DNA of 64,000 nucleotides, taken from positions 71,497 to 135,496 of the forward strand of contig JAZDKZ010000006.1 of the NCBI GenBank assembly GCA_043802485.1, read 5' to 3'. The translations under genes and the position numbers were made by a program. Under the pieces are notes generated by a model, which saw only the letters and a list, made by a program, of their open reading frames with translations, did not search any database and was not told where the DNA came from. The stretch is from Candidatus Aenigmatarchaeota archaeon. Lineage in GTDB: Archaea > Aenigmatarchaeota > Aenigmatarchaeia > Aenigmatarchaeales > Aenigmatarchaeaceae. This document shows positions 1 to 64,000 of the stretch, piece after piece (within the stretch, counting starts at the first letter, position 1; each line of letters opens with the position of its first letter).

Positions 1-166
1 AAGACGCCTGCTCCAGAAGGATCGGTATAAAGTTCTGCTGGTTCAATCCATTCGGAGCAGAGGCAAAGGAAAATAATTTTGATTTCGAGATAAAAGACTT
101 TAAAGATATCCAAGGAATTGTGGAAAGCTCTTCTGATAACGATTAGATTTTTGGCTAAGTTCTATT

Positions 167-688
167 TTATACTATGGTCAGCCTGTAGCAGTAGATGTCC
201 TCGAACGAGATGTGGATCCTTTCCAGTTCCTCTGCTGAGAAGCCGTTTTTCTTAATCAACTCGTCCACCTTCTTCCTGTTGGTGAGTGAGGAGAAGAGAA
301 GTAGTATGAAGCCGTCCTCTGCAAGGAACTCTTTTGCCTGGGTCAGGAACCTTTCTATTATTTCATGGCCCTTTTTGCCGCCGTCCAGGGCAGGGTCCTT
401 GGCGCCCTCCTCGGGAAGGTATGGCGCGTTGAAGACTATGGTGTCAAACTTTTTCTTTTCAAGAGAGGAGAACAGGTCGGATCTGATGAAGGTTATCTTG
501 CTGTTTTTGAAGTTGTTTATACTTTGTGGGTTGATGTCAACTGCTATGACAGATCTGGCTTTGGACAGAGCAGCAATAGCTTGGATCCCCGAGCCTGTGC
601 CCATGTCCAGAACGTTTCCTCGGGCCAGTTTCTTTACATATTTCTCCAGGAGGAAGGAGTCCTCTCTTGGCTGGTAGATGTTTGACAT
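167..688 (-). CDS. SAM-dependent methyltransferase, HemK/PrmC/Mtq2-like (N5-glutamine methyltransferase family)
   Basis: 173-aa ORF; SAM-binding loop VLDMGTGSGIQAI and NPPY-type motif FNAPYLP. Confidence 0.8.
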   Translation of the reverse strand: MSNIYQPREDSFLLEKYVKKLARGNVLDMGTGSGIQAIAALSKARSVIAVDINPQSINNFKNSKITFIRSDLFSSLEKKKFDTIVFNAPYLPEEGAKDPALDGGKKGHEIIERFLTQAKEFLAEDGFILLLFSSLTNRKKVDELIKKNGFSAEELERIHISFEDIYCYRLTIV

Positions 689-725
689 AATGTAAATATA
701 GAAATAGATTTTAAATTTATATTCT

Positions 726-911
726 CTATAATTGAAGTACCTTGTATATTTTCATTCTGCCATTTGAATTTCCCTTTGCTATGCTTAAACTTTCCAATTT
801 AAAATTGAAAGACAACCTTTTATTTTTCGTTTCTTTAAATGCTTCTCTAAAATTTTTTCTTGAATTTTCAAAAAATGCTAATGTTACATGAGGTTTGAAT
901 TGTCTATGCAT
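726..911 (-). pseudogene. remnant of a 2H phosphoesterase (LigT/ThpR family), C-terminal half only
   Basis: 61-aa ORF with a single H-x-T-x motif (KPHVTLAF); family members carry two such motifs and are about three times longer; no room upstream for the missing half. Confidence 0.4.
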
Positions 912-986
912 TACCTTGCCATATTTCTCTAGCTTTGATGATATTCTTGAAGTAAATATTTAAGCCGGCTCTCACTAGTTATAGGC

Positions 987-1463
987 ATGGCAAAGAAAAT
1001 TTCCGAAGCGAAGAAGATTTCAATGCAGATGGACAAGGAATACAACATAATCAAGGCAAAGATAGCCCCAAAGATGCAAAAGAGATCAAGGGGAAGACTG
1101 AAGAGGCTAAGGAAGAGCATGAGCCGCCTAAAGCCCCTTAAGGTAAAGGAGCGCAATATCTCAATGGCAGAGCGTGACACAAGGGCAAAGCTCGGTCAGG
1201 TCAAGAGACAGATAATGTCTGCAAAGACAAAGGCAAAGGCAGACAAGGCACGCATGGCAAGCCTGACCAAGGAGCTGCAGAGGCTCAGAAAGGAAATACC
1301 CCTTCTGAACAAGAGCATTAGGGCATGGTCCAGTGCAGAGAGAAAGATGGCAGGAAAGCACAAAAGCATAACCAGGGAAATGGCCAAACTTGAGAAGAGA
1401 ATCGCAAAGGAAGATATGAGAAAGGACAAAGTTGTCAAGGAACTCCAGAAATACTTCAAATAA
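987..1463 (+). CDS. hypothetical lysine/arginine-rich coiled-coil protein
   Basis: 158-aa ORF, highly basic heptad-like sequence; the overlapping antisense ORFs look like shadows. Confidence 0.5.
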   Translation: MAKKISEAKKISMQMDKEYNIIKAKIAPKMQKRSRGRLKRLRKSMSRLKPLKVKERNISMAERDTRAKLGQVKRQIMSAKTKAKADKARMASLTKELQRLRKEIPLLNKSIRAWSSAERKMAGKHKSITREMAKLEKRIAKEDMRKDKVVKELQKYFK

Positions 1464-1551
1464 TCCTGACAATTTTTATCCGGCTATTTTCACATAAGCA
1501 TAGGTCTGTAATTCTGCTAGTTTTGAGTAGCGTGAGAAAACATTAATAACA

Positions 1552-2106
1552 TCACTGGTCAGGATACTCTTCTACCATGTCCTCGTTGTAGACTATCTCC
1601 ACTCCCGCTTCCTTGAAGAATTTTCTTGTCAGCTCCCCGTTGTGGTACTTTTTCTGGCATACCACCCTTTTAATTCCGGCGTTGATTATCATCTTGGCGC
1701 AGGTGAAGCATGGCTCGAACTTTACGTAGAGCGTTGCTCCTTCTGTAGATATGCCGTGCAAGGCTGCCTGGACAATGGCATTCTGCTCTGCATGAGTCGT
1801 CCTTATGCAGTGCTTTGACTGCTTGCCGTCCGGGTTGATCACGTCGTGCATCAGATGACCGACTTCGTCGCAGTGCTTCAAACCTTTCGGCGAGCCGACG
1901 TAGCCTGTGGTAATTATTCTCTTGTTCCTGACAAGGACCGCTCCGTTCCTGCCCCTGTCGCAGGTGCCTCGCGTCCCCACAACCTTGGCTATCTCCATAA
2001 AGTACTCGTCCCAGGAAGGCCTCTTATATTCTTCCCTCTTTTCTGCAATCAACCTTTCTGCGATTTTGGCAATCTTGTCTTTCAGAAAAAGCTCGTCATC
2101 CATCAA
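1552..2106 (-). CDS. deoxycytidylate (dCMP) deaminase, ComEB-like
   Basis: zinc-binding cytidine/dCMP deaminase motifs HAEQNAI and PCFTCAKMI. Confidence 0.85.
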   Translation of the reverse strand: MMDDELFLKDKIAKIAERLIAEKREEYKRPSWDEYFMEIAKVVGTRGTCDRGRNGAVLVRNKRIITTGYVGSPKGLKHCDEVGHLMHDVINPDGKQSKHCIRTTHAEQNAIVQAALHGISTEGATLYVKFEPCFTCAKMIINAGIKRVVCQKKYHNGELTRKFFKEAGVEIVYNEDMVEEYPDQ

Positions 2107-2126
2107 TTGGAATTGACATTGAAATT

Positions 2127-3356
2127 TTATATGTTTTTTGGTCTCTGAACCATTATCACGTCCAGGTTCTTTGGCGTTGCCTCGACGCCCAGAATGCCTG
2201 CAACAGACGGTTTTGTCCTGCCGCCGTTCCCTGAAACTAGTTCTTTAACATAAAGACCTGCGTCTGTCCTGACCCGCAATTCAAGGGTCTTGCTGCTTAT
2301 CCTTTTGTATTTTATCTCCTTGACCCTTCTCTTCCTCACAAGGTCGGCTCTTCTGTGAGCGACCCTTGTAGGGGTTCTTTGTGATATGACTCCTTTGAGC
2401 TTGTACAGCTTCCTCAAATCCTTTTTGTCAACAGACTTTGAGAATTTAACAGTAACATGGTAGGTCTTGTCACCTCTTTCCGTCTTTACCCTGACAACAG
2501 TGTTCCTGTCGCAGAAACGCACCAGCTTGACATTAACCTTCTTGCTCTTGTTTATCTCCCTTTGCATCTTCCTGATGCTGAACTTTCTTTTCACAGGCTT
2601 TTCTATCTCTATAACAAACGGTCTCCAGTCAAGGCATCTGGCGTCAATGTCCTCCCTACCGCTTCCGTGGAAGGAGCTCTTCTTGCTCTTTGCAGCTTTC
2701 AAGAGCGGCTTTGCTATTATCTCCTGGACAGACGTCTTGTGCACGCCAGGCGTTCCCCATTTGGACTGGGGTATTCCGCGTTTCAGTTTCTTGTAGAAGC
2801 CTAGAACGTAGAGGGAGCCTATTTCCAGTTCATATCTGTTCTTCTCTAGATTGGCTATGATCAGGATGTCAGGCCTTTTGAACGCTACCGGCTTTTTTAC
2901 AAGCTTCTCTATCCTCTTGCCCAATTCACGATTAATCTCGGTCTTGATGGATTCGACATACTCTATGCCATTGATTTCCCATATCTTCTCTTCTCGTTTG
3001 TGAACCTGGCTGCTGACCTTTGAGCCGACAAGAAAGCTGTTGAATTCCAACTTGTTCATCCTCTTTACGCACTTCTCGGCAAATTTGTCAATGCCATCGA
3101 AAATGTTAGCGCATACCCAGCATTTTTCCTTCTTTCCTGTTTCTAACTTGTTCCTGAACTTGATGCCTTGGAAGTTGCTCATGTCAATTCCTGCTGGATC
3201 GATTTTGTCGGAGTCTATCATCATTGCTGTAAATAATCTTATCACCTTTCCCCTCTTCTCGCTGGTGAAGCCGCTCAATAAATTTGCGTAGAGCCTGCCA
3301 AGGCAGTGGTCGCAAAGGTTCTTTTCAAAAACTTTTGTGTTAATCATATTAATCAT
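2127..3356 (-). CDS. pus10: tRNA pseudouridine(54/55) synthase Pus10
   Basis: 409 aa; N-terminal zinc ribbon LCDHCLGRL...CWVCANIF typical of archaeal Pus10, followed by a long catalytic region. Confidence 0.8.
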   Translation of the reverse strand: MINMINTKVFEKNLCDHCLGRLYANLLSGFTSEKRGKVIRLFTAMMIDSDKIDPAGIDMSNFQGIKFRNKLETGKKEKCWVCANIFDGIDKFAEKCVKRMNKLEFNSFLVGSKVSSQVHKREEKIWEINGIEYVESIKTEINRELGKRIEKLVKKPVAFKRPDILIIANLEKNRYELEIGSLYVLGFYKKLKRGIPQSKWGTPGVHKTSVQEIIAKPLLKAAKSKKSSFHGSGREDIDARCLDWRPFVIEIEKPVKRKFSIRKMQREINKSKKVNVKLVRFCDRNTVVRVKTERGDKTYHVTVKFSKSVDKKDLRKLYKLKGVISQRTPTRVAHRRADLVRKRRVKEIKYKRISSKTLELRVRTDAGLYVKELVSGNGGRTKPSVAGILGVEATPKNLDVIMVQRPKNI

Positions 3357-3385
3357 AATACCACTCTCAATGGTAAATAAATTAT

Positions 3386-4258
3386 ATGTTTAATGTTTTT
3401 AATCAATCTCTAGACGATAAGATGAGAAATTATAGCATAAAAGAGTATAATGAGGTTCTTGAGCTTAGAAAGAAACGATTAACATTCAGAAAAATCTCTA
3501 AGATTTTGGGAATACCTATGAGTACCATATATATGTGGACTAGAGGCTCTTTGCCTATGAAGCATTCCAAAAAACATAGAGAACACAGAATAAAAAACAT
3601 AAAAATGATTAATGAGAAAAATAGAGGATCAAGAGAAGAAAAATACAATAATTTAAAACGGAAAATTGATACTAATTTTGCGTTCGTCTTAGGTTCTGTT
3701 TTAGGTGATGGTTGCATTAGTTTTACTAAGCGCAATGGTGGTCAGGTTACTCTAATTACTAAAGATAAGGACTTTGCTTTAGATTTTAAGAAATCGTTAG
3801 ATGAATGGAGTTTAATGAAATCTAAATTGATATATTATAGAAACGTATGGCAAGTATGGTCTTATTCTACAGTTATTGCAAAATGCCTAAAATATTATAA
3901 CCTTAGCGATATTTTCAGAACAGATGAAAACATTAAATGTTCCTTTCTAAGAGGTATATTCGATGCTGAAGGTAGTGTTGATGTTAAAGGCAAGAAGATA
4001 GTTTTTGCTAACACATCTACAGAAATAACAGAAATTACTAAAATATTATTGGAAGATATTGGAATAGAATGTAAAGTTTACAATAGATTCTCAAATACCA
4101 GATATATAGAAGGCAGGAAACTTTTTCCTGGCACATACTTTGTAATTCAGATAGGCTCTAGAGAAAATTTGAAAACATACCATGAGAAAGTGGGTTTTTC
4201 CATAAACAGAAAACAAGAAAGATTGGATAAGATTATAAAATCTTATAAGCCTCTTTGA
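3386..4258 (+). CDS. free-standing LAGLIDADG homing-endonuclease-like protein with N-terminal HTH
   Basis: two LAGLIDADG motifs (FVLGSVLGDGCI and FLRGIFDAEGSV); HTH-like LTFRKISKILGIPMSTIYMW; very AT-rich; its 3' end overlaps trmY convergently by 16 nt. Confidence 0.75.
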   Translation: MFNVFNQSLDDKMRNYSIKEYNEVLELRKKRLTFRKISKILGIPMSTIYMWTRGSLPMKHSKKHREHRIKNIKMINEKNRGSREEKYNNLKRKIDTNFAFVLGSVLGDGCISFTKRNGGQVTLITKDKDFALDFKKSLDEWSLMKSKLIYYRNVWQVWSYSTVIAKCLKYYNLSDIFRTDENIKCSFLRGIFDAEGSVDVKGKKIVFANTSTEITEITKILLEDIGIECKVYNRFSNTRYIEGRKLFPGTYFVIQIGSRENLKTYHEKVGFSINRKQERLDKIIKSYKPL

Positions 4259-4818
4259 TCCAGAGCCCAATTTATAATCGATATACAAGAACTGGCAAGA
4301 TACACGTTTTTTCCAATAGATATCTTTTCGCCGTATCGTAAAGCAAAGCTTTCCTCCCTGCTTGGAAGTCCGATTTGGTCTCCTAGTATTATCATAGGGT
4401 TCTCTTTCAGTTGAACTTCGTTGATGGGAGTCCCCTTTTCATGCAGAACATAAACATTGGAGTCAGTCTCCTTGATAATATCCTGGAAGCTCTTCCTTGC
4501 TATCTGCGTTCCATGGACATCAGACCAGTCCTTGCCAAATCTTGTTGACAATAGTTTTTTTATCCATCTTGCATTGGCCTTCTCGTCAACATAGACTTTC
4601 AAAAGCTTGGAGCCGTCGAAGCATATGGTGACAGGAGCTCTTGACGGGCCATTGAGGTTGACATAGAACTTTGTGTCTTCCCTTGCCCTGTGGGACATCC
4701 ACAGTGCGGAAGTTATGCACCTGCATACCAGGTCCATCCTACCTGCCTCCACAAGCTTTTCCTCTTCGAACCTGTTGTCGGTCCTTCCCTTTCTAGAATA
4801 CAAAACAAAGGACCTCAT
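4243..4818 (-). CDS. trmY: tRNA (pseudouridine54-N1)-methyltransferase TrmY (SPOUT, DUF358)
   Basis: GRMDLVCRCITSALWMSH, NPMIILGDQIGL and ISIGKNVYLASSCISIINWALD align with the M. jannaschii TrmY pattern; ATGA overlap with the srp54 stop. Confidence 0.8.
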   Translation of the reverse strand: MRSFVLYSRKGRTDNRFEEEKLVEAGRMDLVCRCITSALWMSHRAREDTKFYVNLNGPSRAPVTICFDGSKLLKVYVDEKANARWIKKLLSTRFGKDWSDVHGTQIARKSFQDIIKETDSNVYVLHEKGTPINEVQLKENPMIILGDQIGLPSREESFALRYGEKISIGKNVYLASSCISIINWALDQRGL

Positions 4819-6137
4819 ATCTTGAAACCTTTGAATCTCTTCATCATATTGCCCATCATGCCGCGTTTGCCAGAGAACATCTTCAACACCTTCTTCATCT
4901 GCTCATAAGTCTTCATCAGTTCCCTGACCTCTGCCTCTGTTGTTCCTGAACCCTTGGCAATCCTCTTTACCCTTGACGGGTTTATCAGCTGCGGGTCCTG
5001 CTTCTCCTGCTTTGTCATCGACTGTATTATGATGGCCCATTTCTTCATCTTGTTCTCCTGCTTGTCAGCGTCAAACCCTTTGGGCATCTTCATTGCCGAC
5101 ATGCCAGGAACCATGTTCATCATAGAGCTCATCGAACCCATCTTCTGCATGGATTTCAGCTGCTCGTAGAACTCGTCCATGTTGAACTTACCTGTCATTA
5201 TTTTTTGAGCAGTTTCCGGTTTGATCTCCGCTTCCTTTGCCTTTTCAAGAAGGCCCTGCATGTCGCCAAAGCCTATCATTCTTGAGATGAACCTCTCGGG
5301 GTCAAAGACTTCGATAGCATCGACCTTCTCCCCAGTGCCTATGAACTTTATTGGCGCTCCTGTCACTGCACAGGATGTCAAAGCACCACCACCTCTGGCA
5401 GTTCCATCCATCTTTGTAAGAAACACGCCTGTTATACCAACGAGCTTCTTGAAACCTTCTGCTTGTTCTCCTGCAGCCTGACCGAGTTCAGCCGGTATTG
5501 TCAGCAATACCTCGTCAGGTTTCACCAAATCTGCCAGCTGCTTCAGCTCCTTTGCCAGTTCCTCATCCAAAGAGCTTCTTCCTGATGCGTCGAAAATAAT
5601 GATGTCATATTTCTTGTGCTTGTTCAGCCCGTTCTTCACAATCTCCAGCGGGTCCTTGATGTCCTTCGGAGCGTAACAGGGAACGTGAATCTGCTCTGCC
5701 AATTGCGAAAGCTGGTCCATGGCAGCAGGCCTGTGAACGTCGCAACCGATTAAGGCGGGTCTCAGACCCCTTTTCTGGTAGAACTTTGACAATTTGCCGA
5801 TGGAGGTGGTCTTGCCAGAACCGAAAAGGCCCACAAACATTATCCTTCCAGGCTTCAGCATCAGCTCGGTCTTCTCGCCAACGAACTTTACCAGCTCGTC
5901 ATAAACGATTTTGGTGACATGCTCCTTCGGTGTCAAGCCCTTGGGTGGCTTTTCGTTGACAGCTCTGTCCCTTATCTCGTCTGTCAGCTTTTGCGCAAGC
6001 TTGATATTGACATCCGCCGATACTAGGGCCTTGTAAATATCGCTAGACAAATCCTCGACTATCTTCTTGTCGACATAGCCTGCCTTTGTCAGTTTTCTCA
6101 GGGCATCCTTTATGCCGCTGCTTAATCTGTCCAGCAT
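4815..6137 (-). CDS. srp54: signal recognition particle protein SRP54
   Basis: GTPase motifs GLFGSGKTTSIGKL and DASGR; Met-rich M domain MGSMSSMMNMVPGMSAMKMP; start placed at internal MLDRLSSGIKDAL (ORF extends to 6191). Confidence 0.95.
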   Translation of the reverse strand: MLDRLSSGIKDALRKLTKAGYVDKKIVEDLSSDIYKALVSADVNIKLAQKLTDEIRDRAVNEKPPKGLTPKEHVTKIVYDELVKFVGEKTELMLKPGRIMFVGLFGSGKTTSIGKLSKFYQKRGLRPALIGCDVHRPAAMDQLSQLAEQIHVPCYAPKDIKDPLEIVKNGLNKHKKYDIIIFDASGRSSLDEELAKELKQLADLVKPDEVLLTIPAELGQAAGEQAEGFKKLVGITGVFLTKMDGTARGGGALTSCAVTGAPIKFIGTGEKVDAIEVFDPERFISRMIGFGDMQGLLEKAKEAEIKPETAQKIMTGKFNMDEFYEQLKSMQKMGSMSSMMNMVPGMSAMKMPKGFDADKQENKMKKWAIIIQSMTKQEKQDPQLINPSRVKRIAKGSGTTEAEVRELMKTYEQMKKVLKMFSGKRGMMGNMMKRFKGFKI

Positions 6138-6219
6138 AACTAACAGATTAAGTTTTGATTTTTTTAAATCTTGTCTTTGCCTGATATTCAATTATTAATT
6201 TATAGTCTGAATCTATAAT

Positions 6220-7365
6220 ATGGGAAGATTCATTTTCATCAAGGGCAAGAACCCTGTCTTATCCAAGTTGGAGTTGGAGTCATATTTTCAGAGTAGGTGC
6301 GTCAAATATTCAATTGTTGACGATTCAGACGACTTTACCATCATCGACGCTAAAATCGATCCAAAAATGATAGATTCTTTGGGAGGGACCCTTAAGATTG
6401 CCGAGCTGATAACCGAGTGCGAGGATATAACGCCAGAAGCAATGAAAGACGTCGAGAAGATGATAAGCGCTAGGGTCTTTGGTCTGAGCGTCTATGCTGA
6501 AAAAAGGGAGCACGGGATTTACAAGCTGGTCGGAAAGACGCTGAAGGAGAACCTAAGGGAGAACGGGGTCAAGGCCAAATATCTGGGCTTTTCCATAAGC
6601 AGAAGGCCCCAGATGAGCAATGTCGAGCTCATCAAGAGGAAAATCCTGGAGGAGAGCGTTGAGGTTGTTGTGTGTTATTCTGACAGGTTCTACATAGGAG
6701 TCACCAGAGCTCTGCACAATCCCTTTGAATACCAGAAAAGGGACATGGAGCGCCCTGAGCAGAGGCCCATATTCTCCATACCGCCCAGGCTTGCGAACAT
6801 TCTCATCAACCTTTCAGGGGCAAAGCCCGGCGACTTGTTGTTGGATCCTTTCTGTGGTATAGGCACCATTCTGCAGGAAGCTGCGTTAAGGGGTATGAGG
6901 ATAGCCGGCATAGACAAGGACCCGAGTTGTGTGGAGGCTTCGAAGATAAACCTGCATTGGCTTTCCGAAGAGTACAAGCTGGAGATAGACGACGGCATGA
7001 TAGGCTTTGGTGACGCGACAAGGCTCAGCGACAACTTTTTGAAAGATTCAGTGGATGCTATTGCTACAGAGCCTTACCTTGGTCCGCCGCTGAGGGGTAG
7101 CCAGAGAGAGAACGAAGTCAGGAAGATATTCAGGCAGCTCGAGCCTATGTACGCAAAGTCTCTGAGGGCCATGGGCAGGATTCTGAAGAAAGGCAAAAGG
7201 GTTGCCATCATATCCCCTTGTATAAGGATGCATAAGGGCAAGGCCGCCCATTTCGAGTTCCAGAGATTGGCAAAGGCTGCCGGCTTCAAGATAATCGAAT
7301 CGGTGATTGATGCCGAGAAGAGGCATGTGACCCAGAGGGAAATATTCATCATAGAGAAAAGATGA
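6220..7365 (+). CDS. RNA methyltransferase with THUMP-like N-terminal region (Trm11/Trm14/UPF0020-like)
   Basis: SAM motif LLDPFCGIGTILQEAALRG and DPPY-like ATEPYLGPP; about 160-aa N-terminal domain of THUMP size. Confidence 0.6.
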   Translation: MGRFIFIKGKNPVLSKLELESYFQSRCVKYSIVDDSDDFTIIDAKIDPKMIDSLGGTLKIAELITECEDITPEAMKDVEKMISARVFGLSVYAEKREHGIYKLVGKTLKENLRENGVKAKYLGFSISRRPQMSNVELIKRKILEESVEVVVCYSDRFYIGVTRALHNPFEYQKRDMERPEQRPIFSIPPRLANILINLSGAKPGDLLLDPFCGIGTILQEAALRGMRIAGIDKDPSCVEASKINLHWLSEEYKLEIDDGMIGFGDATRLSDNFLKDSVDAIATEPYLGPPLRGSQRENEVRKIFRQLEPMYAKSLRAMGRILKKGKRVAIISPCIRMHKGKAAHFEFQRLAKAAGFKIIESVIDAEKRHVTQREIFIIEKR

Positions 7366-7818
7366 TTAGAAGCTACCCTTGTAACAGTGTTTCAACTTCT
7401 TGTCATGATTCGTCTTCTCATATTTTTCAATGAATCTTTCCTCGTCCAGATAGTGCTTGCCTTCAATGTAACGGTTCTTGTAATTTTTCACAACAAGATA
7501 CAGCTTCTCAAGCTTGGAGAAGAGCTCATCCTTTCTTAGCTCTTCTAGCTTATCAGAATTTTTATCAATCAAGTCAAAGAAATCGATCAATGTCATTTTT
7601 TCCTTCAGAAGGTGAAGCCTTCTTTCTATTGCATCCACAGCAATCTGCTCACAGTAGACATCTCCAGTCAGGTAAAGAATGGCTCTTGCCTCGTTGACTT
7701 CATCCCAGCTGGGGTTTTCCTTGTCCAGTATGTTCTGGTATCTGTTCCAGAGCCTTTCCAGCTCTCCCTCTACTTTTTTCGGCTCCAGCATATATGTATA
7801 TTTCATTAGTTCTATCAT
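7366..7818 (-). CDS. hypothetical helical protein
   Basis: 150-aa ORF packed between flanking genes; no motif recognised. Confidence 0.4.
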   Translation of the reverse strand: MIELMKYTYMLEPKKVEGELERLWNRYQNILDKENPSWDEVNEARAILYLTGDVYCEQIAVDAIERRLHLLKEKMTLIDFFDLIDKNSDKLEELRKDELFSKLEKLYLVVKNYKNRYIEGKHYLDEERFIEKYEKTNHDKKLKHCYKGSF

Positions 7819-7830
7819 GGTTCAGACCGT

Positions 7831-9306
7831 TCACTCTAAAAGCTTGTCAACAAGCTTTTCTGCATCGAACTTTTCCAGATCTTCGTACTCTTGGCCTACT
7901 CCGAGGAAGAGTATCGGTTTGTTGATTGTGTGCGAGGCGGATAAGGCTGCTCCGCCCTTTTCATAGACATCAGCCTTTGTGAGTATCATGGCGTCTATGC
8001 CAACAGCATCGTTAAAGGTTTTGCACTGGTCATAGATGTCGTTGCCTGTCAATGCATCTAATACTAGAATCTTGAGGTCAGGTTTGTTGACCCTTATAAT
8101 TTTCTTCAGTTCGTCAACCAGATTGACGTTGGCATGGCTCCTGCCTGCAGTGTCTGCCAGTATCACATCTAATCCCTTTGACTCTGCGTGCTTCACTGCG
8201 TCGAAAATAACAGCTGCAGGATCTGCGCCGTACTTGTGCTTTATCACAGGTATGTTCAGGTTCCTGCCATGCTCTTCCAGCTGCTCGATGGCTGCTGCTC
8301 GCCACGAATCGGCTGCAGCGAACACGCAGCTGTAACCCTTTTTCTTAAGCATATGGCCTATTCGGGCTATGGAGGTGGTCTTGCCTGCGCCGTTGAAGCC
8401 CACGAAGACCATAAGGAAAGGCTTTTTGGCTTTTATTTTCTTTTCAATATCAAATGTTTCGATGTCTAGAATCTCTAGTATGGATTTCCTGATGGACTCC
8501 TTTACTATTTTCTCTATTTCCTTTTTCTTTATCGACTTGCCCACCAAGTTAGCTTTCAAATCGTTTGATATCTTCTCTGCCACATCGAGCGCGACATCCG
8601 ATTCTATGAGCCCTGTCTTCAAATCTTCAAGCATGTCCTTTACGTCATTCTCTTCCAATTCCTTCTCGGTGACTTTCTTCCTTATTCTCTGCAGGAAGCC
8701 CAATTTCTTTTTCGGCTTCTCCTCTTCGGTTTTTTTCTTTTCCACAACTCTTGGCTTTTCTTCAGTCTTTTTCTCTTCTACTTTGGTCTTGGGTTTTTCT
8801 TCGACCTTTTCTTTTTTGACTTCAACCTTAGGTTCTACTTTCTTGATCTCGGGCTTTTCGATAATTTTGACTTTCTTTTCTGGTTGCTTCTCCACAACCT
8901 CTTCCTTTGCCTCTACAATAGGCTCTATCTTTTCCATTGCTTTTTTTATTTCTTCCAGATCTTCTTTGATCTTGTCCAGCTTCTGAATTTCTGATGTCTC
9001 CTCGACCGGTTCTTCAACAACTTCTTCAGAAGGTTCCTCTTCAATTTCAGCTATTTCTGGTTCAATTTCTTCTTTCACTATTTGTTCAGGCTCTGCTTTT
9101 TCTATTTCTTCTGTGATAGGTTTTTCTTCAGAAACAGTTTCTTCCTCTGTTTCAGTAATCTCTTCTTCTGGTTGAGCTTCTTCTTCGACTTCCTCGATAA
9201 CTTCTTCTATTGGTTGTTCTTCTAGCTGCTCTTCTTCCTTCTGCTTTACCTTCTTAGAAATTTTATCTATTCCCTCTTTCAGCTTCTTTTTAAGAAATCC
9301 GAACAT
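7831..9306 (-). CDS. ftsY: SRP receptor FtsY with a long acidic/lysine-rich N-terminal domain
   Basis: NG domain motifs FVGFNGAGKTTSIARI, DTAGR and TKADV; first ~200 aa are E/K/P/I low complexity. Confidence 0.95.
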   Translation of the reverse strand: MFGFLKKKLKEGIDKISKKVKQKEEEQLEEQPIEEVIEEVEEEAQPEEEITETEEETVSEEKPITEEIEKAEPEQIVKEEIEPEIAEIEEEPSEEVVEEPVEETSEIQKLDKIKEDLEEIKKAMEKIEPIVEAKEEVVEKQPEKKVKIIEKPEIKKVEPKVEVKKEKVEEKPKTKVEEKKTEEKPRVVEKKKTEEEKPKKKLGFLQRIRKKVTEKELEENDVKDMLEDLKTGLIESDVALDVAEKISNDLKANLVGKSIKKKEIEKIVKESIRKSILEILDIETFDIEKKIKAKKPFLMVFVGFNGAGKTTSIARIGHMLKKKGYSCVFAAADSWRAAAIEQLEEHGRNLNIPVIKHKYGADPAAVIFDAVKHAESKGLDVILADTAGRSHANVNLVDELKKIIRVNKPDLKILVLDALTGNDIYDQCKTFNDAVGIDAMILTKADVYEKGGAALSASHTINKPILFLGVGQEYEDLEKFDAEKLVDKLLE

Positions 9307-9310
9307 GATA

Positions 9311-9715
9311 TCAACCCTGCATCTCTTGCAGATTTAACTGGAGCTTTTCCAAGCTGCGTATGATAGCCTGAGATTTTTTGGTCAAGTCGTTCGAATCGTT
9401 CTCAGCCTCTGTTATCCTGCTATCCAAAAGAATGATTGCGTCCTCCCTCTTCTTCTTAAGGGCCATGTCGCTTCCGATGCTAACTATTATCTCGTCCATG
9501 TTATCGACTGTGCCGAAGACAAAGTTGCCGCTACCCATAGGTATCAGCGCCTTGTTGGGCTCTGTTCTCTTGAGGTCGTCCAACGCCTGCCTTGTCCTCT
9601 GGAACTCGTCTATCTTCTGGCCGATTATATCTGCCCTCTCCTGCAGCATCTTCAAGTTAGATTCAAGAATCTGGAACTGCACTATCTTCTTCTGCATCTC
9701 CTGCTCTTTACTCAT
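9311..9715 (-). CDS. pfdA: prefoldin alpha subunit
   Basis: coiled coil - two beta hairpins (LIPMGSGNFVFGTV, IIVSIGSDMAL) - coiled coil; start moved to internal MSKEQEM because the 5' ORF extension lies inside eif6. Confidence 0.75.
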   Translation of the reverse strand: MSKEQEMQKKIVQFQILESNLKMLQERADIIGQKIDEFQRTRQALDDLKRTEPNKALIPMGSGNFVFGTVDNMDEIIVSIGSDMALKKKREDAIILLDSRITEAENDSNDLTKKSQAIIRSLEKLQLNLQEMQG

Positions 9716-10379
9716 CAGCAAACACTTCCTCAATCCTTCCCAGCTCGGCTCCTGTCGTGACTTCCGAGTACAGGATGCCTTTACTATTAACAATTACTCC
9801 AGAATTTATATAAGGACTGCCATAGCCGGCTGTCCCGATGTCGACCTTTACCTTTAGTACGCTCTCTATCAGTTTCATCTCCTTCTCGCTGGCCTCCCTA
9901 TGGCACAGGCAGCCAATATTAGAAGCAGCAGCCGCGGAGCCAACTATGCTAAGGCCTGCGACAGTTCCTGTCCCGACCTCGACGCCCAGGACGTCCGATA
10001 TCTTGCCCTTGAACCTACTCAGGCCCCTTGATATTATACAGCCCTTGTCGTTGCACAGGATCAGGTTCCCCAAAGCGGTTCTCTTTGAGTTTATCACTTC
10101 AATGTTAAGGCCGAGCATCTTTTTTATTTTTTTCAGCTCGTGCTCCTCTATTATCTTCGGAAGAATTATGCCGTTGGAGTTGCCTGCCACGAAAATCCCT
10201 AGCAACTCTGTGCCTGAGAGGGACGTGATTTTGGGCTTAAACCCTACTGTTTTCTTTATCGTGTTCAGCATGCTGCTCTGCGGCGTGATGCCTAGAAGGC
10301 AGTATTTGTCGGTTGCAAAGCCGTACAGACCTATATTCGGATCTCCCTTGAACTTTGCTTTTGAAAATTTGAAGGGCAT
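9708..10379 (-). CDS. eif6: translation initiation factor 6 (aIF6)
   Basis: 223 aa with pentein-repeat pattern (GDPNIGLYGFATDKY, LSGTELLGIFVAGNSNG, ...); conserved position after L31e. Confidence 0.9.
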   Translation of the reverse strand: MPFKFSKAKFKGDPNIGLYGFATDKYCLLGITPQSSMLNTIKKTVGFKPKITSLSGTELLGIFVAGNSNGIILPKIIEEHELKKIKKMLGLNIEVINSKRTALGNLILCNDKGCIISRGLSRFKGKISDVLGVEVGTGTVAGLSIVGSAAAASNIGCLCHREASEKEMKLIESVLKVKVDIGTAGYGSPYINSGVIVNSKGILYSEVTTGAELGRIEEVFADE

Positions 10380-10409
10380 GTCTTGAATTTATCGAAAGAA
10401 CTATTTAAA

Positions 10410-10895
10410 CTATTTCTTTTCCTCTTCTTTTTTGGCGTCTTTCTTTGGCTTCTCGGCTTTGGCTTCTTCTTTCTTTGCCTCTGGCTCTGCTCCAGCTTCG
10501 ACTGGCTTGCCCTTGACCTCTTCCTCTATCTCTTCCTGTATGCTCATCTTCTTCCTTTCCTTCCTCTCTTCCTTGATCTTCTCCCTCTTTCCTTTCTTCT
10601 TCTCTTCCTTCTTCTTGATCTCTTCCTTGGAAGGAGTCTTTATCTCGACGCCCAGTAATTCAGAATAAACAGTATCATCTTCCTTCACAGCATGAACCCT
10701 TATCTTTCTCGGCGGGCTCTGCATGCCCCTTTCCCACAGGCCCTCGTTGATGGACTTGCCCAGCTTGACGTTCTCCGACTTCATGTGCCTTATCAGATAC
10801 TTTCTCACAAGTTTTGAAGCGTCCTCTGCTCTGTGAACCCTACTCTTGTCAAACGCTTTCTTCAGTGGGATTGTGAATATTTTTTCCTCAGCCAT
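10410..10895 (-). CDS. rpl31e: 50S ribosomal protein L31e with ~70-aa K/E-rich C-terminal extension
   Basis: IFTIPLKKA...RAEDASKLVRKYLIRHMK...NEGLWERGMQSPPRKIRV matches L31e; tail EEIKKKEEKKKGKREKIKEERKERKK... Confidence 0.9.
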   Translation of the reverse strand: MAEEKIFTIPLKKAFDKSRVHRAEDASKLVRKYLIRHMKSENVKLGKSINEGLWERGMQSPPRKIRVHAVKEDDTVYSELLGVEIKTPSKEEIKKKEEKKKGKREKIKEERKERKKMSIQEEIEEEVKGKPVEAGAEPEAKKEEAKAEKPKKDAKKEEEKK

Positions 10896-11257
10896 AACTA
10901 TAAAATGAATGAGAAATATTTAAAGCTTTTATATTACTTCAGAAATGTTTATCTAACGGAACACTGATTAGCTTTATTTTTAGTTTGCTTGAATCAATAA
11001 TGAACTCTTCGAAAACCTCTATTGTGTGGTTTTCTGTTGAGATGCTTTTCATATTACCGACCTCCTTCAATAGTTCATAAAATCCATGATGTTCTCTATC
11101 TCCTCGTCAGGAACAACCTGCAGGAATTCTACAGAACTCAGGATATTTTTTATTTTTTTATTGAAACATATAACTTCTATCATGCTATATTTATAGAGTT
11201 GTACAAATAATCTATATTACATACACTTTTTTATACACATAGTTGTATAATATTAGC

Positions 11258-12103
11258 ATGGTTTTGACCAAGGAAATGACCAAGAAAATCAATGATTTTG
11301 TCTATCTAAAGCCCAGGAGCATAGATGAGATAGCCAAAAACATCAAAGTTAACTGGCGCACAGCTGATAGATATGTAGAAAAGATATCAAAAGAGCTGGG
11401 AACCATATCAACCAAGGTCTTCCGTGGTGGCACACGCGGGGCTTTGAAAGTGGTTTTCTGGAATAACTCAGAAAATTTCAATTCTTCAGAGATTAGGGAG
11501 AGGCTTTTCAACCAGATAGTCTTCGGCAAGCAGAAAAAGGATTTCAGCCCTTCGGAAATAGTCCAGTTTGTCGACAAAGATAAGAAGATAATAAAGGTCA
11601 TGACCGAGAACGAGTACAACTCGACCTCCAATTCAAAGGATTTTGCAGACAGATTAAAGTCTGCGGAAAAACAGATATTGTTCTTCTCAGGAAACCTGAC
11701 CTTCAGCAATACCAAGAATCATGATAAGCGGATAAGGGACATAATCGAGGAGCTGGGGAGAAAGAAGGTCTCTACAAAAATCCTGTCTAGAGTTGAGTTG
11801 GCAGGTCTTGACACCATCCAGGACGTGCTTTCAATAAACAGCAGGATAGGTTATGACGCTGTTGAGATGAGGCACTGCTACCAGCCACTCAGAGCCACAA
11901 TAATAGACAGCAAGGAAGCCTCTTTCAAGGAGGTTTTAGATCCCGAGGACTATGCCAAGGACGAGATGAAGCACAAACTATACGTAGTATATCACATTTA
12001 CGACGAGGAATGGATAGAGTGGCTGCAGAAAGTTTTCTGGCACCTTTTCAGGGGATCGATAGACGCCAAAAAAAGAATAGAGGAGTTGGAGCTGCTAAAA
12101 TAA
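11258..12103 (+). CDS. hypothetical protein, N-terminal winged-helix-like region (TrmB-like architecture possible)
   Basis: N-terminus PRSIDEIAKNIKVNWRTADRYVEKISKELG resembles a wHTH; C-terminal region unassigned; ATG at 11258 preferred over TTG at 11243. Confidence 0.4.
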   Translation: MVLTKEMTKKINDFVYLKPRSIDEIAKNIKVNWRTADRYVEKISKELGTISTKVFRGGTRGALKVVFWNNSENFNSSEIRERLFNQIVFGKQKKDFSPSEIVQFVDKDKKIIKVMTENEYNSTSNSKDFADRLKSAEKQILFFSGNLTFSNTKNHDKRIRDIIEELGRKKVSTKILSRVELAGLDTIQDVLSINSRIGYDAVEMRHCYQPLRATIIDSKEASFKEVLDPEDYAKDEMKHKLYVVYHIYDEEWIEWLQKVFWHLFRGSIDAKKRIEELELLK

Positions 12104-12526
12104 GAATTTTAAGCCCTTTTCTTTTTTTTTGCCTAAAGAGTCGTAAAAGCCAGTGTATGCACCCATAACCTCGTATAATGCGCCTCTCTCATCCGCCTTT
12201 ACTATAAAATTGAGCGTTCTCTTTGTTGGCCGCCCGACCTTTTTGGCATAAGTCAAGAAATTGACTCCATGGATAGTACCTCCTAACTGAGGTCTCACTT
12301 TGTTTTCGTTATCACCAACAGATTTCAAATTTATTTTTAGACCCCCGTTTCTTCTTAGGGAACGTTTGTTTTGGAGGTTTTCTTCTATTCTTCTCATCAT
12401 CATGTAACCGTCTTCTTCTGCGAGCCTTTTGCCAGGAAAACCGTACGCCGTTTCATTTTTCTCAAAGTCTACGTACAAAACTTTAAAGGGTACGGGTTCA
12501 AAAACTTCCCTGATTTTTTCACTCAT
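12095..12526 (-). CDS. hypothetical protein
   Basis: 143-aa ORF; convergent 9-nt overlap with 11258..12103; no motif recognised. Confidence 0.4.
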   Translation of the reverse strand: MSEKIREVFEPVPFKVLYVDFEKNETAYGFPGKRLAEEDGYMMMRRIEENLQNKRSLRRNGGLKINLKSVGDNENKVRPQLGGTIHGVNFLTYAKKVGRPTKRTLNFIVKADERGALYEVMGAYTGFYDSLGKKKEKGLKFLF

Positions 12527-12624
12527 ATTTATTCATGTAATTTGGGAAATATAAAACCAATATAGGTACCAATACAGTATCCATTAACCAAGAACAAACA
12601 ACTCCAAGAAAACAGGAAACAATA

Positions 12625-12792
12625 CTATTTCTTCAGTCTGCCGCGTCTCCAGTGCTTTGTGGGCTGGACTGCAATCCTTCTTGTTCTGGCCCTTTTTCCA
12701 TATTTCTTCAAGTCTGCCCATCTAGGCGCAGGTTTTTTCTTGCTGGCTGCTATAAGCCTCAATTTTTTTGCCGCAGGCGTCTGGTTCGTCAT
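12625..12792 (-). CDS. rpl39e: 50S ribosomal protein L39e
   Basis: 55-aa ORF below the track cutoff, translated by hand: MTNQTPAAKKLRLIAASKKKPAPRWADLKKYGKRARTRRIAVQPTKHWRRGRLKK; basic, HWRR..L ending, expected position after the PDCD5-like gene. Confidence 0.75.
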   Translation of the reverse strand: MTNQTPAAKKLRLIAASKKKPAPRWADLKKYGKRARTRRIAVQPTKHWRRGRLKK

Positions 12793-12796
12793 GTAA

Positions 12797-13051
12797 TCAT
12801 TTTCTCTTTATTTTTGTCTTTCTTTTCTTGGGGATTAAAACACTCAAAATCTGCTTTAATTTTTTGTCATCAATCTTTCCCTTTAGCTGTCCTGACTGGT
12901 ATAGTTGGACAAGGTAGAGTTCCAGCTGGGTCGAGAGAACAGGGTTCGCCATCTTCACCCTTCCTAGCCTCTCCATCGCCTCCTTGTCTAGCACTTTTAT
13001 GAGCACGCTGCTCTTCATCGCATCGAACTGTTTGAGGTTCTCATCCGTCAT
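12797..13051 (-). CDS. dsDNA-binding protein, PDCD5/TFAR19 (MTH1615) family
   Basis: 84 aa; VLDKEAMERLGRVKMANP...LELYLVQLYQSG pattern; 4-nt overlap with rps19e as in the conserved archaeal cluster. Confidence 0.75.
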   Translation of the reverse strand: MTDENLKQFDAMKSSVLIKVLDKEAMERLGRVKMANPVLSTQLELYLVQLYQSGQLKGKIDDKKLKQILSVLIPKKRKTKIKRK

Positions 13052-13458
13052 CTTATCTCCCTTCCTGTTCTTTCCAGGAACTTCTGGCCTTTCGGCGTTA
13101 TTGCCCTTCCTTTTTTAGGAGCATCAACCGTTTTGACATAGCCTACCTTTTCAAGCTGCTGTAGTATTGTCCTCAGCACCTTGCCGCCTGCCTTGGCATG
13201 TCTGCTCGGCTTGTGGCCCCTGTCCTTCCTGCCGCCGAACACTGTTCTCAGCTTCTCGGTGCCAACAGGGCCGTTGACATAGACCCTTCTCAGCACAGCA
13301 GCAGACCTGATGAACCACCAGTCGTCCTGCACAGGAGGCCTTTCCGAGCAGACTCCTGTCTTTACATACTTTGACCATTCTGGCGGCTTTATGTTGTCGT
13401 TCTTCTTCAGCTTCTCCGACAAGCCGGCTATCAGTTTTTGGGGCGCCACATTTTTCAT
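13048..13458 (-). CDS. rps19e: 30S ribosomal protein S19e
   Basis: 136 aa; PEWSKYVKTGVCSERPP..DDWWFIRSAAVLRRVY..GPVG matches S19e. Confidence 0.9.
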   Translation of the reverse strand: MKNVAPQKLIAGLSEKLKKNDNIKPPEWSKYVKTGVCSERPPVQDDWWFIRSAAVLRRVYVNGPVGTEKLRTVFGGRKDRGHKPSRHAKAGGKVLRTILQQLEKVGYVKTVDAPKKGRAITPKGQKFLERTGREIR

Positions 13459-13719
13459 ACACTCACTTTGACTTTAATGTTTAAATGCTTTTGCTGCTTT
13501 GAACTCGAGCAAAACAATAAGAAAATAGGCATTTACATCTTATAAAATATTATGGTTAAGGATGAATTCATTAAACCGTATATCTCTGCCTATTTTCATA
13601 ATAATCCTGTTCGGTCATTTGTTTATATTTCTCTTGACTGGGAAGAGGAAACCCCATGAACAATTGGACTAATCTCAATTCAATGCATTTTTTCATATAA
13701 TAGAAATTGTGAATTAATC

Positions 13720-13881
13720 TTAAATATTCAATCTGTACTTCTTGGATATCCTCTTTATCAGCAGCTCGTAGCGTTTCTCAAAGTCAGGCCTTCTTGCCTT
13801 CATTTTGTCCAGGATGTCGATTCGTTCCTGAGCGATTTTCATTCTCTCGTCTTTCATCTGCTTGAAGCGTTTGGCTTTCAT
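13720..13881 (-). CDS. Rpp21/Rpr2-like (RNase P protein component 4) N-terminal helical half, lacking the zinc ribbon
   Basis: 53-aa ORF translated by hand: MKAKRFKQMKDERMKIAQERIDILDKMKARRPDFEKRYELLIKRISKKYRLNI; parallels the IAKERIDIL...AKRYVELA... N-terminus of archaeal Rpp21; ATGA overlap with the upstream gene. Confidence 0.45.
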   Translation of the reverse strand: MKAKRFKQMKDERMKIAQERIDILDKMKARRPDFEKRYELLIKRISKKYRLNI

Positions 13882-14417
13882 TCCCGTATCACCTTAGAAT
13901 CGTTTGTCAGGTCTATAACTTTTGAAGGATTTCCTTTCAATATGCCCTCTTCTATGTACATGGAAACAGCATCCCCGAATTCGTTCTTTATTTCATTTAT
14001 GTTGATTGGTGTGGGGTGCTGGTGCTTGTTTGCCGAGGTGGTTGTTATCGGTTTTCCGAAGCTTCTAGATATTAAAGTGCACCAGTGGTCCGGTATCCTA
14101 AACCCCACATTGTTTTCAGAGACATGAAGTGTGGTTTTAGGTTTAAGAATAAAGGTGAACGGACCGGGCAATGACTTCTTCAAGACGCTCATTTGCTCCA
14201 TGCTTATTTCTGCGTATTTTGCAAGCATCTCGAAATCCGATACAAGGACTGAAATTGGCATATTCAGCGGCCTCTCCTTTATTTCGTAAACCTTCCCAAC
14301 AGCTTCTTTTGAAGTGGCGTCAGCGCCAATGCCGTATATCGTATCTGTGGGGTAGACTATCAAATTGCCGTTTCTGAGGGTTTCAATTGCCTTTTCAAGA
14401 ACCTCTACTTTTTCCAT
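13878..14417 (-). CDS. L-threonylcarbamoyladenylate synthase (Sua5/YrdC/TsaC family, YrdC-domain only)
   Basis: LIVYPTDTIYGIGADATSKEAV...ERPLNMPISVLV motifs; start set to MEKVEVL because the 5' ORF extension runs through tRNA-Gly. Confidence 0.85.
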   Translation of the reverse strand: MEKVEVLEKAIETLRNGNLIVYPTDTIYGIGADATSKEAVGKVYEIKERPLNMPISVLVSDFEMLAKYAEISMEQMSVLKKSLPGPFTFILKPKTTLHVSENNVGFRIPDHWCTLISRSFGKPITTTSANKHQHPTPININEIKNEFGDAVSMYIEEGILKGNPSKVIDLTNDSKVIRE

Positions 14418-14433
14418 TAATATCACGAAAGTG

Positions 14434-14504
14434 TGCACCGACCGGGACTCGAACCCGGATCGTGAGCTTGGAAGGCTCATATCCTACCATTAGACTATCG
14501 GTGC
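14434..14504 (-). tRNA. tRNA-Gly (UCC), no encoded CCA
   Basis: hand-folded cloverleaf: acceptor GCACCGA/TCGGTGC, anticodon stem TGAGC/GCTCA with loop CTTCCAA, T arm CCGGG-TTCGAGT-CCCGG; 71 nt. Confidence 0.9.
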
Positions 14505-14528
14505 TTACAGAATAGATTTTAATTCTAA

Positions 14529-14927
14529 TTATTTAAAAGACTTTCTTATTTTTTCAGATATTTTTTCCATCTCATCATTCGGTAGTTTCAAAGTCTTCTC
14601 TGGATTAAGCCAGCTGCCATGGCCGTCATCCTTGAATCTGGGAATAATATGTATGTGTGCATGGGGAACATCTGTTCCGCCAATACCAGAAACCACAAAC
14701 TCTGCTTCCAATGATTTTTGCAGGGCCTTGGCAACTTTCTTCGCAGCCTCGAAATAATCTCCTGCGTTTTCAACATCCCAGACCCACCTGTAATGTTTCT
14801 TTGGGATAATCAGCGTATGTCCGGGGTTACAGGGATTGATGTCCAGAAAGGCTATGAAATCATCTTCCTCATAGATATTGTGGCAGGGTATATCCCCTTT
14901 CACTATCTTGCAAAATACACAGTCCAT
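14529..14927 (-). CDS. HIT-family (histidine triad) nucleotide hydrolase/transferase
   Basis: histidine triad HAHIHIIPR and N-terminal CVFCKI zinc motif. Confidence 0.9.
   Translation of the reverse strand: MDCVFCKIVKGDIPCHNIYEEDDFIAFLDINPCNPGHTLIIPKKHYRWVWDVENAGDYFEAAKKVAKALQKSLEAEFVVSGIGGTDVPHAHIHIIPRFKDDGHGSWLNPEKTLKLPNDEMEKISEKIRKSFK
14530..14537 (-). promoter_or_regulatory. TATA-like box upstream of tRNA-Gly
   Basis: TTTAAATA on the minus strand at -33..-26 relative to the mature 5' nucleotide. Confidence 0.4.
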
Positions 14928-14942
14928 GTTATCACAATGAAG

Positions 14943-15052
14943 TGGGGTTGCCAGGATTTGAACCTGGATCGGCTGGTTTCCTCTGTCATCTTTGGATCAA
15001 AGCTCCAAAAAATTGGAGCCAGCTATCTTAAACCTGGTTGGACGACAACCCC
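14943..15052 (-). tRNA. tRNA-Trp (CCA) with a 35-nt intron at the canonical 37/38 position, no encoded CCA
   Basis: acceptor GGGGTTG/CAACCCC, anticodon stem GCTGG/CCAGC, loop CTCCAA|intron|A, T arm CCAGG-TTCAAAT-CCTGG; 110 nt gene, 75 nt mature; intron approx 14978..15012. Confidence 0.85.
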
Positions 15053-15076
15053 TCTGAAAGAATTGATACGCAAGTG

Positions 15077-15084
15077 TTTTTATA
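15077..15084 (-). promoter_or_regulatory. TATA-like box upstream of tRNA-Trp
   Basis: TATAAAAA on the minus strand at -32..-25 relative to the mature 5' nucleotide. Confidence 0.4.
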
Positions 15085-15095
15085 TTTTTCTAATT

Positions 15096-16127
15096 CTAAG
15101 AGAAAGCCCTGACAGAATTCCAGGAAACGCTCTTGTTGAGCTTCTCATCTACAAAACCCTTGAAAAGCAAAAATAGATGAACATTACTGAGAAGGAACCA
15201 CACAGGCAGGTAAATGAGATCTATCAAAGGTTCCTTGAACTTTATTCTAGAGTAGACAAGAAAAGCCATGGTGAATAAAAATAAGCCAAGAAGAGGCGCT
15301 GTCAAGAAAAGGGGCAGGCCGAAATACATGAATACTGCGAGTATGGTAGCTGTCATGAGCCCAAACGGCGGGACGTAAAAATATACGCCATGCATAAGGT
15401 CTGAAAGGAACTTTATGCCTGATCTTCTCTTGTACTTTAGCATCCTTACAGAGCCTCTGGCCCATCTTATCCTCTGCTTGAAGAAAGCCTTGAAAGACGG
15501 CGGCTCCTCGTTCCATGCTATGGCTTCTGGCTCGAAAACCGTCTTGTAGCCCCTGTCCTTGAGTTTTAGCGACATTTCAATGTCCTCTACAAAGGTCTGC
15601 GTGTCAAAGCAGCCAACCTTCATCAGGACATCCTTCCTTATGAACATGTTCTTGCCGAAAAAGTGGGTGTTGGCTCCCTTGCTGTTGAGGAAATATTCAA
15701 TAAACGAGATGAAACTGGTCTCCAGTGCCAACGATCTGGCTATTATTGATTGGTTCTTGTTATGAGACTTGAGATTGCCACAGACTCCTGCTATATCCTT
15801 GTTTTCAAAACGTTTTGCCACTTTTTTAAGGCAGTTCTTGTCAACGATGCAGTCTGCGTCGTAGATGCCGATTATCTCGCCCTTGGCCTTGGGTATGACG
15901 CTGTTCAGGGCGTCTCCCTTGCAGGTCTTTGGGCTTGATTTTATGACTTTTACCCTGCTGCCAAAGCTCTTGCATATCTTCTCTGTCCTGTCCTTTGAGC
16001 CGTCTATTGCCACGATTATCTCTAGCCTGTTCTTTGGGTATTTCAGGTCCAAAAGGCTCTTTAAGCAATTGCCTACGACTTTCTCCTCGTTCCTTGCCGG
16101 GACAATAAGGCTCATTGTTGGTAGCAT
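15096..16127 (-). CDS. family 2 glycosyltransferase, processive type (membrane-embedded C-terminus)
   Basis: PARNEE, DADC and QRIRWARG (QxxRW) motifs plus C-terminal TM helices. Confidence 0.85.
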   Translation of the reverse strand: MLPTMSLIVPARNEEKVVGNCLKSLLDLKYPKNRLEIIVAIDGSKDRTEKICKSFGSRVKVIKSSPKTCKGDALNSVIPKAKGEIIGIYDADCIVDKNCLKKVAKRFENKDIAGVCGNLKSHNKNQSIIARSLALETSFISFIEYFLNSKGANTHFFGKNMFIRKDVLMKVGCFDTQTFVEDIEMSLKLKDRGYKTVFEPEAIAWNEEPPSFKAFFKQRIRWARGSVRMLKYKRRSGIKFLSDLMHGVYFYVPPFGLMTATILAVFMYFGLPLFLTAPLLGLFLFTMAFLVYSRIKFKEPLIDLIYLPVWFLLSNVHLFLLFKGFVDEKLNKSVSWNSVRAFS

Positions 16128-16541
16128 TGAATATAAGATTGGAATAACTGCTTTATAAGCTTATTTATAATCGAAGGACACTTTCACTGAGAAAAAGTGG
16201 TATTTATAAGACAGAAAAGCTAATAATAGAAGGATACTAAAGAAGTTTTCTCTGTTAAAAGAGTTAAAAGAAATTAGTTATCTAAAATGGATGGTGATAA
16301 GTTGGGTAATGTTTTTGTAATGAGAGAGAAGTTTTTGGAAAGGCTTGCAGAGAGCAGGCACAGGGATGCAAAGAATACGGATTAAATCCCTCTTTTTCTT
16401 CATTTTCATGCTATCAGCAGAGCACCTATCACAATCATTATTACTGAGAGAGTCTTCAAAAACAGGGTGGACCTGATGGAAAACACTGCCCACAACATAT
16501 CATTATAATTTGATGGACTGGCTTAAAACGTTAAAAAGAAG

Positions 16542-16614
16542 TGGGCCCAGAGGGGCTCGAACCCTCGACCTACTGGTTAAGAGCCAGTCGCTCTACCGAC
16601 TGAGCTATGGGCCC
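16542..16614 (-). tRNA. tRNA-Lys (CUU), no encoded CCA
   Basis: GGGCCCA/TGGGCCC acceptor, D arm GCTC-AGTCGGTA-GAGC, anticodon loop CTCTTAA, T arm GAGGG-TTCGAGC-CCCTC; 73 nt. Confidence 0.92.
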
Positions 16615-16638
16615 GTGAATAAAGAATGATAATTGTAT

Positions 16639-16646
16639 TTTATAAA
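16639..16646 (-). promoter_or_regulatory. TATA-like box upstream of tRNA-Lys
   Basis: TTTATAAA at -32..-25 relative to the mature 5' nucleotide. Confidence 0.4.
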
Positions 16647-16669
16647 ACTAATTATTGATAGAAAAAAAA

Positions 16670-16855
16670 TTATCTCTTCCTGTTCCTTGTCAAAAGGTTC
16701 TTCCACGCCCAGTTGAACTTTCTCATCTTTGGATCAGGATAGCCACATCTTGAACATCTCTTTTTTGTTATATGATATGTATGTTTCCCGCACCTTCTAC
16801 ACGGTATGTGAATAATTTTTCTACGTTTACCAAAAGAAGGAGTTCCTTTTGTCAC
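16670..16855 (-). CDS. rpl37e: 50S ribosomal protein L37e
   Basis: MTKGTPSFGKRRK..HIPCRRCGKHTYH..KRCSRCGYP zinc-ribbon signature. Confidence 0.9.
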   Translation of the reverse strand: MTKGTPSFGKRRKIIHIPCRRCGKHTYHITKKRCSRCGYPDPKMRKFNWAWKNLLTRNRKR

Positions 16856-16867
16856 AGAATCAACCTC

Positions 16868-17101
16868 TTATTGAGCCGAAGGAGAGACGAAGATTATCGT
16901 GTCGCCCCTGACCAGAATCGATCCAAGCTTTACCTTCTTGTCTCCCTTTATCTCATCCACATCTTCTAGCCAAAGGTTCAAGTGTAAATCAAAAGCTTGC
17001 AAGACTCCTGTCATTTCAGCGCCGTTCTTTAATCTTATAATTACTCTCTTTTCTTTTGCCTTATCAAGTACATCTAATGGTCTTGTCATTGTTATCACCA
17101 A
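16868..17101 (-). CDS. Sm-like archaeal protein (LSm/SmAP)
   Basis: Sm1/Sm2 motifs RVIIRLKNGAEMTGVLQAFDLHLNLWLEDV and ILVRGDTIIFVSP; conserved LSm-L37e pairing. Confidence 0.9.
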   Translation of the reverse strand: MVITMTRPLDVLDKAKEKRVIIRLKNGAEMTGVLQAFDLHLNLWLEDVDEIKGDKKVKLGSILVRGDTIIFVSPSAQ

Positions 17102-17152
17102 TCTATAACAGATATTACATTAACATATTTAAATCTTATTACTTCTGAAAAA

Positions 17153-17425
17153 TCATTCCAGTCTTTTTATTATGTGCCAGCCAAACTGGGTTTTCACTGG
17201 TTGCGATGTCTCTCCCCTGTTCAAGGCGAATGCCGCCTTCTCGAACTCCCTGACCATCCTTCCCCTTCCGAAGGTTCCAAGATCGCCGCCTTTTTTTCCG
17301 GATGGGCACATTGACTTTTCCCCTGCTATTTTAGAAAAGCTGTCTCCCTTGGTTATCTGTTCCAGAATGCTCCTTGCTTCCTGCTCTGTCTTGACAAGAA
17401 TGTGCGCGCAGTGTGCATTATCCAT
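17153..17425 (-). CDS. parvulin-type peptidyl-prolyl cis-trans isomerase
   Basis: [11 protein letters not shown]...[17 protein letters not shown]...[15 protein letters not shown]; start at internal [11 protein letters not shown] gives ~90 aa typical of archaeal parvulins. Confidence 0.85.
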
Positions 17426-17457
17426 AAAATCACCTACAACTCTATACGAGAAAAGCA

Positions 17458-17467
17458 TTTAAATATA
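17458..17467. promoter_or_regulatory. TATA-like element in the divergent parvulin / rps8e intergenic region
   Basis: TTTAAATATA about 30 nt upstream of the rps8e ATG (17496) and about 35 nt from the parvulin start (17425). Confidence 0.4.
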
Positions 17468-17495
17468 TCTACCTACTAATGATGTTTGTGATTAA

Positions 17496-17882
17496 ATGTC
17501 TATAACTCGATTGAAAAGCAAGAGAAAGCTGACTGGTGGTCTGTACAAGAAGCAGAGAAAGAAAAGGAAGAGTGATTTCGGCAAAGACTTTTTTCCTCCA
17601 AAGATTGGCAAGGAAAGAAGGAAGACCATTGACGGTCTGGCTAGGAACAAGAAGGAGAGACTGTTCGAAGTTGAAAAGGCAAACGTCTCTGACGGGTCTG
17701 GAAAGGCCAAGGTTGTAAAGATATTGCACGTTGAGAAGAATCCTGCCAACCCGCACTTTGTGAGAATGAGCATCGTGACAAAGGGCGCTATAATAAAGAC
17801 GGAATTGGGCATGGCCAAGGTAGTTTCTAGGCCTGGGCAGCATGGGGTTGTCAACGCCGTTTTGGTCAAAGAGAAGGAATAA
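17496..17882 (+). CDS. rps8e: 30S ribosomal protein S8e
   Basis: 128 aa; KSKRKLTGG...NPANPHFVRMSIVTKGAIIKTELG..AKVVSRPGQHGVVNAVLV. Confidence 0.9.
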   Translation: MSITRLKSKRKLTGGLYKKQRKKRKSDFGKDFFPPKIGKERRKTIDGLARNKKERLFEVEKANVSDGSGKAKVVKILHVEKNPANPHFVRMSIVTKGAIIKTELGMAKVVSRPGQHGVVNAVLVKEKE

Positions 17883-17965
17883 TTGGAAATTTCTAAATTT
17901 TATATACAGACTTCTCGAAATATAATTTGGAAGATGTAGTGTAAACATAATTAAAATTTGATGAT

Positions 17966-19216
17966 ATGTCAAAAGAACTTGAATCTATTGGTTTGTATAA
18001 AAAGTTAATAGAATTCTCTAGCGATGCCATTATCATGGTTGATAAACTAGGCAGGTTTGCATTTGTTAATAAAAAAACTTTAGAAGTTACAGGTTATAAA
18101 GAAAAAGAATTAATAGGAAAGGGTTTTAAGAAATTAGTCCCAGCTAAACATCTTCCCAAAGCTATTGCCATGCTTAGAAAGGTGAGAAGAGGTTTAGGAA
18201 TTAAACCGTTTGAAATCGAGGTCAGAACTAAAGGTGGCGTATTGATACCATTTGAAATGAACGGTTTAGCTGTTAAAGATAAAGGAAAAAATATTGGAGT
18301 TCAAGTGATTGCAAGGGACATTACCGAGCGCAAGAAAGCAGAAGAGATTCTGAGAAAAAGCGATGAAAAATACAAGATTATATTTGAAGGAACGGCTGAT
18401 GGCATTCTTGTTGCTGATACTAAAAGCCATAGATTTATTTTTGCTAATCCCAGAATTTGTGAAATAACAGGCTATTCATTAAAAGAATTGCTTAAACTAG
18501 GAGTAGGTGATATTCATCCTAAGAAGGATTTGCCTTTTGTAATTGACCGGTTCACAAAACAAGCGCAGAAGAAAATAACTCTCGCCAGAAATATTCCTGT
18601 TCTGAGAAAAGATAAAAAAGTGGTTTATTGCGATGTCAATTCCAAACCCGTAACAATTGACGGACAAGAATATTTAGTGGGCTTCTTTAGAGACATCAGT
18701 GAACGTAGAAAAACTGAAGAAAAAATAAAATATGAAAAAGAATTTTCTGAAACTATTCTCAACATAATGCCTGTTGGATTAGATATTGTTGATAAAGATT
18801 GTATTATTCGATTTATGAATAAAACTTTCTTAGACGTTTTTGGAAAAAAGGCTTTAGGAAAGAAATGCTATGATGTTTATAAAATAAATAAAAAGCAATG
18901 TGACGGTTGTTCTTTAAAAAAACCAATAAAAATTGGTGAGACAAAAACAATAGAGGTTGGGAGTATTGTAGGCAACAAAACGTTTTTGATATCGCATACA
19001 GGGATTTTATTTAATGGAAAAAAACACATTCTGGAAGTTTTCAGGGATATCACAGAGATTAAGAAGTCAGAAGAGGTTTTGAGAAAATCACACGAAGAAT
19101 TAGAGAAATTCTACAAAGTTGCTGTAGGCAGAGAATTGAAAATGATTGAACTGAAAAAGAGAATAAGAGAATTGGAAAGTCCTAATTCAGGAAACCAAGG
19201 AGAAAGAAGAACATGA
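17966..19216 (+). CDS. cytoplasmic sensor protein with two PAS domains, a Cys-containing domain and a C-terminal coiled coil (no kinase domain)
   Basis: repeated PAS/PAC patterns ending ..VIARDITERKKAEE and ..FFRDISERRKTEE and ..VFRDITEIKKSEE; third module has C-x11-C-x2-C; 4-nt overlap with the next gene. Confidence 0.75.
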   Translation: MSKELESIGLYKKLIEFSSDAIIMVDKLGRFAFVNKKTLEVTGYKEKELIGKGFKKLVPAKHLPKAIAMLRKVRRGLGIKPFEIEVRTKGGVLIPFEMNGLAVKDKGKNIGVQVIARDITERKKAEEILRKSDEKYKIIFEGTADGILVADTKSHRFIFANPRICEITGYSLKELLKLGVGDIHPKKDLPFVIDRFTKQAQKKITLARNIPVLRKDKKVVYCDVNSKPVTIDGQEYLVGFFRDISERRKTEEKIKYEKEFSETILNIMPVGLDIVDKDCIIRFMNKTFLDVFGKKALGKKCYDVYKINKKQCDGCSLKKPIKIGETKTIEVGSIVGNKTFLISHTGILFNGKKHILEVFRDITEIKKSEEVLRKSHEELEKFYKVAVGRELKMIELKKRIRELESPNSGNQGERRT

Positions 19217-20217
19217 AAACAATAGGGATTGTTGTTATTGTTGTGATTGGGATTTTAATTGGCAGTTATTACTTCTTTGTGTATGGGGCAGACGTAACTG
19301 AAAAGCCAGCAGAACTTGAGAAAGTTACTGTAACTGCATATGAGGGGGATGTCGCTGTTCTAGTCTATATAGCAAAAGAAAAGGGTTATTTCGAGGAAAA
19401 CGGTCTTGACGTGACAATAAAAAGTTATGCTTCTGGCAGGCTTGCTGCCGATGCGTTATTAGCTGATGAAGCTGATGTCTCTACTTCAGGAGATTTTGCA
19501 TTTGTGAGCGATAGTTTCGCTAATGATGACTTGAGGGTTTTCGGCACAACATCTTACTTTGATTTATGTGAAGTGGTTGCTCGGAAAGACAGAGGCATTT
19601 CAAACCCGAGCGATTTGAAGGGAAAGAAAATCGGGGTTCTTAAAGACGGTGCTCCAGAATTCCATCTCGGGACATTCTTAATATTCAATGGTCTCTCTTT
19701 AGAGGATGTGGAAATCGTTTATTTGAGTGCCGCTGAAACAGTTGAAGCTATCATAGACGGAGAAATCGATGCCACAATGATATGGAACCCATACGCTTAT
19801 ACCATAAAGAACAGCTTGGGTGACAACGCAATAAGCTGGCCCGGTCAAAACGGGCAAAGAATGTACTTTCTGCTGCTTTGCAAGGAGAAATGGATAAAAA
19901 ATAATCCTGACACGGTTAAAAGGTTTACGAAAGCCCTTGTTGAGACAGAAGAATATGCAAAGGCCAATGAAAAAGAAGTTAAAGAGTTTACTATACATAG
20001 ATTTGGTTACGATGCTGATTATTTTGAATCCATATGGAAAGAGATTGACATTTCGGTTGAAATATCCCAGACAATGCTGGTTACATTGGAAGGCCAAGCA
20101 CGATGGAGAATTGTTAATAATCTAACAGATAAAACCGAAATCCCTAATTATTTGGATTACTTTTACACAGATGCTTTGGAAGAGGTTAAACCAGAGTCCG
20201 TAACAATAATACGCTAG
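19213..20217 (+). CDS. membrane-anchored periplasmic-binding-protein-fold protein (NMT1/SsuA/TauA-like)
   Basis: N-terminal TM helix then SBP-like pattern (LKGKKIGVLKDGAPEFHLGTFL..., IDATMIWNPYAY). Confidence 0.65.
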   Translation: MKTIGIVVIVVIGILIGSYYFFVYGADVTEKPAELEKVTVTAYEGDVAVLVYIAKEKGYFEENGLDVTIKSYASGRLAADALLADEADVSTSGDFAFVSDSFANDDLRVFGTTSYFDLCEVVARKDRGISNPSDLKGKKIGVLKDGAPEFHLGTFLIFNGLSLEDVEIVYLSAAETVEAIIDGEIDATMIWNPYAYTIKNSLGDNAISWPGQNGQRMYFLLLCKEKWIKNNPDTVKRFTKALVETEEYAKANEKEVKEFTIHRFGYDADYFESIWKEIDISVEISQTMLVTLEGQARWRIVNNLTDKTEIPNYLDYFYTDALEEVKPESVTIIR

Positions 20218-20237
20218 CTGGGCACGGTAGATAAAAA

Positions 20238-21863
20238 GTGAAAATAAAAAACAAACTCCTCATAGGGATTATACTCTCAATTACATTTGTTGTTATAGTG
20301 TCATCTGTAATGTTCCTGTCTAATAAAGAAATAAATAAAAAAAATAAAGAACACCAAGCGACAGATGATATACGTCTGGCTGTATCAGAGCTCGATATAA
20401 TCATGTACGAGTATCTATTGTATCACGAAGAGAGGATGATACAGCAATGGAATTCTAAATATGATTCAACAGCGAAGACTCTGGCAGAATTAGAAGAGTT
20501 AACTGTAGAAGAATCAGAAGAAGAATTAATAACATCAATACGCGATGATTATACCGTTTTTGGTGCTTTATTTTCGCAAGTAACTGCAGCTCATGACAAA
20601 AGACAGACACTCATTCAAGAAGGAGCTTCTCAAGAAGAGATCGATGAGACTGCTCGTTTAGAAGAAATAATGGTTGCCCAGATGTTAACGAGAGCACAAA
20701 GAATAATCACTAGTACCACCTTTCTTTCTGACATTTCGCACAAGAGTACGATTAGAATTCAGTCACAAAACAACGACTTGATTTCATTTTTTAGGACTAT
20801 TCTTGTTATCTCTATAACGTTTACATTGGTCCTTGTTGGCAGAAGCATCTCAAAACCCCTTGATAAACTAGTAAAGGGGGCAGAAAAAATCGGCAAAGGA
20901 AATTTCGAATATAGAATTGATGTCAAATCAAAGGATGAGATGGGAGAACTCGGTTCAGCTTTCAACAGGATGGCTGCTGATTTGAAAAAATCAAGAGATA
21001 AGACTGAGAGATACGGTGGAAGTCTTGAAAAAAAGGTTGCTGAATTGACAAAAACTAAGACTGCTATGCTAAATATGACGGAGGATTTGGACAGCACTAA
21101 CAAAAAGCTTTTAGAAACCCAGAAAGCTTTGAAAAAGAACTTTAGGTCTCTGGAAAGCTTGGACAAGGAAAAGGACGCTTTCATATCAATATCGGCGCAT
21201 GAATTAAAGACCCCGATAACTGCGATACATGGTTTTGCTCAGCTTTTGGAGAATGAAGACGTGATTAAGAATCCTGAGATGAGAAAAAAATATTTGAAAA
21301 TAATAGACCAAGAAACAAAGCGTCTGGGAAATCTGGTAACGGAAATACTTGATCTTTCTAGGATAGACCTAAATACGGTCAGGTTCACCAAAGAAAACAT
21401 AAATCTCTATGAAGTTCTGGAAAGTATAAAAGAGGAGGAAGAAACAAAAATAAAGAGTAAGGACCTTAAAATAATTCTTGATTTGCAAAAAGACCTGCCT
21501 ATTATCTATACTGACAAAGAAAAAGTCACACAGGTATTAATAAACCTAATAGACAACGCTATGAAATACACTCCAAAGGGGGCTATAACAGTCAAAGTGA
21601 TTAGGAAAGGGGATGGCATTCAGGTTTCAGTGTCTGATACAGGCTTGGGCATACCAAAGGAAAGTTTCAAAAAAATATTTACCAGATTCTATCAAGTCGA
21701 CTCTTCCTACACAAGGAAAGTTGGCGGTTCGGGGTTGGGCCTTTCCATCTGCAAGGAGTTTATCAATGCGCTTGGTGGTAGGATATGGTTTGAAAGCAAG
21801 GTTGGAAAGGGCAGCACGTTCTATTTTACTTTACCGATAAGAACAAGACGTAAAAAATTATGA
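20238..21863 (+). CDS. sensor histidine kinase (TM - extracytoplasmic helical region - TM - HAMP - HisKA - HATPase_c)
   Basis: HAMP SKPLDKLVKGAEKIGKGNFEYRIDVKSKDEMGELGSAFNRMAADL; H-box SAHELKTPITAI; N/G boxes LIDNAMKYT, DTGLGI, GGSGLGLSI; GTG start. Confidence 0.9.
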   Translation: MKIKNKLLIGIILSITFVVIVSSVMFLSNKEINKKNKEHQATDDIRLAVSELDIIMYEYLLYHEERMIQQWNSKYDSTAKTLAELEELTVEESEEELITSIRDDYTVFGALFSQVTAAHDKRQTLIQEGASQEEIDETARLEEIMVAQMLTRAQRIITSTTFLSDISHKSTIRIQSQNNDLISFFRTILVISITFTLVLVGRSISKPLDKLVKGAEKIGKGNFEYRIDVKSKDEMGELGSAFNRMAADLKKSRDKTERYGGSLEKKVAELTKTKTAMLNMTEDLDSTNKKLLETQKALKKNFRSLESLDKEKDAFISISAHELKTPITAIHGFAQLLENEDVIKNPEMRKKYLKIIDQETKRLGNLVTEILDLSRIDLNTVRFTKENINLYEVLESIKEEEETKIKSKDLKIILDLQKDLPIIYTDKEKVTQVLINLIDNAMKYTPKGAITVKVIRKGDGIQVSVSDTGLGIPKESFKKIFTRFYQVDSSYTRKVGGSGLGLSICKEFINALGGRIWFESKVGKGSTFYFTLPIRTRRKKL

Positions 21864-22079
21864 AGCGAGTTTAATCTTATATTTTTTGTAAATCGGCGTA
21901 AATTTAGCTTTAGCCGTCTCCTCTCCCGTCAGTCTTGATAAGAAGAATGTGCACTCATCTAGGAAATCTTTTGGATATTTCTCTGGGTCTTCAAAGGAGT
22001 CTAGCTGCTTGGCTACCATTTCTCCCAACAGCTCTCCTATAACTTTTTTCGCATCATTTTTCAAAGTCAAGACATGCAC
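21858..22079 (-). CDS. hypothetical small soluble protein
   Basis: 73-aa ORF, last gene of the TM-protein operon; no motif recognised. Confidence 0.35.
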   Translation of the reverse strand: MHVLTLKNDAKKVIGELLGEMVAKQLDSFEDPEKYPKDFLDECTFFLSRLTGEETAKAKFTPIYKKYKIKLAS

Positions 22080-22083
22080 CTTA

Positions 22084-22422
22084 TCATCCCTTTATGTACT
22101 CCAAGTACCTTTTCTGGAGCATGAAGCAGCCAATGAAAAATATTATGGACCCTATTGAACATAGGACTAGTATATGTATAGAACCGTAAAGTGTTTTCGG
22201 AAAGCCGCCGTGTATACCAGAAAGACAAACAATTTCCCCCGTTTGATGAAGTATTGCGAACAAGAACATTCCAGAACCTATCATAAACGCGTATTTTTTG
22301 AACTTTTCTCCGCCAAAAAATTTTAGAAATCCTATTAACATAACAGTTCCGATTATCAAGAAAAAAGCGCTATATACTTCAGCACCAAGTATTTCCCAGT
22401 GCGCAAGAGTCTCAATCACCAT
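22084..22422 (-). CDS. hypothetical membrane protein (paralog of 22412..22744)
   Basis: 112 aa, 3-4 predicted TM helices; shares FAILHQTGEIV / FAIFHEGLEVIH motif with its neighbour. Confidence 0.5.
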   Translation of the reverse strand: MVIETLAHWEILGAEVYSAFFLIIGTVMLIGFLKFFGGEKFKKYAFMIGSGMFLFAILHQTGEIVCLSGIHGGFPKTLYGSIHILVLCSIGSIIFFIGCFMLQKRYLEYIKG

Positions 22423-22744
22423 CCTTTTTTCTCCTTAAGGACAAAAGACTCGTAATCTCTTTTTTTAGAAGAACGGCTGCGGCAAAATACGACGTAGTCA
22501 GCAAGACTGAGATAATCAAGAACTGCATTTCGAAATTTTGTAAATCATACAATCCGTGTATTACTTCAAGGCCTTCGTGAAAAATAGCAAAAGAGATTAT
22601 AACAACGCACATGAAAATCGAATAGATTTTGGATTTTTTCGAGCCGAATTTTAAGAAGAATCTTATAAGGAAAACCGCACCAAGAGTAAGGAAGAGCATG
22701 CTTATCGCATCTGCCAAAACCATCTCCAAAGGAACATATGTCAT
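22412..22744 (-). CDS. hypothetical membrane protein (paralog of 22084..22422)
   Basis: 110 aa, hydrophobic helices; 11-nt and 4-nt overlaps with the flanking genes. Confidence 0.5.
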   Translation of the reverse strand: MTYVPLEMVLADAISMLFLTLGAVFLIRFFLKFGSKKSKIYSIFMCVVIISFAIFHEGLEVIHGLYDLQNFEMQFLIISVLLTTSYFAAAVLLKKEITSLLSLRRKKDGD

Positions 22745-23205
22745 TCGTACATCTCCGTCAACGCGCCGACAATGGCATAACTCAGCACCGAGTACAGTAT
22801 GAGCGACTCTCCAATGCCCACAAAAGGCATTACAGAGCCTGTCATGCTTGGATTAAGGCCTGCCAAAGAAAATCCTGCCGTAGTGAGCAAATGGCCCAAT
22901 AGTCCCATTCCGACTGTTATCTCGCCAAGACCCCATCTTATGTTAAGCTTCTCTACTCTGTTTTTTATCCTCAAATCATAGAGCAAAAAAAGCAGTAGAA
23001 AGGATATGCAGAGACTATGAACATGCGCTACCTTTAAAAATGAAGGTATCTCTTCACCGCTTGACAGCATCTCAGCCATTTTGAGCCCTATCCAGAGCGC
23101 ATAAACTACCATAAAATATATTGTGTACAGATACACCTTTCTGATGGAACTTTTCCAGCCATTTATGGAGCCAGTGTCTTCTGGTTTATCTGGCATTTTT
23201 TTCAT
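22741..23205 (-). CDS. hypothetical membrane protein
   Basis: 154 aa, about 4 TM helices, conserved-looking HVHS motif; first gene of a 4-gene overlapping operon. Confidence 0.5.
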   Translation of the reverse strand: MKKMPDKPEDTGSINGWKSSIRKVYLYTIYFMVVYALWIGLKMAEMLSSGEEIPSFLKVAHVHSLCISFLLLFLLYDLRIKNRVEKLNIRWGLGEITVGMGLLGHLLTTAGFSLAGLNPSMTGSVMPFVGIGESLILYSVLSYAIVGALTEMYE

Positions 23206-23305
23206 AAAAAGTATTTGTCAAGGCCGTACTTAAAAGATAGTTTTTATATGCTCGCAAGTAACAAATTATTTTATATATTCGCTTGAATAACAATTAAGTG
23301 TTTTA

Positions 23306-23674
23306 ATGGCCAAGAAAATAATGGTTGTGGACGACGAGATAAACATAGCAGAACTTGTCAAAGCTATACTTGAGCATGAAGGGTTCGAGGTTATAGGACT
23401 GAATAACGGACAAGCGTGCTTGGAGAAATTGAAAACAGTCAAACCGGACCTGATACTCATGGACATGATGATGCCTAGGATGAGCGGACGAGAAACAACA
23501 GAAAAAATAAGGGCCAACCCAAAAACCAAGAACATCAAAGTTGCATTTCTAACCGTGGCAAGGTTCTCTGAAGTGGGCAAGGGTAAGCTAAGGGATTTGA
23601 ACGTCTCGGATTACATCACAAAGCCTTTTGATAATAACGACTTGATAGAGCGCGTGAAGAAGGTTGTCGGCTAA
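23306..23674 (+). CDS. single-domain response regulator (CheY-like receiver)
   Basis: IMVVDDE, phospho-acceptor LILMDMMMPRMSG, conserved T (FLTV) and K (YITKPF). Confidence 0.9.
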   Translation: MAKKIMVVDDEINIAELVKAILEHEGFEVIGLNNGQACLEKLKTVKPDLILMDMMMPRMSGRETTEKIRANPKTKNIKVAFLTVARFSEVGKGKLRDLNVSDYITKPFDNNDLIERVKKVVG

Positions 23675-24210
23675 TCAAGATCCATTGTTTTGTCTGCAAA
23701 CATTTTCAAGTCATTGATTAATTCTCTATTTTCTTTTTCTGGAACACTGTCACTTTTCAGAGCAATGAAAATTTTTTTGACATCTTCATTCTTGTTAGTT
23801 AAGCCATGAGTAAATTGAAGTACAGAGAAGCTTTCTTGATATATCAATAAAGCAGATATTGTGTCAAAAAGCAAGACGTTGCATTTTTGCTTTTTGATTA
23901 CATTCTCTATTGCCCGCTTGATCATTTTTATGTTGTTTGGTGAGCTGACAAACGTACAATTCCTATGCGATTTTAATTTTTCATAATGGCTGCTTAGAAC
24001 ATCAACAAAGAAGAAGAATTTTGTATTTATTTTGTTTTTCCTCAATTCGTTCAAGACATCTTTATATGGCCTGCTTAGGCACACATAGCATATCTTGCTC
24101 TTTGATTTCTCTACAGATAGGACTATCTTGTTTAGCTGATTCATGTATTGTGCTTCGCTTAGCAAAATAAGTAAGAACTTGTTCTGGGTTGTTTCTTTTA
24201 TAATATTCAC
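23671..24210 (-). CDS. KaiC/RecA-fold-like protein lacking a Walker A motif (probably inactivated)
   Basis: 179 aa; strand-helix pattern of KaiC-like domains (ICYVCLSRPYKDVLNEL..., VLLFDTISALLIY, IFIALK) but no GxxGxGKT; GTG start with GGAG 11 nt upstream. Confidence 0.45.
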   Translation of the reverse strand: MNIIKETTQNKFLLILLSEAQYMNQLNKIVLSVEKSKSKICYVCLSRPYKDVLNELRKNKINTKFFFFVDVLSSHYEKLKSHRNCTFVSSPNNIKMIKRAIENVIKKQKCNVLLFDTISALLIYQESFSVLQFTHGLTNKNEDVKKIFIALKSDSVPEKENRELINDLKMFADKTMDLD

Positions 24211-24246
24211 TTAAGACAACTCCTTTTAAATATTACAATTAAGCTA

Positions 24247-24293
24247 GTATAAACATATATGTTTAAACATATAGAATTATGTTTAAACATATA
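24247..24293. promoter_or_regulatory. putative operator: two palindromes centred on GTTTAAAC plus a third half-site
   Basis: TATATGTTTAAACATATA (24256..24273, perfect 18-nt palindrome) and TATGTTTAAACATA (24278..24291), centres 20 bp apart; related gtATAAACATATA at 24247..24259; sits in a divergent intergenic region. Confidence 0.5.
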
Positions 24294-24329
24294 AGTAATA
24301 TATATAAATATAGAAAATAATAGTTTAAT

Positions 24330-24449
24330 ATGTCAATTCTCCATTACGGTAACACTACAAAAAACGGAGAGACACTGAACAGATCAAAGAATCATCTTTC
24401 TGAAAAAAACAACGAACTAAACGGGGCTATCGAATTTGTCGGGTATTGA
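24330..24449 (+). CDS. 39-aa mini-ORF (possible precursor/leader peptide), translationally coupled to the UbiA gene
   Basis: MSILHYGNTTKNGETLNRSKNHLSEKNNELNGAIEFVGY; TATATAAATA box about 25 nt upstream of the ATG; its TGA stop overlaps the next ATG (TGATG). Confidence 0.3.
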   Translation: MSILHYGNTTKNGETLNRSKNHLSEKNNELNGAIEFVGY

Positions 24450-25246
24450 TGATGAAAGATATAACCAGAAACTTGGTAGGCTTTATAAGACTTAAAGTCT
24501 GCATTTTCATAAGTACGATAGGAATTATCGGGTTTCTTCTTTTCAACAATATTGGTGTTAAGCTGTTATTTGTCTTTTTGGCGTCGTTCCTGATATCCGC
24601 TGGCTCCTATTCCTTGAACAACCTGACAGACACTAAGGAAGACATGATAAACAGAAAAAAAATCAATCCCTTTGTTCTTGGTAAGAGGGGCTTTATACTG
24701 GTTTCTCTCCTTTTTCTTTCTGGACTGTTTTTTTCAATGTTTCTGTCTTTTTATTCAATCGTATTTTCTTTGATAGGAATTCTGACGAGTATACACTATT
24801 CCTACTTTAAGCTCAAGAAATATTTTTTGGTGAAAAATCTTTACACCGGTTTTGGAATCAGCATAGTGTTTTTGGTCGGCACCAGCAAAATAGGTCTCGA
24901 CGTTTTGTACTATTACTTTCTAATCCTGTTTTTCATTGTGATTATGAGTATGATTTCTGATCTTAGAGACTATGTTGGAGACAAGGCGATTGGTTTCAAA
25001 ACTCTCCCAGTTTTTTTGGGATACAGCAGAGCATTGAAAATAGTATCTGCGTTGATAAGCATATTTTCGTCGTCTCTTCTCCTTTTTAGTCGCATTATAA
25101 TCCTTCTGCCTTTTTCTCTGGCAATAATGTATTCCCTTTACAAGAACAAACCTTTGGTTTCGCATACTTTGGGTTTGTATTCCTTTATTTTTCTAATGTT
25201 TTGGTTAGTTCTAGGAAGTGTGTTTAATGTGTATGGTTACGTTTGA
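24449..25246 (+). CDS. UbiA-family membrane prenyltransferase
   Basis: 8-9 TM helices; Asp-rich motifs NNLTDTKEDMINR and DLRDYVGDKAIG. Confidence 0.8.
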   Translation: MMKDITRNLVGFIRLKVCIFISTIGIIGFLLFNNIGVKLLFVFLASFLISAGSYSLNNLTDTKEDMINRKKINPFVLGKRGFILVSLLFLSGLFFSMFLSFYSIVFSLIGILTSIHYSYFKLKKYFLVKNLYTGFGISIVFLVGTSKIGLDVLYYYFLILFFIVIMSMISDLRDYVGDKAIGFKTLPVFLGYSRALKIVSALISIFSSSLLLFSRIIILLPFSLAIMYSLYKNKPLVSHTLGLYSFIFLMFWLVLGSVFNVYGYV

Positions 25247-26276
25247 GTGGGACAATTGTGACGCAAGGGAGAAGGTAAGAAAATTTGAAATGACAAATTC
25301 TCTAAGCTGGGTAGTTTTGGAGCTTACAAGCCTTTGTAATTTTAACTGTGTTTGGTGTTACGCTAATTCGAATACTCATGGTAGTCATATGAGTAAGAAA
25401 GATTCAAAAAGAATCATTCGTTTGCTAGCCGACAATGAAATAAGACAGATCACTTATTCAGGGGGAGAACCTTTGATGTACCCTTACATCAAGGATGTTG
25501 TGAGAGAAGCCCATGAGTATGGTATGGTTGTTCACATGAATACAAACGGCTACTTTCTAACAAAAAAGATTGCCGAGGAGTTGCGAAGACTTGGTCTATC
25601 TCAAGTTCAGATAGACATTGATAGCCTAAAATCTGAAACACATGACAGAATACGAGGTAAAAGCAACTCTTTCTATAGGGCGGTTAACGCATTAAAAAAT
25701 GCGAAAGAGGTTGGTATAACATGTGTTTGTCAAACAGTATTGACCAAAGTCAATGAAAAGGAAGTTTTAGACATATTCAAATTTGCCCGCAGTTTAGGAA
25801 TACAGCGTTGCAGGGTTTCTGACATGACTCACGAAGGCCGCGCGACAGAAAAGTCGGATATGAGACCGACTGATTATATGAAAACTCTTCAGAGTCTTTC
25901 TGGATTTTCACACAATACAGGTGTAAAAAGCATAGAATGTGGTGATCCTATATTTCCTTTGAACTATAAAGATGAGACTGAGATTACGGGAGGTTTTTGT
26001 CCTGCAACAAAAGGCATGTTTACTCTTATTTCTAATCATGGCGGTGTTTATTTTTGTGGCGTATACAGAAAATTACTATACAATGTTTTTAATCTCATAG
26101 AACATGGAGAAAATTTGAAAGAATTTCACAAGATGAGACTCGAAAAGTTCTTAGAAAGCAATATTCCTTCCAAGTGCGGAGGCTGTAGGCATTACAAAAT
26201 TTGCCGTGGCGGCTGTCCTGCCAGACGGGATTGCGAGAAAGATATCGTTGATTACTGGTGCAATAACTTTAATTAA
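25227..26276 (+). CDS. radical SAM enzyme with C-terminal SPASM domain
   Basis: CNFNCVWC (Cx3Cx2C) cluster motif, GGEPLMYP, C-terminal CGGCRHYKICRGGC (Cx2Cx5Cx3C); start uncertain (25218/25227/25290); overlaps the UbiA 3' end. Confidence 0.85.
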   Translation: MCMVTFEWDNCDAREKVRKFEMTNSLSWVVLELTSLCNFNCVWCYANSNTHGSHMSKKDSKRIIRLLADNEIRQITYSGGEPLMYPYIKDVVREAHEYGMVVHMNTNGYFLTKKIAEELRRLGLSQVQIDIDSLKSETHDRIRGKSNSFYRAVNALKNAKEVGITCVCQTVLTKVNEKEVLDIFKFARSLGIQRCRVSDMTHEGRATEKSDMRPTDYMKTLQSLSGFSHNTGVKSIECGDPIFPLNYKDETEITGGFCPATKGMFTLISNHGGVYFCGVYRKLLYNVFNLIEHGENLKEFHKMRLEKFLESNIPSKCGGCRHYKICRGGCPARRDCEKDIVDYWCNNFN

Positions 26277-27291
26277 AATAAGTTATTACCAGTTTACCAT
26301 GCTTGCATTTCTTATCATTTATTCTGAATTTTTTATCAATAAGCCACAGATAACCTAAAATCACTTCTGCTAAAAAATCCCAGTTATCTTCTTCTATCTG
26401 CATTCCATGCGGCAGGTTACTTATTTCGAATAAAATTCTATTTTTTTTGTTTATTATATTCACGACGCCCCAACCCATAGAATGGAGTAAGGTTTTAATC
26501 ATATTGAGTTTCTTGTCGCATGATGATTTTTTTATTATAATCTGTCTGAAGAAATCGTAAGATATTTTCGGTACTTTGTCCAAGAGTATTTTTCTATTGC
26601 CTAGTATATGAAATCCGGTATTTTCCACATACCACAAGTCCTTTCCTCTGAAAAGGATTCTATTTGAATCCCCCTTTAGCTGAAATATGCCAGACTCCAG
26701 GACACTTTTCAATGTTATTCCCTTCGATCCAGAAGAGAGATTTAGTCTGTCATACTGCTCTTTTTTCTTTGATGGTAGAGGTGAGAATTTTTTATCTAGC
26801 AATTCGTAGAAATACCTGCAGCTTTTTCTCGTCTGTATTTTTTTACTACAAAACACTTGAGAACTGAATAAAACATTTAGTATGCCTGCATAAAAACCTG
26901 TCAGACACTCATTCTTTCCTATTAGCCTTGTTACAGTCTCTTCTCTTGTCTCTATTAGAATCTTGTTGTTTTTTTTGATAGCGTGCAGGTCTGAAAGCAG
27001 ACCCAGATTTATCCAAACCTTTTTCATTATATTATTCAGAAAGAATATCGGAGTTCTTTTGAAAATGTTAGGAACCATTCTGTCCATAACAAGATTCATC
27101 CATTTCTGCCCAATCTCGGCTATTTCAGCTTCATGACCAGAATTTTCGCATAATTTTACATAATTTGCTATAATCTCTTCAAAAATTAAGACGTTTCTTC
27201 TACTTTTTATTTTGAATCTGTTTGTAATCCATCCAGTATTAGTCTGTATTAGATTTTTTCTTATAGAAACGGATAGCCTCATATCAAACAA
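26269..27291 (-). CDS. double V4R-like domain protein (putative small-hydrophobic-ligand binding)
   Basis: 340 aa; GKNECLTGFYAGILNVLFS...CRYFYEL resembles the V4R C..G..G...C pattern; second half GIFQLKGDSNRILFRGKDLWYV...MGWGVVNI... is a weaker repeat; 8-nt overlap with the upstream KaiC-like gene. Confidence 0.5.
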   Translation of the reverse strand: MFDMRLSVSIRKNLIQTNTGWITNRFKIKSRRNVLIFEEIIANYVKLCENSGHEAEIAEIGQKWMNLVMDRMVPNIFKRTPIFFLNNIMKKVWINLGLLSDLHAIKKNNKILIETREETVTRLIGKNECLTGFYAGILNVLFSSQVFCSKKIQTRKSCRYFYELLDKKFSPLPSKKKEQYDRLNLSSGSKGITLKSVLESGIFQLKGDSNRILFRGKDLWYVENTGFHILGNRKILLDKVPKISYDFFRQIIIKKSSCDKKLNMIKTLLHSMGWGVVNIINKKNRILFEISNLPHGMQIEEDNWDFLAEVILGYLWLIDKKFRINDKKCKHGKLVITYFN

Positions 27292-27958
27292 TCTTGGCGG
27301 TCGATAATTTTAAGCCTTTTTTGTTGATGAACAATTCGTGATTCACTCTCGGGTCAAAAGACGTATAACGAAGTTTGCAAATCTCCAGCGTCCTTTTGGG
27401 TTTCTCCTCAAGGTCCAGGAAGGATATGTGCAAGACGCCGTCGACCTCGAACGACTCGCTGTTCCCGCTATCAATGTCTTCTCCAACAGTCTCGCAAATG
27501 AGCAGGCTGCATTTAGATTTCTCCTTCAGATACTTTATTATGTCCGACAATTTTATCCTGTATTCCTTCTTGTTCTTGGCGTGCATGAGAATCTTGTTGA
27601 CGTTGTCTATGACAAGCCTGTCCACTTTGGGATATTCCAGGAAAAGCTTTGCCAGCTGCTCTAGGTTTATTTTCTCGCCCAGGGGCAGGCATTCTATGAG
27701 CAGGTTCTTGTCTATGTAATTTTTCGCTTTTTTAAGGCTGGTTATGCTTTCGCATGCTCTTAGTAGCTCTTCCTTGCTCTCTGAAACAGAAAGATAATAG
27801 CACCTTTCTCCCTTTGCAGCGCCCTCGACTAAGAAGTTTAAACCTATCAAAGTTTTTCCTGTGCCAGGGCCACCGGAAAGAAGAATAACAGTTCTAGAGG
27901 GAAACCCACCTTCTGTCAACTTATCCAGTCTTGGCAAACCTGTTGTTATTCTCATCAT
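27284..27958 (-). CDS. single-domain KaiC/RadA-like ATPase
   Basis: ITTGLPRLDKLTEGGFPSRTVILLSGGPGTGKTLIGLNFL (Walker A) and RLVIDNV (Walker B-like). Confidence 0.85.
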   Translation of the reverse strand: MMRITTGLPRLDKLTEGGFPSRTVILLSGGPGTGKTLIGLNFLVEGAAKGERCYYLSVSESKEELLRACESITSLKKAKNYIDKNLLIECLPLGEKINLEQLAKLFLEYPKVDRLVIDNVNKILMHAKNKKEYRIKLSDIIKYLKEKSKCSLLICETVGEDIDSGNSESFEVDGVLHISFLDLEEKPKRTLEICKLRYTSFDPRVNHELFINKKGLKLSTAKIV

Positions 27959-28281
27959 TCATCACCAAATACAGGCTTTCCTATCGTTGATTCCTGTAGT
28001 TTTATTAAAAGAAACTTTTCATCGCCCAAGTCAAAGACTTGTGACGGCGCCTTTTTTATAAGACTTATGTCATGCCTTTTCAGTATCTTGTTGGGCAGCA
28101 TTATTCTGTTGCTGTTGCCTAGCTTTCCGGTTGTAAGCGACTCGCTCAATATGCTCATCTCAGTGGGCAACAACAGGAGCTTTTTAGTGGACTGCTTCAA
28201 AAGACCATACTCTTTTTTCGTCAGCTCAAGCTTAACAAGAATCTTGTCGTTTTTCATATCCATGGAGTCTATATTTGCCAT
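27955..28281 (-). CDS. putative AbrB/SpoVT-type DNA-binding protein
   Basis: 108 aa; NRIMLPNKILKRHDI resembles the swapped-hairpin AbrB motif; first gene of the AbrB-KaiC-V4R operon (4-nt overlap). Confidence 0.45.
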   Translation of the reverse strand: MANIDSMDMKNDKILVKLELTKKEYGLLKQSTKKLLLLPTEMSILSESLTTGKLGNSNRIMLPNKILKRHDISLIKKAPSQVFDLGDEKFLLIKLQESTIGKPVFGDE

Positions 28282-28374
28282 AGTTTATATATTTGGAAGA
28301 TATATTTAAATAAAATGTATTGTTTGTTAACATTTTAATAATAGATGATTTATTGTATTATTATGCTGATGACT

Positions 28375-28746
28375 ATGGCCAAGAAAATAATGGTTGTGGA
28401 CGACGACGAGATTATGATAAACCTCGTGAAAGATGTTTTGGAGCAAGGTGGGTTCGAGGTCATTGACGTAAACAACGGGCAAGCGTGCTTGGAGAAATTG
28501 AAAACAGTCAAACCGGACCTGATACTCATGGACATGATGATGCCAAGGATGAGCGGACGAGATACGGTAGACAAGATAAGAAAAAACCCACATACCATGG
28601 ACTTGAAGATAGCGTTTCTAACGGTGGTCAGATTCACTGACTTGGGAAAAGATACCTTGAAAGACCTAAACATTTCAGACTATATAACAAAGCCGTTCAA
28701 CAACAACGACCTTATCGCGAGAGTAAAAAAAATTGTAGGACAATAA
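28375..28746 (+). CDS. single-domain response regulator (CheY-like receiver), paralog of 23306..23674
   Basis: IMVVDDDE, LILMDMMMPRMSG, FLTV, YITKPF; start set to MAKKIMVVDD by comparison with the paralog. Confidence 0.9.
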   Translation: MAKKIMVVDDDEIMINLVKDVLEQGGFEVIDVNNGQACLEKLKTVKPDLILMDMMMPRMSGRDTVDKIRKNPHTMDLKIAFLTVVRFTDLGKDTLKDLNISDYITKPFNNNDLIARVKKIVGQ

Positions 28747-28747
28747 A

Positions 28748-29362
28748 ATGTTACAGGAATATAAAATCCAATTATTGAGGACTTTCTGGGAGAGCTGTGT
28801 CGAGGATGCGATAAAGGCACTCTCCATAATGATTAAGAGTGATGTGAAGAAAACTAGAACCATCATAAAAGTAAGCAACTTGAAGGAAATACCGAAGATG
28901 ATGAACCCCGAAGAGATAACCACAACCCTTGTCTATACAAAGGTTCCTGAGCAGATAAAATTCGTGATCATGTTCTCCTCGTCGCTTAGGGGCTTCCTGA
29001 ACCTCATAAACATGCTGCTGAACAAAAAGATTGACTATTATACCGCGCTGAACGAGGACAACGAACCGGTTATGGTGGAGTTTGGCAACATAATAAACGG
29101 CTATTTTGTCTCTTCCCTTGACAGGGTGTTCGGCAAGGATTTGAACTACCAGGATGCCGTGATATCGACCAATCCCTTCAGGGCCGTGGAGGATTTCGGA
29201 ATGGGCAACATATACAAGGAAAAGGTCAAGGTCCTCGTCTTCAGGACAGACTTTAGTGTAAAGAACGAAAACGTAGAGGGCAAGATGTTCCTGTTGGCTG
29301 AAGAGAAAAAACTGGATGTCCTTTTAGAGGAGATAAGCAGGAACATACGTTTTAAAGCTTAG
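28748..29362 (+). CDS. CheC-like protein (CheY-P phosphatase family), one intact motif
   Basis: 204 aa; second repeat has E-x2-N (MVEFGNIINGYFVSSL); first repeat is degenerate; 1-nt gap after the response regulator. Confidence 0.6.
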   Translation: MLQEYKIQLLRTFWESCVEDAIKALSIMIKSDVKKTRTIIKVSNLKEIPKMMNPEEITTTLVYTKVPEQIKFVIMFSSSLRGFLNLINMLLNKKIDYYTALNEDNEPVMVEFGNIINGYFVSSLDRVFGKDLNYQDAVISTNPFRAVEDFGMGNIYKEKVKVLVFRTDFSVKNENVEGKMFLLAEEKKLDVLLEEISRNIRFKA

Positions 29363-30186
29363 AACCTGTGGCCCAACTTCTCGAAAATCCCTTTCATTAC
29401 CAAGGCGTCCTGTTCTAGGACAGGTGATTCGGAAATCAATGTTATATCAATCTTTCTTTTCAGAATTTCCTTGGCAAAGTCCTTAAAGTCTGGGCCTGCC
29501 TCGGCCATTGGGACGTGGTTCTTTTCATTCCCCTTTCCAGGACTTACAACAGAATAGTTTATCCCGGAGAAGTGCGAATCGTATTTTTTTAGTTTCAATA
29601 CCTTTAGCTTGTCGAAAATTTCTTTATAATCAATCTTTCCTGCGTTGCCTGCATAGATGTGAGCCACATCAAGGTATGGTATCACGTTCTTTATTTTCTT
29701 TGAGATTGGTATTATCTCGTCCAAGGTTCCGAAGGACTTTTGCTTGCCCATGGTCTCCAGACCCAACTTTATCTTCCAATTGTTCTTTTCGATCGAGTCG
29801 GAAATTTCCTGACAGGCGTCTGTTATCATCTCTATCGCATTTTCTTTGTCCTTGCCATAGTAACCCCCATGAACAACCACAACAGTTGCTCCCATTGCTT
29901 CCCCTCTGTGAAGAGAATCGAGAATCCTTTTCTTGCTAGCTTTTATCACGTCGTTTTTTTCGCTTGCCAGGTTTATGTAATATGGAGCGTGCACTGATAA
30001 TTCAACATCCAATTCCTTGGCAACCTTGCCGAACTCTTTGGCTGCAGGTATTTGCATATAGACGCCATGAGTGAAGGCGACCTCCATAGCATCCAGTCCC
30101 AATTCAGAAATGCATTTGACACCTTCTGCCGAAGAGCCCCCTTTGCAGGATAGGGGTATGCCTGAAGAGCCTATACGTATTTTCAT
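29359..30186 (-). CDS. endonuclease IV-like AP endonuclease (xylose isomerase-like TIM barrel)
   Basis: 275 aa; metal-ligand pattern ..LSVHAPYYINL.., VVVVHGG, LGLETMG, LDVAHIY, typical of archaeal Nfo-like enzymes. Confidence 0.75.
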   Translation of the reverse strand: MKIRIGSSGIPLSCKGGSSAEGVKCISELGLDAMEVAFTHGVYMQIPAAKEFGKVAKELDVELSVHAPYYINLASEKNDVIKASKKRILDSLHRGEAMGATVVVVHGGYYGKDKENAIEMITDACQEISDSIEKNNWKIKLGLETMGKQKSFGTLDEIIPISKKIKNVIPYLDVAHIYAGNAGKIDYKEIFDKLKVLKLKKYDSHFSGINYSVVSPGKGNEKNHVPMAEAGPDFKDFAKEILKRKIDITLISESPVLEQDALVMKGIFEKLGHRF

Positions 30187-30654
30187 CTAATCTTCCTTCT
30201 TCTTGAAGAACAGCCAGTTCTTAGGTGGTTTGAACTTCACCAGAACGTAGCTGCCTTTCAGCTTTTTGCCCTTTATGTTGAATATTATCTTTTTTGGCTT
30301 CTTATCTATTAATTCGAATGTACCGTTGTCCCATATCTTTACTTTTCCTGCCCCATATTGTTCTTCAGGTATTGAGCCCTCAAAGGTAGCATAGTCTAAA
30401 GGGTGGTCTTCTACCTCCACAGCCAGAAGTTTCTTTCCCTTCAATGTCAACAACGGATCTTTAGGTATGGCCCAACTTTTTAGCACACCATCAAACTCAA
30501 GGCGAAGGTCATTATGTAAATGGCTTGCCCAATGACGCTGTATTACATAAGTAAAATGGTTCTTTTTATTGTTTGTTTTATTAATCTTTCCTTTAGGTTC
30601 AGTTGTGCCTTTTTTGTCCCGTTTACGTTTTTTTACGTATTCATTTAGAGACAT
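30187..30654 (-). CDS. stand-alone LigD-type 3'-phosphoesterase (PE) domain protein
   Basis: YVIQRHWASHLHNDLRLEFDGVLKSWAIPK...HPLDYATFEGSIPEEQYGAGKVKIWDNGTFEL matches the LigD PE signature. Confidence 0.8.
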   Translation of the reverse strand: MSLNEYVKKRKRDKKGTTEPKGKINKTNNKKNHFTYVIQRHWASHLHNDLRLEFDGVLKSWAIPKDPLLTLKGKKLLAVEVEDHPLDYATFEGSIPEEQYGAGKVKIWDNGTFELIDKKPKKIIFNIKGKKLKGSYVLVKFKPPKNWLFFKKKED

Positions 30655-31699
30655 GGATAAAACCTCGTTTTTTTGAATGGTACCTTTCTCTGGCTCTTTT
30701 ATTCTTCTCTAGTTTCTTTTCTTCAGACTCGTTATCTTGCCATTTGTATTCATAGCATTTTACTGGGCATTTTCCGATATAGTTTAGAAATTTCTGATTA
30801 TCGGATTTCTTTATTGCTATTTCATAACCATTATTATTTTTTACTATTCTGCTTTTTATTTTCAAATGTTTTTGAAATAAACCCTGAAGGAAAATTATGT
30901 CTTTCAGAGAAAAATTATCTGTACATAACTTTATTTCTCTATAGAAATTTCCATCACAAAGATAAAATTGCAGCATGCTGTCAGGATTGAATATAAAATC
31001 TTTAGGTATGTGCTTTATGCTGCTTTTATTATACCACTTTTTTCGCATCAATTCAAATGTTCTGTAACGATGAGTTTGTAAGAAGCTTTCAGGATATCCA
31101 CCATTTTTACACCTCGGGTCGTTTCTCTTTCTTGTTAATAACGGGCTGAATGTTATTCCATATTTTTTGGCTCTTAAAATTATATACTTTAGGTATTCTC
31201 TGTATTTACAGCATTGTGTATATGACCTAGCTTTACCCCCTTTTCTAAGAGGTATGGAACCATCTCCCATTAATAGACCATCAAAAAAAGCTACGCAATT
31301 TTTAGTTAGTTCAAACTCTTTAGGTGGATGGGAGATATTCATCTGTTCATAAGATGTTCTTACAGGTATCTTTAGTCTTTTCATGTATCTTCTTATCACA
31401 GTTCTTTCTATTCCAGTTTCTAACGATAAGCCCTTGATAGATTTTTTTAATTCAATATAATTTTTAATGAAAAAATCTTTTGTTAGAATGTTAATATGCT
31501 TCAATTTGCCTCCTGGTGATGATATAGTTGCTTGTTCTTTATGCGATCTTAGTTTTATTTTGTTTGATAAAGCATATCTTTTAACTGTTGTCCAGTCTGC
31601 GCCAACTTTGTTAGCGATTTGTGTTATAGACTTTTTATTTTTGACATATTCCCTGTTAAGAAAACTATGAGTTAAAATATCGTTATAAATGTTTTTCAT
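30641..31699 (-). CDS. free-standing LAGLIDADG-like protein with two N-terminal HTH modules (second LAGLIDADG motif degenerate)
   Basis: FFDGLLMGDGSI plus weak LQFYLCDGNFY; HTH-like SITQIANKVGADWTTVKRY and IKGLSLETGIERTVIRRY; 14-nt overlap with the PE gene. Confidence 0.6.
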   Translation of the reverse strand: MKNIYNDILTHSFLNREYVKNKKSITQIANKVGADWTTVKRYALSNKIKLRSHKEQATISSPGGKLKHINILTKDFFIKNYIELKKSIKGLSLETGIERTVIRRYMKRLKIPVRTSYEQMNISHPPKEFELTKNCVAFFDGLLMGDGSIPLRKGGKARSYTQCCKYREYLKYIILRAKKYGITFSPLLTRKRNDPRCKNGGYPESFLQTHRYRTFELMRKKWYNKSSIKHIPKDFIFNPDSMLQFYLCDGNFYREIKLCTDNFSLKDIIFLQGLFQKHLKIKSRIVKNNNGYEIAIKKSDNQKFLNYIGKCPVKCYEYKWQDNESEEKKLEKNKRARERYHSKKRGFIHVSK

Positions 31700-31751
31700 T
31701 TTATCAGTTAGTAATTGTTATTTGAAGAATAAAAAAATTTCTAGACTCGAA

Positions 31752-32651
31752 TCATTTCAGGGTTATCTTCATCATGTCCTTGGCGATGACAACATTCTTG
31801 AATATATTCTTGACCGAATCGTAGACTTCTTTTTCGTTCATGTACCTTCTGCTTATGTGCGTTATTATCAGCTTCTTTACCTTGTATTTTTTGGCCAGTT
31901 TGGCTACCTCAACAGCAGAAGCATGAGGCCTGTTCTCCTCAGGAACCTCCACAAAGGTCCCGTCATGTATAAGTATGTCCGCCTCTCTGGAGAACTCAAG
32001 TAAGGTCTTGCATATTTCAGTGTCGCCGGAATAGACGACCTTTCTGCCAGTTTTTTTGTCAGCAATGTCTTCCAATTTCACAACTTTCCCGTCAACTTCC
32101 ACCTGGCCCTTTTCCTTTATCTCTCTCAGAATCCTGCCTTTCAGGCCTAACTTGTCAGCTTTCTTTACGTCAATTCTCCAGTGGTCTTTCTCCTTGAAGC
32201 AGTAGCCCACAGCAGGCACAGAATGCTTTACTTTTATTGCGTATATCTCATAAGTGTCAGTTTCTATCAGCTTCTCGATTTCCTTCTCGCCGCAGTCCTT
32301 TGGTATGACACGGAAGCCTATGCCCCAGTAACTCATCTCGACCAACGCATCTATAAAGCGTGAAGCCTCAGGCCCGTATATTTCCAAGGGCTCCTTTCTT
32401 CTTGAGAGATGAAGAGTTTCTATCAGAGGCAGTATGCCTGCAAAATGATCGGCGTGCCAGTGTGTTATCAGTATTGCGTTCAGTTTCATGGGAGATATTC
32501 TTGCCTTTTGCATCTGTATCTGCGTTCCCTCCCCGCAATCCATGAGGAAATAATGCGAGCCGTAATGCAAAAGAATGGCGGCAGGCCTTCTCTTCAGGCT
32601 GGGGATGGCCGCGCCTGTCCCTAGAAATGTTATCTTGATTGGTTCTGGCAT
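31752..32651 (-). CDS. rnz: ribonuclease Z (tRNA 3' endonuclease)
   Basis: metallo-beta-lactamase motif ILITHWHADH, N-terminal ITFLGTGAAIP, C-terminal ITHIS. Confidence 0.9.
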   Translation of the reverse strand: MPEPIKITFLGTGAAIPSLKRRPAAILLHYGSHYFLMDCGEGTQIQMQKARISPMKLNAILITHWHADHFAGILPLIETLHLSRRKEPLEIYGPEASRFIDALVEMSYWGIGFRVIPKDCGEKEIEKLIETDTYEIYAIKVKHSVPAVGYCFKEKDHWRIDVKKADKLGLKGRILREIKEKGQVEVDGKVVKLEDIADKKTGRKVVYSGDTEICKTLLEFSREADILIHDGTFVEVPEENRPHASAVEVAKLAKKYKVKKLIITHISRRYMNEKEVYDSVKNIFKNVVIAKDMMKITLK

Positions 32652-34009
32652 CAGACCACATCCAAGTCCTTTTCAAGCCATTCCTTCAGGAATATCCTAA
32701 GGTCTTTTGATTTCTTTGCTTTCATGAGAAAGCCATTATCATAGAATAGATTCGCCTTTCTTATTTTCGGAGATATCTTGCTGGGTATTCCCTTTTCTTT
32801 CAACTCCCTTTCACTTAAGCTGAAAAGATTTTTCAGATAGTCCGAGACTCTAACAAACTCACGCTCTAATTCCACTAACCAGTTGTCATTCTCTATGAAC
32901 ACCTTTTTGTCCTGATAATGCTTGATGAATTCTTCCACATGCCTGCTGTAAACATCCGGTCCAATATTCTTGTATATCCTTGGAATTTCCCACTCCTCCA
33001 TCTCAAGCACTATGTGGCATCCATCATTGCAAAAAAAGTCGCTTCTCAGCACTCTGAAACCGTTTCGTGTCAGCATATTGCCAACCGCCTTTGTGCACCT
33101 TTTCATCTGTGGGTACAGAATGTCGTTGACTACTTTGGGTTTTGCAAAGCTAATGTGATACCATCTGGTTCCACGTCTTTTGATTATTTTCGTTAGCTTA
33201 GTTATTGTGTAGGGCTTGGGTTTTGAAGGCAAGAACAGTTCCTTGCTAGGTTTTTTGTTAAACTTTTTGCAAGCATCTACAAAGGTGTAGAACTTTTCCA
33301 TAGAAACCGCGGCTGCCACATTTCTGTTCCTGTCTACCGGATCTATGACAACTAGCGGAGTCTTGAAAAGCCTTGCCTGTTCCTCCGTTGAATTGTTGAA
33401 TGTTATAATATGACCTGCTCTCCATTTGGAAGCAGTCTTGGCAAGCTTCTCAAAAGAGCCATACTTTATTATCAACAATTCACAGAGGTAGCCCGAGAAT
33501 CCTAGGGTCTTTACATCTGCTCCGTAGCATCCGTTAGCTATGCAGAACTGCTTCAGCAGCCTTACCTCGTCAGGGTTCTTTAGCTTTGATTTGACGAACT
33601 TGACGTGATGCGGCGTCCTGTCCACCGAGGACTTTATCCTCTCAGGATTCTCTATGTCATAACACGGAACTATGTCCACATCGTAGCAGCCGATCCTGCT
33701 TTTGATGTAAGGATGCTCTGCAAAGGCTATCTGGTACTTGCCCCTGAGCTTTTTTACAATTGATTTGGCCAGACCCATGCCCCTTTTCTCCAGCTCAACC
33801 TTGGAAAGGCTCGAATCAAACAGCAGAAAGAGGTCGACCTCGTTCTTCTTTGACAACCAGGTGTCCTTTTCAGCTGAGCCGCATATGATGGGTCTTGCCT
33901 CGCTGGAAAGCTTCTCGCTGGTCTTGATCAGCCTCTTGATAAAAGAATCCATCTTTTTGCATTCTCTGGCATCAGGTCTTATCTTGCTCAGAACGGTGCT
34001 TAGGTTCAT
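32651..34009 (-). CDS. cca: CCA-adding enzyme, archaeal class I tRNA nucleotidyltransferase
   Basis: 452 aa; ICGSAEKDTWLSKKNEVDLFLLF (GS...DxD NTase core) and HPYIK, DRTPHH motifs; stop overlaps the rnz start by 1 nt. Confidence 0.85.
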   Translation of the reverse strand: MNLSTVLSKIRPDARECKKMDSFIKRLIKTSEKLSSEARPIICGSAEKDTWLSKKNEVDLFLLFDSSLSKVELEKRGMGLAKSIVKKLRGKYQIAFAEHPYIKSRIGCYDVDIVPCYDIENPERIKSSVDRTPHHVKFVKSKLKNPDEVRLLKQFCIANGCYGADVKTLGFSGYLCELLIIKYGSFEKLAKTASKWRAGHIITFNNSTEEQARLFKTPLVVIDPVDRNRNVAAAVSMEKFYTFVDACKKFNKKPSKELFLPSKPKPYTITKLTKIIKRRGTRWYHISFAKPKVVNDILYPQMKRCTKAVGNMLTRNGFRVLRSDFFCNDGCHIVLEMEEWEIPRIYKNIGPDVYSRHVEEFIKHYQDKKVFIENDNWLVELEREFVRVSDYLKNLFSLSERELKEKGIPSKISPKIRKANLFYDNGFLMKAKKSKDLRIFLKEWLEKDLDVV

Positions 34010-34063
34010 TTTTTATCGAATAAGTTTATAAATAAGGAAGTAAATAAAGTTTTAGGTGAAAAT

Positions 34064-34690
34064 ATGGTAATGATAGAACAAGCAATTTTAACCCTTTGGA
34101 ACAGTTTTCTCATAATATTACCATCTTTGATATGGGCATCGATCGCTTTGGTCGTAGGTCTTTTAGTAGGAAAAGTAGCAGGTTGGATAATAAAGCAGTT
34201 CCTAGTTAGAGTAAAGCTTGACCAGTACGTATTTGAGAAGGAGAAGTTCAAGATGAAGCTCTCCGATGTTTTCTCGACCCTGGGAAGATGGGTGATATAT
34301 CTTGTCTTTGTTCAGGTTGCATCTGGTCTTCTAGGAATAGCAACAGTGATAAACCTTGTCAACAGTGCCATAACATTTTTGGCAGGTGCTATAGAGGCAA
34401 CCGTGATAATAATCATCGGCTACAGCTTGGCGCACTACATAAAGGACAAGGTCATACATTCCAAGACCTTTTACGGAGACCTGGTAGGCAAAGTGATATT
34501 CTTCCTAATGCTCTATGTGTCGATAGCGCTTGCATTGCCTTTTGTGGGCATTGACGCCACGCTAATCAACTGGATGTTGATAGTCATAGTGGCCTCTCTG
34601 GGTGCAGGCATGGCAATCGCGATAGGGCTGGGAATGAAGGATGTCGTAAAAGATGTGGCAAAGGGTTATTCCAAAAAGTTCAAAAGGTAA
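34064..34690 (+). CDS. hypothetical multi-pass membrane protein
   Basis: 208 aa, 5-6 hydrophobic helices. Confidence 0.5.
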   Translation: MVMIEQAILTLWNSFLIILPSLIWASIALVVGLLVGKVAGWIIKQFLVRVKLDQYVFEKEKFKMKLSDVFSTLGRWVIYLVFVQVASGLLGIATVINLVNSAITFLAGAIEATVIIIIGYSLAHYIKDKVIHSKTFYGDLVGKVIFFLMLYVSIALALPFVGIDATLINWMLIVIVASLGAGMAIAIGLGMKDVVKDVAKGYSKKFKR

Positions 34691-34694
34691 TTAG

Positions 34695-35126
34695 ATGTTT
34701 GTGAAAGAAATAATGTCCACAGATGTAAAGACTGTCAGGTCCACTGATAATGTCAAGGATGCCGCGTGCCTCATGAATGAGAGCATGATAGGTTGCCTGA
34801 TAGTTCTGTCTGGCACTGGCAAGATTGAGGGTATTGTCACTGAGAGGGACATACTCGTCGACGTGGTCGCCGAGGGAAAGGACCCTTGCTCAGTGGTGGT
34901 CGGTGACATAATGACAAAGGAGCTTGTCATCATATCCCCCGAGAATACCTTGGAAGAGGCGGCAGACGTCATGACAGATAAGAAGATAAAGAAGCTGCCT
35001 GTTGTGCAAGGCTCGAAGCTCGTGGGCATAGTCACTGCCACAGACCTGGTCGCCTATGAAAAGGACCTGATAGAGAAGGTGGCAGACCTTTTGACAATAT
35101 CCCCGATGAAAAGAATCGGCGGATAA
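34695..35126 (+). CDS. CBS-domain pair protein
   Basis: two CBS repeats (VKEIMSTDVKTV...GIVTERDIL and GDIMTKELVIISP...GIVTATDLV). Confidence 0.85.
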   Translation: MFVKEIMSTDVKTVRSTDNVKDAACLMNESMIGCLIVLSGTGKIEGIVTERDILVDVVAEGKDPCSVVVGDIMTKELVIISPENTLEEAADVMTDKKIKKLPVVQGSKLVGIVTATDLVAYEKDLIEKVADLLTISPMKRIGG

Positions 35127-35176
35127 AACTATTTTCTTTTTATTTTAATAACAGTTACAGACATAGCTATATTTTT

Positions 35177-35788
35177 TTATCCGTAGAACTCCTCTTCTCC
35201 GGATTGGTAGAGCCAGATTGCAATATCGAGCTCTTCTGGGGAAATTTCTGCTTCTTTCGCAAGCCCCAAGAAAACTTCTTCTAGTTCCAAGTACCTTTTC
35301 TTTGTCAAGCTCTTGTTCTTATTGATTTTGCCGACCTTTTTGAGAAAGTTCTGGATGTGTACGTCTATTATGGCCATGCCTTGGAAGCCTATGTTTCTCA
35401 TGAAATGGGTTGACTCTTTCATGCCCAGACCCTTTATGTTCTTTGCTAGCCATTCCCTAAGTTCTTGAGGTTCTTTACTAAGATTCTTTTTCAGCTCCGG
35501 AAGTTTTCCCCTGGCCTCCACTATCCTCTGTGCCTTCACTTCTGGGAATCTTACTCCTGTCATGTATTCTCTTATCTTTTCCTGACTTGCTGTAAAGAGC
35601 TTTCCGTCTTTTTTCAATCTATCAACAGCAAGCCTGCAGTACTTTGCCCTGGACTGCGGTGTCATGATGCAGAAGCACAACTCTTCAAACAGGCATTCGT
35701 CGTCCTTGATGCTGCACGTTTTGATAAACGAAGCTATGGTTTTTTTCCTACTTTCATAGAAAATTCTGAGGTTTTCCATTTCCTGCAT
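35177..35788 (-). CDS. N-glycosylase/DNA lyase, archaeal Ogg2-type 8-oxoguanine glycosylase (HhH-GPD)
   Basis: 203 aa; HhH region NIKGLGMKESTHFMRNIG followed by IDVHI; size and pattern as in the M. jannaschii Ogg family. Confidence 0.7.
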   Translation of the reverse strand: MQEMENLRIFYESRKKTIASFIKTCSIKDDECLFEELCFCIMTPQSRAKYCRLAVDRLKKDGKLFTASQEKIREYMTGVRFPEVKAQRIVEARGKLPELKKNLSKEPQELREWLAKNIKGLGMKESTHFMRNIGFQGMAIIDVHIQNFLKKVGKINKNKSLTKKRYLELEEVFLGLAKEAEISPEELDIAIWLYQSGEEEFYG

Positions 35789-35829
35789 AAGAACTATTAT
35801 TTTTAAGAGTTTTAAATTGTATCTAAATT

Positions 35830-36516
35830 ATGATGAAACCTGTTCTGGAGCTTAGGAATGTCAGCAAGACTTACTGCAAGACCGGGCTCCCTGTTCATGC
35901 TTTGAAAAAGACGAATCTGAAAATAAACAGGAAAGAGTTCATCTCTATAATGGGGCCCAGCGGTTCTGGCAAGTCTACCATGCTGCATATGATAGGCTGC
36001 TTGGACAGGCCTACAACCGGGAGCATAATGGTAAACGGAAGAGACATCTCCAAGCTGGATGATAACGAGGTCGCGAGGATAAGAAGAAAGACCATAGGTT
36101 TCATCTTCCAGTTCTTCAATCTTATACCCAACTTTACGGCTGTCAAGAACGTTGAGTTGCCCATGATATTCAGCAATTACCCTGACAGGGAGAAGCGGGC
36201 CGAGGAACTGCTAAAGACTGTTGGGCTTGGCCAGAGGCTTGGTCACTATCCCTCTCAGCTGAGCGGCGGGGAGATTCAGCGAGTTTCTGTCGCAAGGGCC
36301 ATGGCTAACAATCCTGACATAATCCTGGCAGACGAGCCTACTGGCAATCTTGATTCCCAGTCAGGCGCGGAGGTTCTGGACCTACTAAAGAAGTTAAATA
36401 AAGAAAGAGGAGTTACTCTTGTCATGGTGACACATGACAAGAAGATAGCCATGCAGGCAAAGAAACTAATATATTTAAAGGACGGCCAAATAATAAAGAG
36501 AGGTGTTAAAAGATGA
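35830..36516 (+). CDS. ABC transporter ATP-binding protein (MacB/LolD-type)
   Basis: Walker A GPSGSGKST, signature LSGGEIQR, Walker B ILADEPTGNLD. Confidence 0.92.
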   Translation: MMKPVLELRNVSKTYCKTGLPVHALKKTNLKINRKEFISIMGPSGSGKSTMLHMIGCLDRPTTGSIMVNGRDISKLDDNEVARIRRKTIGFIFQFFNLIPNFTAVKNVELPMIFSNYPDREKRAEELLKTVGLGQRLGHYPSQLSGGEIQRVSVARAMANNPDIILADEPTGNLDSQSGAEVLDLLKKLNKERGVTLVMVTHDKKIAMQAKKLIYLKDGQIIKRGVKR

Positions 36517-37646
36517 AAAGGTTTATTATCGTTCTAATTGCCATGGTTCTTCTGGCTACGACTGTTGAGGCTGCTTTGACTTTGAGCGTGGGCTGGTCGC
36601 TGTCAGCAGATACCCTAAAACCTGGGAGCCAGGTGATACTTACTCTTACATTTACCAATGCAGGAACATCTGAAATCACCAATGTTTTTGTTGAGCAGAA
36701 AGCAGGTCCTTCCCTGAAGCTATTATCCGACGCTACGCAGGAGCTGGGCGCTATTGCTTCAGCCTCTTCGCAGCAGACTTCCATAATAATAAAGGCTGAC
36801 GAGGATGCCAAGACAGCCAATTCATTCGTGACAGTTGATGTTGAATACTATAGCGGGACAACAAAGTACTCCAAGACCATCTCTGTACCTGTCCAGATAA
36901 AGAGGTATCCGATACTCCAGATAGTTAACGTCGGCTACGATACAACACCAGAACCCGGAAAGAATGTCATTATCTCTTTTGATATCAAGAATGTTGGCGA
37001 CGGTACTGCCAAGTATCTAAAGATATCCCTTAATCAGAGCAGCGTCTTCTCCATAATGGGCTCTGGAGGAGAGATTGTGATACAGAGCTTGGAATCCTTT
37101 GATAGTCAAAGCGTTGAATTCCCGATAGTCATAAATCCTGACGCTTCTGTCGGCATAAATTCTGTGCCAGTTATTCTATCCTACCAAGACGAGGCAAGAA
37201 TCAACAACTATACCCAAATAGTTAACATAGGTCTGACAATAACAGGCGATGCTGACTTTGTTGCTTCTGTTGATTCTGGGGCCAACTTCTTTTACGGTAG
37301 AGCGGGAGAAGCCGAGATAACCATTTCCAACAAGGGAAGCGGGCCGGCAGAGTTCGTCACTGTTAAAGCAACTTCTGACTATGGCTCCAAGGAGTTCTAT
37401 ATAGGGAGCCTGGATGTTGACGACTCTGAGACGATTGACCTTTTGCAGAACCTAGCAGGCGTCTCTGGCAAATACCCGATAACCCTGGAAATTTCTTACA
37501 GGGACAAGTTCCAGAACACTTACATTGTCACAAAAACAGTCGAGGCTATGCCCACCAATGCTCCTGCTGACTATACGTTTGTCATAGTGGTCGTGGTGGT
37601 TGCTGCGATAAGCGTCTGGTACTATAGGAAGAAAAAGAAAAAGTGA
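36513..37646 (+). CDS. secreted repeat protein with C-terminal membrane anchor (CARDB / COG1361 S-layer-domain-like)
   Basis: signal peptide, repeated beta-rich modules (ILTLTFTNAGTSEIT, VIISFDIKNVGDGTA, AEITISNKGSGPA), C-terminal TM + KKKKK. Confidence 0.55.
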   Translation: MKRFIIVLIAMVLLATTVEAALTLSVGWSLSADTLKPGSQVILTLTFTNAGTSEITNVFVEQKAGPSLKLLSDATQELGAIASASSQQTSIIIKADEDAKTANSFVTVDVEYYSGTTKYSKTISVPVQIKRYPILQIVNVGYDTTPEPGKNVIISFDIKNVGDGTAKYLKISLNQSSVFSIMGSGGEIVIQSLESFDSQSVEFPIVINPDASVGINSVPVILSYQDEARINNYTQIVNIGLTITGDADFVASVDSGANFFYGRAGEAEITISNKGSGPAEFVTVKATSDYGSKEFYIGSLDVDDSETIDLLQNLAGVSGKYPITLEISYRDKFQNTYIVTKTVEAMPTNAPADYTFVIVVVVVAAISVWYYRKKKKK

Positions 37647-37650
37647 CTAG

Positions 37651-38838
37651 ATGATCAGGGAAAGTCTAGAATTGTCTGTTAGTAGTTTGAAGCACAGGAA
37701 AATCAGTTCTGCTTTGACGATTCTAGGTATAGTGATTGGCATAACTTCTATTATCGCCCTTCTTTCTATTGGTGAGGGTCTGCAACAGGCTGTCATAGAG
37801 CAGCTCAATGCTGTGGGTAATGACAAGATAATCGTTTCTTCAGGTTCTGACTTTATGTCTGCCTTTTCTGGCGAGGGTCTTGTTGAGGATGACATAGACA
37901 TGGTCGAATCTGAGAATGGTGTTGAGGTGGCCTTTGGGACCTTGGTAAAATCAATTCCAGTTAAATACAAAAAAGAAAACATGATAGGTCAAGTGATTGG
38001 GATACGCTCGGAAGACACGGAAAAGATTTTTGAACAAATGAAGGTTTGGGAAATAGATTCTGGCAGGTATTTCAAGAAAGGAGAAAGAGGACTTGCTGTA
38101 ATAGGAAAGACGACTTCGGAGGAAGTTTTTGAGAAAGAAGTCAGTATAGGAGATTCTATTTACGTGATGAACGAGAGATTCAAGGTCGTTGGGATATTGA
38201 AATCAACTGCAAATAACCAGAGGGACAGGTCCATTTTCATACCGATGCAACAGCTGAGAGAGTTGACAGATACCCCGGATTCTATAACAGTGATTTTTGC
38301 CAAAGTCTCGGATGTGGAAAGAATAGAGAGCATCGCCGAAAATATAGAGGAAGAGCTTGATGATGAGTATGGAGAAGGCTATTATCAGGCCTCTACCAGC
38401 CAGCAGATAGCTGACAGCGCGAGTTCGATAATAAGCGTTATATCATTTGTGCTGGGAGGTATCGCGTCAATAGCCCTGATAGTTGCAGGTTTTGGCATAG
38501 CCAACACCATGTTCACTGCTGTCATGGAGAGGACCAAGGAGATAGGGACCATGAAGGCCATAGGCGCGACAAACTATAATGTGATGGAGATATTTCTGAT
38601 AGAAGCCAGTCTTTTGGGATTCTTCGGCGGTGTAGTGGGCTGCATCCTGGGTTTCGTGATATCACAGGTAATAACAGCCGTTGCAGTCAACATCATACCT
38701 GTTCCTTTCAATGCTGTGGTGTCACCTGAGATGATAGTATTGTCTTTGATTTTTTCGACTGTTATTGGTATAATTTCCGGTTTGTGGCCGGCAAGAAGGG
38801 CTGCCAAGTTGCAGCCTGTTGAGGCTTTGAGGAGATAA
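37651..38838 (+). CDS. ABC transporter permease, MacB/FtsX family
   Basis: N-terminal TM, large extracytoplasmic domain, C-terminal FtsX 3-TM module ending WPARRAAKLQPVEALR. Confidence 0.88.
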   Translation: MIRESLELSVSSLKHRKISSALTILGIVIGITSIIALLSIGEGLQQAVIEQLNAVGNDKIIVSSGSDFMSAFSGEGLVEDDIDMVESENGVEVAFGTLVKSIPVKYKKENMIGQVIGIRSEDTEKIFEQMKVWEIDSGRYFKKGERGLAVIGKTTSEEVFEKEVSIGDSIYVMNERFKVVGILKSTANNQRDRSIFIPMQQLRELTDTPDSITVIFAKVSDVERIESIAENIEEELDDEYGEGYYQASTSQQIADSASSIISVISFVLGGIASIALIVAGFGIANTMFTAVMERTKEIGTMKAIGATNYNVMEIFLIEASLLGFFGGVVGCILGFVISQVITAVAVNIIPVPFNAVVSPEMIVLSLIFSTVIGIISGLWPARRAAKLQPVEALRR

Positions 38839-38839
38839 T

Positions 38840-40039
38840 ATGATAAGAGAGAGTTTGGAAATAGCGACAGATACACTAAAGCACAGAAAGATCAGTTCCA
38901 TTCTGACGATAATGGGTATAATTATTGGGATATCCTCAATAATCAGCCTTCTTTCAATAGGCTTTGGGCTCGAGCAATCGATAACAGAGCAGCTAGAAGG
39001 CATGGGTTCTGACAAGATAATGATCATGCCTGGTTCAGATGGGGGCTTTGGGATGTCTGCATTCACTGCCGAGAGCTTGACAGATGAAGATGTTGAGACT
39101 ATTGAGGACATAAGTGGTGTCAAGATGGCTGTTGGCCTTCTCATGAAGACCTTGCCTGTCAGATACAAAGACGAGGTCATATCGACTTACATAACAGGGG
39201 GAACACCCGAAGCTTACGATAAGATGTTTTTGGAGATGAGAATATTTGAGATTGATGAAGGTAGGACTGCTAAAGATGGCGAGCGGGGCGTTGCAGCAAT
39301 AGGCTATAGGATTGTGGGTGATATTTTTGAAGAGGATGTCGGCATGGGCGACAGCATCTACATAAAGGGTCAGAAGTTCAAAGTCATAGGAAACCTCAAG
39401 TCCATCGGCAACACTCAGGACGACCAGAACATCTACATCCCTCTGGATGACCTTAGGGAGCTTGCTGGCGGGAAGAACACGCTTACCATGATATATGCCC
39501 AAGTCTCAGATACAGACAACATTGATGATATTTCTGACAAGATTGAAAAGAAGCTGGAGAAGAAATACGGCGACAACACGATATCGACCATAACAAGTGA
39601 GCAGATGGCCGAGATGACAAGCTCCATATTTTCTGTTCTCACCTTTGTTATCGGGGGAATCGCCTCTATCTCGCTTTTGGTTGCCGGGGTCGGCATAGCA
39701 AACACCATGTTCATCTCTGTCATGGAAAGGACCAAGGAGATTGGTATCATGAAGGCCATAGGCGCAACGAACTATGACGTGATGGAGATATTTCTGATAG
39801 AAGCTAGTCTACTGGGTTTTATAGGCGGTTCCATCGGCTGCGCTGTCGGTTATATCATATCCAGAATAATAAACGTTGTTGCTTCGGGCATGCTGCCAAT
39901 CACCTTTGAGGCGACCGTTACCTTGGAAATGATCGCATTAGGTTTGGGCTTTTCTGTTGTTATAGGGATAATCTCAGGCTTGTGGCCTGCCAGAAGAGCC
40001 GCTAAGCTGCAGCCAGTTGACGCCTTGAGATACGAATAA
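38840..40039 (+). CDS. ABC transporter permease, MacB/FtsX family (tandem paralog)
   Basis: same architecture as the preceding gene; MIRESLE... start and WPARRAAKLQPVDALR end. Confidence 0.88.
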   Translation: MIRESLEIATDTLKHRKISSILTIMGIIIGISSIISLLSIGFGLEQSITEQLEGMGSDKIMIMPGSDGGFGMSAFTAESLTDEDVETIEDISGVKMAVGLLMKTLPVRYKDEVISTYITGGTPEAYDKMFLEMRIFEIDEGRTAKDGERGVAAIGYRIVGDIFEEDVGMGDSIYIKGQKFKVIGNLKSIGNTQDDQNIYIPLDDLRELAGGKNTLTMIYAQVSDTDNIDDISDKIEKKLEKKYGDNTISTITSEQMAEMTSSIFSVLTFVIGGIASISLLVAGVGIANTMFISVMERTKEIGIMKAIGATNYDVMEIFLIEASLLGFIGGSIGCAVGYIISRIINVVASGMLPITFEATVTLEMIALGLGFSVVIGIISGLWPARRAAKLQPVDALRYE

Positions 40040-40429
40040 TTATTTCGTTTGAACTATCATCTTTCTTCCCATCAGAACCCAGTAGAGTATTTCTCCGCCC
40101 TGCTGCAGTTTTCCCTTGAATTCTTCTGTTAAAGGGGCTTCGAATGTTTCATATGTTTCCATGTCCATTATCTGAACGTTGTTTTCTGTTATTGCAACTA
40201 TCTGTCCTGTTCTTTTGTCGACGATGGGAACATCAATATCAGAATCTGCTGGTTTTACTATTGATCTTTTCTTGTTATCAAATATGCCCACGGCTTCCAG
40301 TCTTGCCTTTGCTCCGCCATGTTTACCTGGATGTGAAGTAGTCATGTTGAGAACCTTGCAAGGCTCGTCGTCGATGACACAATATCTTCCCGGTTTTAGA
40401 TTTTTTATCGTTGTTCTTGTTGTTGTCAT
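40040..40429 (-). CDS. eif5a: translation initiation factor 5A (aIF5A)
   Basis: hypusine loop TSHPGKHGGAKARLEAVGIFD; start at internal MTTTRT.. (ORF extends to 40453). Confidence 0.9.
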   Translation of the reverse strand: MTTTRTTIKNLKPGRYCVIDDEPCKVLNMTTSHPGKHGGAKARLEAVGIFDNKKRSIVKPADSDIDVPIVDKRTGQIVAITENNVQIMDMETYETFEAPLTEEFKGKLQQGGEILYWVLMGRKMIVQTK

Positions 40430-40460
40430 GAAAGAATAAGGTAAAAAGAACAATATAAAA

Positions 40461-40661
40461 TTAAGCCTTGTCTGCTACCAGTTTGATGTCTTCCTTGAAG
40501 ACAGTCTTCCTTTTGGCGTGCTTGGCTATCTGAGAGGCTTCCAATGCTATTTCAAGGCCTATCTCCTCTGTTGTTTTGGCCAGTTCGTTTATGGCTTTGG
40601 CCGATATCCTTCTGGCTCCTGCTTTTCTTGCTATCCTCTCTATGCACGCTAAGGGAATCAT
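40461..40661 (-). CDS. archaeal histone (HMf family)
   Basis: 66 aa histone fold: PLACIERIARKAGARRISAKAINELAKTTEE...AKHAKRKTVFKEDIKLV. Confidence 0.9.
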   Translation of the reverse strand: MIPLACIERIARKAGARRISAKAINELAKTTEEIGLEIALEASQIAKHAKRKTVFKEDIKLVADKA

Positions 40662-40862
40662 AATATCTGATATATTATAATGTCAGCTTTGATTAAAATC
40701 TAACGCATGTTTAAAAAGTGGTTCTTGGACGATAGATTTTAAACAAAGCCCACAACGACAAATTGCTTATAAAGATACGAAAGTTTTAAATAGACCTGCA
40801 AATATAAATAATATTGCTAAGTTTGAAGTGATTTACTACTTTATAGTAAATATGGTGAAAAA

Positions 40863-41117
40863 ATGATTGATTACAGAGGACTTTTTGCTGAGGGCATAGA
40901 TGAGTCAAGACTAGATAATTTCAAAAGCCTTTTGGGAACTCATGGTGCCACATTCAAGAGGACAGGAAAAAATAATGAACGTCTCGATGGGCATATTATA
41001 GTGGATATGAATAAGGCGCATGAGCTTATGGAAAAACTAGAGAACGACGACTATGTACTGAATGTAAAGCCTATTATTGATTATGATTCTTTAAAACAAA
41101 GGGTTATAGGTGATTGA
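40863..41117 (+). CDS. hypothetical protein abutting tfb
   Basis: 84-aa ORF; its stop is immediately followed by the TTG start of tfb. Confidence 0.35.
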   Translation: MIDYRGLFAEGIDESRLDNFKSLLGTHGATFKRTGKNNERLDGHIIVDMNKAHELMEKLENDDYVLNVKPIIDYDSLKQRVIGD

Positions 41118-42104
41118 TTGCCAAGAAAAAGCGCGAAAAAAGCAAAAGTTTGTCCGGATTGCGGCTCCAAATATTTTAGAGAGGACCCGTCAAGAGGGGA
41201 GACTGTTTGCGCGAAATGCGGTCTAATTTTGGAAGAAGAGATGATAGATACTTCTCCAGAATGGAGGGCTTTTGACGAAGAGCAGATGTCCAGAAGGACC
41301 AGAGCTGGCGCTCCTTTGACCTTTACCAAGCATGACAAGGGTCTTACAACAGAGATAGGTAGGGGAAGGGGAGAGCTTTTCAAGGTTGCTCCGTCCAAGA
41401 GGGCTCAGTACTACAGGCTGACAAAGTGGCAAAAGAGGCTGGTCGAGTCAAAGGACAGAAACCTGTCTTTCGCTCTGTCAGAGCTTCAGAGACTGATATC
41501 TTTCCTTGGTCTGCCAAGGTCTGTTCACGAGGAAGTTGCAAAGAAGTACGAACAGGCTGTTGACAGGGGCTTGGTCAGAGGAAGGTCAATGGAGTCTGTT
41601 ATAGCAGCTCTGCTGTACACAGTCTGCAGGGAAATGGGCACTCCTAGGACTCTGGAAGAAATAGCAGAAGCTTCTGGTGTGGAGAGAAGGGAGATTGGAA
41701 GAACCTACAGGTACATAGCAAGGGAGCTCGGCATGAGAATCCTGCCTGCTATGCCAAAGGACTATGTTCCAAGATTCGCGTCCATGCTAGGTCTGACCGA
41801 CAAGGTCCAGGCAAGGGCAATAAGATACCTCAAAAAGGCCAAGCAGATAGAGGCTTCCTCAGGAAAGGGGCCGACTGGCGTGGCAGCTGCAGCATTGTAC
41901 ATTGCAGCTGTGCTGGAAGGCGAGAAGAGGACTCAAAGAGAAATAGCCGACGCTATTGGTGTGACAGAGGTTACCATAAGGAACAGGTTCAAGGAACTTG
42001 TGGAAAAACTCGGCTTGGAAGAAGAGGTTGAGAAGAAGGTCAGGGAAGAAAGCACGGAAAGAATAGAAAGAAAGGCCAAGAGACTAGCCAAGAAAAAGAA
42101 ATAG
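41118..42104 (+). CDS. tfb: transcription initiation factor IIB (TFB) with K/E-rich C-terminal tail
   Basis: zinc ribbon CPDCGS...CAKCG, B-reader/linker SPEWRAF, two cyclin repeats; TTG start inferred (no upstream in-frame ATG). Confidence 0.93.
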   Translation: MPRKSAKKAKVCPDCGSKYFREDPSRGETVCAKCGLILEEEMIDTSPEWRAFDEEQMSRRTRAGAPLTFTKHDKGLTTEIGRGRGELFKVAPSKRAQYYRLTKWQKRLVESKDRNLSFALSELQRLISFLGLPRSVHEEVAKKYEQAVDRGLVRGRSMESVIAALLYTVCREMGTPRTLEEIAEASGVERREIGRTYRYIARELGMRILPAMPKDYVPRFASMLGLTDKVQARAIRYLKKAKQIEASSGKGPTGVAAAALYIAAVLEGEKRTQREIADAIGVTEVTIRNRFKELVEKLGLEEEVEKKVREESTERIERKAKRLAKKKK

Positions 42105-42359
42105 TCAATACCTTTTCATTTTTTCTTCTATTAGCTTTAGCCTAGTGTCTATTGTGTCCAGCTTTTGTAGCACAAGCTCCATCTTGTCGCCTCTGAACTC
42201 TTCCCTCGGCATGTCCAAAGGCTTGTCATAAAAGTCTGTTCTGGACTCTTCTGGTTGAGGTAGCCTGAATTTCTCTAGGTCGCTCGGCAGGCTTGTCGGC
42301 AAGTCAGGAGCTATCCTTACCTCTTCCTTTTTTCTTTTGAATCTGTCTAGCATACTCAT
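42105..42359 (-). CDS. hypothetical small protein with C-terminal coiled coil
   Basis: 84-aa ORF; 4-nt overlap with the upstream gene. Confidence 0.4.
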   Translation of the reverse strand: MSMLDRFKRKKEEVRIAPDLPTSLPSDLEKFRLPQPEESRTDFYDKPLDMPREEFRGDKMELVLQKLDTIDTRLKLIEEKMKRY

Positions 42360-42850
42360 TTAACCACCATTTTCTCCAACTCTTTTTTCAGCTCGTTTTC
42401 CAGCTCTTCCAGCCTTGCTTTAGCTTCTGCTAAATACTTTCTTCTTTGCTCTGAATAAAACAAGCGCGAGTAAAGCAGAACAAGACCCTTGCCCATCAGG
42501 TTAGAATATTTGAACTCTGTCTGAAGCGCACCTGTTATCTCTATCTCGATGCTACCTATTTTGTTCTTGTTCTGCGATCCGAATACTTTGACTTTCGCCC
42601 ATACAGATGTTCTTTCGTCTTTGGGGTCGTTTCCTCTCCACTCACCGTAGAAGTCCGTGTTCTCTGTCGAGACGTCCCACTTTATCTTGTCCTCGTAGAA
42701 CTTTGAGCCTCTAAGCCTGAAGATGTTTTTCATCAAGTCAGGAACTATTTTCAAGAATCTCGAAGGATGTTGACCGGTGAACTTTAATTTTTTCGCGTGC
42801 TCCGGCGCCAGCACATCAGCCTTGAGCTTTAGGCTAGTCATGTTGGACAC
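42356..42850 (-). CDS. hypothetical protein, paralog of 42834..43337
   Basis: 164 aa; beta-rich core ending IEITGALQTEF then a long C-terminal helix; shared pattern with its neighbour. Confidence 0.45.
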   Translation of the reverse strand: MSNMTSLKLKADVLAPEHAKKLKFTGQHPSRFLKIVPDLMKNIFRLRGSKFYEDKIKWDVSTENTDFYGEWRGNDPKDERTSVWAKVKVFGSQNKNKIGSIEIEITGALQTEFKYSNLMGKGLVLLYSRLFYSEQRRKYLAEAKARLEELENELKKELEKMVVK

Positions 42851-43337
42851 TTGACAAGACTCTTAATTCGTTGACAAAGCTTGAAAGAAGGTATCTGCCA
42901 TTCCTCATGAACTCGTCTCTCTTTGATGAATAGAACGATGAATGCCATAACATCCTCATGAACTCGTACAGCAGGCTCTTCTGCCACGCTGTGTCCTGGG
43001 GATACTCTGTTCTAAGAGCGCCCTCCACTACTATCTTGGCGCTTCCAGTTGTTTTGGACGCTTCGCCTTCAAGTGAAACCTCGACCCAGTAATACGAGAA
43101 CTTGTCCAGGTCCTTTTGCAGCTCCCACTTTATCTTGAACTTTTCAGGGTTTCCCTTTGACCAGTGAAACTCTTTTTCCTGTATAGAATGCTCATGAACT
43201 CGGAAGTTGGCTATCAGCAGGTTGTATATCTCCTTGTAGAACTTTCTTGAATCCACCCCGTCGAACTGCATGGTCATCTTAGGGACAGGCCTTAGCAAAT
43301 CGTCGTGTATCATCAGTTTTGTTCTTGCCCAGACCAT
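42834..43337 (-). CDS. hypothetical protein, paralog of 42356..42850
   Basis: 167 aa; core ending IVVEGALRTEY then a C-terminal helix; 17-nt overlap with the downstream paralog. Confidence 0.45.
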   Translation of the reverse strand: MVWARTKLMIHDDLLRPVPKMTMQFDGVDSRKFYKEIYNLLIANFRVHEHSIQEKEFHWSKGNPEKFKIKWELQKDLDKFSYYWVEVSLEGEASKTTGSAKIVVEGALRTEYPQDTAWQKSLLYEFMRMLWHSSFYSSKRDEFMRNGRYLLSSFVNELRVLSSVQHD

Positions 43338-43395
43338 TTTTATCTAAGCTAATATTAGATAAACGTTTTTATAAACTTTATATCAATTATTAATT

Positions 43396-43560
43396 ATGAT
43401 TTTGAAGGTTCTGGGTCTAATAATGCTTTTCTTGGGATTTCTAGTGCTAAAGTACTTTCCTGACATGTCTGACTACCAGCAAAAAGGAATGACGTCCTTC
43501 GGGATATTGATAGGGGTTGTATTATCTATAACAGGCATAATAATGTTAATAGTGGGTTGA
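43396..43560 (+). CDS. 54-aa two-TM membrane peptide
   Basis: hand-translated MILKVLGLIMLFLGFLVLKYFPDMSDYQQKGMTSFGILIGVVLSITGIIMLIVG; TTTTTATAAA box about 25 nt upstream; its stop abuts the next ORF. Confidence 0.35.
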   Translation: MILKVLGLIMLFLGFLVLKYFPDMSDYQQKGMTSFGILIGVVLSITGIIMLIVG

Positions 43561-43566
43561 TTGGGG

Positions 43567-45240
43567 ATGGACAAGGATATATTTGAACTTAAAAAAATTG
43601 TGAATATAGACAAACCTACTATGGGTCTCTTTCTTTGCGCCGGGCCTAAGGAGGCCCCTGGTCTGGAGGAGAAAGCCAACCAAATCACAGAATTGAATTT
43701 TACAGGCAAGCCGGGTTCAGCTTCTGCATTATATTATTCACTATTCTTCCAGCTGCCAAAGTGGGGCTGGGAGGTAGCAAAGGCTGACGAGTGGATAGAT
43801 GTCTCCCCGACGCATAGGGAGTATTATGAAAGGACTGTCTCGACAAAGCAGATGTTGGAATCAACGATAAAGACCGGTTTGGCAACAGCTGCTCAGTCTG
43901 TTGCTGACTATGAGCTGATGAGCCACGACCTGAGAAAATACACGGAGATTCTAGGTTATTTTGCAAGCAAAGACGAGCATGTTTTGAGGTCGATGTTCGT
44001 TGACCAGGTTGATGTGCACACAGACATGCCTGGCCAGCCTCTGAGCATGAGGTCAATTGCGCCAAGATGGCCCACAATAATTGCTGACTTCCTTAGCCTG
44101 AATGAAGATGACAAAGATATCAAGGACATTGCCAAGAAGCTAAACATCTCCAATGCCGAAGCGTTGATACTAGTCACAAAGAACAAGCTTTATTTGGAAT
44201 GGAAAAAACTTTTCGAGGGCGTTGCCAAGGAAAGATATGCATCCATGAGGGGCTTGGTGAATGGCAGGAAAAAATCAATAGAAGAATACAGGAACTGGCT
44301 AAAGCCTTACATCACAAGGTTCAGGATGACACGCCTTGGAGGTGAAAATAAAATTTTTAGGGCTGGCGCAATCAAGTCTTTTGTTGACATAGCAGGCCAG
44401 TCGACTTTCTCCAATGGTATAAGGATTTTTGCTTGGAAACCTTTCAAGACAGTGGAGATTAGAAAGCCTGCAGCAGAACTCAAAAATGGTTTTGTCGTTT
44501 ACCCTTATGATGATTACACTAGGGACAATCTTATCTTTGGAAAATGGGGCCTTGCCAAAACCTACGGATGGTTAAGAAGTAAAAGGAAATATTGCTCTAG
44601 GTGTAACGACTACTATTCATCCGGAGCAGTAAGGTGTTCTGAATGCAAAAATGTGCATCTTGAGGACAGAACGTTTGCTGACGAGATAGTAGAAAAGGAG
44701 ATACTGGAAGCTTGGAAGAGTAGAGACAAGAACCTTGACCCTTACGAGCTCTACTATATGTTCCTTGATTTTGATGTCTTCAGGGTTGGTTCAAGGCTGC
44801 CTGTCGGTGAACTGGAGGATATAACATTCACTATAAGGAATTTCGTCATATCCCAAAACGTCATGCTGGTAAAGCTACTGGAAATGAAATGTAGGGAGAT
44901 TGAGCTGGAAAGGTACATAGACGAGATGCTGGGAGTCAGAGTCGGAGACATGGCATTTGACGAGATTCTCACAACAGACTTTCCAGCTTTCAAAAAAGAA
45001 GAAGAGTTTGGCGAATATCACAAGTTTGTCAAAGGTCTGAAGGAGACTGGCGAGGCCTATACCGGCTTCACTAAGAAAATCAAGTTTCCCAAGGTGGACA
45101 GGGAAAAGTTCATGTTCTTCAAGCACGGTCCCTATGAGGGCGACCTCAAGGATAGAATAGCAAAGAACTATCTCAGCATAGCTGGAGCCCAGTTCGGTGG
45201 AATCGTGGGCTTTATCAAATCACAGATGGGTGTTAGCTGA
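43567..45240 (+). CDS. large hypothetical protein with an internal zinc ribbon
   Basis: 557 aa from the first ATG (TTG at 43561 possible); only recognisable element is CSRC-x10-CSEC; otherwise no known motif. Confidence 0.55.
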   Translation: MDKDIFELKKIVNIDKPTMGLFLCAGPKEAPGLEEKANQITELNFTGKPGSASALYYSLFFQLPKWGWEVAKADEWIDVSPTHREYYERTVSTKQMLESTIKTGLATAAQSVADYELMSHDLRKYTEILGYFASKDEHVLRSMFVDQVDVHTDMPGQPLSMRSIAPRWPTIIADFLSLNEDDKDIKDIAKKLNISNAEALILVTKNKLYLEWKKLFEGVAKERYASMRGLVNGRKKSIEEYRNWLKPYITRFRMTRLGGENKIFRAGAIKSFVDIAGQSTFSNGIRIFAWKPFKTVEIRKPAAELKNGFVVYPYDDYTRDNLIFGKWGLAKTYGWLRSKRKYCSRCNDYYSSGAVRCSECKNVHLEDRTFADEIVEKEILEAWKSRDKNLDPYELYYMFLDFDVFRVGSRLPVGELEDITFTIRNFVISQNVMLVKLLEMKCREIELERYIDEMLGVRVGDMAFDEILTTDFPAFKKEEEFGEYHKFVKGLKETGEAYTGFTKKIKFPKVDREKFMFFKHGPYEGDLKDRIAKNYLSIAGAQFGGIVGFIKSQMGVS

Positions 45241-46781
45241 TGGGTTATATAGTAGGAATCTCAAGCGGTGCCTTTGGTCTTGTTGACCAGAAGGAAAAGC
45301 AAAACCTCATGACCATAACCAGAAAGATATTTGCAGGTGGTCTTGAGGGCGTCAACTTTACGCAGGTAGACCTGGAGGCCATAACCGAGTTCAACGAGCC
45401 TAATGTGAAGGAAGAGATAGAAAAGATAAAGGGATTGGGCATATCTTTTGGGTTTCATGGCGAGTTCTACGGCGGGTCAGAGAGACCCTTGGAGATGCTT
45501 GACTCTGCTATAGAATCAGACTACTTCCATTCTCACCAAAGATTGGTAGACCACATAGAGGGTTGTGGCAATCTTGGTGGCAAGTATGTTAACTTTCATC
45601 CTTCCCAAACAACACCTTTTACTAGATTGGGTAAAGACCTTCAACCTACAAAGCTTGTTGATCCCTGGGGCAGGCCTATGAAAAAATTCTTGGAAGAGAA
45701 CAAAAATTTGATGGATTGGATAGTAAAAAAAGAAAATGACTTTTTATGGGAATTTATCCGCACAACACCTAAAGATTTTATTGAAGATAGTGTTAAAAAT
45801 TTTGAATATCGTTATAAGGTTCAACATAATAAAGAACCTTCTGAAGGAGAAAAGGAAAAAATCTATAAAGAGGCAGTTGAAGAAGCTAAAAAAATTTTTA
45901 TAAGACATGTTAGCACTAGTGACCTTTCTTACGGTCCTGAAAAGGCTGCTTATTATATTATTGCAAAGTGGATGCAAGACAACAATGACTCTCTTTGGAA
46001 CAATATTGTTGGGGAAAAAATAAAAGATAAGGATTTGCCTAAAACGAAAAACATAAACAAATGGGTTCCTGCCGTATCCGCGAAATACATCTTGGGCCAC
46101 TTTCAACCAAAGAACGATCTCGATAACCCCACCAAACTGATGGAAAAATATAAGATATATTGTTTCTTCGAGGCTGAGATGGGCCGTGGCGGTCTGCAGG
46201 GCATGTCTAGAATAATCCGGCCTAGGGACTTTATATTTCTCTGTCAGGCAATCAAGTCCAAATGGGCTGCTGTTTGCATCGACTTTGAACACATACTTTC
46301 ACAGGACATTGACCCTGTCAAAGAGATAGAGTCAATTCCTCCAGGCTCAGCCGAGCGCGTAAAGCTTCTTCACCTGGGTTTTCCAACGCCACATGTTCCA
46401 GCCCACATGCCCATACCTTTGGGCTCCAAGGAGCAGCTGTGGTTGTATGAAAGGCTTTTCGAGCTGAGGCAGAAGGGCATGAAGGATGCTTGGATGATAT
46501 TTGAGAGAGCTGGCAATCCCAGGGAGCAGGTGATTCTTGTGTTAAGGCTGATGAAACAGTTCCTTGAAAAGGACATTGCTCCCAAAGAACTTCCATTAGA
46601 GTTCTATGGCATAAGGCCTGACGGGCCTGAGATGAGAAGGCAGGAGCTGGCAATGAGAGAGCATGCCCTAGACCCGCTGAAAGGATTGCTGACAGTGCCT
46701 GAGGAGGAGTACACCTTCCTGAGCTCGGCGGCAAAGAACAAGGGCAAGGCGGAGCTTTGGAGTAAAGAAAGGTTTAAATAA
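45240..46781 (+). CDS. xylose isomerase-like / AP endonuclease 2-type TIM-barrel metalloenzyme with a ~130-aa helical insertion
   Basis: IVGISSGAFG start, FHGE, VNFHP, IDFEH and HLGFP ligand-like motifs spaced as in this TIM-barrel family; TGATG overlap with the upstream gene. Confidence 0.55.
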   Translation: MGYIVGISSGAFGLVDQKEKQNLMTITRKIFAGGLEGVNFTQVDLEAITEFNEPNVKEEIEKIKGLGISFGFHGEFYGGSERPLEMLDSAIESDYFHSHQRLVDHIEGCGNLGGKYVNFHPSQTTPFTRLGKDLQPTKLVDPWGRPMKKFLEENKNLMDWIVKKENDFLWEFIRTTPKDFIEDSVKNFEYRYKVQHNKEPSEGEKEKIYKEAVEEAKKIFIRHVSTSDLSYGPEKAAYYIIAKWMQDNNDSLWNNIVGEKIKDKDLPKTKNINKWVPAVSAKYILGHFQPKNDLDNPTKLMEKYKIYCFFEAEMGRGGLQGMSRIIRPRDFIFLCQAIKSKWAAVCIDFEHILSQDIDPVKEIESIPPGSAERVKLLHLGFPTPHVPAHMPIPLGSKEQLWLYERLFELRQKGMKDAWMIFERAGNPREQVILVLRLMKQFLEKDIAPKELPLEFYGIRPDGPEMRRQELAMREHALDPLKGLLTVPEEEYTFLSSAAKNKGKAELWSKERFK

Positions 46782-46811
46782 AACATAAAATAATTACTAT
46801 TGAGTGATTAA

Positions 46812-48047
46812 ATGGTCAAGAGTGTTGGAAAGAAACTGAAAAAGTTCTCTGTTGAAACCAGGCTAAAGTCTGCAGAGGAGTTCAAGGAAAGGGTTCTTGG
46901 CATGTTCAAGACCTATGTAAAGTCCATAGTAGTTTTCGGTTCTTTCATGTTCGGCAAGGGAACAGGTAAATCTGATGTCGACGTCTATATCATATTTGAC
47001 GACACCAAGATGCCCTTGAAGAAATTCGACGACATAAGGGAAAAAATCAACAACGACCTGTACAAGGTCGCTGCCTCCATTGACCCAAGACTGCACCCTC
47101 AGCCCATACTTGCTCTTACAGAGTTCATCAAAGGCACCAGGTACACAAACCCCCTTTTCTTCAACATAATAAGGGATGGTTATGCTATTTACGATACTGG
47201 CTTCTTCATACCCATGAGGAAGCTTCTTGAATGGGGCGAGTTTCCCATCACTCCTGAGGCTGCCCACATGAGGATGGAGGGCGTTCCCAGGAGGATAACA
47301 AGGGTCAAAAGCGTCAAGCTCTATATAATCGCGGAGGATCTCTATTATGCCATGCTGGACGCTGCCCAAGCTGTTCTGATGTATGTTGGGGTTGGCCCGC
47401 CGTCGCCCAAGAACTCTGCCAGCGAGGTGAGGAAGCATCTGGTGGATGCCGATTTGCTTGAGGAAGAGTATGCACAAATGCTCCAGGACATCAACGAATT
47501 CAGAAAGAAGGTCGAGTACAAGGAGATAAAGGACATACCAGGAAAAGATGTGGACGAATGGATAAAAAAGACTGAAAAGTATGTCAAGAGGTTCGAAAAG
47601 CTGCTAAAGGACCTTGAGACTCAGAGGAAATCCTATGATATCAAGAGAAGTTATGATGTGATGGTCAATGCTTCTGCAGCTGCCCTGAAGAACCTCAAGA
47701 AGCTGCCCAAGGAGCCTGAGAAGCTGCCTGAGGCTTTCAAGAAATATCTTGTTGATACAGGCCTGATCAATCCCACCTACTCCGAGCTGTTCGGCAAGGT
47801 GGTCGAGATGAGGAGGATGCTTGAGGAGAACAAGCTGGACAAGATAAAGGACAAGGACATCTACTTGAACAAGGAATATGTGAGGAGATTCGTCACAGAC
47901 ATCTCGAGAATAATAAAGCAGCCAGTTCCACAGGAACCAGAGGACAAGATGAAAGAGGCCAAGCAGATGCTGGAAACTGCTGAAGAGGTCAGCAAGGTCA
48001 GGAAAAAGAGCAAAAAGGCTAAAAAAGCACGTCAGAAGTCGAAATAA
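46812..48047 (+). CDS. Pol-beta-superfamily nucleotidyltransferase fused to a HEPN-like helical region and K-rich tail
   Basis: NTase core VVFGSFMFGKGTGKSDVDVYIIFDD; following helical region resembles HEPN but I see no R-x4-6-H motif. Confidence 0.6.
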   Translation: MVKSVGKKLKKFSVETRLKSAEEFKERVLGMFKTYVKSIVVFGSFMFGKGTGKSDVDVYIIFDDTKMPLKKFDDIREKINNDLYKVAASIDPRLHPQPILALTEFIKGTRYTNPLFFNIIRDGYAIYDTGFFIPMRKLLEWGEFPITPEAAHMRMEGVPRRITRVKSVKLYIIAEDLYYAMLDAAQAVLMYVGVGPPSPKNSASEVRKHLVDADLLEEEYAQMLQDINEFRKKVEYKEIKDIPGKDVDEWIKKTEKYVKRFEKLLKDLETQRKSYDIKRSYDVMVNASAAALKNLKKLPKEPEKLPEAFKKYLVDTGLINPTYSELFGKVVEMRRMLEENKLDKIKDKDIYLNKEYVRRFVTDISRIIKQPVPQEPEDKMKEAKQMLETAEEVSKVRKKSKKAKKARQKSK

Positions 48048-48188
48048 TTTTAACTATACTTCTATAGTAAAAACTATAGTTTTAAATAGTAACAGAACTA
48101 TATTAAACAGAACGATTTCACGTGAAGGGAAGTATAAATATCGTAACGTCTTTAATTTTAAGATGTTTGTGATGAGTTGGTTAATAGT

Positions 48189-48455
48189 ATGGTGTTTTTA
48201 ATGGATCCAACAGGAGTAATAGTAAATTACCACATAGCTTATACGAAGGAAGTTCTTGTAGATGTTCCTACTGTAAAGTCTAAGAGGGATGCGGGCAAGT
48301 TCATAGGCAAAAAGGCTGTCTGGACCGACGAAAAGGGCAAGAAATACATCGGTCATGTGACAGGTCTGCACGGAAGGAAGGGCACTTTGAAGGTAAAGTT
48401 CAAGAAACCCCTGCCAGCCAATGCCTTGGCAAAGCCCATCTTGATAGCTGATTAG
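48189..48455 (+). CDS. rpl35ae: 50S ribosomal protein L35Ae
   Basis: GKFIGKKAVW...IGHVTGLHGRKGTLKVKFKKPLPANALAKPI matches the L35Ae C-terminal signature; start ambiguous (48177 TTG / 48189 / 48201). Confidence 0.8.
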   Translation: MVFLMDPTGVIVNYHIAYTKEVLVDVPTVKSKRDAGKFIGKKAVWTDEKGKKYIGHVTGLHGRKGTLKVKFKKPLPANALAKPILIAD

Positions 48456-48487
48456 ATTTATATAGAAGGTTCTAATAATTTCTTAAT

Positions 48488-49219
48488 ATGCCAAAGAAAG
48501 CTTCCGTTAAAGGTTCTTCTAGTGGTTCTGATTTTGAGAGGATTCCCTCTGGGATACCTGGTCTGGATGAATTGATGGAGGGAGGCTTCCCGAAAGGTTC
48601 TACTAATCTGGTTTCTGGTGCTGCCGGTACGGGCAAGACCATTTTCTGCTCACAATTCATTTGGGAAGGCCTACAGAAAGGTGAATCGTGTATGTATATC
48701 ACATTAGAGGAGAGACCGCAAGACATAATGGATGATGTCAGTAGGTTTGGCTGGGATTTTGAGCCGTATATTAAGGAAAAGAAGCTTTTCTTGGTCTATC
48801 AGGACCCGTTCCAGATGACTGATGTTACTTCTCCTCTGTTGGATGAGATCAAGCAGAAGAATGTTCAGCGAGTTGTTATCGACTCTACAGCCATTTTTGG
48901 CATGTACTACAAGGAGCCGTTCGAGATTAGGAAGCAGTTGTTCAAGCTTCTGAACGGTCTGAAGGACATTGGGGTCACCAGCGTCATAACCTCCGAGCTG
49001 CCTGAGGAGACGAACCAGCTTGCCAAGTTCGGTGTCGAAGAGTTTGTGGTCGACGGCGTCATTATTCTGAGATATATCGGCATAGGTGGGGAAGATTTTG
49101 TGAATCTGCAGGTCAGGAAGATGAGAAGAACCAAGCATGCTAACGCATGGTTCCCCATGACAATATCAGATAAAGGTATTCGGATAAAGAAAGAAGAACG
49201 AAGAGTATTAATGAAGTGA
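48488..49219 (+). CDS. single-domain KaiC/RadA-like ATPase
   Basis: IPSGIPGLDELMEGGFPKGSTNLVSGAAGTGKTIFCSQFI (Walker A), RVVIDST (Walker B-like). Confidence 0.88.
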   Translation: MPKKASVKGSSSGSDFERIPSGIPGLDELMEGGFPKGSTNLVSGAAGTGKTIFCSQFIWEGLQKGESCMYITLEERPQDIMDDVSRFGWDFEPYIKEKKLFLVYQDPFQMTDVTSPLLDEIKQKNVQRVVIDSTAIFGMYYKEPFEIRKQLFKLLNGLKDIGVTSVITSELPEETNQLAKFGVEEFVVDGVIILRYIGIGGEDFVNLQVRKMRRTKHANAWFPMTISDKGIRIKKEERRVLMK

Positions 49220-49223
49220 GGAA

Positions 49224-49853
49224 ATGGGGCTTTCCTTAATAACAAAACTTTTGATTTCAAAGCAGCTTAGATTCGAAGATGGTAGGATAGTGTTCTTAGA
49301 GGAACCCATGGCTTTTGTTCCAATTGAGTTTTATATTCATTTAACAAAGGAGATAAACAAGAAAAGAAGAGACAAGATGGAGGTGTATTTGGATGCATGG
49401 AAGGCTGGAGTCATTTTCATGCGTAGTGTAGCAAAGAGATACACCATGAGTAGGTTTGAGGAAAGGTACAATGAGGCTATGGAAATAATTTCCTCCGCAG
49501 GTTTCGGCGACTATCAGACTTTGGATTTTGTACCTACTAAATATGCTCAATTTAAGATATTCAACAATCCGATAGCAGAAAAATTCTTTCCCTCCAAGAA
49601 ACCAATAGATCATGTATTGCGGGGCTTCAACGCTGGAGGGGGTTCCCCGGTTCACGAAAGAATCATTAATACTATTGAAACAGAATGCAAGGCTGTTAAT
49701 GGCAAATACTGTATACACCTAAACGGTGCTACTGAGGTGCTGAAGCAGGCCAAGTACAAGAAATTTGTAAAGGACCAACTAGACTTGCCATTTCTATTAA
49801 AAGAACAGAAAAAATTCCTCAAAGAAATAAATTACAAAGAGATAAAGCCCTAG
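49224..49853 (+). CDS. V4R-domain protein
   Basis: LRFEDGRIVFLEEPMAFVPIEFY N-terminal pattern and GFGDYQ...VLRGFNAGGG...ETECKAVNGKYCIHL V4R core. Confidence 0.6.
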   Translation: MGLSLITKLLISKQLRFEDGRIVFLEEPMAFVPIEFYIHLTKEINKKRRDKMEVYLDAWKAGVIFMRSVAKRYTMSRFEERYNEAMEIISSAGFGDYQTLDFVPTKYAQFKIFNNPIAEKFFPSKKPIDHVLRGFNAGGGSPVHERIINTIETECKAVNGKYCIHLNGATEVLKQAKYKKFVKDQLDLPFLLKEQKKFLKEINYKEIKP

Positions 49854-50734
49854 AAAAGAAATAAGCTTAGCAGGAAGAAAAGGAAAGTAATTCTTCCAAA
49901 ACTCCATGAAATTTCTCCTGTCTTCTTCGTTGGATTTTTATAAACTTTTATTTCAGGTATTATGAGTGCGATGAACAATATGCCAGACAAAATAACGAAA
50001 GACAAGTTCTGAAAGCTCATATGGTAAAAAGTTAATAATGTAACAGGAAAGAAAATCATAGTTCCTATTATATTTAGTCTTGATGCGTTCTTGACACCAT
50101 ATTTTGTCACTATTGTCTTTTTTCCATGTATGTCATCTCCTCCCATATCCTTGAAATCTTTGAGTATTGAAAAGAAAGAAAACAATAATGTTAAAGCCAT
50201 TGATTGTAAAAGTATTTGATTCGTCATGATTAATGTATTTGTAGAAAGAACAAATCCCGCATATATTGTTGTGAACATAGAAACAAAGCCTAGACTTAGA
50301 TTACCTAAGATTAATCTGTCTTTTAGGGATATTGGGGGAGCAGAGTATGCTATGCTGGCTATACTCATCAGCAGAATCGATAGGAAAAATTTTACTGAAA
50401 CATACAAAGCCAGTGCGTTCCCTAACAAGTAGCATGCAGAACAAAAAATTATTACATCCTTGACTTTTATGGACCCCCTTTCTAAAGGTCTGAACGGCAT
50501 ATTAATTGAATCTACTTTCATATCGAAAAGGTCGTTTAACGCTGAACTTCCGTTGTATATTAAGAAGACTACAACTGTCAAAATTAATATAGGCAAAAAG
50601 TTCATAGTTGTAGAAGAAAGAACAAAACCTAATATGGAAAGTATAATCACACTCAAACTATTCCAAGGTCTGCCTAATTCAAGTAAAGAAGTCATTTTGT
50701 TCTTCTCTAATAGTTTGGAAAAAAACCTTTCCAT
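49850..50734 (-). CDS. UbiA-family prenyltransferase (DGGGP-synthase-like)
   Basis: LNDLFDMKVDSINMPFRPL and KDFKDMGGDDIHGKKT Asp-rich motifs, 8-9 TM helices; 4-nt convergent overlap with the V4R gene. Confidence 0.8.
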   Translation of the reverse strand: MERFFSKLLEKNKMTSLLELGRPWNSLSVIILSILGFVLSSTTMNFLPILILTVVVFLIYNGSSALNDLFDMKVDSINMPFRPLERGSIKVKDVIIFCSACYLLGNALALYVSVKFFLSILLMSIASIAYSAPPISLKDRLILGNLSLGFVSMFTTIYAGFVLSTNTLIMTNQILLQSMALTLLFSFFSILKDFKDMGGDDIHGKKTIVTKYGVKNASRLNIIGTMIFFPVTLLTFYHMSFQNLSFVILSGILFIALIIPEIKVYKNPTKKTGEISWSFGRITFLFFLLSLFLF

Positions 50735-50766
50735 GTATCTTATTTTGAATAAATCGCTATATAAAA

Positions 50767-51186
50767 CTAGAAGACGTCTTTAACCTTCTTTACAGAAATT
50801 ATATTTTTCGGGTCAAAGCCGTCCATAAATTCCAGATTCTCCTTCAGGCTCGCCCACTTGTAGTCCTTATGGTCCTTTGACAGCTTGATCTTTCCTATGG
50901 TTTTGCACTTGAAGACGACACGGACAACGCGGAAGATGCCTCGGCCCTTTCTCATTATGTTGGAATGTATGCCGAATAGCTTGACGCTTGTCAGCATCGT
51001 GCTGGTCTCCTCCAGAATCTCCCTTCTGAGAGCTTTGAGCAGGTTCTCACCAGGTCTGACCTTGCCCTCAGGCAGCTGCCACCTGCCTTTGTTTGTCATG
51101 TTCTTGTCACTTCTCTGCAGAACAAGGTATTTTCCATCTTTCTCTATGAAAGCGGATGCAACCAGAATAACAACTTGACCGGGCAT
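50767..51186 (-). CDS. NUDIX hydrolase
   Basis: Nudix box GKVRPGENLLKALRREILEETS. Confidence 0.85.
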   Translation of the reverse strand: MPGQVVILVASAFIEKDGKYLVLQRSDKNMTNKGRWQLPEGKVRPGENLLKALRREILEETSTMLTSVKLFGIHSNIMRKGRGIFRVVRVVFKCKTIGKIKLSKDHKDYKWASLKENLEFMDGFDPKNIISVKKVKDVF

Positions 51187-51213
51187 AGAAACAATAATTG
51201 TCGTCTATTCTTT

Positions 51214-51978
51214 TTAAAATTTTTTGGCCTTGTTCCAGAGTTCTTTGAAATAGGTCCTGAACACACTGATCATGGCCGGGCTGTTGCTCCAGAAAAAATC
51301 CGACTCTAATGGATTGTCTATCCTCATGCACATCTCCCTGCTGTCCACGATTCCTATCCTTGGGTGGACGTCCATGGGCAGTATCCTTATCTGAGCTCCC
51401 TGCTTCTTGTACCACTTGGCCCTTGCCATTTTCGATTCGTCTAGTTCAGAAGTCCCTATTATCTTTATTCTTATTCCTTTTTTCAGGGCCTTTGAATAAG
51501 CATTGTCCAGCAAGGAGTTTCTGGAAAACCTTGATGTTGTTGCCATGCCTTCTTTTTTAGTCATTTCCACCATCTCGGCAGCTTTTTCAAGAAACGCCTG
51601 CCTGCCCCTTCCGGTCCACATGCCCAGGTTCTCCTTTTTATTCTGGAAGGGCTTTAGCTGGTCAACAATCATGCTGGTTTTCCTGTTCAGCTTCTCTATC
51701 TCCGACTTTTTGGCGTCTATCAACTTCCTAAAGGCATGGTCTGTCTTGACAGCCTTGAACCTTTGGGGTTTGGAGTTCTGCTCCTCTGCCAAGGACTTGT
51801 CCACAAGCTTCCTCATTACATTGTATATCTTGGACTGGGGTATCTTGCTTTTCTGAGAAAGAATAGAAGCAGATAGAGGACCGTGGATTGACAAAGCCAA
51901 AAAGGCTTTGGCCTCGTATTCGCTCAGTCCGAAGACTCTAAGGTCCTGGACCAGTTCTTGTTTCAACATAATAACCAT
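51214..51978 (-). CDS. TrmB-family transcriptional regulator
   Basis: LRVFGLSEYEAKAFLALSIHGPLSASILSQKSKIPQSKIYNVMRKLVDKSL wHTH typical of TrmB, with a C-terminal effector-like domain. Confidence 0.8.
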   Translation of the reverse strand: MVIMLKQELVQDLRVFGLSEYEAKAFLALSIHGPLSASILSQKSKIPQSKIYNVMRKLVDKSLAEEQNSKPQRFKAVKTDHAFRKLIDAKKSEIEKLNRKTSMIVDQLKPFQNKKENLGMWTGRGRQAFLEKAAEMVEMTKKEGMATTSRFSRNSLLDNAYSKALKKGIRIKIIGTSELDESKMARAKWYKKQGAQIRILPMDVHPRIGIVDSREMCMRIDNPLESDFFWSNSPAMISVFRTYFKELWNKAKKF

Positions 51979-52127
51979 AAACGATTAAATTATTCAGCAA
52001 AAAAGATTTCCACAATCGTCGCATGTCTTTTTTTTCTGTTTTTCACTATACACTAAATCCAGATACTTTCCCGTCATACCATGATATCTTGCTACTTTGT
52101 ATGTTTCGTCTATAACACAATGACCAT

Positions 52128-52313
52128 TTAACGAAGTTCTACCCATTTTATCACCTTAACACAAAATATTCTTGCAGACTTTGCTGCAAAACTCTTTTTC
52201 AAAACATTGCTATCCATCGCGACACGTCTTTCATAAAATCTTTCGACATGAAGCTTCATAAATCCAAATTTGTTATGATTGTCATCAAGTGGACATCTGT
52301 CGCAAAGCGCCAT
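52128..52313 (-). CDS. hypothetical Cys-containing small protein (possibly the 5' part of a frameshifted gene)
   Basis: 61 aa with CDRC; a 50-aa ORF in another frame (51994..52146) ending TCDDCGNLFC overlaps its 3' end. Confidence 0.25.
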   Translation of the reverse strand: MALCDRCPLDDNHNKFGFMKLHVERFYERRVAMDSNVLKKSFAAKSARIFCVKVIKWVELR

Positions 52314-52435
52314 GAAATCACTGTCAATTCTTATATCGTGAGACTATTTAATTGTACGTCTAAATATAAACCTAACCACGACATAAAACGAATACACTTT
52401 AAAGAAATAATATCATAACCACCACGGGTAGTAAA

Positions 52436-52993
52436 TTATATCTCCTCTTTCTGCGTTACCTGCTTTTCCTCTTCTGCTATGAAGGCGCGGCCGCCCTGCC
52501 ACTGACCCTTGTATGTGTTGGCCTTTCCGTCGACTCTGTGGAATACCATGCTGGCAATCCTTGCGCCCAACTCTATCTCGAAATTATTGCTAGACGTGTT
52601 GGTCATGATGAAGGAGAACTTGCCGCAGTAGCCTGGGTCAGTCTTTATGCCCTGGACGACTATGCCGCATTTGTACAGGGTTCCCCTTGGTATGAACCAG
52701 CCTACAAGGTCTTTGGGCGTGTTTATCTTCTCTATGGTAGTTGCAGAATAGGTCTTGCCTGGCTTTAATTTTATTTTTACAGGTCCGGTGTCAGCAAACT
52801 TTGCCAAAAGCTTGAAATTGGGTGATTTTCTCGTCTCGATATGGAGAAAGCCGTCTCCCTCCTCCATCTCATATATATCGCCTATCCTGATGTCAACGCC
52901 GCAGCCCTCAAAGTTCTGGTTTTCGGTGTCAAGACCCTCTATAAGATTTTTTTCTTTTATCAACTCAAGAACCTTGTCAATGCCAAGAATCAT
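52436..52993 (-). CDS. dcd: dCTP deaminase / dUTPase-fold enzyme
   Basis: 185 aa; GIVVQGIKTDPGYCGKFSFIMTNTS and ARIASMVFHRV patterns of the Dcd family. Confidence 0.8.
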   Translation of the reverse strand: MILGIDKVLELIKEKNLIEGLDTENQNFEGCGVDIRIGDIYEMEEGDGFLHIETRKSPNFKLLAKFADTGPVKIKLKPGKTYSATTIEKINTPKDLVGWFIPRGTLYKCGIVVQGIKTDPGYCGKFSFIMTNTSSNNFEIELGARIASMVFHRVDGKANTYKGQWQGGRAFIAEEEKQVTQKEEI

Positions 52994-53035
52994 AAAATAA
53001 CTTCCCTTTTTAAAAATTTAAAACTTAGTAAGAGC

Positions 53036-53539
53036 ATGAGAAAGACTTTCGGTCTGGTGAAGCCAGAGGTAATACTCAGAGCAGATGAGATTATCGATTA
53101 TATCCAAGAAAACGGCTTCTCTGTAATCAAGGAGAAGAAGCAGGTTTGGACAAGAGAACAAATAGCTACCACATATTCTCCAAAAAATCTTAAATATCCT
53201 GATCCCCAGAAACCAATCCATTCTGTTAATGTTAAGATGTCGGAATATATAGTGGAAAAAATCTACGAGAGATTCGGCACTCCGATTGTTGATGCCCTTT
53301 TGCTGACTTCCCAGGGCAATACAGTGCAAGACTTTGTGAGACTATGCGGTCCGACAAAGGCTATTGATTATGTAAAGAAAGAATTCGAAAACACCCTGAG
53401 GGGCAAGTTCGGCCTTCCGGTATCAGAGAGTTTAGTCACAGAAATCGATGGCTTTGTCTGCAGCTTTGACTTTAACGGGATTCATAAGACATCAAGAAAA
53501 AAAGAATTAAGAGATGCAAAGAAAAACTATTTGCTCTGA
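53036..53539 (+). CDS. divergent nucleoside diphosphate kinase-like protein
   Basis: 167 aa from internal ATG; RKTFGLVKPE, GFSVIKEK, TLRGKFG and NGIHKTS parallel NDK motifs (ERTFxxIKPD, GFxLVxxK, TIRGDF, NxxHGSD), but the HGSD is changed. Confidence 0.5.
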   Translation: MRKTFGLVKPEVILRADEIIDYIQENGFSVIKEKKQVWTREQIATTYSPKNLKYPDPQKPIHSVNVKMSEYIVEKIYERFGTPIVDALLLTSQGNTVQDFVRLCGPTKAIDYVKKEFENTLRGKFGLPVSESLVTEIDGFVCSFDFNGIHKTSRKKELRDAKKNYLL

Positions 53540-53703
53540 GGCTTTTTCTTGGTCACCCATTTGGTGTGCTTTGACTCTCTTCCAAGAAAGATCATATTCT
53601 TTTCGCATTTCTTTGAGCAGAAGTAGAACACTTTGCCGTCCGTCTTTACGTACATCTTACCGGTTCCCTGCTCTATGTTCTCTTTGCAAAAGTTGCATTT
53701 CAT
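53527..53703 (-). CDS. rpl24e: 50S ribosomal protein L24e
   Basis: 58-aa ORF below the track cutoff: [58 protein letters not shown] (C-x2-C...C-x3-C L24e zinc motif). Confidence 0.85.
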   Translation of the reverse strand: MKCNFCKENIEQGTGKMYVKTDGKVFYFCSKKCEKNMIFLGRESKHTKWVTKKKPQSK

Positions 53704-53918
53704 TATCTCACATCCAGTGTTCCAGATGATTCCATCTCTGTCTCCCTCAGCATCAGAACGTCGCCTAGTGCAACAGGTCCGACAACGTTCCTTACCAGAA
53801 CCTTGCCCCTATCCCTGCCGTCTATGACCTTGCATCTGACCTGAGAAACTCCCTTTATTCCTGACCTTCCTAGGAGCTGTACTACTTCTGCTGGAATTGC
53901 ATCAAGGGGTGCTGCCAT
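53703..53918 (-). CDS. rps28e: 30S ribosomal protein S28e
   Basis: [52 protein letters not shown]. Confidence 0.88.
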
Positions 53919-53922
53919 TCAA

Positions 53923-54237
53923 TCACTTTTTTGTCAATGCCTCTATGTCATTTTTGGCGTCCCCTGCCTCTGTCACTGCTATGGCGGCTGTCGAGACGTC
54001 TATGCCTGCTGCCCTTCCAAGTTCTAGCTTGTTCTTTACATGCAAGAACGGGATCTTTTTCTCGTTGCACAACGGCTCCAGGTGCATCACCACTTCCTTT
54101 GGTTGAACATCGTCAGCTATGACGATTAGTTTGGCAATGCCTCTTTCTATTGCCTTGGTTGCCTCGTTTGTGCCTATTCTTATCTTTCCCGTGTTTTTAG
54201 CTATTTCTACTGTATGTAGAACCTTGTTATCATCCAT
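53923..54237 (-). CDS. rpl7ae: 50S ribosomal protein L7Ae (kink-turn binding)
   Basis: KIRIGTNEATKAIERGIAKLIVIADDVQPKEVVMHLEPLCNEKKIPFLHV. Confidence 0.85.
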   Translation of the reverse strand: MDDNKVLHTVEIAKNTGKIRIGTNEATKAIERGIAKLIVIADDVQPKEVVMHLEPLCNEKKIPFLHVKNKLELGRAAGIDVSTAAIAVTEAGDAKNDIEALTKK

Positions 54238-54297
54238 ATCATCACCTCATTTCATTAGTTCATTTTTTAATATCATCTATTTGTAAAGTATTTAAAT

Positions 54298-55920
54298 TTA
54301 CTTGTGGGCAAAGTAGAACAAGCCCTTCTTTTCGCATCTGGCAAAGCCTATCCTTTCGAACTGGACTGTCTGGTCCGGCTTTACGTTTTTTATATCAGGC
54401 TCTGTCAGGCCTTCTACTTCCCTGCCGTCGGGCATTATCATTTTTATTTTAACATTCTTCGAGACCCAGTGGATCTTTGGAACGTCCTTTAGCTTGATGC
54501 TGGTCACCTTTGATTTCCTGTCAAGAACAATGTTGCAGAAGTGCATCAGCCTTATCTCCTGGCCTCTGTATTGGGCAAAGTCAAGCTTTTCGACAAATAT
54601 CTTTTTAGAAACAGGGATTATCCTCTGTTTTTTCTTGCCAGGCATCAACGGCGCCTTTACTGTTTTCTTGGATACCTTGTCCAGCTTTATTTCAACTGGC
54701 TCGCCGACAAAGAAATACCTGTTCGATACAGAGTCTATTATCTGCCTGTTGTACTTTTCAAGCTTGTCAAAGCTGATGTCAACATCGTTCTTGCTCGGTC
54801 CTATCTCCTCTATCAGCCTTTTGATTGTGTCCGGTCTGAAGCCTTTCTTGAGAAGGTTCCTTGGCGTTGGAATCCTTATGTCCTCGAAACCGCTCAGCTT
54901 CCCTTCCTTTATCATCTCTATCAACTTTCTCTTTTTCATGGGGATTCCTGCCACTGTCTTCAGCCTTCCGAACTGGATTGTAACAGGAACTTTCCAGCCG
55001 AAAATATTATAGATAAATTCCTGTACCTTTGCATCATTCTCAAAGCCCTTGTCCCTCATGACGTGAGTTATCTTCAATAGACGGTCCATCACAGTGCAGG
55101 CAAAATTATACATCGGATAAACCCTGTACTTTTTCCCTTTCAGAGGATGTTCGGAATCTATGATCCTTAGCATGCTTGGTTCCCTCATCGCAGGATTGAT
55201 GTGAGCAGGGTCTGTCTTCAGCCTGACAATCATCGAGCCTTGTTCCGCGTTCTTCAGCATCTTCTTCCAGAGTTTAAGATTATCCTTCTTGCTCCTGTTC
55301 CTGCAGTCGCATACCGAAGCGCTAGCTCTCATTTCCTTTATCTTGAACTGCGGGCATGTGCAAACATAGAAGAATTCCTTTTCAAAAAGCTCTTCAGCGT
55401 ACTTGTAGAATGTTTCCATATAGTCTGATTCCATCACTTCCTTGTTGAACTTTAATCCGAACATCTTCAGGTCGTCCCTTATAGCATCATAATATTCTTT
55501 CTTTTCCTTCCAAGGATTGGTGTCATCAAACCTTAGAAACGCCTTGCCCTTGTATTTTTTAGCGTAGAGATAACTAAGAAAAGCAGATTTCAAGTGACCG
55601 AGGTGCAGATAACCATTGGGCTCAGGAGCGAATCTTGTTACAACTTTTCCTATTTCAGCTTCTTGTAGTTCAGGCAAGCCCTCTCTCTCTACTTTTTTCG
55701 GTTTCTCAATCTTGCCGAACTTTGCCAGCTCCTTTTCCTGCTTTTCCAATGACCATGAGTTTATCTCCTTCACAACCATTCCCACAGTCTTTCCGAGTTT
55801 TGCCATGTCTTTTTTCAGCTCTGGCTTCTCTGCCAGAACCTTGCCCAGAACCGCCTGCGCATTGGCCTTGCCGTTATATTCTTTGGCATTAAGCAGGGCG
55901 TGCTTTTTGATTATGTCCAT
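54298..55920 (-). CDS. gltX: glutamyl-tRNA synthetase (archaeal type)
   Basis: class I HIGH motif RFAPEPNGYLHLGH; 540 aa, archaeal-type N-terminal helical domain. Confidence 0.9.
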   Translation of the reverse strand: MDIIKKHALLNAKEYNGKANAQAVLGKVLAEKPELKKDMAKLGKTVGMVVKEINSWSLEKQEKELAKFGKIEKPKKVEREGLPELQEAEIGKVVTRFAPEPNGYLHLGHLKSAFLSYLYAKKYKGKAFLRFDDTNPWKEKKEYYDAIRDDLKMFGLKFNKEVMESDYMETFYKYAEELFEKEFFYVCTCPQFKIKEMRASASVCDCRNRSKKDNLKLWKKMLKNAEQGSMIVRLKTDPAHINPAMREPSMLRIIDSEHPLKGKKYRVYPMYNFACTVMDRLLKITHVMRDKGFENDAKVQEFIYNIFGWKVPVTIQFGRLKTVAGIPMKKRKLIEMIKEGKLSGFEDIRIPTPRNLLKKGFRPDTIKRLIEEIGPSKNDVDISFDKLEKYNRQIIDSVSNRYFFVGEPVEIKLDKVSKKTVKAPLMPGKKKQRIIPVSKKIFVEKLDFAQYRGQEIRLMHFCNIVLDRKSKVTSIKLKDVPKIHWVSKNVKIKMIMPDGREVEGLTEPDIKNVKPDQTVQFERIGFARCEKKGLFYFAHK

Positions 55921-55942
55921 AGCCTATAATTAGAAAAAGAGT

Positions 55943-56797
55943 TTAATAAATTGCTACTCCTGCATAACCTACAACAGCGTCCAAGCTGCCCGAAACCTCG
56001 AAGCTGGTGGAGTAGTCTACCAGCTCTCCCTTGATTGCCCCCAGCTCCTTGGCAGCGAAAATCATAGACGCTATTGCTCCGTAGCCGCAGACAGTCAGCC
56101 TGTCCTTCTCACACGTTTTTATTACCTGCTTATGGTCGAGCCTTTCTATCGAATCGATGACATCCATGTCTGTAGCTTTTATTCTTTTGATGACCTCTTT
56201 CGGCTCTCCTCTGAAAGGGACGTGCCCGTAGACAATTCCATAATGTGTGAGGTCGCTGCTTGCTATCACTAATACCTTTCTTCCAAGCTTCTTTGCGGCT
56301 TGGGCTATCTTGCTGCCCACCTCTTCCGAGGTTTTTGTATTGAAATAAGAATGGTTTATCAGGATGGGCGCTAACTTGAAATTTCGGAACAGATACTGCA
56401 GCCAGGGCAGCTGCACCTCTATCGAATGTTCTGTTGCGTGTGGGACCCTGTCATCTACAATAACAGAGTCTTTGACTAATTCATTGACAAAGTCGTTATC
56501 AGAATCTACCAGACCGAGAGGAGTCTTCCATGAGCCTGTGCATGTCGCCACTCCTGCACCGATTCCGCTGTGGTTTGAACCGAGAATGACGGCCGTGTCG
56601 AACTTGTTCGCGACTGTCCTGTATATCGAGGCAAAGGTCTTGCCGCAATAGGCATAGCCTGCGTGCGGAGCCAAAAGGCCTATGACTTCCCCGTTCTTGA
56701 CATTCACTCTTTCAAGAAAATTCTTTATCATATTCCTTAATTCGTCTGGGTTGTGAGGATAGAATGCTCCTGCAACGGCTGCCTTTCTTGTATGCAT
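55943..56797 (-). CDS. MEMO1-family protein (AmmeMemoRadiSam system protein B)
   Basis: R.AAVAGAFYP...ELRNMI and APHAGYAYCG motifs. Confidence 0.85.
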   Translation of the reverse strand: MHTRKAAVAGAFYPHNPDELRNMIKNFLERVNVKNGEVIGLLAPHAGYAYCGKTFASIYRTVANKFDTAVILGSNHSGIGAGVATCTGSWKTPLGLVDSDNDFVNELVKDSVIVDDRVPHATEHSIEVQLPWLQYLFRNFKLAPILINHSYFNTKTSEEVGSKIAQAAKKLGRKVLVIASSDLTHYGIVYGHVPFRGEPKEVIKRIKATDMDVIDSIERLDHKQVIKTCEKDRLTVCGYGAIASMIFAAKELGAIKGELVDYSTSFEVSGSLDAVVGYAGVAIY

Positions 56798-56833
56798 ATA
56801 AGAAATAATTGTTTCTTTGTTCTATAAAATTAA

Positions 56834-57439
56834 TTACTCTTCCTGTCGCCTGCGCCTTTCCTCTGTCTCAAAGTCCTCAGGCTTGTGCGCGAATTCCTCG
56901 TCTTCCTTTATCTTGCCCCTGTTCTTCTCGATCTCCATTGCCAGAAGGTAATACACCATTGCTATGGATTTTCTTCCCTTGTTGTTGACAGGAATCACAA
57001 AGTCGATAGACTGGGTCTCGTTAGAAGTGTCAGACAAAGCCACGATAGGTATCCTCATCTTGGCAGCTTCCTTCACTGCCTGCGAATCTATCAATGGATC
57101 TGTTACCAGCAGCACATCCGGCTCATAGTAACCTGGGAAAGCCGGGTTGGTTATTGTTCCAGGTAGGAACCTTCCTGTCATTTCCTTTGCCCCGACCACC
57201 TCTGCGAACTTTATTGCTGGCTTCCACCCCACGAACTTTCTGGAAACTACCATTATCCTTTCAAATCTTGCCAAGAACTGCGCTGCCAACTTTATCCTCT
57301 TCTCTATGGTCTTCAGGTCCAGCACTGCAAGACCGTCGTCTCTCAGCTTGTAGACGAATCTTTCCATGTCCTTTGTCTGCTGCTTCATGCCGATGTGCAT
57401 GCCAGCTGATAGGTATTGTTCGTAAGGCATAGCAATCAT
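56834..57439 (-). CDS. rps2: 30S ribosomal protein S2 (uS2)
   Basis: YLSAGMHIGMKQQTKDMERFVY..R.DGLAVLDL and LLVTDPLIDSQAVKEA motifs. Confidence 0.92.
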   Translation of the reverse strand: MIAMPYEQYLSAGMHIGMKQQTKDMERFVYKLRDDGLAVLDLKTIEKRIKLAAQFLARFERIMVVSRKFVGWKPAIKFAEVVGAKEMTGRFLPGTITNPAFPGYYEPDVLLVTDPLIDSQAVKEAAKMRIPIVALSDTSNETQSIDFVIPVNNKGRKSIAMVYYLLAMEIEKNRGKIKEDEEFAHKPEDFETEERRRRQEE

Positions 57440-57634
57440 TTTGCTTGGACTTATTTAAATCTTTTTATTTTGCTAAAAAATCTTAAATACCTTCATGTTA
57501 GAATAGACCTTGATAAGACTGAGATAATAGATGTTTCAGATTTGTTGTTGGAAACCCTTAGAAATTATTAGTTAATGACATACCATTATAAAAACCTTTA
57601 AATATATAACAGTGTTATATTTTCTAGTGGTTGA

Positions 57635-58789
57635 ATGAAAAGAATCTACATGGATTATGCTGCCACAACTCCTGTCGATCCTAGGGTTGTGAAGGAGATG
57701 GAGCCCTTCTTTAATGAAAAGTTCGGCAACACTATGTCTATTCACTCTGCTGGCAGGGCTGCCAAAGGAGCAGTGGACTACGCAAGGGAAAGGGTTGCCA
57801 GCCTTATGAAGGCTGGCCCTAAGAGATTGATATTCACTGGCAGCGCCACTGAATCCAATAATATGGTTTTGAAAGGCATTGCCTCTGCCAACAAGGACAA
57901 GGGAAAGCATATCATCACTTCAAAGATAGAGCATGACTGCGTTCTCAACTCTGCCCGCTGGTTGGAGAAGCAGGGCTTTAAGGTTACATACCTGCCGGTT
58001 GACGAATACGGCCTGGTTGATCCGAAGGAAGTCGAGAAGGCCATTACCAAGGAAACAATTCTGGTCTCGATAATGCATGCCAACAACGAAATCGGGACAA
58101 TAGAGCCGATAGAGGAGATAGGCAAGGTATGCAGGAAGAAAGGCGTTTATTTTCATACCGACGCTGCCCAGAGCTTTGGTAAGATTCCTATTGATGTTAA
58201 CAAGATGAATCTTGACCTGGTGACGGTCAACGCCCACAAGATGTACGGCCCGCAGGGCGTTGGTGCCCTGTACATAAGGGAAGGAGTCAAAATCGATCCC
58301 TTGCTGCACGGAGGCGGCCATGAGTTTGGCTTTAGGTCTTCAACTTCGAATGTTCCGGGTATTGTTGGCTTTGGTAAGGCTGCTGAACTGAGGAAGAAGG
58401 AGATGGATGCCGAGGCAAAGAAGCTGACAAAGTTGAGGGACAGACTGATAAAGGGTGTTCTTGAAATAGATGATGCCCATCTGAACGGCCATCCTACCAA
58501 AAGGCTGCCGAACAACACTAACTTCTGGTTCGCTTTCATCGAGGGCGAGTCCCTGGTCCTTCACCTGGACATGAAGGGGGTTGATGCTTCCACAGGTTCT
58601 GCCTGCTCCACATCGTCTTTGGAGCCTTCCCATGTGCTTAGGGCTATCGGCCTGAAGCACGAGCAGGCCCACGGCTCACTGAGATTGTCATTGGGAAAAG
58701 ACACAGAGGAAAAGGATATCGACTATGTCCTGAAGGTTCTGCCGGGGATAGTTAAAAATTTAAGAATGATAAGCCCATTTAAGAATTGA
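57635..58789 (+). CDS. cysteine desulfurase (NifS/IscS class)
   Basis: IYMDYAATTP, PLP-lysine region TVNAHKMYGPQGVGALY, active-site loop STGSACS. Confidence 0.92.
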   Translation: MKRIYMDYAATTPVDPRVVKEMEPFFNEKFGNTMSIHSAGRAAKGAVDYARERVASLMKAGPKRLIFTGSATESNNMVLKGIASANKDKGKHIITSKIEHDCVLNSARWLEKQGFKVTYLPVDEYGLVDPKEVEKAITKETILVSIMHANNEIGTIEPIEEIGKVCRKKGVYFHTDAAQSFGKIPIDVNKMNLDLVTVNAHKMYGPQGVGALYIREGVKIDPLLHGGGHEFGFRSSTSNVPGIVGFGKAAELRKKEMDAEAKKLTKLRDRLIKGVLEIDDAHLNGHPTKRLPNNTNFWFAFIEGESLVLHLDMKGVDASTGSACSTSSLEPSHVLRAIGLKHEQAHGSLRLSLGKDTEEKDIDYVLKVLPGIVKNLRMISPFKN

Positions 58790-59157
58790 TTGTTATGGTT
58801 TTGTTTTGCATACCCTGTCTGGTATTGTTGGCATACTTTGGTGTAATGAGCATCTTCTTTCCCAAGTATAGGAGTTACATAAAGGACGGTTGGAGATGCT
58901 TTGTCGACAAGCTCAAGAGAAAGGAATGCTCTGCTTCTTTCGACAACAGGATGAGGCTGGCTGTGTCGATGTGGTTTACCGAGAGGAAGATGTCGAGGAT
59001 AGGCAAGTTCCTGCACAACAAGAGGAACTTTGAGGTGACCTTGATTGTGATAGGGATTGTGACGACCATAGTGTCAATCTACTTGTTCGTCCTGTTGATA
59101 TTTTACCTGATAGAATCGCCCTGTGCGGATGATGTGTGCGCTATAGAGGTAGGTTAA
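58786..59157 (+). CDS. hypothetical membrane protein with Cys pairs
   Basis: 123 aa, N- and C-terminal TM helices, CIPC and C-x4-C (CADDVC); 4-nt overlap with the desulfurase stop. Confidence 0.4.
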   Translation: MIVMVLFCIPCLVLLAYFGVMSIFFPKYRSYIKDGWRCFVDKLKRKECSASFDNRMRLAVSMWFTERKMSRIGKFLHNKRNFEVTLIVIGIVTTIVSIYLFVLLIFYLIESPCADDVCAIEVG

Positions 59158-59161
59158 TTAG

Positions 59162-59389
59162 ATGAAGATTATAGCTAGTGCCTGTCTTGCCGGATTCAAC
59201 TGTAAGATTGCGAGAATGTATGGTTGTGAAGAAGCCATCCTCAAAGAGGGAAGCCCATCTTGTGGCTGTAAAAGAACTTTCTACATTAATGAAAATCTAG
59301 AAAATAAGAAAGTAGGAGGCATGGATATTACAACGGCTTTGTTGATAAAAAACGGCATTAAGGTTTATACGGAGGAAGAATTAGAGTGA
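59162..59389 (+). CDS. internally deleted DUF523/TudS-like protein (mini version or pseudogene)
   Basis: 75 aa: N-terminal IIASACLAGFNCK joined directly to C-terminal AILKEGSPSCG...GMDITTALLIKNGIKVYTEEEL; the central ~70 aa of the family are absent. Confidence 0.5.
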   Translation: MKIIASACLAGFNCKIARMYGCEEAILKEGSPSCGCKRTFYINENLENKKVGGMDITTALLIKNGIKVYTEEELE

Positions 59390-59393
59390 TATT

Positions 59394-59885
59394 ATGACTA
59401 GTCCATACTCGAATGAAATAATGGAGCATTTCAAGAACCCGAAGAACATTGGCAGAATCAAGGACGCGGACGGCATAGGCAAGGTGGGCAACCTTGTCTG
59501 CGGCGATGTGATGATGTTCTACATCGCCGTCAAGAGTAACAAGATTTCTGACATAAAGTTCCAGACGTTTGGTTGTGTTGTTGCCATAGCCGTAAGTAGC
59601 ATGTTGACCGAAATGGTAAAGGGCAAGAGCCTTGACTTTGCCATAAAAACAACGAACAATGATATCCTCAAGAAATCCGGTAAGGTCCCTACCATAAAAG
59701 CGCACTGCTCTGTGCTGGCCGCGGACGCTCTGCACGAGGCTATTTACGATTACATGACAAAGAACAAGATGAAGATACCCAAGGAGCTTGAGAAGGAGCA
59801 CAAGAGGATAAAGGGAAACCTGGAAAAGGTAGAAAAGAAGCACAAGACAACAAAGCTGGAAGAAGAGATTTTGAACAATTTCTAG
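59394..59885 (+). CDS. iscU: Fe-S cluster scaffold IscU/NifU-like
   Basis: NPKNIG, LVCGDVMMFYI, FQTFGCVVAIA and HCSVLAADAL (three conserved Cys). Confidence 0.9.
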   Translation: MTSPYSNEIMEHFKNPKNIGRIKDADGIGKVGNLVCGDVMMFYIAVKSNKISDIKFQTFGCVVAIAVSSMLTEMVKGKSLDFAIKTTNNDILKKSGKVPTIKAHCSVLAADALHEAIYDYMTKNKMKIPKELEKEHKRIKGNLEKVEKKHKTTKLEEEILNNF

Positions 59886-59923
59886 ATAAATAAATTTATA
59901 AATTGCAAAGTGGTAGATTATTC

Positions 59924-60136
59924 ATGCCAAAGATAATTCAAGAAAAGGAAAAATGCATTGGTTGCGGAGCGTGCGCAGCAGTTTGCCCAGACTTTTGGGA
60001 CATGGGCGACGACGGCAAGTCAGTCCTAAAGGGCGGCAAGAAGGTCGGCAAGAACTTTGAGCTGACAGTCAAGGACGTAGGTTGCAACGAGGACGCTGCG
60101 AACACCTGCCCGGTCCAGTGCATAAAAATAAAGTGA
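59924..60136 (+). CDS. small [4Fe-4S]/[3Fe-4S] ferredoxin
   Basis: CIGCGACAAVCP ... CPVQC cluster motifs; start moved to the first ATG. Confidence 0.8.
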   Translation: MPKIIQEKEKCIGCGACAAVCPDFWDMGDDGKSVLKGGKKVGKNFELTVKDVGCNEDAANTCPVQCIKIK

Positions 60137-60141
60137 TTCGG

Positions 60142-60348
60142 ATGGGAAAGATAACAAAGAAGATGGTTTTGAGAGATGTTATAGAAGATCATCCCGAAGC
60201 AGTAGATGTGCTTTTAGGGAGCGGTCTTCACTGCGCGATGTGCCACATGGCTTCCCATGAAACAATAGAACAGGCAGCTGAGGCGCACGGCGTAAAGTTG
60301 GAAGCGCTGCTAGCAAAGCTTAACAAGGCTGCCGCAAAGAAGAAATAA
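60142..60348 (+). CDS. DUF1858-type small protein (hybrid-cluster-protein-associated redox disulfide domain-like)
   Basis: 68 aa; MVLRDVIEDHPEAVDVLLGSGLHCAMCHMASHETIEQAAEAHG. Confidence 0.6.
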   Translation: MGKITKKMVLRDVIEDHPEAVDVLLGSGLHCAMCHMASHETIEQAAEAHGVKLEALLAKLNKAAAKKK

Positions 60349-60395
60349 ACCTTTTTTCTTATATTTATTTAAACTGTGATAGAAGAATTTCTATA

Positions 60396-60902
60396 ATGAG
60401 AAACAGGATAGTGGGGGTTCTTGTAATTGCCATTGCAATACTTTTAGGCTTCATGATATTCTCTTTCAACACGGCACTGAATGACATAGTGAACGCGTCG
60501 TGTTCTCATGGCGATTCTTGCCCGATGTGGGGAACCATCAACTTTCACACTAATGTCAGTATAGGCATAATGGGTTTTGTTTTGATCCTTGGCTTGTATC
60601 TGATATTCTTCTCAAAGGAGGAAAGGATAATAACAAGGATCAGGAAGATAAAGCCGCAGGTCGAGTCCAAGAAGCTTACAAAGCAGAATTATAGAAAGAT
60701 AATGAACGAGCTTGGTAAGGACGAGAAGTTGGTTCTCAAGAAAGTAATAGAGTCTGACGGGTCGGTACTACAATCAAAACTAGTGGAGACAACAAACCTG
60801 AACAAGGTCAGAGTAACAAGAACATTAGACAGGCTGGAAGGCAAAGGGTTGATAGAAAGAAATAGGCGCGGCATGAGAAACGTCATCATCCTAAAGCGTT
60901 GA
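60396..60902 (+). CDS. membrane-tethered winged-helix regulator with a Cys/Met/His loop between two TM helices
   Basis: TM1 - loop ASCSHGDSCPMWG - TM2 - MarR-like wHTH (LQSKLVETTNLNKVRVTRTLDRLEGKGLIER). Confidence 0.6.
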   Translation: MRNRIVGVLVIAIAILLGFMIFSFNTALNDIVNASCSHGDSCPMWGTINFHTNVSIGIMGFVLILGLYLIFFSKEERIITRIRKIKPQVESKKLTKQNYRKIMNELGKDEKLVLKKVIESDGSVLQSKLVETTNLNKVRVTRTLDRLEGKGLIERNRRGMRNVIILKR

Positions 60903-60950
60903 AACTAGTTTCACAACTTGTATTATATGCTGTTTCCAAGTACATTTCTT

Positions 60951-61145
60951 ATGAAAAATCAAAAATGTCCGTTATGTCTTATGACAATCAAGAGCGATGC
61001 AATGTTAGAAAAGTATTGCAAGCTTTGTGGTATGGGTATAGAAAAAGACAGCAAAATTTTTTGCTGCAACAAGTGTTTGAAAAAGTTCAAAAAGAATTTA
61101 AAAACCAAAAAAATCAGAGGTGAAAAGAATGAAGGAAACAATTAG
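60951..61145 (+). CDS. small Cys-rich (TRASH/zinc-ribbon-like) protein
   Basis: 64 aa from internal ATG: CPLC...CKLCGMGIEKDSKIFCCNKC followed by a K-rich tail. Confidence 0.45.
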   Translation: MKNQKCPLCLMTIKSDAMLEKYCKLCGMGIEKDSKIFCCNKCLKKFKKNLKTKKIRGEKNEGNN

Positions 61146-62016
61146 CATAAAAGGCATGCACTGCGGCAGCTGCGTAAAGAACATCGAGAATGAAGTAGTT
61201 TCTATGGAAGGAGTCAAAAAAATAAAAGTTGATTTGGCTAAGAGCAAGGCTTTTGTTGAGTTTGACAATAAAGTTATTGGTATCGATAGAATAAAGAAAA
61301 AGATAGCCTTGATGGGATATTCAGTGGACGGAAAAAAGAGCAAGGGTGTGGCCCAAGGTATAATGTACGGCCTGATACCTCACATAGGCTGTATAGCCTT
61401 TATCGTAGGATCAGTGTTGGGAGTGACCGTACTTACACAGTTCTTCACGCCACTGTTGATGAACCCATACTTTTTCCACATACTGATAGCAATCTCGATA
61501 GGCTTCGCAACACTATCTTCAGCACTCTATCTGAGAAAGAATGGTATTTTGTCTTTGGACGGAATACGTTGCAAGTGGAAATACCTTACAACAATGTACG
61601 GTTCGACAATAGGGATTAACTTGGTGCTGTTCATGCTGATATTCCCTCTCTTGGCGAACGTTTCGTTGGCTGCACCGACAGGACTCTTGATAGCAGAGGT
61701 TGACAGTTCGTACTTGAGCATGGAGGTTGACATACCTTGCCCGGGTCATGCGCCGTTGATAACACAGGAACTGAAGACAATAGACGGTGTGGGTGATGTG
61801 CATTTCAGCTTCCCTAATCTGTTCGATGTGAACTATGACTCGTCAAAAACAACAAAGCAACAGATACTATCTTTGGATGTGTTCGAGACTTACAAGGCAA
61901 GGGTTGTCAGTGAAGACGTCAAGGAGATACAGACTAACAGCAACCCTAGCTATAACAGTGGATGTGGTTGTGGTGGAAGCACTTGCGGCGGCGTCGGCAG
62001 CTGTTGCGGAGCTTGA
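61129..62016 (+). CDS. membrane protein with N-terminal HMA domain, 3 TM helices, a second HMA-like domain and a Cys/Gly tail
   Basis: GMHCGSCV metal-binding motif; TM helix with PHIGC; second ferredoxin-like module with CPGH; tail GCGCGGSTCGGVGSCCGA. Confidence 0.7.
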   Translation: MKETISIKGMHCGSCVKNIENEVVSMEGVKKIKVDLAKSKAFVEFDNKVIGIDRIKKKIALMGYSVDGKKSKGVAQGIMYGLIPHIGCIAFIVGSVLGVTVLTQFFTPLLMNPYFFHILIAISIGFATLSSALYLRKNGILSLDGIRCKWKYLTTMYGSTIGINLVLFMLIFPLLANVSLAAPTGLLIAEVDSSYLSMEVDIPCPGHAPLITQELKTIDGVGDVHFSFPNLFDVNYDSSKTTKQQILSLDVFETYKARVVSEDVKEIQTNSNPSYNSGCGCGGSTCGGVGSCCGA

Positions 62017-62062
62017 TATGAACATTTATTCGTTAGACTAACAAAATAACAAGAGATATCCA

Positions 62063-64000
62063 ATGAAGAAAAAGATAACTTTGTCAGTACACGGCATGCA
62101 TTGCGCTAGTTGTGCGCTTAACATAGAGAGCTATCTGAAAAAGACAAAGGGCGTCTTCAGTGTTGTTGTGAACTTCTCAGCAGGAGAGACTAGCTTAGAG
62201 TACGACCCAAAGGTTATCAGCGTTAAGCAGATAAAGGATAACATAAGCAAATTGGGCTACAAGGCTTTGGAGCCTGACGAGTTGAACGAGAGCGAAAAGG
62301 AAATCAGGAAATTGAAGCTACTTTCTTTCTTTGGCATTATTCTTACCATACCTGTCGTTGTGATAAGTATGTTCTTGGAAATACCGAACGAAAATTATAT
62401 ACTTCTTCTCTTGACAACTCCGGTGCAATTCGGTATCGGTTATCACTTTTACAAGAATTCTTGGAGCGCTTTGAAAAACAAATATATTAACATGGATTTT
62501 CTTGTTGTTCTAGGTAGCAGTGCTGCATATTTTTACAGCTTTCTTACGATTTTTACTGGAGGCATGGTTTTTTTCGAGGCTGCCGCTACCGTGGTAACCA
62601 CCATCACCATTGGCAGGCTGATGGAGACTGTCTCCAGGGGCAAGACGTCAGAGGCTATCAAGAAACTGGTGAAGCTCCAGGCCAAGACAGCAAGGGTGAT
62701 AAAGGATGGCAGGGAACTTGAAGTTCCTATCGAGCAATTGAAGAAGGGCGATATTGTTCTTGTCAAGCCTGGGGAAAAGATACCTGTAGACGGTTTTGTC
62801 ATCGACGGCTACTCTTCGGTTGACGAGTCAATGATAACAGGGGAAAGCATGCCTGTCGGAAAAAGAAAGGGGGACGAAGTTATCGGTGCTACCATGAACA
62901 TGAATGGTGTTCTAAGAATAAAGGCAACCAAGATAGGGGCTGAGACAGTCCTGTCCCAGATAATAAAGATGGTCAAGGAAGCGCAGCAAACCAAAGCCCC
63001 AATACAGAGAATAGCTGATAGGGTTGTGTCGTATTTTGTTCCTGTGGTTCTGCTTATTGCTATAGTGTCATTTTCTGCCTGGTACTTTTTCGCAGGTCAT
63101 ACCCTGTTCTTTGCTTTGACTGTAATGGTTAGTGTTTTGGTTGTTGCCTGCCCGTGCGCCATGGGAATAGCAACGCCTACAGCTGTCATGGTCGGTCTGG
63201 GCAAGGGCGCAGAGAACGGGATTCTCATAAGGAACGGCGCCTTTTTGGAGGAGGTTCATAGGCTGAACACTATTGTTTTTGACAAGACAGGCACTCTAAC
63301 AAGGGGCGAGCCTGAGGTTACAGACGTAATAACCTTCGAAGGAACAAAGAAAACCCTGATCAAGCTTGCTGCTTCTGTTGAGAAAAATTCAGAGCATCCC
63401 CTTGGCGAGGCCATTGTTAGAAAGGCGGAAAAAATGAAACTGGAGATAAAATCTTCTAAAAGCTTCAAGACAATACCTGGTTATGGGGTTGTCTCCAAAT
63501 ACAAGGGCAAGCCTCTCTTGGTAGGCAACAGGAAATTGATGAAGAAAAGCGGCATAGAGACAAAAAACATTGAAGACAGAATCCAGAAGCTGGAGAAAGA
63601 GGGAAAGACCACTGTCCTTGTAGCTGCAAATAAAAAGGTTATCGGCATGATAGGTATTGCAGATACTTTGAAAAAACATTCCAAGTCTGCTGTCAAAGAG
63701 CTCAGGGACCTGGGCTTGTCTGTGATAATGATCACTGGTGACAATGAGAGAACAGCCAAAGCCATTGCAAAGCAGGTCGGTATTGACGAGGTGGTGGCGG
63801 ACGTGCTGCCTCAGGACAAGGCCAAAAAGATTGAAGAGCTGCAGAGGCAAGGCAGAGTTGTCGGTATGGTTGGTGACGGCATAAACGATGCCCCTGCCTT
63901 AGCAAAAGCGAACATAGGTATAGCCATAGGCAGCGGGACAGATGTTGCAATAGAGACTGGCGACATTGTCCTGATAAAGGAGGACCTTAGGGATGTTGTT
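62063..64000 (+). CDS. copA: copper-translocating P1B-type ATPase (3' end beyond the window)
   Basis: not in the ORF track because it is open to the window end; [18 protein letters not shown] ([12 protein letters not shown]), [21 protein letters not shown]. Confidence 0.93.

What the first reader, a model, noticed from the sequence alone, without database searches (positions are those of the whole stretch)
23306..29362. KaiC-centred signalling island bracketed by two CheY-like paralogs
Between two paralogous single-domain receivers (23306..23674 and 28375..28746) lie the following: a Walker-A-less KaiC-fold protein, a palindromic operator, a mini-ORF-UbiA-radical SAM operon, and an overlapping AbrB-like -> KaiC-like ATPase -> double-V4R operon. 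The second receiver is followed 1 nt later by a CheC-like protein with one intact E-x2-N motif. No CheA, CheW, MCP or archaellum genes are present in the window. Established: archaeal KaiC-like ATPases have been proposed from comparative genomics to act as signalling hubs. Inference: here a KaiC/V4R module, a two-component branch (the HK lies at 20238..21863) and a CheY/CheC pair seem wired together around a membrane prenyltransferase/radical SAM output. This combination has not been characterised.
Basis: partly seen in the sequence, partly recalled or inferred. Interest (0 to 1): 0.65.

Follow-up and report, generated by a model that had tools for sequence, protein, structure and literature searches.

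The report
Conserved KaiC–V4R–prenyltransferase gene cluster
The island is real: it is one copy of a gene cluster conserved in tiny DPANN archaea that ties a KaiC-type ATPase, a hydrophobic-ligand-binding protein and a small DNA-binding protein to a membrane prenyltransferase operon carrying its own palindromic operator, while the CheY/CheC genes are later, lineage-specific additions.

Summary
The core of its idea survives comparison with other genomes.

**Conserved core.** AbrB-like -> KaiC-like ATPase -> a 337-aa tandem V4R/TRAPPC3-fold protein (X340, a family with no Pfam model), next to a UbiA prenyltransferase.
- These four genes are linked in essentially every assessable locus: 31 genomes and 74 distinct metagenome contigs.
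- The labelled records are mostly DPANN archaea (Aenigmatarchaeota, Altiarchaeota and others).

**Operator.** The palindrome TGTTTAAACA is conserved, with 22 sites observed against about 0.75 expected. It sits mostly 30-70 nt upstream of the first gene of the enzyme operon.

**Variable enzyme arm.** The partners of UbiA differ between loci: radical SAM/SPASM, IPMS-like synthase plus a second UbiA, polyprenyl synthase, or a GGR-like reductase.

**Two-component branch.** A PAS / histidine kinase / receiver / inactivated-KaiC branch lies nearby in about half of the loci.

**Late or occasional additions.** RR2 and the mini-ORF are seen only in the window and its closest relative. The CheC-like gene recurs only occasionally.

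**Second module.** The window also holds a simpler KaiC -> V4R |<- UbiA module (48488-50734). It is conserved in 6/6 other contexts, among isoprenoid-lipid genes.

**Proposed mechanism.** I propose a KaiC/V4R sensor of a hydrophobic prenyl ligand that controls isoprenoid output through the AbrB-like protein. This step is inferred, not shown.

The parts
17966..19216 (+). PAS-only sensor protein (416 aa), first gene of the two-component arm
   Evidence: Pfam PAS_9 1e-34, three PAS stretches. PAS proteins lie beside the HK in 15/31 related loci.
19213..20217 (+). NMT1/THI5-like periplasmic substrate-binding protein
   Evidence: Pfam NMT1 3e-32. It overlaps the PAS gene's stop codon and lies 20 nt upstream of the HK.
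20238..21863 (+). Membrane histidine kinase (HAMP-HisKA-HATPase_c)
   Evidence: Pfam. Orthologues (49-58% id) lie next to the RR1-type receiver in 16/31 loci.
23306..23674 (+). RR1, a stand-alone receiver and the ancestral receiver of the cluster
   Evidence: Response_reg 2e-26. Orthologues are 64-73% identical and always beside the inactivated KaiC and/or the HK.
23671..24210 (-). Inactivated KaiC-fold protein (iKaiC, DUF835-like, no Walker A)
   Evidence: DUF835 1e-4, FlaH 2e-5. 0/11 orthologues have Walker A. It is adjacent to the receiver in any orientation in L005, L006, L009, L021, L024, L025, L026 and L030. REC-DUF835 fusions are known (PMC5847659).
24249..24296 (.). Operator: two ATGTTTAAACAT palindromes 20 bp apart, between iKaiC and the UbiA operon
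   Evidence: The 10-mer TGTTTAAACA occurs 22 times against 0.75 expected in the related loci. 21/22 are intergenic and lie in promoters of the cluster's genes. Replicated in 73 independent metagenome loci.
24330..24449 (+). 39-codon mini-ORF / 5' leader of the UbiA operon (doubtful as a gene)
   Evidence: The ORF is visible. A similar N-terminus is seen only in the closest relative L003 and in no other locus.
24446..25246 (+). Divergent UbiA-family prenyltransferase (266 aa)
   Evidence: PF01040 2e-21. The nearest solved structure is M. jannaschii DGGGP synthase, 1.6e-10. A UbiA-family gene is present in 28/31 genome loci by tblastn; L005 has two by ORF analysis and L002 and L015 are cut off. 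It is present in 22/23 assessable metagenome loci.
25218..26276 (+). Radical SAM / SPASM enzyme, overlapping the UbiA stop
   Evidence: PF04055 2e-31. Full-length similarity to SPASM enzymes (GeoRSP, NirJ2, AhbD) lies below their cut-offs. Present in 14/31 genome loci.
26269..27291 (-). X340: tandem V4R/TRAPPC3-fold protein. The probable true start is 27282, giving 337 aa.
   Evidence: AF2 pLDDT 91. Foldseek hits are AxCeSD, Bet3/TRAPPC3, H-NOX and MopR. The family has 237 clusters at 50% identity among 1.84e9 proteins and no Pfam model.
27284..27958 (-). Single-domain KaiC-like ATPase (active motifs)
   Evidence: PF06745 1e-35. Best PDB matches are KaiC CII domains, 7e-30. Walker A is kept in 29/29 orthologues. 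It lies directly downstream of AbrB in 60/60 assessable metagenome loci.
27955..28281 (-). AbrB/MazE-like small protein, the candidate DNA-binding regulator
   Evidence: Invariant LTTGKLGNSNRIMLPKKIL motif. 10/27 orthologues hit PF04014 weakly. Its stop overlaps the KaiC start (ATGA).
28375..28746 (+). RR2, a lineage-specific duplicate of RR1
   Evidence: 74% identical to RR1. It is absent at this position in the closest relatives L003 and L032.
28748..29362 (+). Divergent CheC/CheX-like protein with one E-x2-N site
   Evidence: NCBIfam CheC 4e-15 over the full length; T. maritima CheC alignment. The family has 7 proteins. It lies beside AbrB-KaiC in L003, L032, L081 and L094, and after a receiver in L033.
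48488..49219 (+). Second module: KaiC-like ATPase (243 aa)
   Evidence: PF06745 2e-65. 29% identical to the first KaiC-like ATPase.
49224..49853 (+). Second module: V4R-type 'hydrocarbon-binding' protein (209 aa)
   Evidence: 28% identical (E 2e-10) to a protein in L021 that has a Pfam V4R domain. JGI names its homologues 'predicted hydrocarbon binding protein'.
49850..50734 (-). Second module: more canonical DGGGP-synthase-like UbiA (294 aa), convergent with the V4R gene
   Evidence: PF01040 8e-30; PRK12884 2e-35; MjDGGGPS 2e-17. The KaiC-V4R-UbiA arrangement is conserved in L034-L039.

Best explanation
**What it is.** The region is one instance of a conserved archaeal gene cluster, found mainly in DPANN lineages. 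Its obligate core has four genes:
- an AbrB/MazE-like small protein;
- an active single-domain KaiC-like ATPase;
- a tandem V4R/TRAPPC3-fold protein (X340);
- a membrane UbiA prenyltransferase.

The UbiA operon also carries interchangeable isoprenoid or tailoring enzymes. In this window that enzyme is a radical SAM/SPASM enzyme.

**Proposed mechanism (inferred).**
1. X340 binds a hydrophobic prenylated substrate or product of the UbiA operon in the cavities typical of its fold.
2. Ligand binding changes the ATPase or autophosphorylation state of the KaiC-like protein.
3. The KaiC-like protein sets the activity of the AbrB-like protein.
4. The AbrB-like protein binds the TGTTTAAACA palindromes that overlap the core promoter of the enzyme operon. 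In some genomes the same palindrome also lies upstream of the AbrB-KaiC operon and of iKaiC or receiver genes.
5. The result is feedback control of isoprenoid or prenyl-lipid output.

**Second input (inferred).** A two-component branch feeds external signals into the same hub:
- PAS protein, binding protein and histidine kinase -> RR1;
- RR1 -> the inactivated KaiC paralogue encoded next to it.

**Additions specific to this lineage.** A duplicated receiver (RR2) and a CheC/CheX-like protein, presumably a receiver phosphatase, were added to that branch.

**What is shown and what is inferred.**
- Shown: gene families, folds, linkage, operator conservation and operator position.
- Inferred: who binds the operator, the ligand, the direction of signal flow and the chemical product.
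For: **Linkage anchored on X340 (31 genome loci)**
- AbrB + KaiC present in 28/31. The other three loci are cut at the contig edge.
- UbiA-family present in 28/31 by tblastn. L005 has two by ORF analysis, and L002 and L015 are cut off.
- Order and orientation are kept despite rearrangements (L014, L029) and despite X340 identities of only 30-57%.

**Linkage anchored independently on AbrB (74 distinct metagenome loci)**
- KaiC: 60/60 assessable.
- X340: 45/46 assessable.
- UbiA-family: 22/23 assessable.

**Taxonomic spread**
- Record titles span Aenigmatarchaeota, Altiarchaeota, Nanohaloarchaeota-labelled, Micrarchaeota, Iainarchaeum and Hydrothermarchaeaceae MAGs.

**Operator**
- 22 exact sites against 0.75+-0.62 expected; 21 are intergenic.
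- With one mismatch allowed, sites lie 27-70 nt upstream of UbiA or IPMS-like first genes in about 17 loci, and upstream of AbrB in about 6 loci.
- Replication in independent metagenome loci: 14 sites, all intergenic, 11 of them 36-54 nt upstream of the enzyme operon.
- The motif is absent from AbrB-less module-2 loci.

**X340 fold**
- pLDDT 91; matches to TRAPPC3, V4R (MopR), H-NOX and AxCeSD.
- Structural work describes this fold as having cavities for hydrophobic ligands such as palmitate and phenols (PMC10933270).

**KaiC and iKaiC**
- Walker A is kept in 29/29 KaiC224 orthologues and lost in 0/11... that is, none of the 11 iKaiC orthologues has it.

**Isoprenoid context**
- Polyprenyl synthase (L021, L026).
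- GGR-family reductase (L013).
- UbiE-like methyltransferase (L005).
- A second UbiA.
- IDI2 and IPK nearby.

**Independent paralogous module**
- KaiC -> V4R |<- UbiA occurs in this window and in 6/6 other contexts, next to polyprenyl synthase, GGR-like and mevalonate-kinase-type genes.
Against: - No experiment or co-folding connects AbrB108 to the operator. Its AbrB assignment rests on a motif and weak Pfam hits, and the single-sequence model was useless (pLDDT 40).
- The palindrome contains TTTAAA and sits where an archaeal TATA/BRE would be, so it could itself be a specialised promoter element.
- The operator is also found at iKaiC, receiver and MGMT-like promoters, so another factor could be the binder.
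- Module 2 keeps KaiC-V4R-UbiA without AbrB or the operator. This fits a direct, non-transcriptional role of KaiC/V4R with the prenyltransferase at least as well.
- The product of UbiA266 is unknown. It scores far below every NCBIfam equivalog cut-off.
- The two-component arm is within the flanks in only about half of the loci.
Confidence: 0.55

Rival explanations
1. KaiC and the V4R-fold proteins are not transcriptional signalling parts. They form a working accessory of the prenyltransferase. The V4R-fold protein would carry or present hydrophobic polyprenyl or lipid substrates (or extract products), powered or gated by the KaiC-like ATPase. AbrB would merely be the local repressor of module 1.
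For: - The simpler module 2 (KaiC -> V4R |<- UbiA) has no AbrB or operator, yet is conserved in 7/7 contexts among GGPP-synthase and GGR-like genes.
- X340 stays convergent with the UbiA/rSAM operon even when it is separated from AbrB-KaiC (L014, L029).
- TRAPPC3 binds palmitate in its cavity, and a ligand-transport role was suggested for archaeal TRAPPC3/V4R proteins (PMC10933270).
- From my own knowledge (not tested here): the V4R protein BchJ has been proposed as a substrate carrier in bacteriochlorophyll synthesis.
Against: - KaiC-family single-domain ATPases with known roles act as regulators or assembly factors (ArlH, GvpD; cited in PMC5847659). No carrier role is known for them.
- AbrB, KaiC and X340 are translationally coupled in most loci.
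- The operator ties this operon and the enzyme operon into one regulon.
Confidence: 0.3
2. The UbiA-radical SAM/SPASM pair with the upstream mini-ORF is a RiPP-type peptide maturation cassette. The mini-ORF would be a precursor peptide that is cross-linked and prenylated, and KaiC/V4R/AbrB would be its regulators.
For: - SPASM radical SAM enzymes are often peptide maturases. The nearest solved structure is SkfB (3e-19).
- A 39-codon ORF ends at the UbiA start.
Against: - The mini-ORF is recognisable only in the closest relative L003, which lacks the radical SAM gene. No comparable ORF exists in the other 13 rSAM-bearing loci, and the gene spacing there leaves no room for one.
- The rSAM gene is replaced by IPMS-like, polyprenyl synthase or GGR-like genes in other loci.
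Confidence: 0.05
3. The CheY-like/CheC-like pair marks a cryptic chemotaxis or motility control system, with KaiC acting like the archaellum protein ArlH.
For: - CheC-like protein: NCBIfam CheC 4e-15, one E-x2-N site.
- ArlH/FlaH models give weak hits to both KaiC-fold proteins.
Against: - No CheA, CheW, MCP, CheB/R or archaellum families appear in 50 scanned window proteins or among the neighbours seen in related loci.
- Both receivers score far below the CheY equivalog cut-off (59-63 bits against 200). KaiC224 scores 31.7 bits against 215 for ArlH.
- CheC is absent from most loci.
Confidence: 0.03
4. The arrangement is chance synteny inherited among close relatives, or a mobile or defence island.
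For: - LAGLIDADG ORFs lie nearby.
- There is a generic pVip-like radical SAM hit.
Against: - Linkage holds at 30-57% protein identity across several phyla, and from two independent anchors.
- The PADLOC hits are only to the radical SAM core or to a P-loop.
- The flanking genes are housekeeping genes (RNase Z, CCA enzyme, AP endonuclease).
Confidence: 0.02

Closest known systems
KaiC-like ATPase 'signal transduction hubs' of archaea (Makarova, Galperin & Koonin 2017, as cited in PMC5847659 and PMC6393860; the paper itself could not be read here)
   Same: - A single-domain KaiC-family ATPase sits next to predicted sensor and output proteins.
- An inactivated KaiC paralogue (DUF835-type iKaiC) is paired with a receiver domain, as in the REC-DUF835 fusions.
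   Different: - The neighbourhood here has a defined four-gene core with an enzymatic partner (UbiA), a new tandem V4R-fold family and a specific conserved operator.
- I found no description of this combination in the searchable literature. I cannot exclude that the 2017 paper lists part of it.
V4R / TRAPPC3(Bet3) / H-NOX ligand-binding fold (Podar et al. 2008, PMC2253512; Asgard TRAPPC3 structures, PMC10933270; MopR/PoxR phenol sensors)
   Same: - X340's two domains match exactly this set of structures.
- The fold is known to hold hydrophobic ligands in an internal cavity and to dimerise. A tandem repeat would mimic the dimer.
   Different: - There is no sequence match to Pfam V4R (PF02830).
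- The family has a single invariant Cys, not the four-Cys zinc site described for PoxR and Thor-TRAPPC3.
- It is a two-domain fusion genetically tied to KaiC and UbiA, rather than to sigma-54 activators or TRAPP subunits.
Archaeal DGGGP synthase and other UbiA-family prenyltransferases (M. jannaschii DGGGPS, PDB 6M31)
   Same: - Pfam UbiA membership.
- Both Asp-rich motifs are readable in the sequence.
- DGGGPS is the nearest solved relative of both window UbiA proteins.
- GGPP synthase, GGR-like, IDI2 and IPK genes occur in related loci.
   Different: - UbiA266 is very divergent (55 bits against a cut-off of 296 for the DGGGPS equivalog).
- It co-occurs in the same window with a more canonical DGGGPS-like paralogue.
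- Its partners (SPASM radical SAM, IPMS-like synthase, aminotransferase, UbiE-like methyltransferase) are not those of core lipid synthesis.
CheC/CheX/FliY CheY-P phosphatases
   Same: - Full-length similarity to Thermotoga CheC.
- A conserved second-site E-x2-N motif.
- A receiver gene directly upstream in the window and in L033.
   Different: - The first active site is degenerate, which resembles CheX.
- There is no chemotaxis context.
- The family is very small (7 proteins).
- It scores far below the family cut-off (56 bits against 250).
SpoVT/AbrB (MazE) swapped-hairpin DNA-binding proteins
   Same: - A G-x-x-R-[IV]-x-[IL]-P-x-x-[IL] type motif.
- Small size.
- Position as first gene of a regulatory operon.
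- An AT-rich palindromic candidate operator.
   Different: - The motif lies in the middle of a 108-aa protein that has an extra N-terminal region.
- The partner is a KaiC ATPase, not a toxin.
- Membership is statistically unproven.

Membership tests
KaiC family ATPase (PF06745) | Pfam score above the gathering threshold, and intact Walker A/B motifs | tested here: met
   123.7 bits against 26.6. GGPGTGKT is present, and Walker A is kept in 29/29 orthologues. Best PDB matches are KaiC CII domains.
Circadian KaiC (double-domain clock protein) | Two tandem KaiC domains (about 500 aa) and a score above the equivalog cut-off | tested here: not met
   224 aa with one domain. PRK09302 scores 89 bits against 408, and TIGR02655 scores 50 against 546.
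ArlH / RadB (KaiC-like proteins of known function) | Score above the NCBIfam equivalog cut-off | tested here: not met
   ArlH 31.7 bits against 215; RadB 31.2 against 172. No archaellum genes are in the window.
Inactivated KaiC / DUF835 (iKaiC) | KaiC-like fold signal with loss of the P-loop, and association with a receiver domain | tested here: inconclusive
   DUF835 scores 22.3 bits against a cut-off of 33.1; FlaH 2e-5. Walker A is absent in the window protein and in all 11 orthologues. Adjacency to a receiver is conserved. The fold itself was not modelled.
V4R domain (PF02830) | Sequence match to the Pfam model | tested here: not met
   X340 has no Pfam hit even at E<=10 and no hhalign link to the window's V4R-type 209-aa protein.
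V4R / TRAPPC3 / H-NOX superfold | Two-layer alpha/beta fold matching solved members | tested here: met
   AF2 pLDDT 91.3. Foldseek probability is about 1 for AxCeSD, TPC6/Bet3, MopR (191 columns), H-NOX and Thor-TRAPPC3. E-values are only 2e-3 to 5e-2 and TM-scores on the target are 0.45-0.61. Ligand binding was not tested.
SpoVT/AbrB (PF04014) | Sequence or fold match to the swapped-hairpin domain | tested here: inconclusive
   The window protein has no hit. 10/27 orthologues hit PF04014 with a best E of 0.0028, while no other family exceeds 2/27. hhalign to B. subtilis AbrB aligns the motif without significance. The AF2 single-sequence model has pLDDT 40.
CheC/CheX/FliY phosphatases | Family score above the cut-off; E-x2-N active site(s); chemotaxis gene context | tested here: inconclusive
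   56 bits against a cut-off of 250, but the alignment is full-length at E 4e-15. The second site EFGN is intact and kept in 5/6 homologues; the first site is degenerate. There is no che context.
CheY (chemotaxis response regulator) | Equivalog-level score, and linkage to CheA/CheW | tested here: not met
   CheY_Halo scores 59-63 bits against 200, and PhoB/OmpR-type receiver models score higher. No CheA or CheW was found. Both proteins are generic stand-alone receivers with intact phospho-acceptor residues.
UbiA prenyltransferase superfamily (PF01040) | Pfam score above threshold, and two Asp-rich motifs | tested here: met
   76.8 bits against 34.2. NNLTDTKED and SDLRDYVGD are readable in the sequence.
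DGGGP synthase (equivalog) | Score above the NCBIfam equivalog cut-off | tested here: not met
   UbiA266 scores 55 bits against 296. UbiA294 scores 105-122 bits against 269-296. The substrate is not testable here.
Radical SAM / SPASM enzymes | CxxxCxxC cluster motif and the C-terminal 7-Cys SPASM motif | tested here: met
   PF04055 at 110 bits. CNFNCVWC and C-x13-G-x4-C...CGGCRHYKICRGGC...C are readable. No equivalog cut-off is reached.
RiPP biosynthetic cluster | A conserved precursor peptide gene next to the maturase | tested here: not met
   The mini-ORF is conserved only in L003, which has no rSAM gene.
Known anti-phage defence systems (PADLOC) | Match of the core proteins to defence models | tested here: not met
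   Only the generic radical SAM core matches pVip, plus weak P-loop and receiver hits.

The most novel reading that the evidence does not exclude
KaiC-like ATPase + V4R-fold protein pairs may be dedicated partners of UbiA-type prenyltransferases in DPANN and neighbouring archaea. Together they would form an ATP-dependent sensor or handler of polyprenyl or ether-lipid intermediates that governs membrane-lipid or prenyl-metabolite synthesis.

The pairs would exist in two paralogous versions per genome:
- one embedded between GGPP synthase, a DGGGPS-like UbiA and a GGR-like reductase;
- one elaborated with an AbrB-type regulator, a private operator, two-component input and variable tailoring enzymes.

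This would give KaiC-like 'hubs' their first concrete metabolic output. It would also give a handle on how genome-reduced archaea control their membranes.
Probability: 0.3. Interest if true: 0.8.

Novelty: new variant of a known kind. Interest (0 to 1): 0.62.

Why it matters
Archaeal KaiC-like ATPases are abundant, and comparative genomics has proposed them as signalling hubs. Apart from the archaellum and gas-vesicle cases, however, they lack defined inputs, outputs and DNA targets.

This cluster offers all three in one compact, testable unit:
- a candidate ligand sensor (the tandem V4R fold);
- a candidate DNA-binding output with a precisely defined 10-bp palindromic operator;
- an enzymatic target (a UbiA prenyltransferase operon).

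It also has a natural 'minimal' paralogue (KaiC-V4R-UbiA) sitting among isoprenoid-lipid genes.

It occurs mainly in DPANN archaea, where the source and control of membrane lipids is an open question (my own knowledge, not checked here). So it could bear on lipid homeostasis or on a prenylated metabolite used in host interaction.

If the mechanism is instead ordinary local repression, the result is still a well-delimited new gene family (X340) and a new regulon.

Tried and rejected
- **Sequence searches of X340 and AbrB108 against PDB.** Single sequence and profile searches found nothing.
- **Pfam and NCBIfam at permissive E-values for X340 and AbrB108.** Nothing was found.
- **AlphaFold of AbrB108.** The single-sequence model was unusable (pLDDT 40).
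- **hhalign of the window's 209-aa V4R-type protein against the X340 profile.** No relationship was detectable. The two V4R-fold partners are therefore linked only by fold class and gene context.
- **Mini-ORF as a conserved precursor peptide.** Rejected.
- **Riboswitch or other known RNA in the leaders.** No Rfam match at E<=1 in 17000-34000.
- **Defence-system reading.** Rejected.
- **Chemotaxis reading.** Rejected: no che or archaellum genes, and the receivers are generic.
- **Makarova et al. 2017 (mBio).** Not held in the library, so I could not check whether any part of this neighbourhood is listed there.
- **Identifying the chemical product from enzyme families.** No NCBIfam equivalog cut-off was reached for UbiA266 or the rSAM enzyme (the accessory enzymes also stayed below cut-offs). 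The tetrapyrrole reading (NirJ/AhbD-like rSAM + ChlG-like UbiA + V4R) and the ether-lipid reading both remain open. The lipid/isoprenoid context is better supported.
- **Sigma-70 promoter and terminator scan.** Not informative for an archaeon.

Full report
**1. What is in the window**

- **Two-component arm, + strand.** A PAS-only protein (17966-19216), an NMT1-like binding protein (19213-20217) and a HAMP-HisKA-HATPase kinase (20238-21863). After four small minus-strand ORFs comes the stand-alone receiver RR1 (23306-23674).
- **Inactivated KaiC.** Convergent with RR1 is a 179-aa protein (23671-24210) with only weak KaiC-fold signals (DUF835 1e-4, FlaH 2e-5) and no P-loop.
- **Intergenic region and enzyme operon.** A 235-bp intergenic region follows. 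Then come a divergent UbiA prenyltransferase (24446-25246) and an overlapping radical SAM enzyme (25218-26276), which carries a readable CxxxCxxC motif and a full SPASM cysteine motif.
- **Regulatory operon, convergent with the enzyme operon.** A 108-aa protein (27955-28281), a 224-aa KaiC-family ATPase (27284-27958; PF06745 1e-35; Walker A GGPGTGKT) and a 337/340-aa protein (26269-27291; 'X340').
- **Divergent from that operon.** RR2 (28375-28746), which is 74% identical to RR1, followed 1 nt later by a 204-aa CheC-like protein (28748-29362).
- **Absent genes.** None of the 50 window proteins I scanned belongs to a CheA, CheW, MCP or archaellum family.
- **Other negatives.** There is no Rfam match in 17000-34000 and no PADLOC defence signature.

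**2. The three uncertain annotations**

*X340.*
- It has no Pfam, NCBIfam or PDB sequence match.
- With an alignment of 32 family members, AlphaFold gives a confident model (pLDDT 91.3, pTM 0.91) with two tandem alpha/beta domains.
- Foldseek against the PDB returns AxCeSD/BcsD, TRAPP Bet3/TPC6/Trs33, YslB, H-NOX, the MopR phenol-sensor domain and Thorarchaeota TRAPPC3. Probabilities are about 1, but E-values are only 2e-3 to 5e-2.
- A structural paper describes exactly this set as one fold family with internal cavities for hydrophobic ligands: palmitate in TRAPPC3 and phenols in PoxR (PMC10933270).
- So 'double V4R' is correct at fold level and wrong at Pfam-family level.
- The family is rare: 237 clusters at 50% identity among 1.84 billion proteins. 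All carry the name 'hypothetical'.

*The 108-aa protein.*
- An alignment of 27 orthologues shows an invariant LTTGKLGNSNRIMLPKKIL block. This has the G-x2-R-[IV]-x-[IL]-P signature of SpoVT/AbrB-MazE domains.
- 10 of 27 members hit PF04014 weakly, while no other family collects more than two.
- Profile searches of the PDB, hhalign against B. subtilis AbrB and a single-sequence AlphaFold model were all uninformative.
- I treat it as a probable AbrB/MazE-type DNA binder, unproven.

*The CheC-like protein.*
- It aligns end to end with the Thermotogales CheC model (4e-15, far below the cut-off) and with T. maritima CheC.
- Only the second E-x2-N site is kept (EFGN, residues 111-114); the first is degenerate.
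- Its family is very small, with 7 proteins.

**3. The neighbourhood is conserved**

*Anchored on X340.* A scan of one genome per GTDB species with the X340 alignment returned 31 loci. tblastn of all window proteins against them gives:

| Gene | Loci of 31 | Note |
|---|---|---|
| AbrB -> KaiC | 28 | the other three are cut at the contig edge |
| UbiA-family | 28 | L005 has two UbiA genes by ORF analysis; L002 and L015 are cut off |
| Radical SAM | 14 | |
| IPMS/homocitrate-synthase-like | 13 | usually with a second UbiA |
| Receivers | 17 | |
| Kinase | 16 | |
| PAS proteins | 15 | |
| P-loop-less KaiC | 13 | |
| Second, divergent KaiC upstream of AbrB | 13 | |
| CheC | 1 | |

- X340 identities are only 30-57%.
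- Record titles name Aenigmatarchaeota, Altiarchaeota, Nanohaloarchaeota, Micrarchaeota, Iainarchaeum and, outside DPANN, Hydrothermarchaeaceae.
- The window's closest relative is an Aenigmatarchaeota MAG (L003; RNase Z 86% identical).

*Anchored on AbrB.* A metagenome scan with the AbrB alignment gave 74 distinct loci.

| Gene | Present / assessable loci |
|---|---|
| KaiC directly downstream of AbrB | 60/60 |
| X340 | 45/46 |
| UbiA-family | 22/23 |
| Radical SAM or IPMS-like | 15/18 |

The four-gene core is therefore obligately linked from both directions. Rearranged loci (L014, L029) keep X340 convergent with the UbiA operon.

**4. A conserved operator**

- The intergenic region 24211-24445 holds two perfect ATGTTTAAACAT palindromes 20 bp apart. 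They are the only two in the window even with one mismatch allowed.
- Across the window plus the 31 genome loci (530 kb), the 10-mer TGTTTAAACA occurs 22 times against 0.75+-0.62 in first-order Markov simulations. 21 of the 22 are intergenic.
- With one mismatch allowed, sites lie 27-70 nt upstream of the following genes:
  - the first gene of the enzyme operon (UbiA or the IPMS-like gene) in about 17 loci;
  - AbrB in about 6 loci;
  - iKaiC genes in about 10 loci.
- In 73 metagenome loci that do not share AbrB DNA with the genome set (403 kb) there are 14 exact sites. All are intergenic, and 11 lie 36-54 nt upstream of the enzyme operon.
- Eight loci without the AbrB-linked UbiA operon (L032-L039, about 57 kb) contain not even the 8-mer core.
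- The position overlaps where an archaeal BRE/TATA would lie. The site is thus either a repressor/activator operator on the core promoter or a specialised promoter element. In either case it is specific to this regulon.

**5. The enzyme arm is variable but isoprenoid-flavoured**

Besides UbiA, different loci carry the following:
- the SPASM radical SAM enzyme;
- an IPMS/homocitrate-synthase-like enzyme plus a second UbiA;
- a class I/II aminotransferase, inserted between KaiC and X340 in five genome loci;
- a geranylgeranyl-reductase-family flavoenzyme (L013);
- a polyprenyl-synthetase-like protein in the slot of the rSAM gene (L021, L026);
- a UbiE-like methyltransferase (L005);
- in one clade, type-2 IPP isomerase and isopentenyl-phosphate kinase across the operator-bearing intergenic region.

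UbiA266's nearest solved relative is M. jannaschii DGGGP synthase (1.6e-10), but it is far below every equivalog cut-off. The product cannot be named. A prenylated lipid or small molecule is the safest statement.

**6. A second, simpler module in the same window**

- At 48488-50734 lie a KaiC-like ATPase (PF06745 2e-65), a 209-aa protein and, convergent with it, a more canonical DGGGPS-like UbiA.
- The 209-aa protein is related to a Pfam-V4R protein (28% identity, E 2e-10). JGI names its homologues 'predicted hydrocarbon binding protein'.
- The UbiA scores PRK12884 2e-35 and MjDGGGPS 2e-17.
- A Nudix gene and a TrmB regulator follow.
- Six homologues of the 209-aa protein (39-67% identity) all sit in the same KaiC -> V4R -> UbiA arrangement. 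Polyprenyl synthase is adjacent in three, GGR-like flavoenzymes in three, and a GHMP (mevalonate-type) kinase in one.
- At least three genomes carry both modules: the window, the genome of L003, and the genome of L019/L037.
- The recurrence of KaiC + V4R-fold + UbiA in two non-orthologous versions is the strongest argument that the three work together.

**7. The two-component and CheC parts**

- The RR1-type receiver (64-73% identical) and the P-loop-less KaiC are adjacent in co-directional, convergent or divergent orientation in eight genome loci, usually next to the HK and PAS genes.
- This matches the REC-DUF835 ('iKaiC') fusions catalogued by Galperin et al. 2018 (PMC5847659). A receiver-to-iKaiC contact is therefore a reasonable inference.
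- RR2 is less similar than RR1 to all foreign orthologues (54-66% against 66-73%). It is also missing between AbrB and CheC in the two closest relatives (L003, L032). It is a lineage-specific duplicate.
- CheC-like genes lie beside AbrB-KaiC in five loci:
  - divergently in the window, L003 and L032;
  - co-directionally, at only 30-33% identity, in L081 and L094.
- Once, in L033, a CheC-like gene follows a V4R protein and an RR1-like receiver.
- CheC is therefore a recurrent but minor accessory. In many other loci its slot upstream of AbrB is occupied by a second KaiC gene.

**8. Interpretation**

*Shown:* families, fold, obligate linkage, operator conservation and position, and the isoprenoid context.

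*Inferred:*
- X340 senses, or alternatively carries, a hydrophobic prenyl compound.
- The KaiC ATPase transduces this signal.
- The AbrB-like protein binds the palindromes.
- The HK-RR1-iKaiC branch, trimmed by the CheC-like protein, provides external input.

*Main rival:* KaiC/V4R act directly on or with the prenyltransferase rather than through transcription. This is favoured by the AbrB-less module 2.

*Rejected or disfavoured:* the RiPP, chemotaxis, defence and chance-synteny readings.

**9. Novelty and score**

- All parts belong to known superfamilies, and the idea of KaiC-centred signalling neighbourhoods is published.
- The new elements are the defined four-gene core, the X340 family, the operator, the enzymatic output and the paralogous lipid-cluster module.
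- I found none of these in the searchable literature. The key 2017 paper could not be read.
- I rate it a new variant of a known kind, with interest 0.62.

Noticed in passing
window 48488-51978: A second KaiC-like ATPase -> V4R-type protein |<- DGGGPS-like UbiA <- Nudix <- TrmB module. The KaiC-V4R-UbiA triad is conserved in 6/6 other contexts, next to polyprenyl synthase, GGR-like and GHMP-kinase genes.
   Followed up: yes
window 30641-31699 (-) and 3386-4258 (+): Free-standing LAGLIDADG endonuclease ORFs. The one at 30641-31699 sits between the LigD_N phosphoesterase and RNase Z genes, and no such ORF lies at that spot in the closest relatives L003 and L032.
   Followed up: partly
window 21858-23205 (-): A 73-aa protein conserved beside the receiver in L026 and L030, followed by three small membrane ORFs (112, 110, 154 aa) with no family. 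They separate the histidine kinase from RR1 only in this window.
   Followed up: partly
L004 6264-8324, L008 10880-13818, L066 4988-7765: In loci labelled Altiarchaeota (L004, L008) and in metagenome locus L066, the cluster is followed by tandem arrays of three to six stand-alone receiver genes that end in an inactivated-KaiC gene.
   Followed up: no
L007 12967-15475; also L009, L010, L013, L016, L054-L057, L060: A block of an MGMT-like DNA-binding protein, a 128-aa protein, type-2 IPP isomerase and isopentenyl-phosphate kinase lies divergent from UbiA. It shares the operator-bearing intergenic region, with the palindrome about 50 nt from both start codons.
   Followed up: partly
L008 4770-5457: Two small ORFs (128 and 102 aa), which by eye resemble a HEPN / minimal-nucleotidyltransferase pair, are inserted between the KaiC and X340 genes. 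This assignment was not checked with any family search.
   Followed up: no
L006, L009, L011, L012, L021, L024, L026, L030 (upstream of AbrB); 13/45 metagenome loci: A second, active-looking KaiC gene (PF06745 5e-47) lies divergently upstream of AbrB. The window has no orthologue, and that slot holds RR2-CheC instead.
   Followed up: partly
L068 / L070: The only AbrB-KaiC loci with enough downstream sequence that lack X340 and UbiA. About 3 kb further on they instead carry a V4R-type gene and another KaiC gene on the opposite strand.
   Followed up: no
window 43561-46781: Two large adjacent ORFs. The 559-aa ORF has no Pfam family. The 513-aa ORF has only a sub-threshold AP_endonuc_2 hit.
   Followed up: no

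What the first reader, a model, noticed from the sequence alone, without database searches (positions are those of the whole stretch)
24330..26276. Mini-ORF + UbiA prenyltransferase + radical SAM/SPASM operon: candidate peptide- or lipid-tailoring pathway
Seen: a 39-aa ORF (MSILHYGNTTKNGETLNRSKNHLSEKNNELNGAIEFVGY) has a TATA-like box about 25 nt upstream. Its TGA stop overlaps the ATG of a UbiA-family prenyltransferase, whose 3' end in turn overlaps a radical SAM enzyme with a complete SPASM motif (Cx2Cx5Cx3C). Established: SPASM radical SAM enzymes are typical peptide maturases, but archaeal radical SAM enzymes also modify isoprenoid lipids (ring, calditol and tetraether chemistry). Inference: this is either an archaeal RiPP-like system (a prenylated and/or cross-linked peptide; the peptide has no Cys but has aromatic-x-Asn/Lys type spacing such as YGN) or a lipid-tailoring pair. 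Neither would be expected inside a signalling island.
Basis: partly seen in the sequence, partly recalled or inferred. Interest (0 to 1): 0.65.

Follow-up and report, generated by a model that had tools for sequence, protein, structure and literature searches.

The report
Prenyltransferase–radical SAM operon tied to KaiC
The small ORF is probably a leftover gene stump, not a peptide precursor. The prenyltransferase and radical SAM enzyme are the conserved core of an undescribed archaeal small-molecule pathway that always sits beside a KaiC-type sensing module.

Summary
The three overlapping ORFs, the TATA-like box and the complete SPASM motif are all present.

The peptide (RiPP) reading does not hold. 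About 33 orthologous loci have no counterpart of the 39-aa ORF. The enzyme has no peptide-recognition domain, and no conserved small ORF lies nearby.

The mini-ORF's promoter and ATG align almost base for base with those of an isopropylmalate/homocitrate-synthase-like (HMGL) gene. That gene heads the operon in the nearest relatives. The peptide aligns collinearly with that enzyme's first ~40 residues (p about 0.002–0.08), so it is most likely a deletion stump.

UbiA→rSAM is always convergent with a three-gene module:
- a protein with no Pfam match, modelled as tandem Bet3/V4R-like ligand-binding domains;
- a KaiC-like ATPase;
- an AbrB/MazE-like protein.

A 12-bp palindrome, ATGTTTAAACAT, precedes the operon in 18 of 28 loci (0.07 expected). 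It also precedes inactivated-KaiC genes. Relatives add HMGL, a second UbiA, an aminotransferase, or a cis-prenyltransferase in place of the rSAM.

My best reading is a prenylated small-molecule pathway coupled to a KaiC sensing circuit. The chemistry and the ligand are inferred, not shown. No description of this cluster turned up in the searchable literature.

The parts
20238..21863 (+). HAMP-HisKA-HATPase histidine kinase, a frequent upstream neighbour of the cluster
   Evidence: Pfam HAMP, HisKA and HATPase_c. Orthologues at 46-54% identity lie upstream of UbiA in about 12 loci.
23306..23674 (+). Stand-alone receiver (response regulator, 122 aa)
   Evidence: Orthologues at 57-71% identity lie next to the cluster in many Aenigmatarchaeota loci. 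The precomputed Pfam label on orthologues is Response_reg.
23671..24210 (-). Inactivated KaiC-like protein (DUF835-like, 179 aa), divergent from the biosynthetic operon
   Evidence: Weak Pfam DUF835 hit (E 1.2e-4, below cut-off) and weak FlaH/KaiC-type NCBIfam hit. None of 17 family members has a Walker A motif. DUF835 is treated as inactivated KaiC in PMC5847659. Orthologues sit in the same position in many loci.
24259..24270 (.). Operator copy 1: perfect 12-bp palindrome ATGTTTAAACAT
   Evidence: It aligns with a degenerate copy (TATTTAAAGAT) in L089, L090 and L001.
24279..24290 (.). Operator copy 2: perfect 12-bp palindrome ATGTTTAAACAT, 51 nt before the first ATG of the operon
   Evidence: A match with at most 1 mismatch lies at -120..-21 in 18 of 28 loci, against 0.07 expected. 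Its typical position is -54. It also lies upstream of iKaiC/KaiC paralogues.
24300..24309 (+). TATA-like box of the biosynthetic operon
   Evidence: Seen directly in the sequence. It aligns with the TATA region of orthologous promoters. Function as a promoter element is inferred.
24330..24449 (+). 39-codon mini-ORF: probable decayed 5' stump of a deleted HMGL-like (isopropylmalate/homocitrate synthase-type) gene, possibly kept as a coupling ORF
   Evidence: Its promoter and ATG are orthologous to those of HMGL genes in L089, L090 and L001. An alignment anchored at the start codon to the first 42 HMGL residues gives p = 0.0024-0.075. It has no homologue in other loci.
24446..25246 (+). UbiA-superfamily membrane prenyltransferase (likely start ATG 24449, 265 aa)
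   Evidence: Pfam UbiA E 2e-21. The best solved relative is M. jannaschii DGGGP synthase 6m31, E 1.6e-10. All NCBIfam equivalogs score far below cut-off. It lies immediately upstream of the rSAM in every locus that has upstream sequence.
25218..26276 (+). Radical SAM enzyme with a complete SPASM domain (likely start ATG 25227 or 25233) and a conserved ~30-residue N-terminal extension
   Evidence: There are 197 homologues at E<=1e-10, and the 120 listed are 46-97% identical.
26269..27291 (-). 340-aa protein with no Pfam match: tandem Bet3/TRAPP-, V4R- and H-NOX-like alpha/beta domains (predicted hydrophobic-ligand binder). Convergent with the rSAM gene and overlapping it by 8 nt
   Evidence: No Pfam or PDB sequence hit even at E = 10. 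AlphaFold2 pLDDT 93.6, pTM 0.92. Foldseek matches Bet3/TPC6, BcsD, the MopR V4R sensor and H-NOX at prob 1.0, E about 1e-3. Present in all loci with room. The family has only 251 representatives among 1.84 billion proteins.
27284..27958 (-). Single-domain KaiC-like ATPase (224 aa) with an intact Walker A motif (GGPGTGKT)
   Evidence: Pfam PF06745 E 9.6e-36. All 35 family members keep Walker A. Orthologues at 48-72% identity lie in the cluster.
27955..28281 (-). 108-aa protein with the invariant motif LTTGKLGNSNRIMLP: probable AbrB/MazE/SpoVT-type swapped-hairpin DNA binder
   Evidence: Alignments A4 and A5. Seven of 19 members weakly match Pfam MazE_antitoxin, best E 0.0028. AlphaFold2 pLDDT 77. 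Foldseek top hits are all VapB/MazE/C56/C68, but E is about 1 and prob about 0.3.
28345..28746 (+). Second stand-alone receiver (133 aa), divergent from the p108 operon
   Evidence: It is a paralogue of the receiver at 23306-23674 and hits the same loci.

Best explanation
SHOWN. UbiA and the SPASM radical SAM enzyme form the invariant core of a gene cluster found in more than 30 loci. Most are Aenigmatarchaeota. Others are labelled Nanohaloarchaea, 'Nanoarchaeota', Hydrothermarchaeum and Altiarchaeales. The gene order is UbiA -> rSAM -> <- p340 <- KaiC-like ATPase <- p108. Many loci also carry an inactivated KaiC, a receiver and a histidine kinase upstream.

A 12-bp palindrome, ATGTTTAAACAT, sits about 54 nt before the first start codon of the biosynthetic operon. 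The same palindrome precedes inactivated-KaiC and KaiC paralogues.

In the nearest relatives the operon starts with an isopropylmalate/homocitrate-synthase-like (HMGL) gene. More distant variants add a second UbiA and an aminotransferase, or carry a cis-prenyltransferase in the rSAM slot.

INFERRED.
1. The 39-codon ORF is the decayed first ~40 codons of the deleted HMGL gene. It is not a precursor peptide. It still starts at the operon's probably leaderless start codon, and its stop overlaps the UbiA ATG. At most it hands ribosomes on to UbiA.
2. UbiA attaches a polyprenyl chain to a small non-peptide acceptor.
3. The soluble rSAM/SPASM enzyme then carries out a radical tailoring step on that lipidic intermediate. 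This could be C-C or C-O bond formation, or an oxidative decarboxylation.
4. The tandem Bet3/V4R-like protein binds the hydrophobic product or intermediate. It passes that information through the KaiC-like ATPase to the AbrB/MazE-like protein.
5. The AbrB/MazE-like protein is the candidate binder of the palindrome. That would make a feedback or signalling loop.
For: Cluster conservation. tblastn of the window proteins against 33 orthologous loci found UbiA, rSAM and p340 in every locus with enough sequence, and KaiC plus p108 in about 24. Flanking genes differ widely. Linkage survives rearrangement: KaiC and p108 moved upstream in L015, and HxlR, RadC or aminotransferase genes are inserted in L001 and L086-L088. 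Look-ups that started from p108 instead of the rSAM found the same UbiA operon.

Operator. 18 of 28 loci carry it, against 0.07 expected. It lies just upstream of HMGL wherever HMGL is the first gene. It also lies before iKaiC/KaiC paralogues.

Mini-ORF.
- It is absent elsewhere.
- Its promoter and ATG align almost base for base with the HMGL promoters of L089, L090 and L001.
- Every nearest relative whose upstream sequence is available has HMGL->UbiA->rSAM: L089 at 60%, L001 at 59% and L090 at 56% rSAM identity.
- Alignment anchored at the start codon gives p = 0.0024-0.075.

Small-molecule or isoprenoid chemistry.
- UbiA keeps both Asp-rich motifs, and its nearest relative is DGGGP synthase.
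- Operon partners are a LeuA/NifV-type synthase, a second UbiA, an Asp-aminotransferase-like enzyme and a cis-prenyltransferase.
- A type-2 IPP isomerase lies two genes away in 6 loci.

p340. The model is high-confidence and matches lipid- and aromatic-ligand-binding folds. V4R domains act as sensor domains in archaeal and bacterial regulators (PMC5847659; MsvR hit).

KaiC is catalytically intact. p108 is MazE/AbrB-like.
Against: There are no experimental data.

- The acceptor, the prenyl donor and the rSAM reaction are all unknown. Neither enzyme reaches any curated family cut-off.
- The p340 fold matches have modest E-values (about 1e-3) and cover only one domain at a time.
- The p108 fold matches are not significant on their own (E about 1). 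AbrB-type proteins are not known for reading strict palindromes, and no link between p108 and the palindrome was tested.
- About a third of loci lack a recognisable palindrome, including Hydrothermarchaeum.
- The stump hypothesis has only moderate statistics. Free local alignments gave p = 0.05-0.2, and an 8-sequence HMGL profile gave no score at all.
- Convergent gene order alone does not prove a functional link.
Confidence: 0.55

Rival explanations
1. RiPP-like system. The 39-aa ORF encodes a precursor peptide that UbiA prenylates and/or the SPASM enzyme cross-links.
For: - SPASM enzymes are often peptide maturases. The best solved-structure profile hit is SkfB at 97 bits, and the best NCBIfam hit is the GeoRSP peptide-system rSAM at 131 bits.
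- The ORF sits at a probably leaderless start behind a TATA box and is translationally coupled to UbiA.
- It stays open where chance gives 6-10%.
Against: - There is no homologous or positional counterpart in 26-33 orthologous loci, and no conserved small ORF family next to the pair.
- Most loci have only about 54 nt between the operator and the UbiA ATG.
- The enzyme has no RRE or PqqD-like domain, and only about 30 residues precede the CX3CX2C motif.
- All peptide-maturase NCBIfam models score far below cut-off.
- To my knowledge UbiA-family enzymes are not known to prenylate peptides.
- The ATG is orthologous to the HMGL start.
Confidence: 0.05
2. Membrane-lipid tailoring. UbiA is a divergent DGGGP-synthase-like ether-lipid prenyltransferase, and the rSAM is a Tes/GDGT-MAS-like enzyme that joins or modifies isoprenoid chains. 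The KaiC module only regulates expression for membrane homeostasis. The product is a bulk lipid, not a signal.
For: - UbiA's best hits are DGGGP synthases.
- GDGT-MAS is the second-best solved relative of the rSAM at 86 bits.
- IDI-2 lies nearby in 6 loci, and a cis-prenyltransferase replaces the rSAM in L087.
Against: - Scores are far below the equivalog cut-offs: 55 against 296 for DGGGPS, and 71 against 450 for Tes.
- The rSAM is about 350 aa and lacks the extra domains of the 486-526-residue Tes/GDGT-MAS.
- HMGL-type synthase and aminotransferase partners do not fit archaeol or GDGT synthesis.
- Hydrothermarchaeum would be expected to have its own lipid pathway yet carries this cluster as well (the expectation is from general knowledge).
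Confidence: 0.2
3. Carrier model. p340 and the KaiC-like ATPase are not a sensing device but biosynthetic accessories. The Bet3/V4R-like protein extracts the membrane-bound UbiA product and presents it to the soluble rSAM, in the way proposed for BchJ-type V4R proteins. The ATPase would supply the energy.
For: - Bet3 binds an acyl chain in a hydrophobic channel, and p340 matches that fold.
- UbiA is membrane-embedded and the rSAM is soluble, so a carrier would make sense (inference).
- The p340 and rSAM genes overlap tail to tail and are never separated.
Against: - The module includes an AbrB/MazE-like protein and sits among receivers, a kinase and inactivated KaiC genes.
- The shared operator with iKaiC genes points to regulation.
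- p340 is retained in L087, where the rSAM is absent.
Confidence: 0.13
4. Cofactor pathway (a prenylated tetrapyrrole or quinone). The rSAM acts like AhbD or NirJ on a tetrapyrrole, or like an Mqn enzyme. UbiA acts like heme O synthase, chlorophyll synthase or MenA. The H-NOX/V4R-like protein would bind the cofactor.
For: - NirJ2, AhbD, AhbC and NirJ1 are among the top NCBIfam hits at 103-127 bits.
- ChlG/BchG and MenA models are weakly hit by UbiA.
- H-NOX heme domains are among the p340 fold matches.
Against: - All scores are 4-5-fold below cut-offs.
- No other tetrapyrrole or quinone genes appear in any of the 35 neighbourhoods.
- The DPANN hosts generally lack these pathways (general knowledge).
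- The HMGL and aminotransferase partners do not fit.
Confidence: 0.05
5. There is no functional link. The UbiA-rSAM pair and the KaiC module are neighbours only through inherited synteny.
For: Many loci come from one phylum, and some share flanking ribosomal and RNA-polymerase genes.
Against: - Protein identities are only 32-60%, and flanks differ widely.
- Linkage survives insertions and a transposition of KaiC-p108.
- The cluster is also present in a MAG labelled Hydrothermarchaeum. The MAG labelled Altiarchaeales (L034) is truncated and shows only UbiA plus part of the rSAM.
- The operator is shared between the operon and iKaiC genes.
Confidence: 0.02

Closest known systems
Digeranylgeranylglyceryl phosphate synthase (UbiA superfamily; M. 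jannaschii, PDB 6m31)
   Same: Same fold family and both Asp-rich motifs. It is the best solved-structure match (E 1.6e-10) and gives the best NCBIfam hits.
   Different: It scores 55 bits against equivalog cut-offs of 269-353. The operon partners (SPASM rSAM, HMGL-type synthase, second UbiA) are not those of archaeol synthesis. The acceptor is unknown.
SPASM radical SAM enzymes: SkfB, GDGT-MAS/Tes, AhbD/NirJ, PqqE, anSME
   Same: CX3CX2C motif plus a full seven-Cys SPASM domain, which predicts two auxiliary clusters. Its size (about 350 aa) is that of the 'minimal' AhbD/NirJ/anSME type.
   Different: It is about equally distant from all of them: 60-97 bits against solved structures, and at most 131 bits against cut-offs of 265-725 for the best-scoring models. 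It has its own conserved N-terminal extension (T8, F9, W11, D15, A16, K19, F23). There is no partner peptide and no RRE domain.
Archaeal KaiC-like ATPase signalling hubs with inactivated KaiC (DUF835/MEDS). Proposed by Makarova, Galperin and Koonin 2017, as cited in PMC5847659
   Same: A single-domain KaiC-like ATPase with intact Walker A, neighbouring inactivated KaiC (DUF835-like), receivers and a histidine kinase.
   Different: Here the hub is locked to a biosynthetic operon and to a family modelled as tandem Bet3/V4R-like domains. I could not read the 2017 paper, so I cannot exclude that this neighbourhood is shown there.
V4R / Bet3 / H-NOX small-ligand-binding domains (MopR/PoxR phenol sensors, MsvR, BchJ, TRAPP Bet3 with bound palmitate)
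   Same: The p340 model matches these folds (prob 1.0, TM 0.44-0.63 on the target). A single-domain V4R protein lies beside the operon in L089 (Pfam V4R) and in L001 (weak Pfam V4R hit).
   Different: There is no sequence-level match to Pfam V4R even at E = 10. The protein has two tandem domains, no fused DNA-binding or AAA+ output, and an unknown ligand.
Signal synthase plus cognate receptor gene pairs (LuxI/LuxR, AfsA/ArpA). For the prenylated-peptide idea, ComQ/ComX/ComP/ComA of Bacillus
   Same: Biosynthetic genes sit next to a ligand-binding or regulatory module and two-component proteins, under a shared operator. That is the same logic as autoinducer circuits (inference).
   Different: None of the proteins is homologous. 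ComQ is a soluble isoprenyl-diphosphate-synthase-like enzyme with a conserved adjacent ComX precursor, whereas here the small ORF is not conserved. Secretion and sensing were not tested.

Membership tests
UbiA prenyltransferase superfamily (PF01040) | Profile match above the curated cut-off | tested here: met
   76.8 bits against a cut-off of 34.2, E 2e-21
UbiA prenyltransferase superfamily (PF01040) | Two Asp-rich motifs (NxxxDxxxD and DxxDxxxD) that bind Mg2+ and the diphosphate | tested here: met
   NNLTDTKED and DLRDYVGD are read directly in the translation. They align with the motifs of 6m31.
DGGGP synthase (NCBIfam NF009521, NF009522, NF009523) | Score above the equivalog cut-off | tested here: not met
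   55, 46 and 55 bits against cut-offs of 296, 353 and 269
Radical SAM superfamily | CX3CX2C cluster motif and Pfam PF04055 above cut-off | tested here: met
   C40/C44/C47 are invariant. PF04055 scores 110 bits against 29.5.
SPASM subgroup | C-terminal seven-Cys pattern CX9-15GX4C ... CX2CX5CX3C ... C | tested here: met
   C261, G275, C280, C320, C323, C329, C333 and C348 are all invariant in 34 sequences. Pfam SPASM itself is not reported for the window protein, but it is precomputed for homologue P0064.
RiPP maturase system | A precursor-peptide gene conserved next to the maturase | tested here: not met
   The mini-ORF occurs only in the near-identical L006. No conserved small ORF lies next to the pair in 35 loci.
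RiPP maturase system | A peptide-recognition element (RRE/PqqD-like), fused or encoded nearby | tested here: not met
   Only about 30 residues precede the CX3CX2C motif. No PqqD or RRE Pfam hit occurs in any cluster protein. Structural detection of a cryptic RRE was not attempted.
Named rSAM equivalogs (GeoRSP, NirJ2, AhbD, MftC, Tes, PqqE, SkfB and others) | Score above the curated equivalog cut-off | tested here: not met
   The best is 131 bits against 400 (GeoRSP). Others: Tes 71 against 450, MftC 112 against 265.
KaiC-like ATPase (PF06745) | Profile match above cut-off and an intact Walker A motif | tested here: met
   123.7 bits against 26.6. GGPGTGKT is present, and all 35 family members keep the motif. 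ATPase activity was not tested.
Inactivated KaiC / DUF835 | KaiC-type fold with a lost Walker A | tested here: inconclusive
   DUF835 scores 22.3 bits, below the 33.1 cut-off. None of 17 members has a Walker A. The fold was not modelled.
V4R / Bet3-like ligand-binding domain | Sequence-profile match to PF02830 | tested here: not met
   No Pfam hit even at E = 10
V4R / Bet3-like ligand-binding domain | Fold similarity to solved members | tested here: met
   Foldseek prob 1.0, E 1e-3 to 3e-2. TM on the target is 0.44-0.63 for Bet3, TPC6, TRAPPC3 and the MopR sensor, on a model with pLDDT 93.6.
V4R / Bet3-like ligand-binding domain | Binds a small hydrophobic ligand | not testable with these tools
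   Needs purification and native mass spectrometry or a binding assay
AbrB/MazE/SpoVT swapped-hairpin DNA binders (PF04014) | Profile or fold match | tested here: inconclusive
   Seven of 19 members match PF04014, best E 0.0028, and the window protein itself gives none. Foldseek top hits are all VapB/MazE/C56/C68, but E is about 1 and prob about 0.3.
Anti-phage defence systems (PADLOC) | Match of cluster proteins to a defence-system model set | tested here: not met
   Only generic rSAM-core hits to pVip (about 91 bits over the core). UbiA, p340, p108 and iKaiC give nothing.

The most novel reading that the evidence does not exclude
The cluster is a self-contained archaeal chemical-signalling circuit. 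The [HMGL]-UbiA-rSAM operon would make an isoprenoid-derived signal molecule. The tandem Bet3/V4R-like protein would be its receptor, the KaiC-like ATPase the transducer, and the AbrB/MazE-like protein the output acting on ATGTTTAAACAT promoters. Most carriers are MAGs labelled Aenigmatarchaeota, a DPANN lineage generally regarded as host-dependent, so it could serve symbiont-host or population sensing.
Probability: 0.15. Interest if true: 0.85.

Novelty: new variant of a known kind. Interest (0 to 1): 0.55.

Why it matters
If the coupling is real, it gives three concrete things to test.

1. Archaeal KaiC-like 'hubs' have been proposed mainly from genomics. This cluster would give one of them a candidate ligand-binding partner, a candidate cis-element and a candidate metabolite.
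2. It defines two enzyme subfamilies with no curated family assignment (a UbiA and a minimal SPASM rSAM) and a family with no Pfam match, modelled as tandem Bet3/V4R-like domains. They are restricted to a few archaeal lineages, mostly DPANN, whose metabolism and communication with hosts are poorly understood.
3. It is a caution for genome mining. 'SPASM rSAM plus small upstream ORF' looked like a RiPP locus, but comparative genomics shows the small ORF is most likely a gene stump.

Tried and rejected
- Rfam scan of 24150-24520 at E<=10 found only noise on the palindromes. An RNA fold of the mini-ORF region gave z = -0.73. So there is no leader RNA element.
- I first thought the mini-ORF joined the N- and C-termini of HMGL. 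The C-terminal half showed no signal (p = 0.3-0.9), so I dropped this. The second half of the peptive aligns instead with HMGL residues about 25-40.
- Free local alignments of the mini-ORF to HMGL were not significant (p = 0.05-0.2). An 8-sequence HMGL profile gave no score. Only the alignment anchored at the start codon, justified by the promoter/ATG orthology, gave p = 0.002-0.08.
- blastn of the mini-ORF DNA against the window and all loci found nothing beyond L006 and short promoter matches. tblastn found no HMGL gene elsewhere in the window.
- Distant bacterial and other rSAM hits (L037-L085, 19-35% identity) have no UbiA, p340, KaiC or p108 neighbours, so they are not the same system.
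- The defence-system explanation was rejected (PADLOC).
- Sequence searches of p340 and p108 against PDB chains found nothing.
- Six literature searches found no description of the cluster. The key KaiC paper (mBio 2017, PMC5717392) is not held.
- I did not run the metagenome-contig scan. The 5.8-billion-protein search already showed no rSAM relative between 97% and 60% identity, so no dN/dS test of the mini-ORF was possible.

Full report
**1. Observation**

- The 39-codon ORF lies at 24330-24449.
- A TATA-like 'atatataaat' lies at 24300-24309.
- The ORF's TGA (24447-24449) shares one base with the UbiA ATG (24449).
- The UbiA stop (25246) lies 14-29 nt inside the next ORF.

Pfam assigns the 265/266-aa protein to UbiA (76.8 bits) and the 347-352-aa protein to Radical_SAM (110 bits). 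Both UbiA Asp-rich motifs are present. The rSAM has CX3CX2C and a full seven-Cys SPASM pattern, invariant in 34 homologues. Neither enzyme reaches any curated NCBIfam equivalog cut-off. The best UbiA hit is DGGGP synthase at 55 bits against 296. The best rSAM hit is GeoRSP at 131 bits against 400. Against solved structures the rSAM is about equally distant from SkfB, GDGT-MAS, BlsE, SuiB, PqqE, MoaA and anSME. UbiA is closest to M. jannaschii DGGGP synthase, E 1.6e-10.

**2. The pair belongs to a larger conserved cluster**

The rSAM has 197 homologues at E<=1e-10 (the 120 listed are 46-97% identical), all unnamed. A scan of one genome per species found orthologues in MAGs with these labels:
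- Aenigmatarchaeota (most of them);
- Nanohaloarchaea;
- 'Nanoarchaeota' (L006, 97% identical, the window's own lineage);
- Hydrothermarchaeum profundi;
- Altiarchaeales.

tblastn of the window's proteins against these loci, and an all-against-all clustering of their ORFs, gave a consistent picture.
- UbiA is immediately upstream of the rSAM in every locus with upstream sequence.
- A ~340-aa protein (window 26269-27291, minus strand) is convergent with the rSAM in every locus with downstream sequence.
- A KaiC-like ATPase (27284-27958) and a ~108-aa protein (27955-28281) follow in about 24 loci.
- Many loci also have, upstream, the same histidine kinase, receiver and DUF835-like protein as the window.

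Flanking genes otherwise differ. They include tRNA synthetases, RNA polymerase, ribosomal proteins and glycosyltransferases. Linkage survives a transposition of KaiC-p108 (L015) and insertions of HxlR, RadC or aminotransferase genes. Look-ups that started from p108 returned the same operon. Distant rSAM relatives in bacteria have none of these neighbours. So the pair is not an intruder in a signalling island. It is a fixed component of it.

**3. The module proteins**

- KaiC-like ATPase. It has a strong PF06745 match, and all 35 family members keep an intact Walker A.
- DUF835-like neighbour. None of its 17 family members has a Walker A. DUF835 is regarded as an inactivated KaiC (PMC5847659).
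- p340. It has no Pfam or PDB sequence match even at E = 10. Its family is small, with 251 representatives among 1.84 billion proteins. An AlphaFold2 model from 38 homologues is confident (pLDDT 93.6, pTM 0.92) and shows two tandem alpha/beta domains. Foldseek matches are Bet3/TPC6/TRAPPC3 (which bind palmitate), BcsD, the V4R aromatic-sensor domain of MopR, and H-NOX (prob 1.0, E about 1e-3, TM 0.44-0.63 on the target). I read p340 as a tandem Bet3/V4R-type binder of a hydrophobic ligand.
- p108. It carries the invariant motif LTTGKLGNSNRIMLP. Seven of 19 members weakly match Pfam MazE_antitoxin. Its model (pLDDT 77) finds only VapB/MazE/AbrB-type domains at the top of the list, though not significantly. 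It is probably a swapped-hairpin DNA binder, with moderate confidence.

**4. A conserved operator**

The window has two perfect copies of ATGTTTAAACAT, at 24259-24270 and 24279-24290. They lie between the DUF835-like gene and the mini-ORF.
- The core GTTTAAAC lies 50-125 nt upstream of UbiA in 16 of 26 loci.
- It lies about 1200 nt upstream of UbiA in L001, L012 and L026. That is just before the HMGL-like gene, which is the first gene of the operon there.
- With at most 1 mismatch, the 12-mer occurs at -120..-21 of the first operon gene in 18 of 28 loci, against 0.07 expected from shuffles.
- Its usual position is -54, followed by a TATA-like element near -33.
- The same palindrome lies upstream of additional DUF835-like and KaiC paralogues.
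- The p108 operon has its own, different promoter (AAAAGTTTAAATAT at -32).

So the biosynthetic operon and the inactivated-KaiC genes share a cis-element. Which protein binds it was not tested. p108 is my candidate.

**5. The mini-ORF**

It has no homologue in any other locus by tblastn. None turned up on inspecting the region upstream of UbiA in 26 loci, nor among 314 small intergenic ORFs. The L006 copy is identical in DNA and so carries no information. Its open frame is only mildly unlikely, at 6-10%. There is no Rfam match and no unusual RNA structure.

Every nearest relative whose upstream sequence is available starts the operon with an HMGL-like gene. These are L089 (60% rSAM identity), L001 (59%) and L090 (56%). 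That gene is of the LeuA/CimA/NifV type: TIGR02090 scores 350-376 bits, below its cut-off of 485. The window promoter aligns almost base for base with the promoters of those genes. The alignment covers the palindrome, the TATA element and 'ATAATAGTTTAA(T/C)ATG', so ATG 24330 is orthologous to the HMGL start codon.

Anchored at that codon, the 39 residues align collinearly with the first ~40 HMGL residues:
- MSILHYGNTT-KNGETL against MRRPLIFDTTLRDGEQM;
- SEKNNEL against EEKI-EL;
- EF against SEF.

Shuffle p-values are 0.0024 (L001), 0.008 (L026), 0.04 (L090) and 0.075 (L089). Unanchored tests were not significant. No HMGL gene exists elsewhere in the window.

I conclude, at about two-thirds confidence, that the mini-ORF is the decayed 5' stump left by a deletion of the HMGL gene. 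It starts at the probable leaderless start and stops on the UbiA ATG, so it may still serve translational coupling. That step is inferred.

**6. What the enzymes probably do**

Variants of the operon add other genes.
- HMGL occurs in 10 loci.
- A second UbiA occurs in L016 and L086-L088.
- An Asp-aminotransferase-like enzyme occurs in L021 and L086-L088.
- In L087 a cis-prenyltransferase sits exactly in the rSAM slot while p340, KaiC and p108 remain.
- A bona fide type-2 IPP isomerase lies two genes away in six loci.

This gene content is that of a small-molecule, isoprenoid-type pathway, not a peptide pathway. The acceptor, the chain length and the rSAM reaction remain unknown. PADLOC gave no defence-system signature.

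**7. Proposed mechanism (inferred)**

1. The operon is transcribed from the palindrome-controlled promoter.
2. UbiA prenylates a small acceptor at the membrane.
3. The soluble SPASM enzyme carries out a radical tailoring step.
4. The tandem Bet3/V4R-like protein binds the lipidic product or intermediate.
5. Through the KaiC-like ATPase and the AbrB/MazE-like protein, it feeds back on palindrome promoters, including those of inactivated-KaiC genes.

The rivals are a regulated membrane-lipid modification, a carrier role for p340 and KaiC, a cofactor pathway, a RiPP system and mere synteny. They are weighed separately in the report.

**8. Comparison and novelty**

Each component belongs to a known superfamily, but none reaches a curated subfamily. 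I found no paper describing the combination. The 2017 KaiC-hub paper could not be read. I classify the cluster as a new variant of a known kind: a biosynthetic operon with a dedicated sensing or regulatory module. The RiPP claim itself is not supported.

Noticed in passing
window 28748-29362 (+): This 204-aa protein lies directly after the receiver at 28345-28746. It has no Pfam family. Its only PDB sequence hits are CheC phosphatases of the same length, aligned collinearly (8-130 against 9-131), but at E 0.47. It may be a CheC-like receiver phosphatase. It is not conserved in the other loci.
   Followed up: partly
window 22084-23205 (-): Three consecutive small hydrophobic proteins (112, 110 and 154 aa) lie between the histidine kinase and the receiver. 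They give only sub-threshold Pfam hits (MASE1-like, DUF7649) and have no counterparts in the related loci.
   Followed up: partly
L087 6766-7500 (-): In one variant cluster a cis-prenyltransferase (UPP-synthase family, Pfam PF01255; TIGR00055 96 bits, just below its cut-off of 110) occupies the exact slot of the rSAM. HMGL, two UbiAs, p340, KaiC and p108 are all kept. This looks like a non-orthologous replacement of the tailoring enzyme.
   Followed up: partly
L001 9111-9314, L007 2859-2957, L023 10120-10233, L086 9023-9127, L087 4437-4535: A conserved 32-37-aa helical mini-protein (for example MPNDTILLKRLIKITKNIESELKKIRKLLEKN) lies just downstream of the KaiC-like gene, on the opposite strand, in five loci. 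The window has no copy, because KaiC and p340 overlap there.
   Followed up: no
L014 4427-4585, L022 11151-11312, L031 11140-11286, L032 3272-3424: A conserved ~50-aa zinc-ribbon-like protein (CPxCG ... CPKC) lies just upstream of the p108 operon in four loci.
   Followed up: no
L010 1129-2130 and equivalents in L013, L018, L022, L031, L033: A type-2 isopentenyl-diphosphate isomerase (TIGR02151, 400 bits, above its cut-off) lies two genes upstream of UbiA in six loci. This may be only local synteny within one clade.
   Followed up: partly
L089 116-511 (-), L001 3525-3983 (-), L090 3547-3936 (-): A small single-domain protein lies divergent from the HMGL-UbiA-rSAM operon in the window's nearest relatives. 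It matches Pfam V4R in L089 and weakly in L001, and has no Pfam hit in L090. The L089 copy gives a weak hit to the sensor part of MsvR. In the window that position is held by the DUF835-like gene.
   Followed up: partly
L036 7365-8410 and 8479-9479; L020 9078-10074: The rSAM and/or p340 genes are split across two reading frames in these MAG contigs. This is either pseudogenisation or assembly error.
   Followed up: no
window 30641-31699 (-) and 30187-30654 (-): A free-standing LAGLIDADG_2 endonuclease-like ORF (352 aa) lies next to a LigD 3'-phosphoesterase-domain protein and an AP-endonuclease-2 TIM-barrel protein. These genes are unrelated to the cluster.
   Followed up: no
window 27836-27843 and L001 9871-9878: A third GTTTAAAC lies inside the KaiC-like gene, at the same codon position in both loci, where it encodes G-L-N-F. 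It is most likely a coding coincidence rather than an operator.
   Followed up: partly
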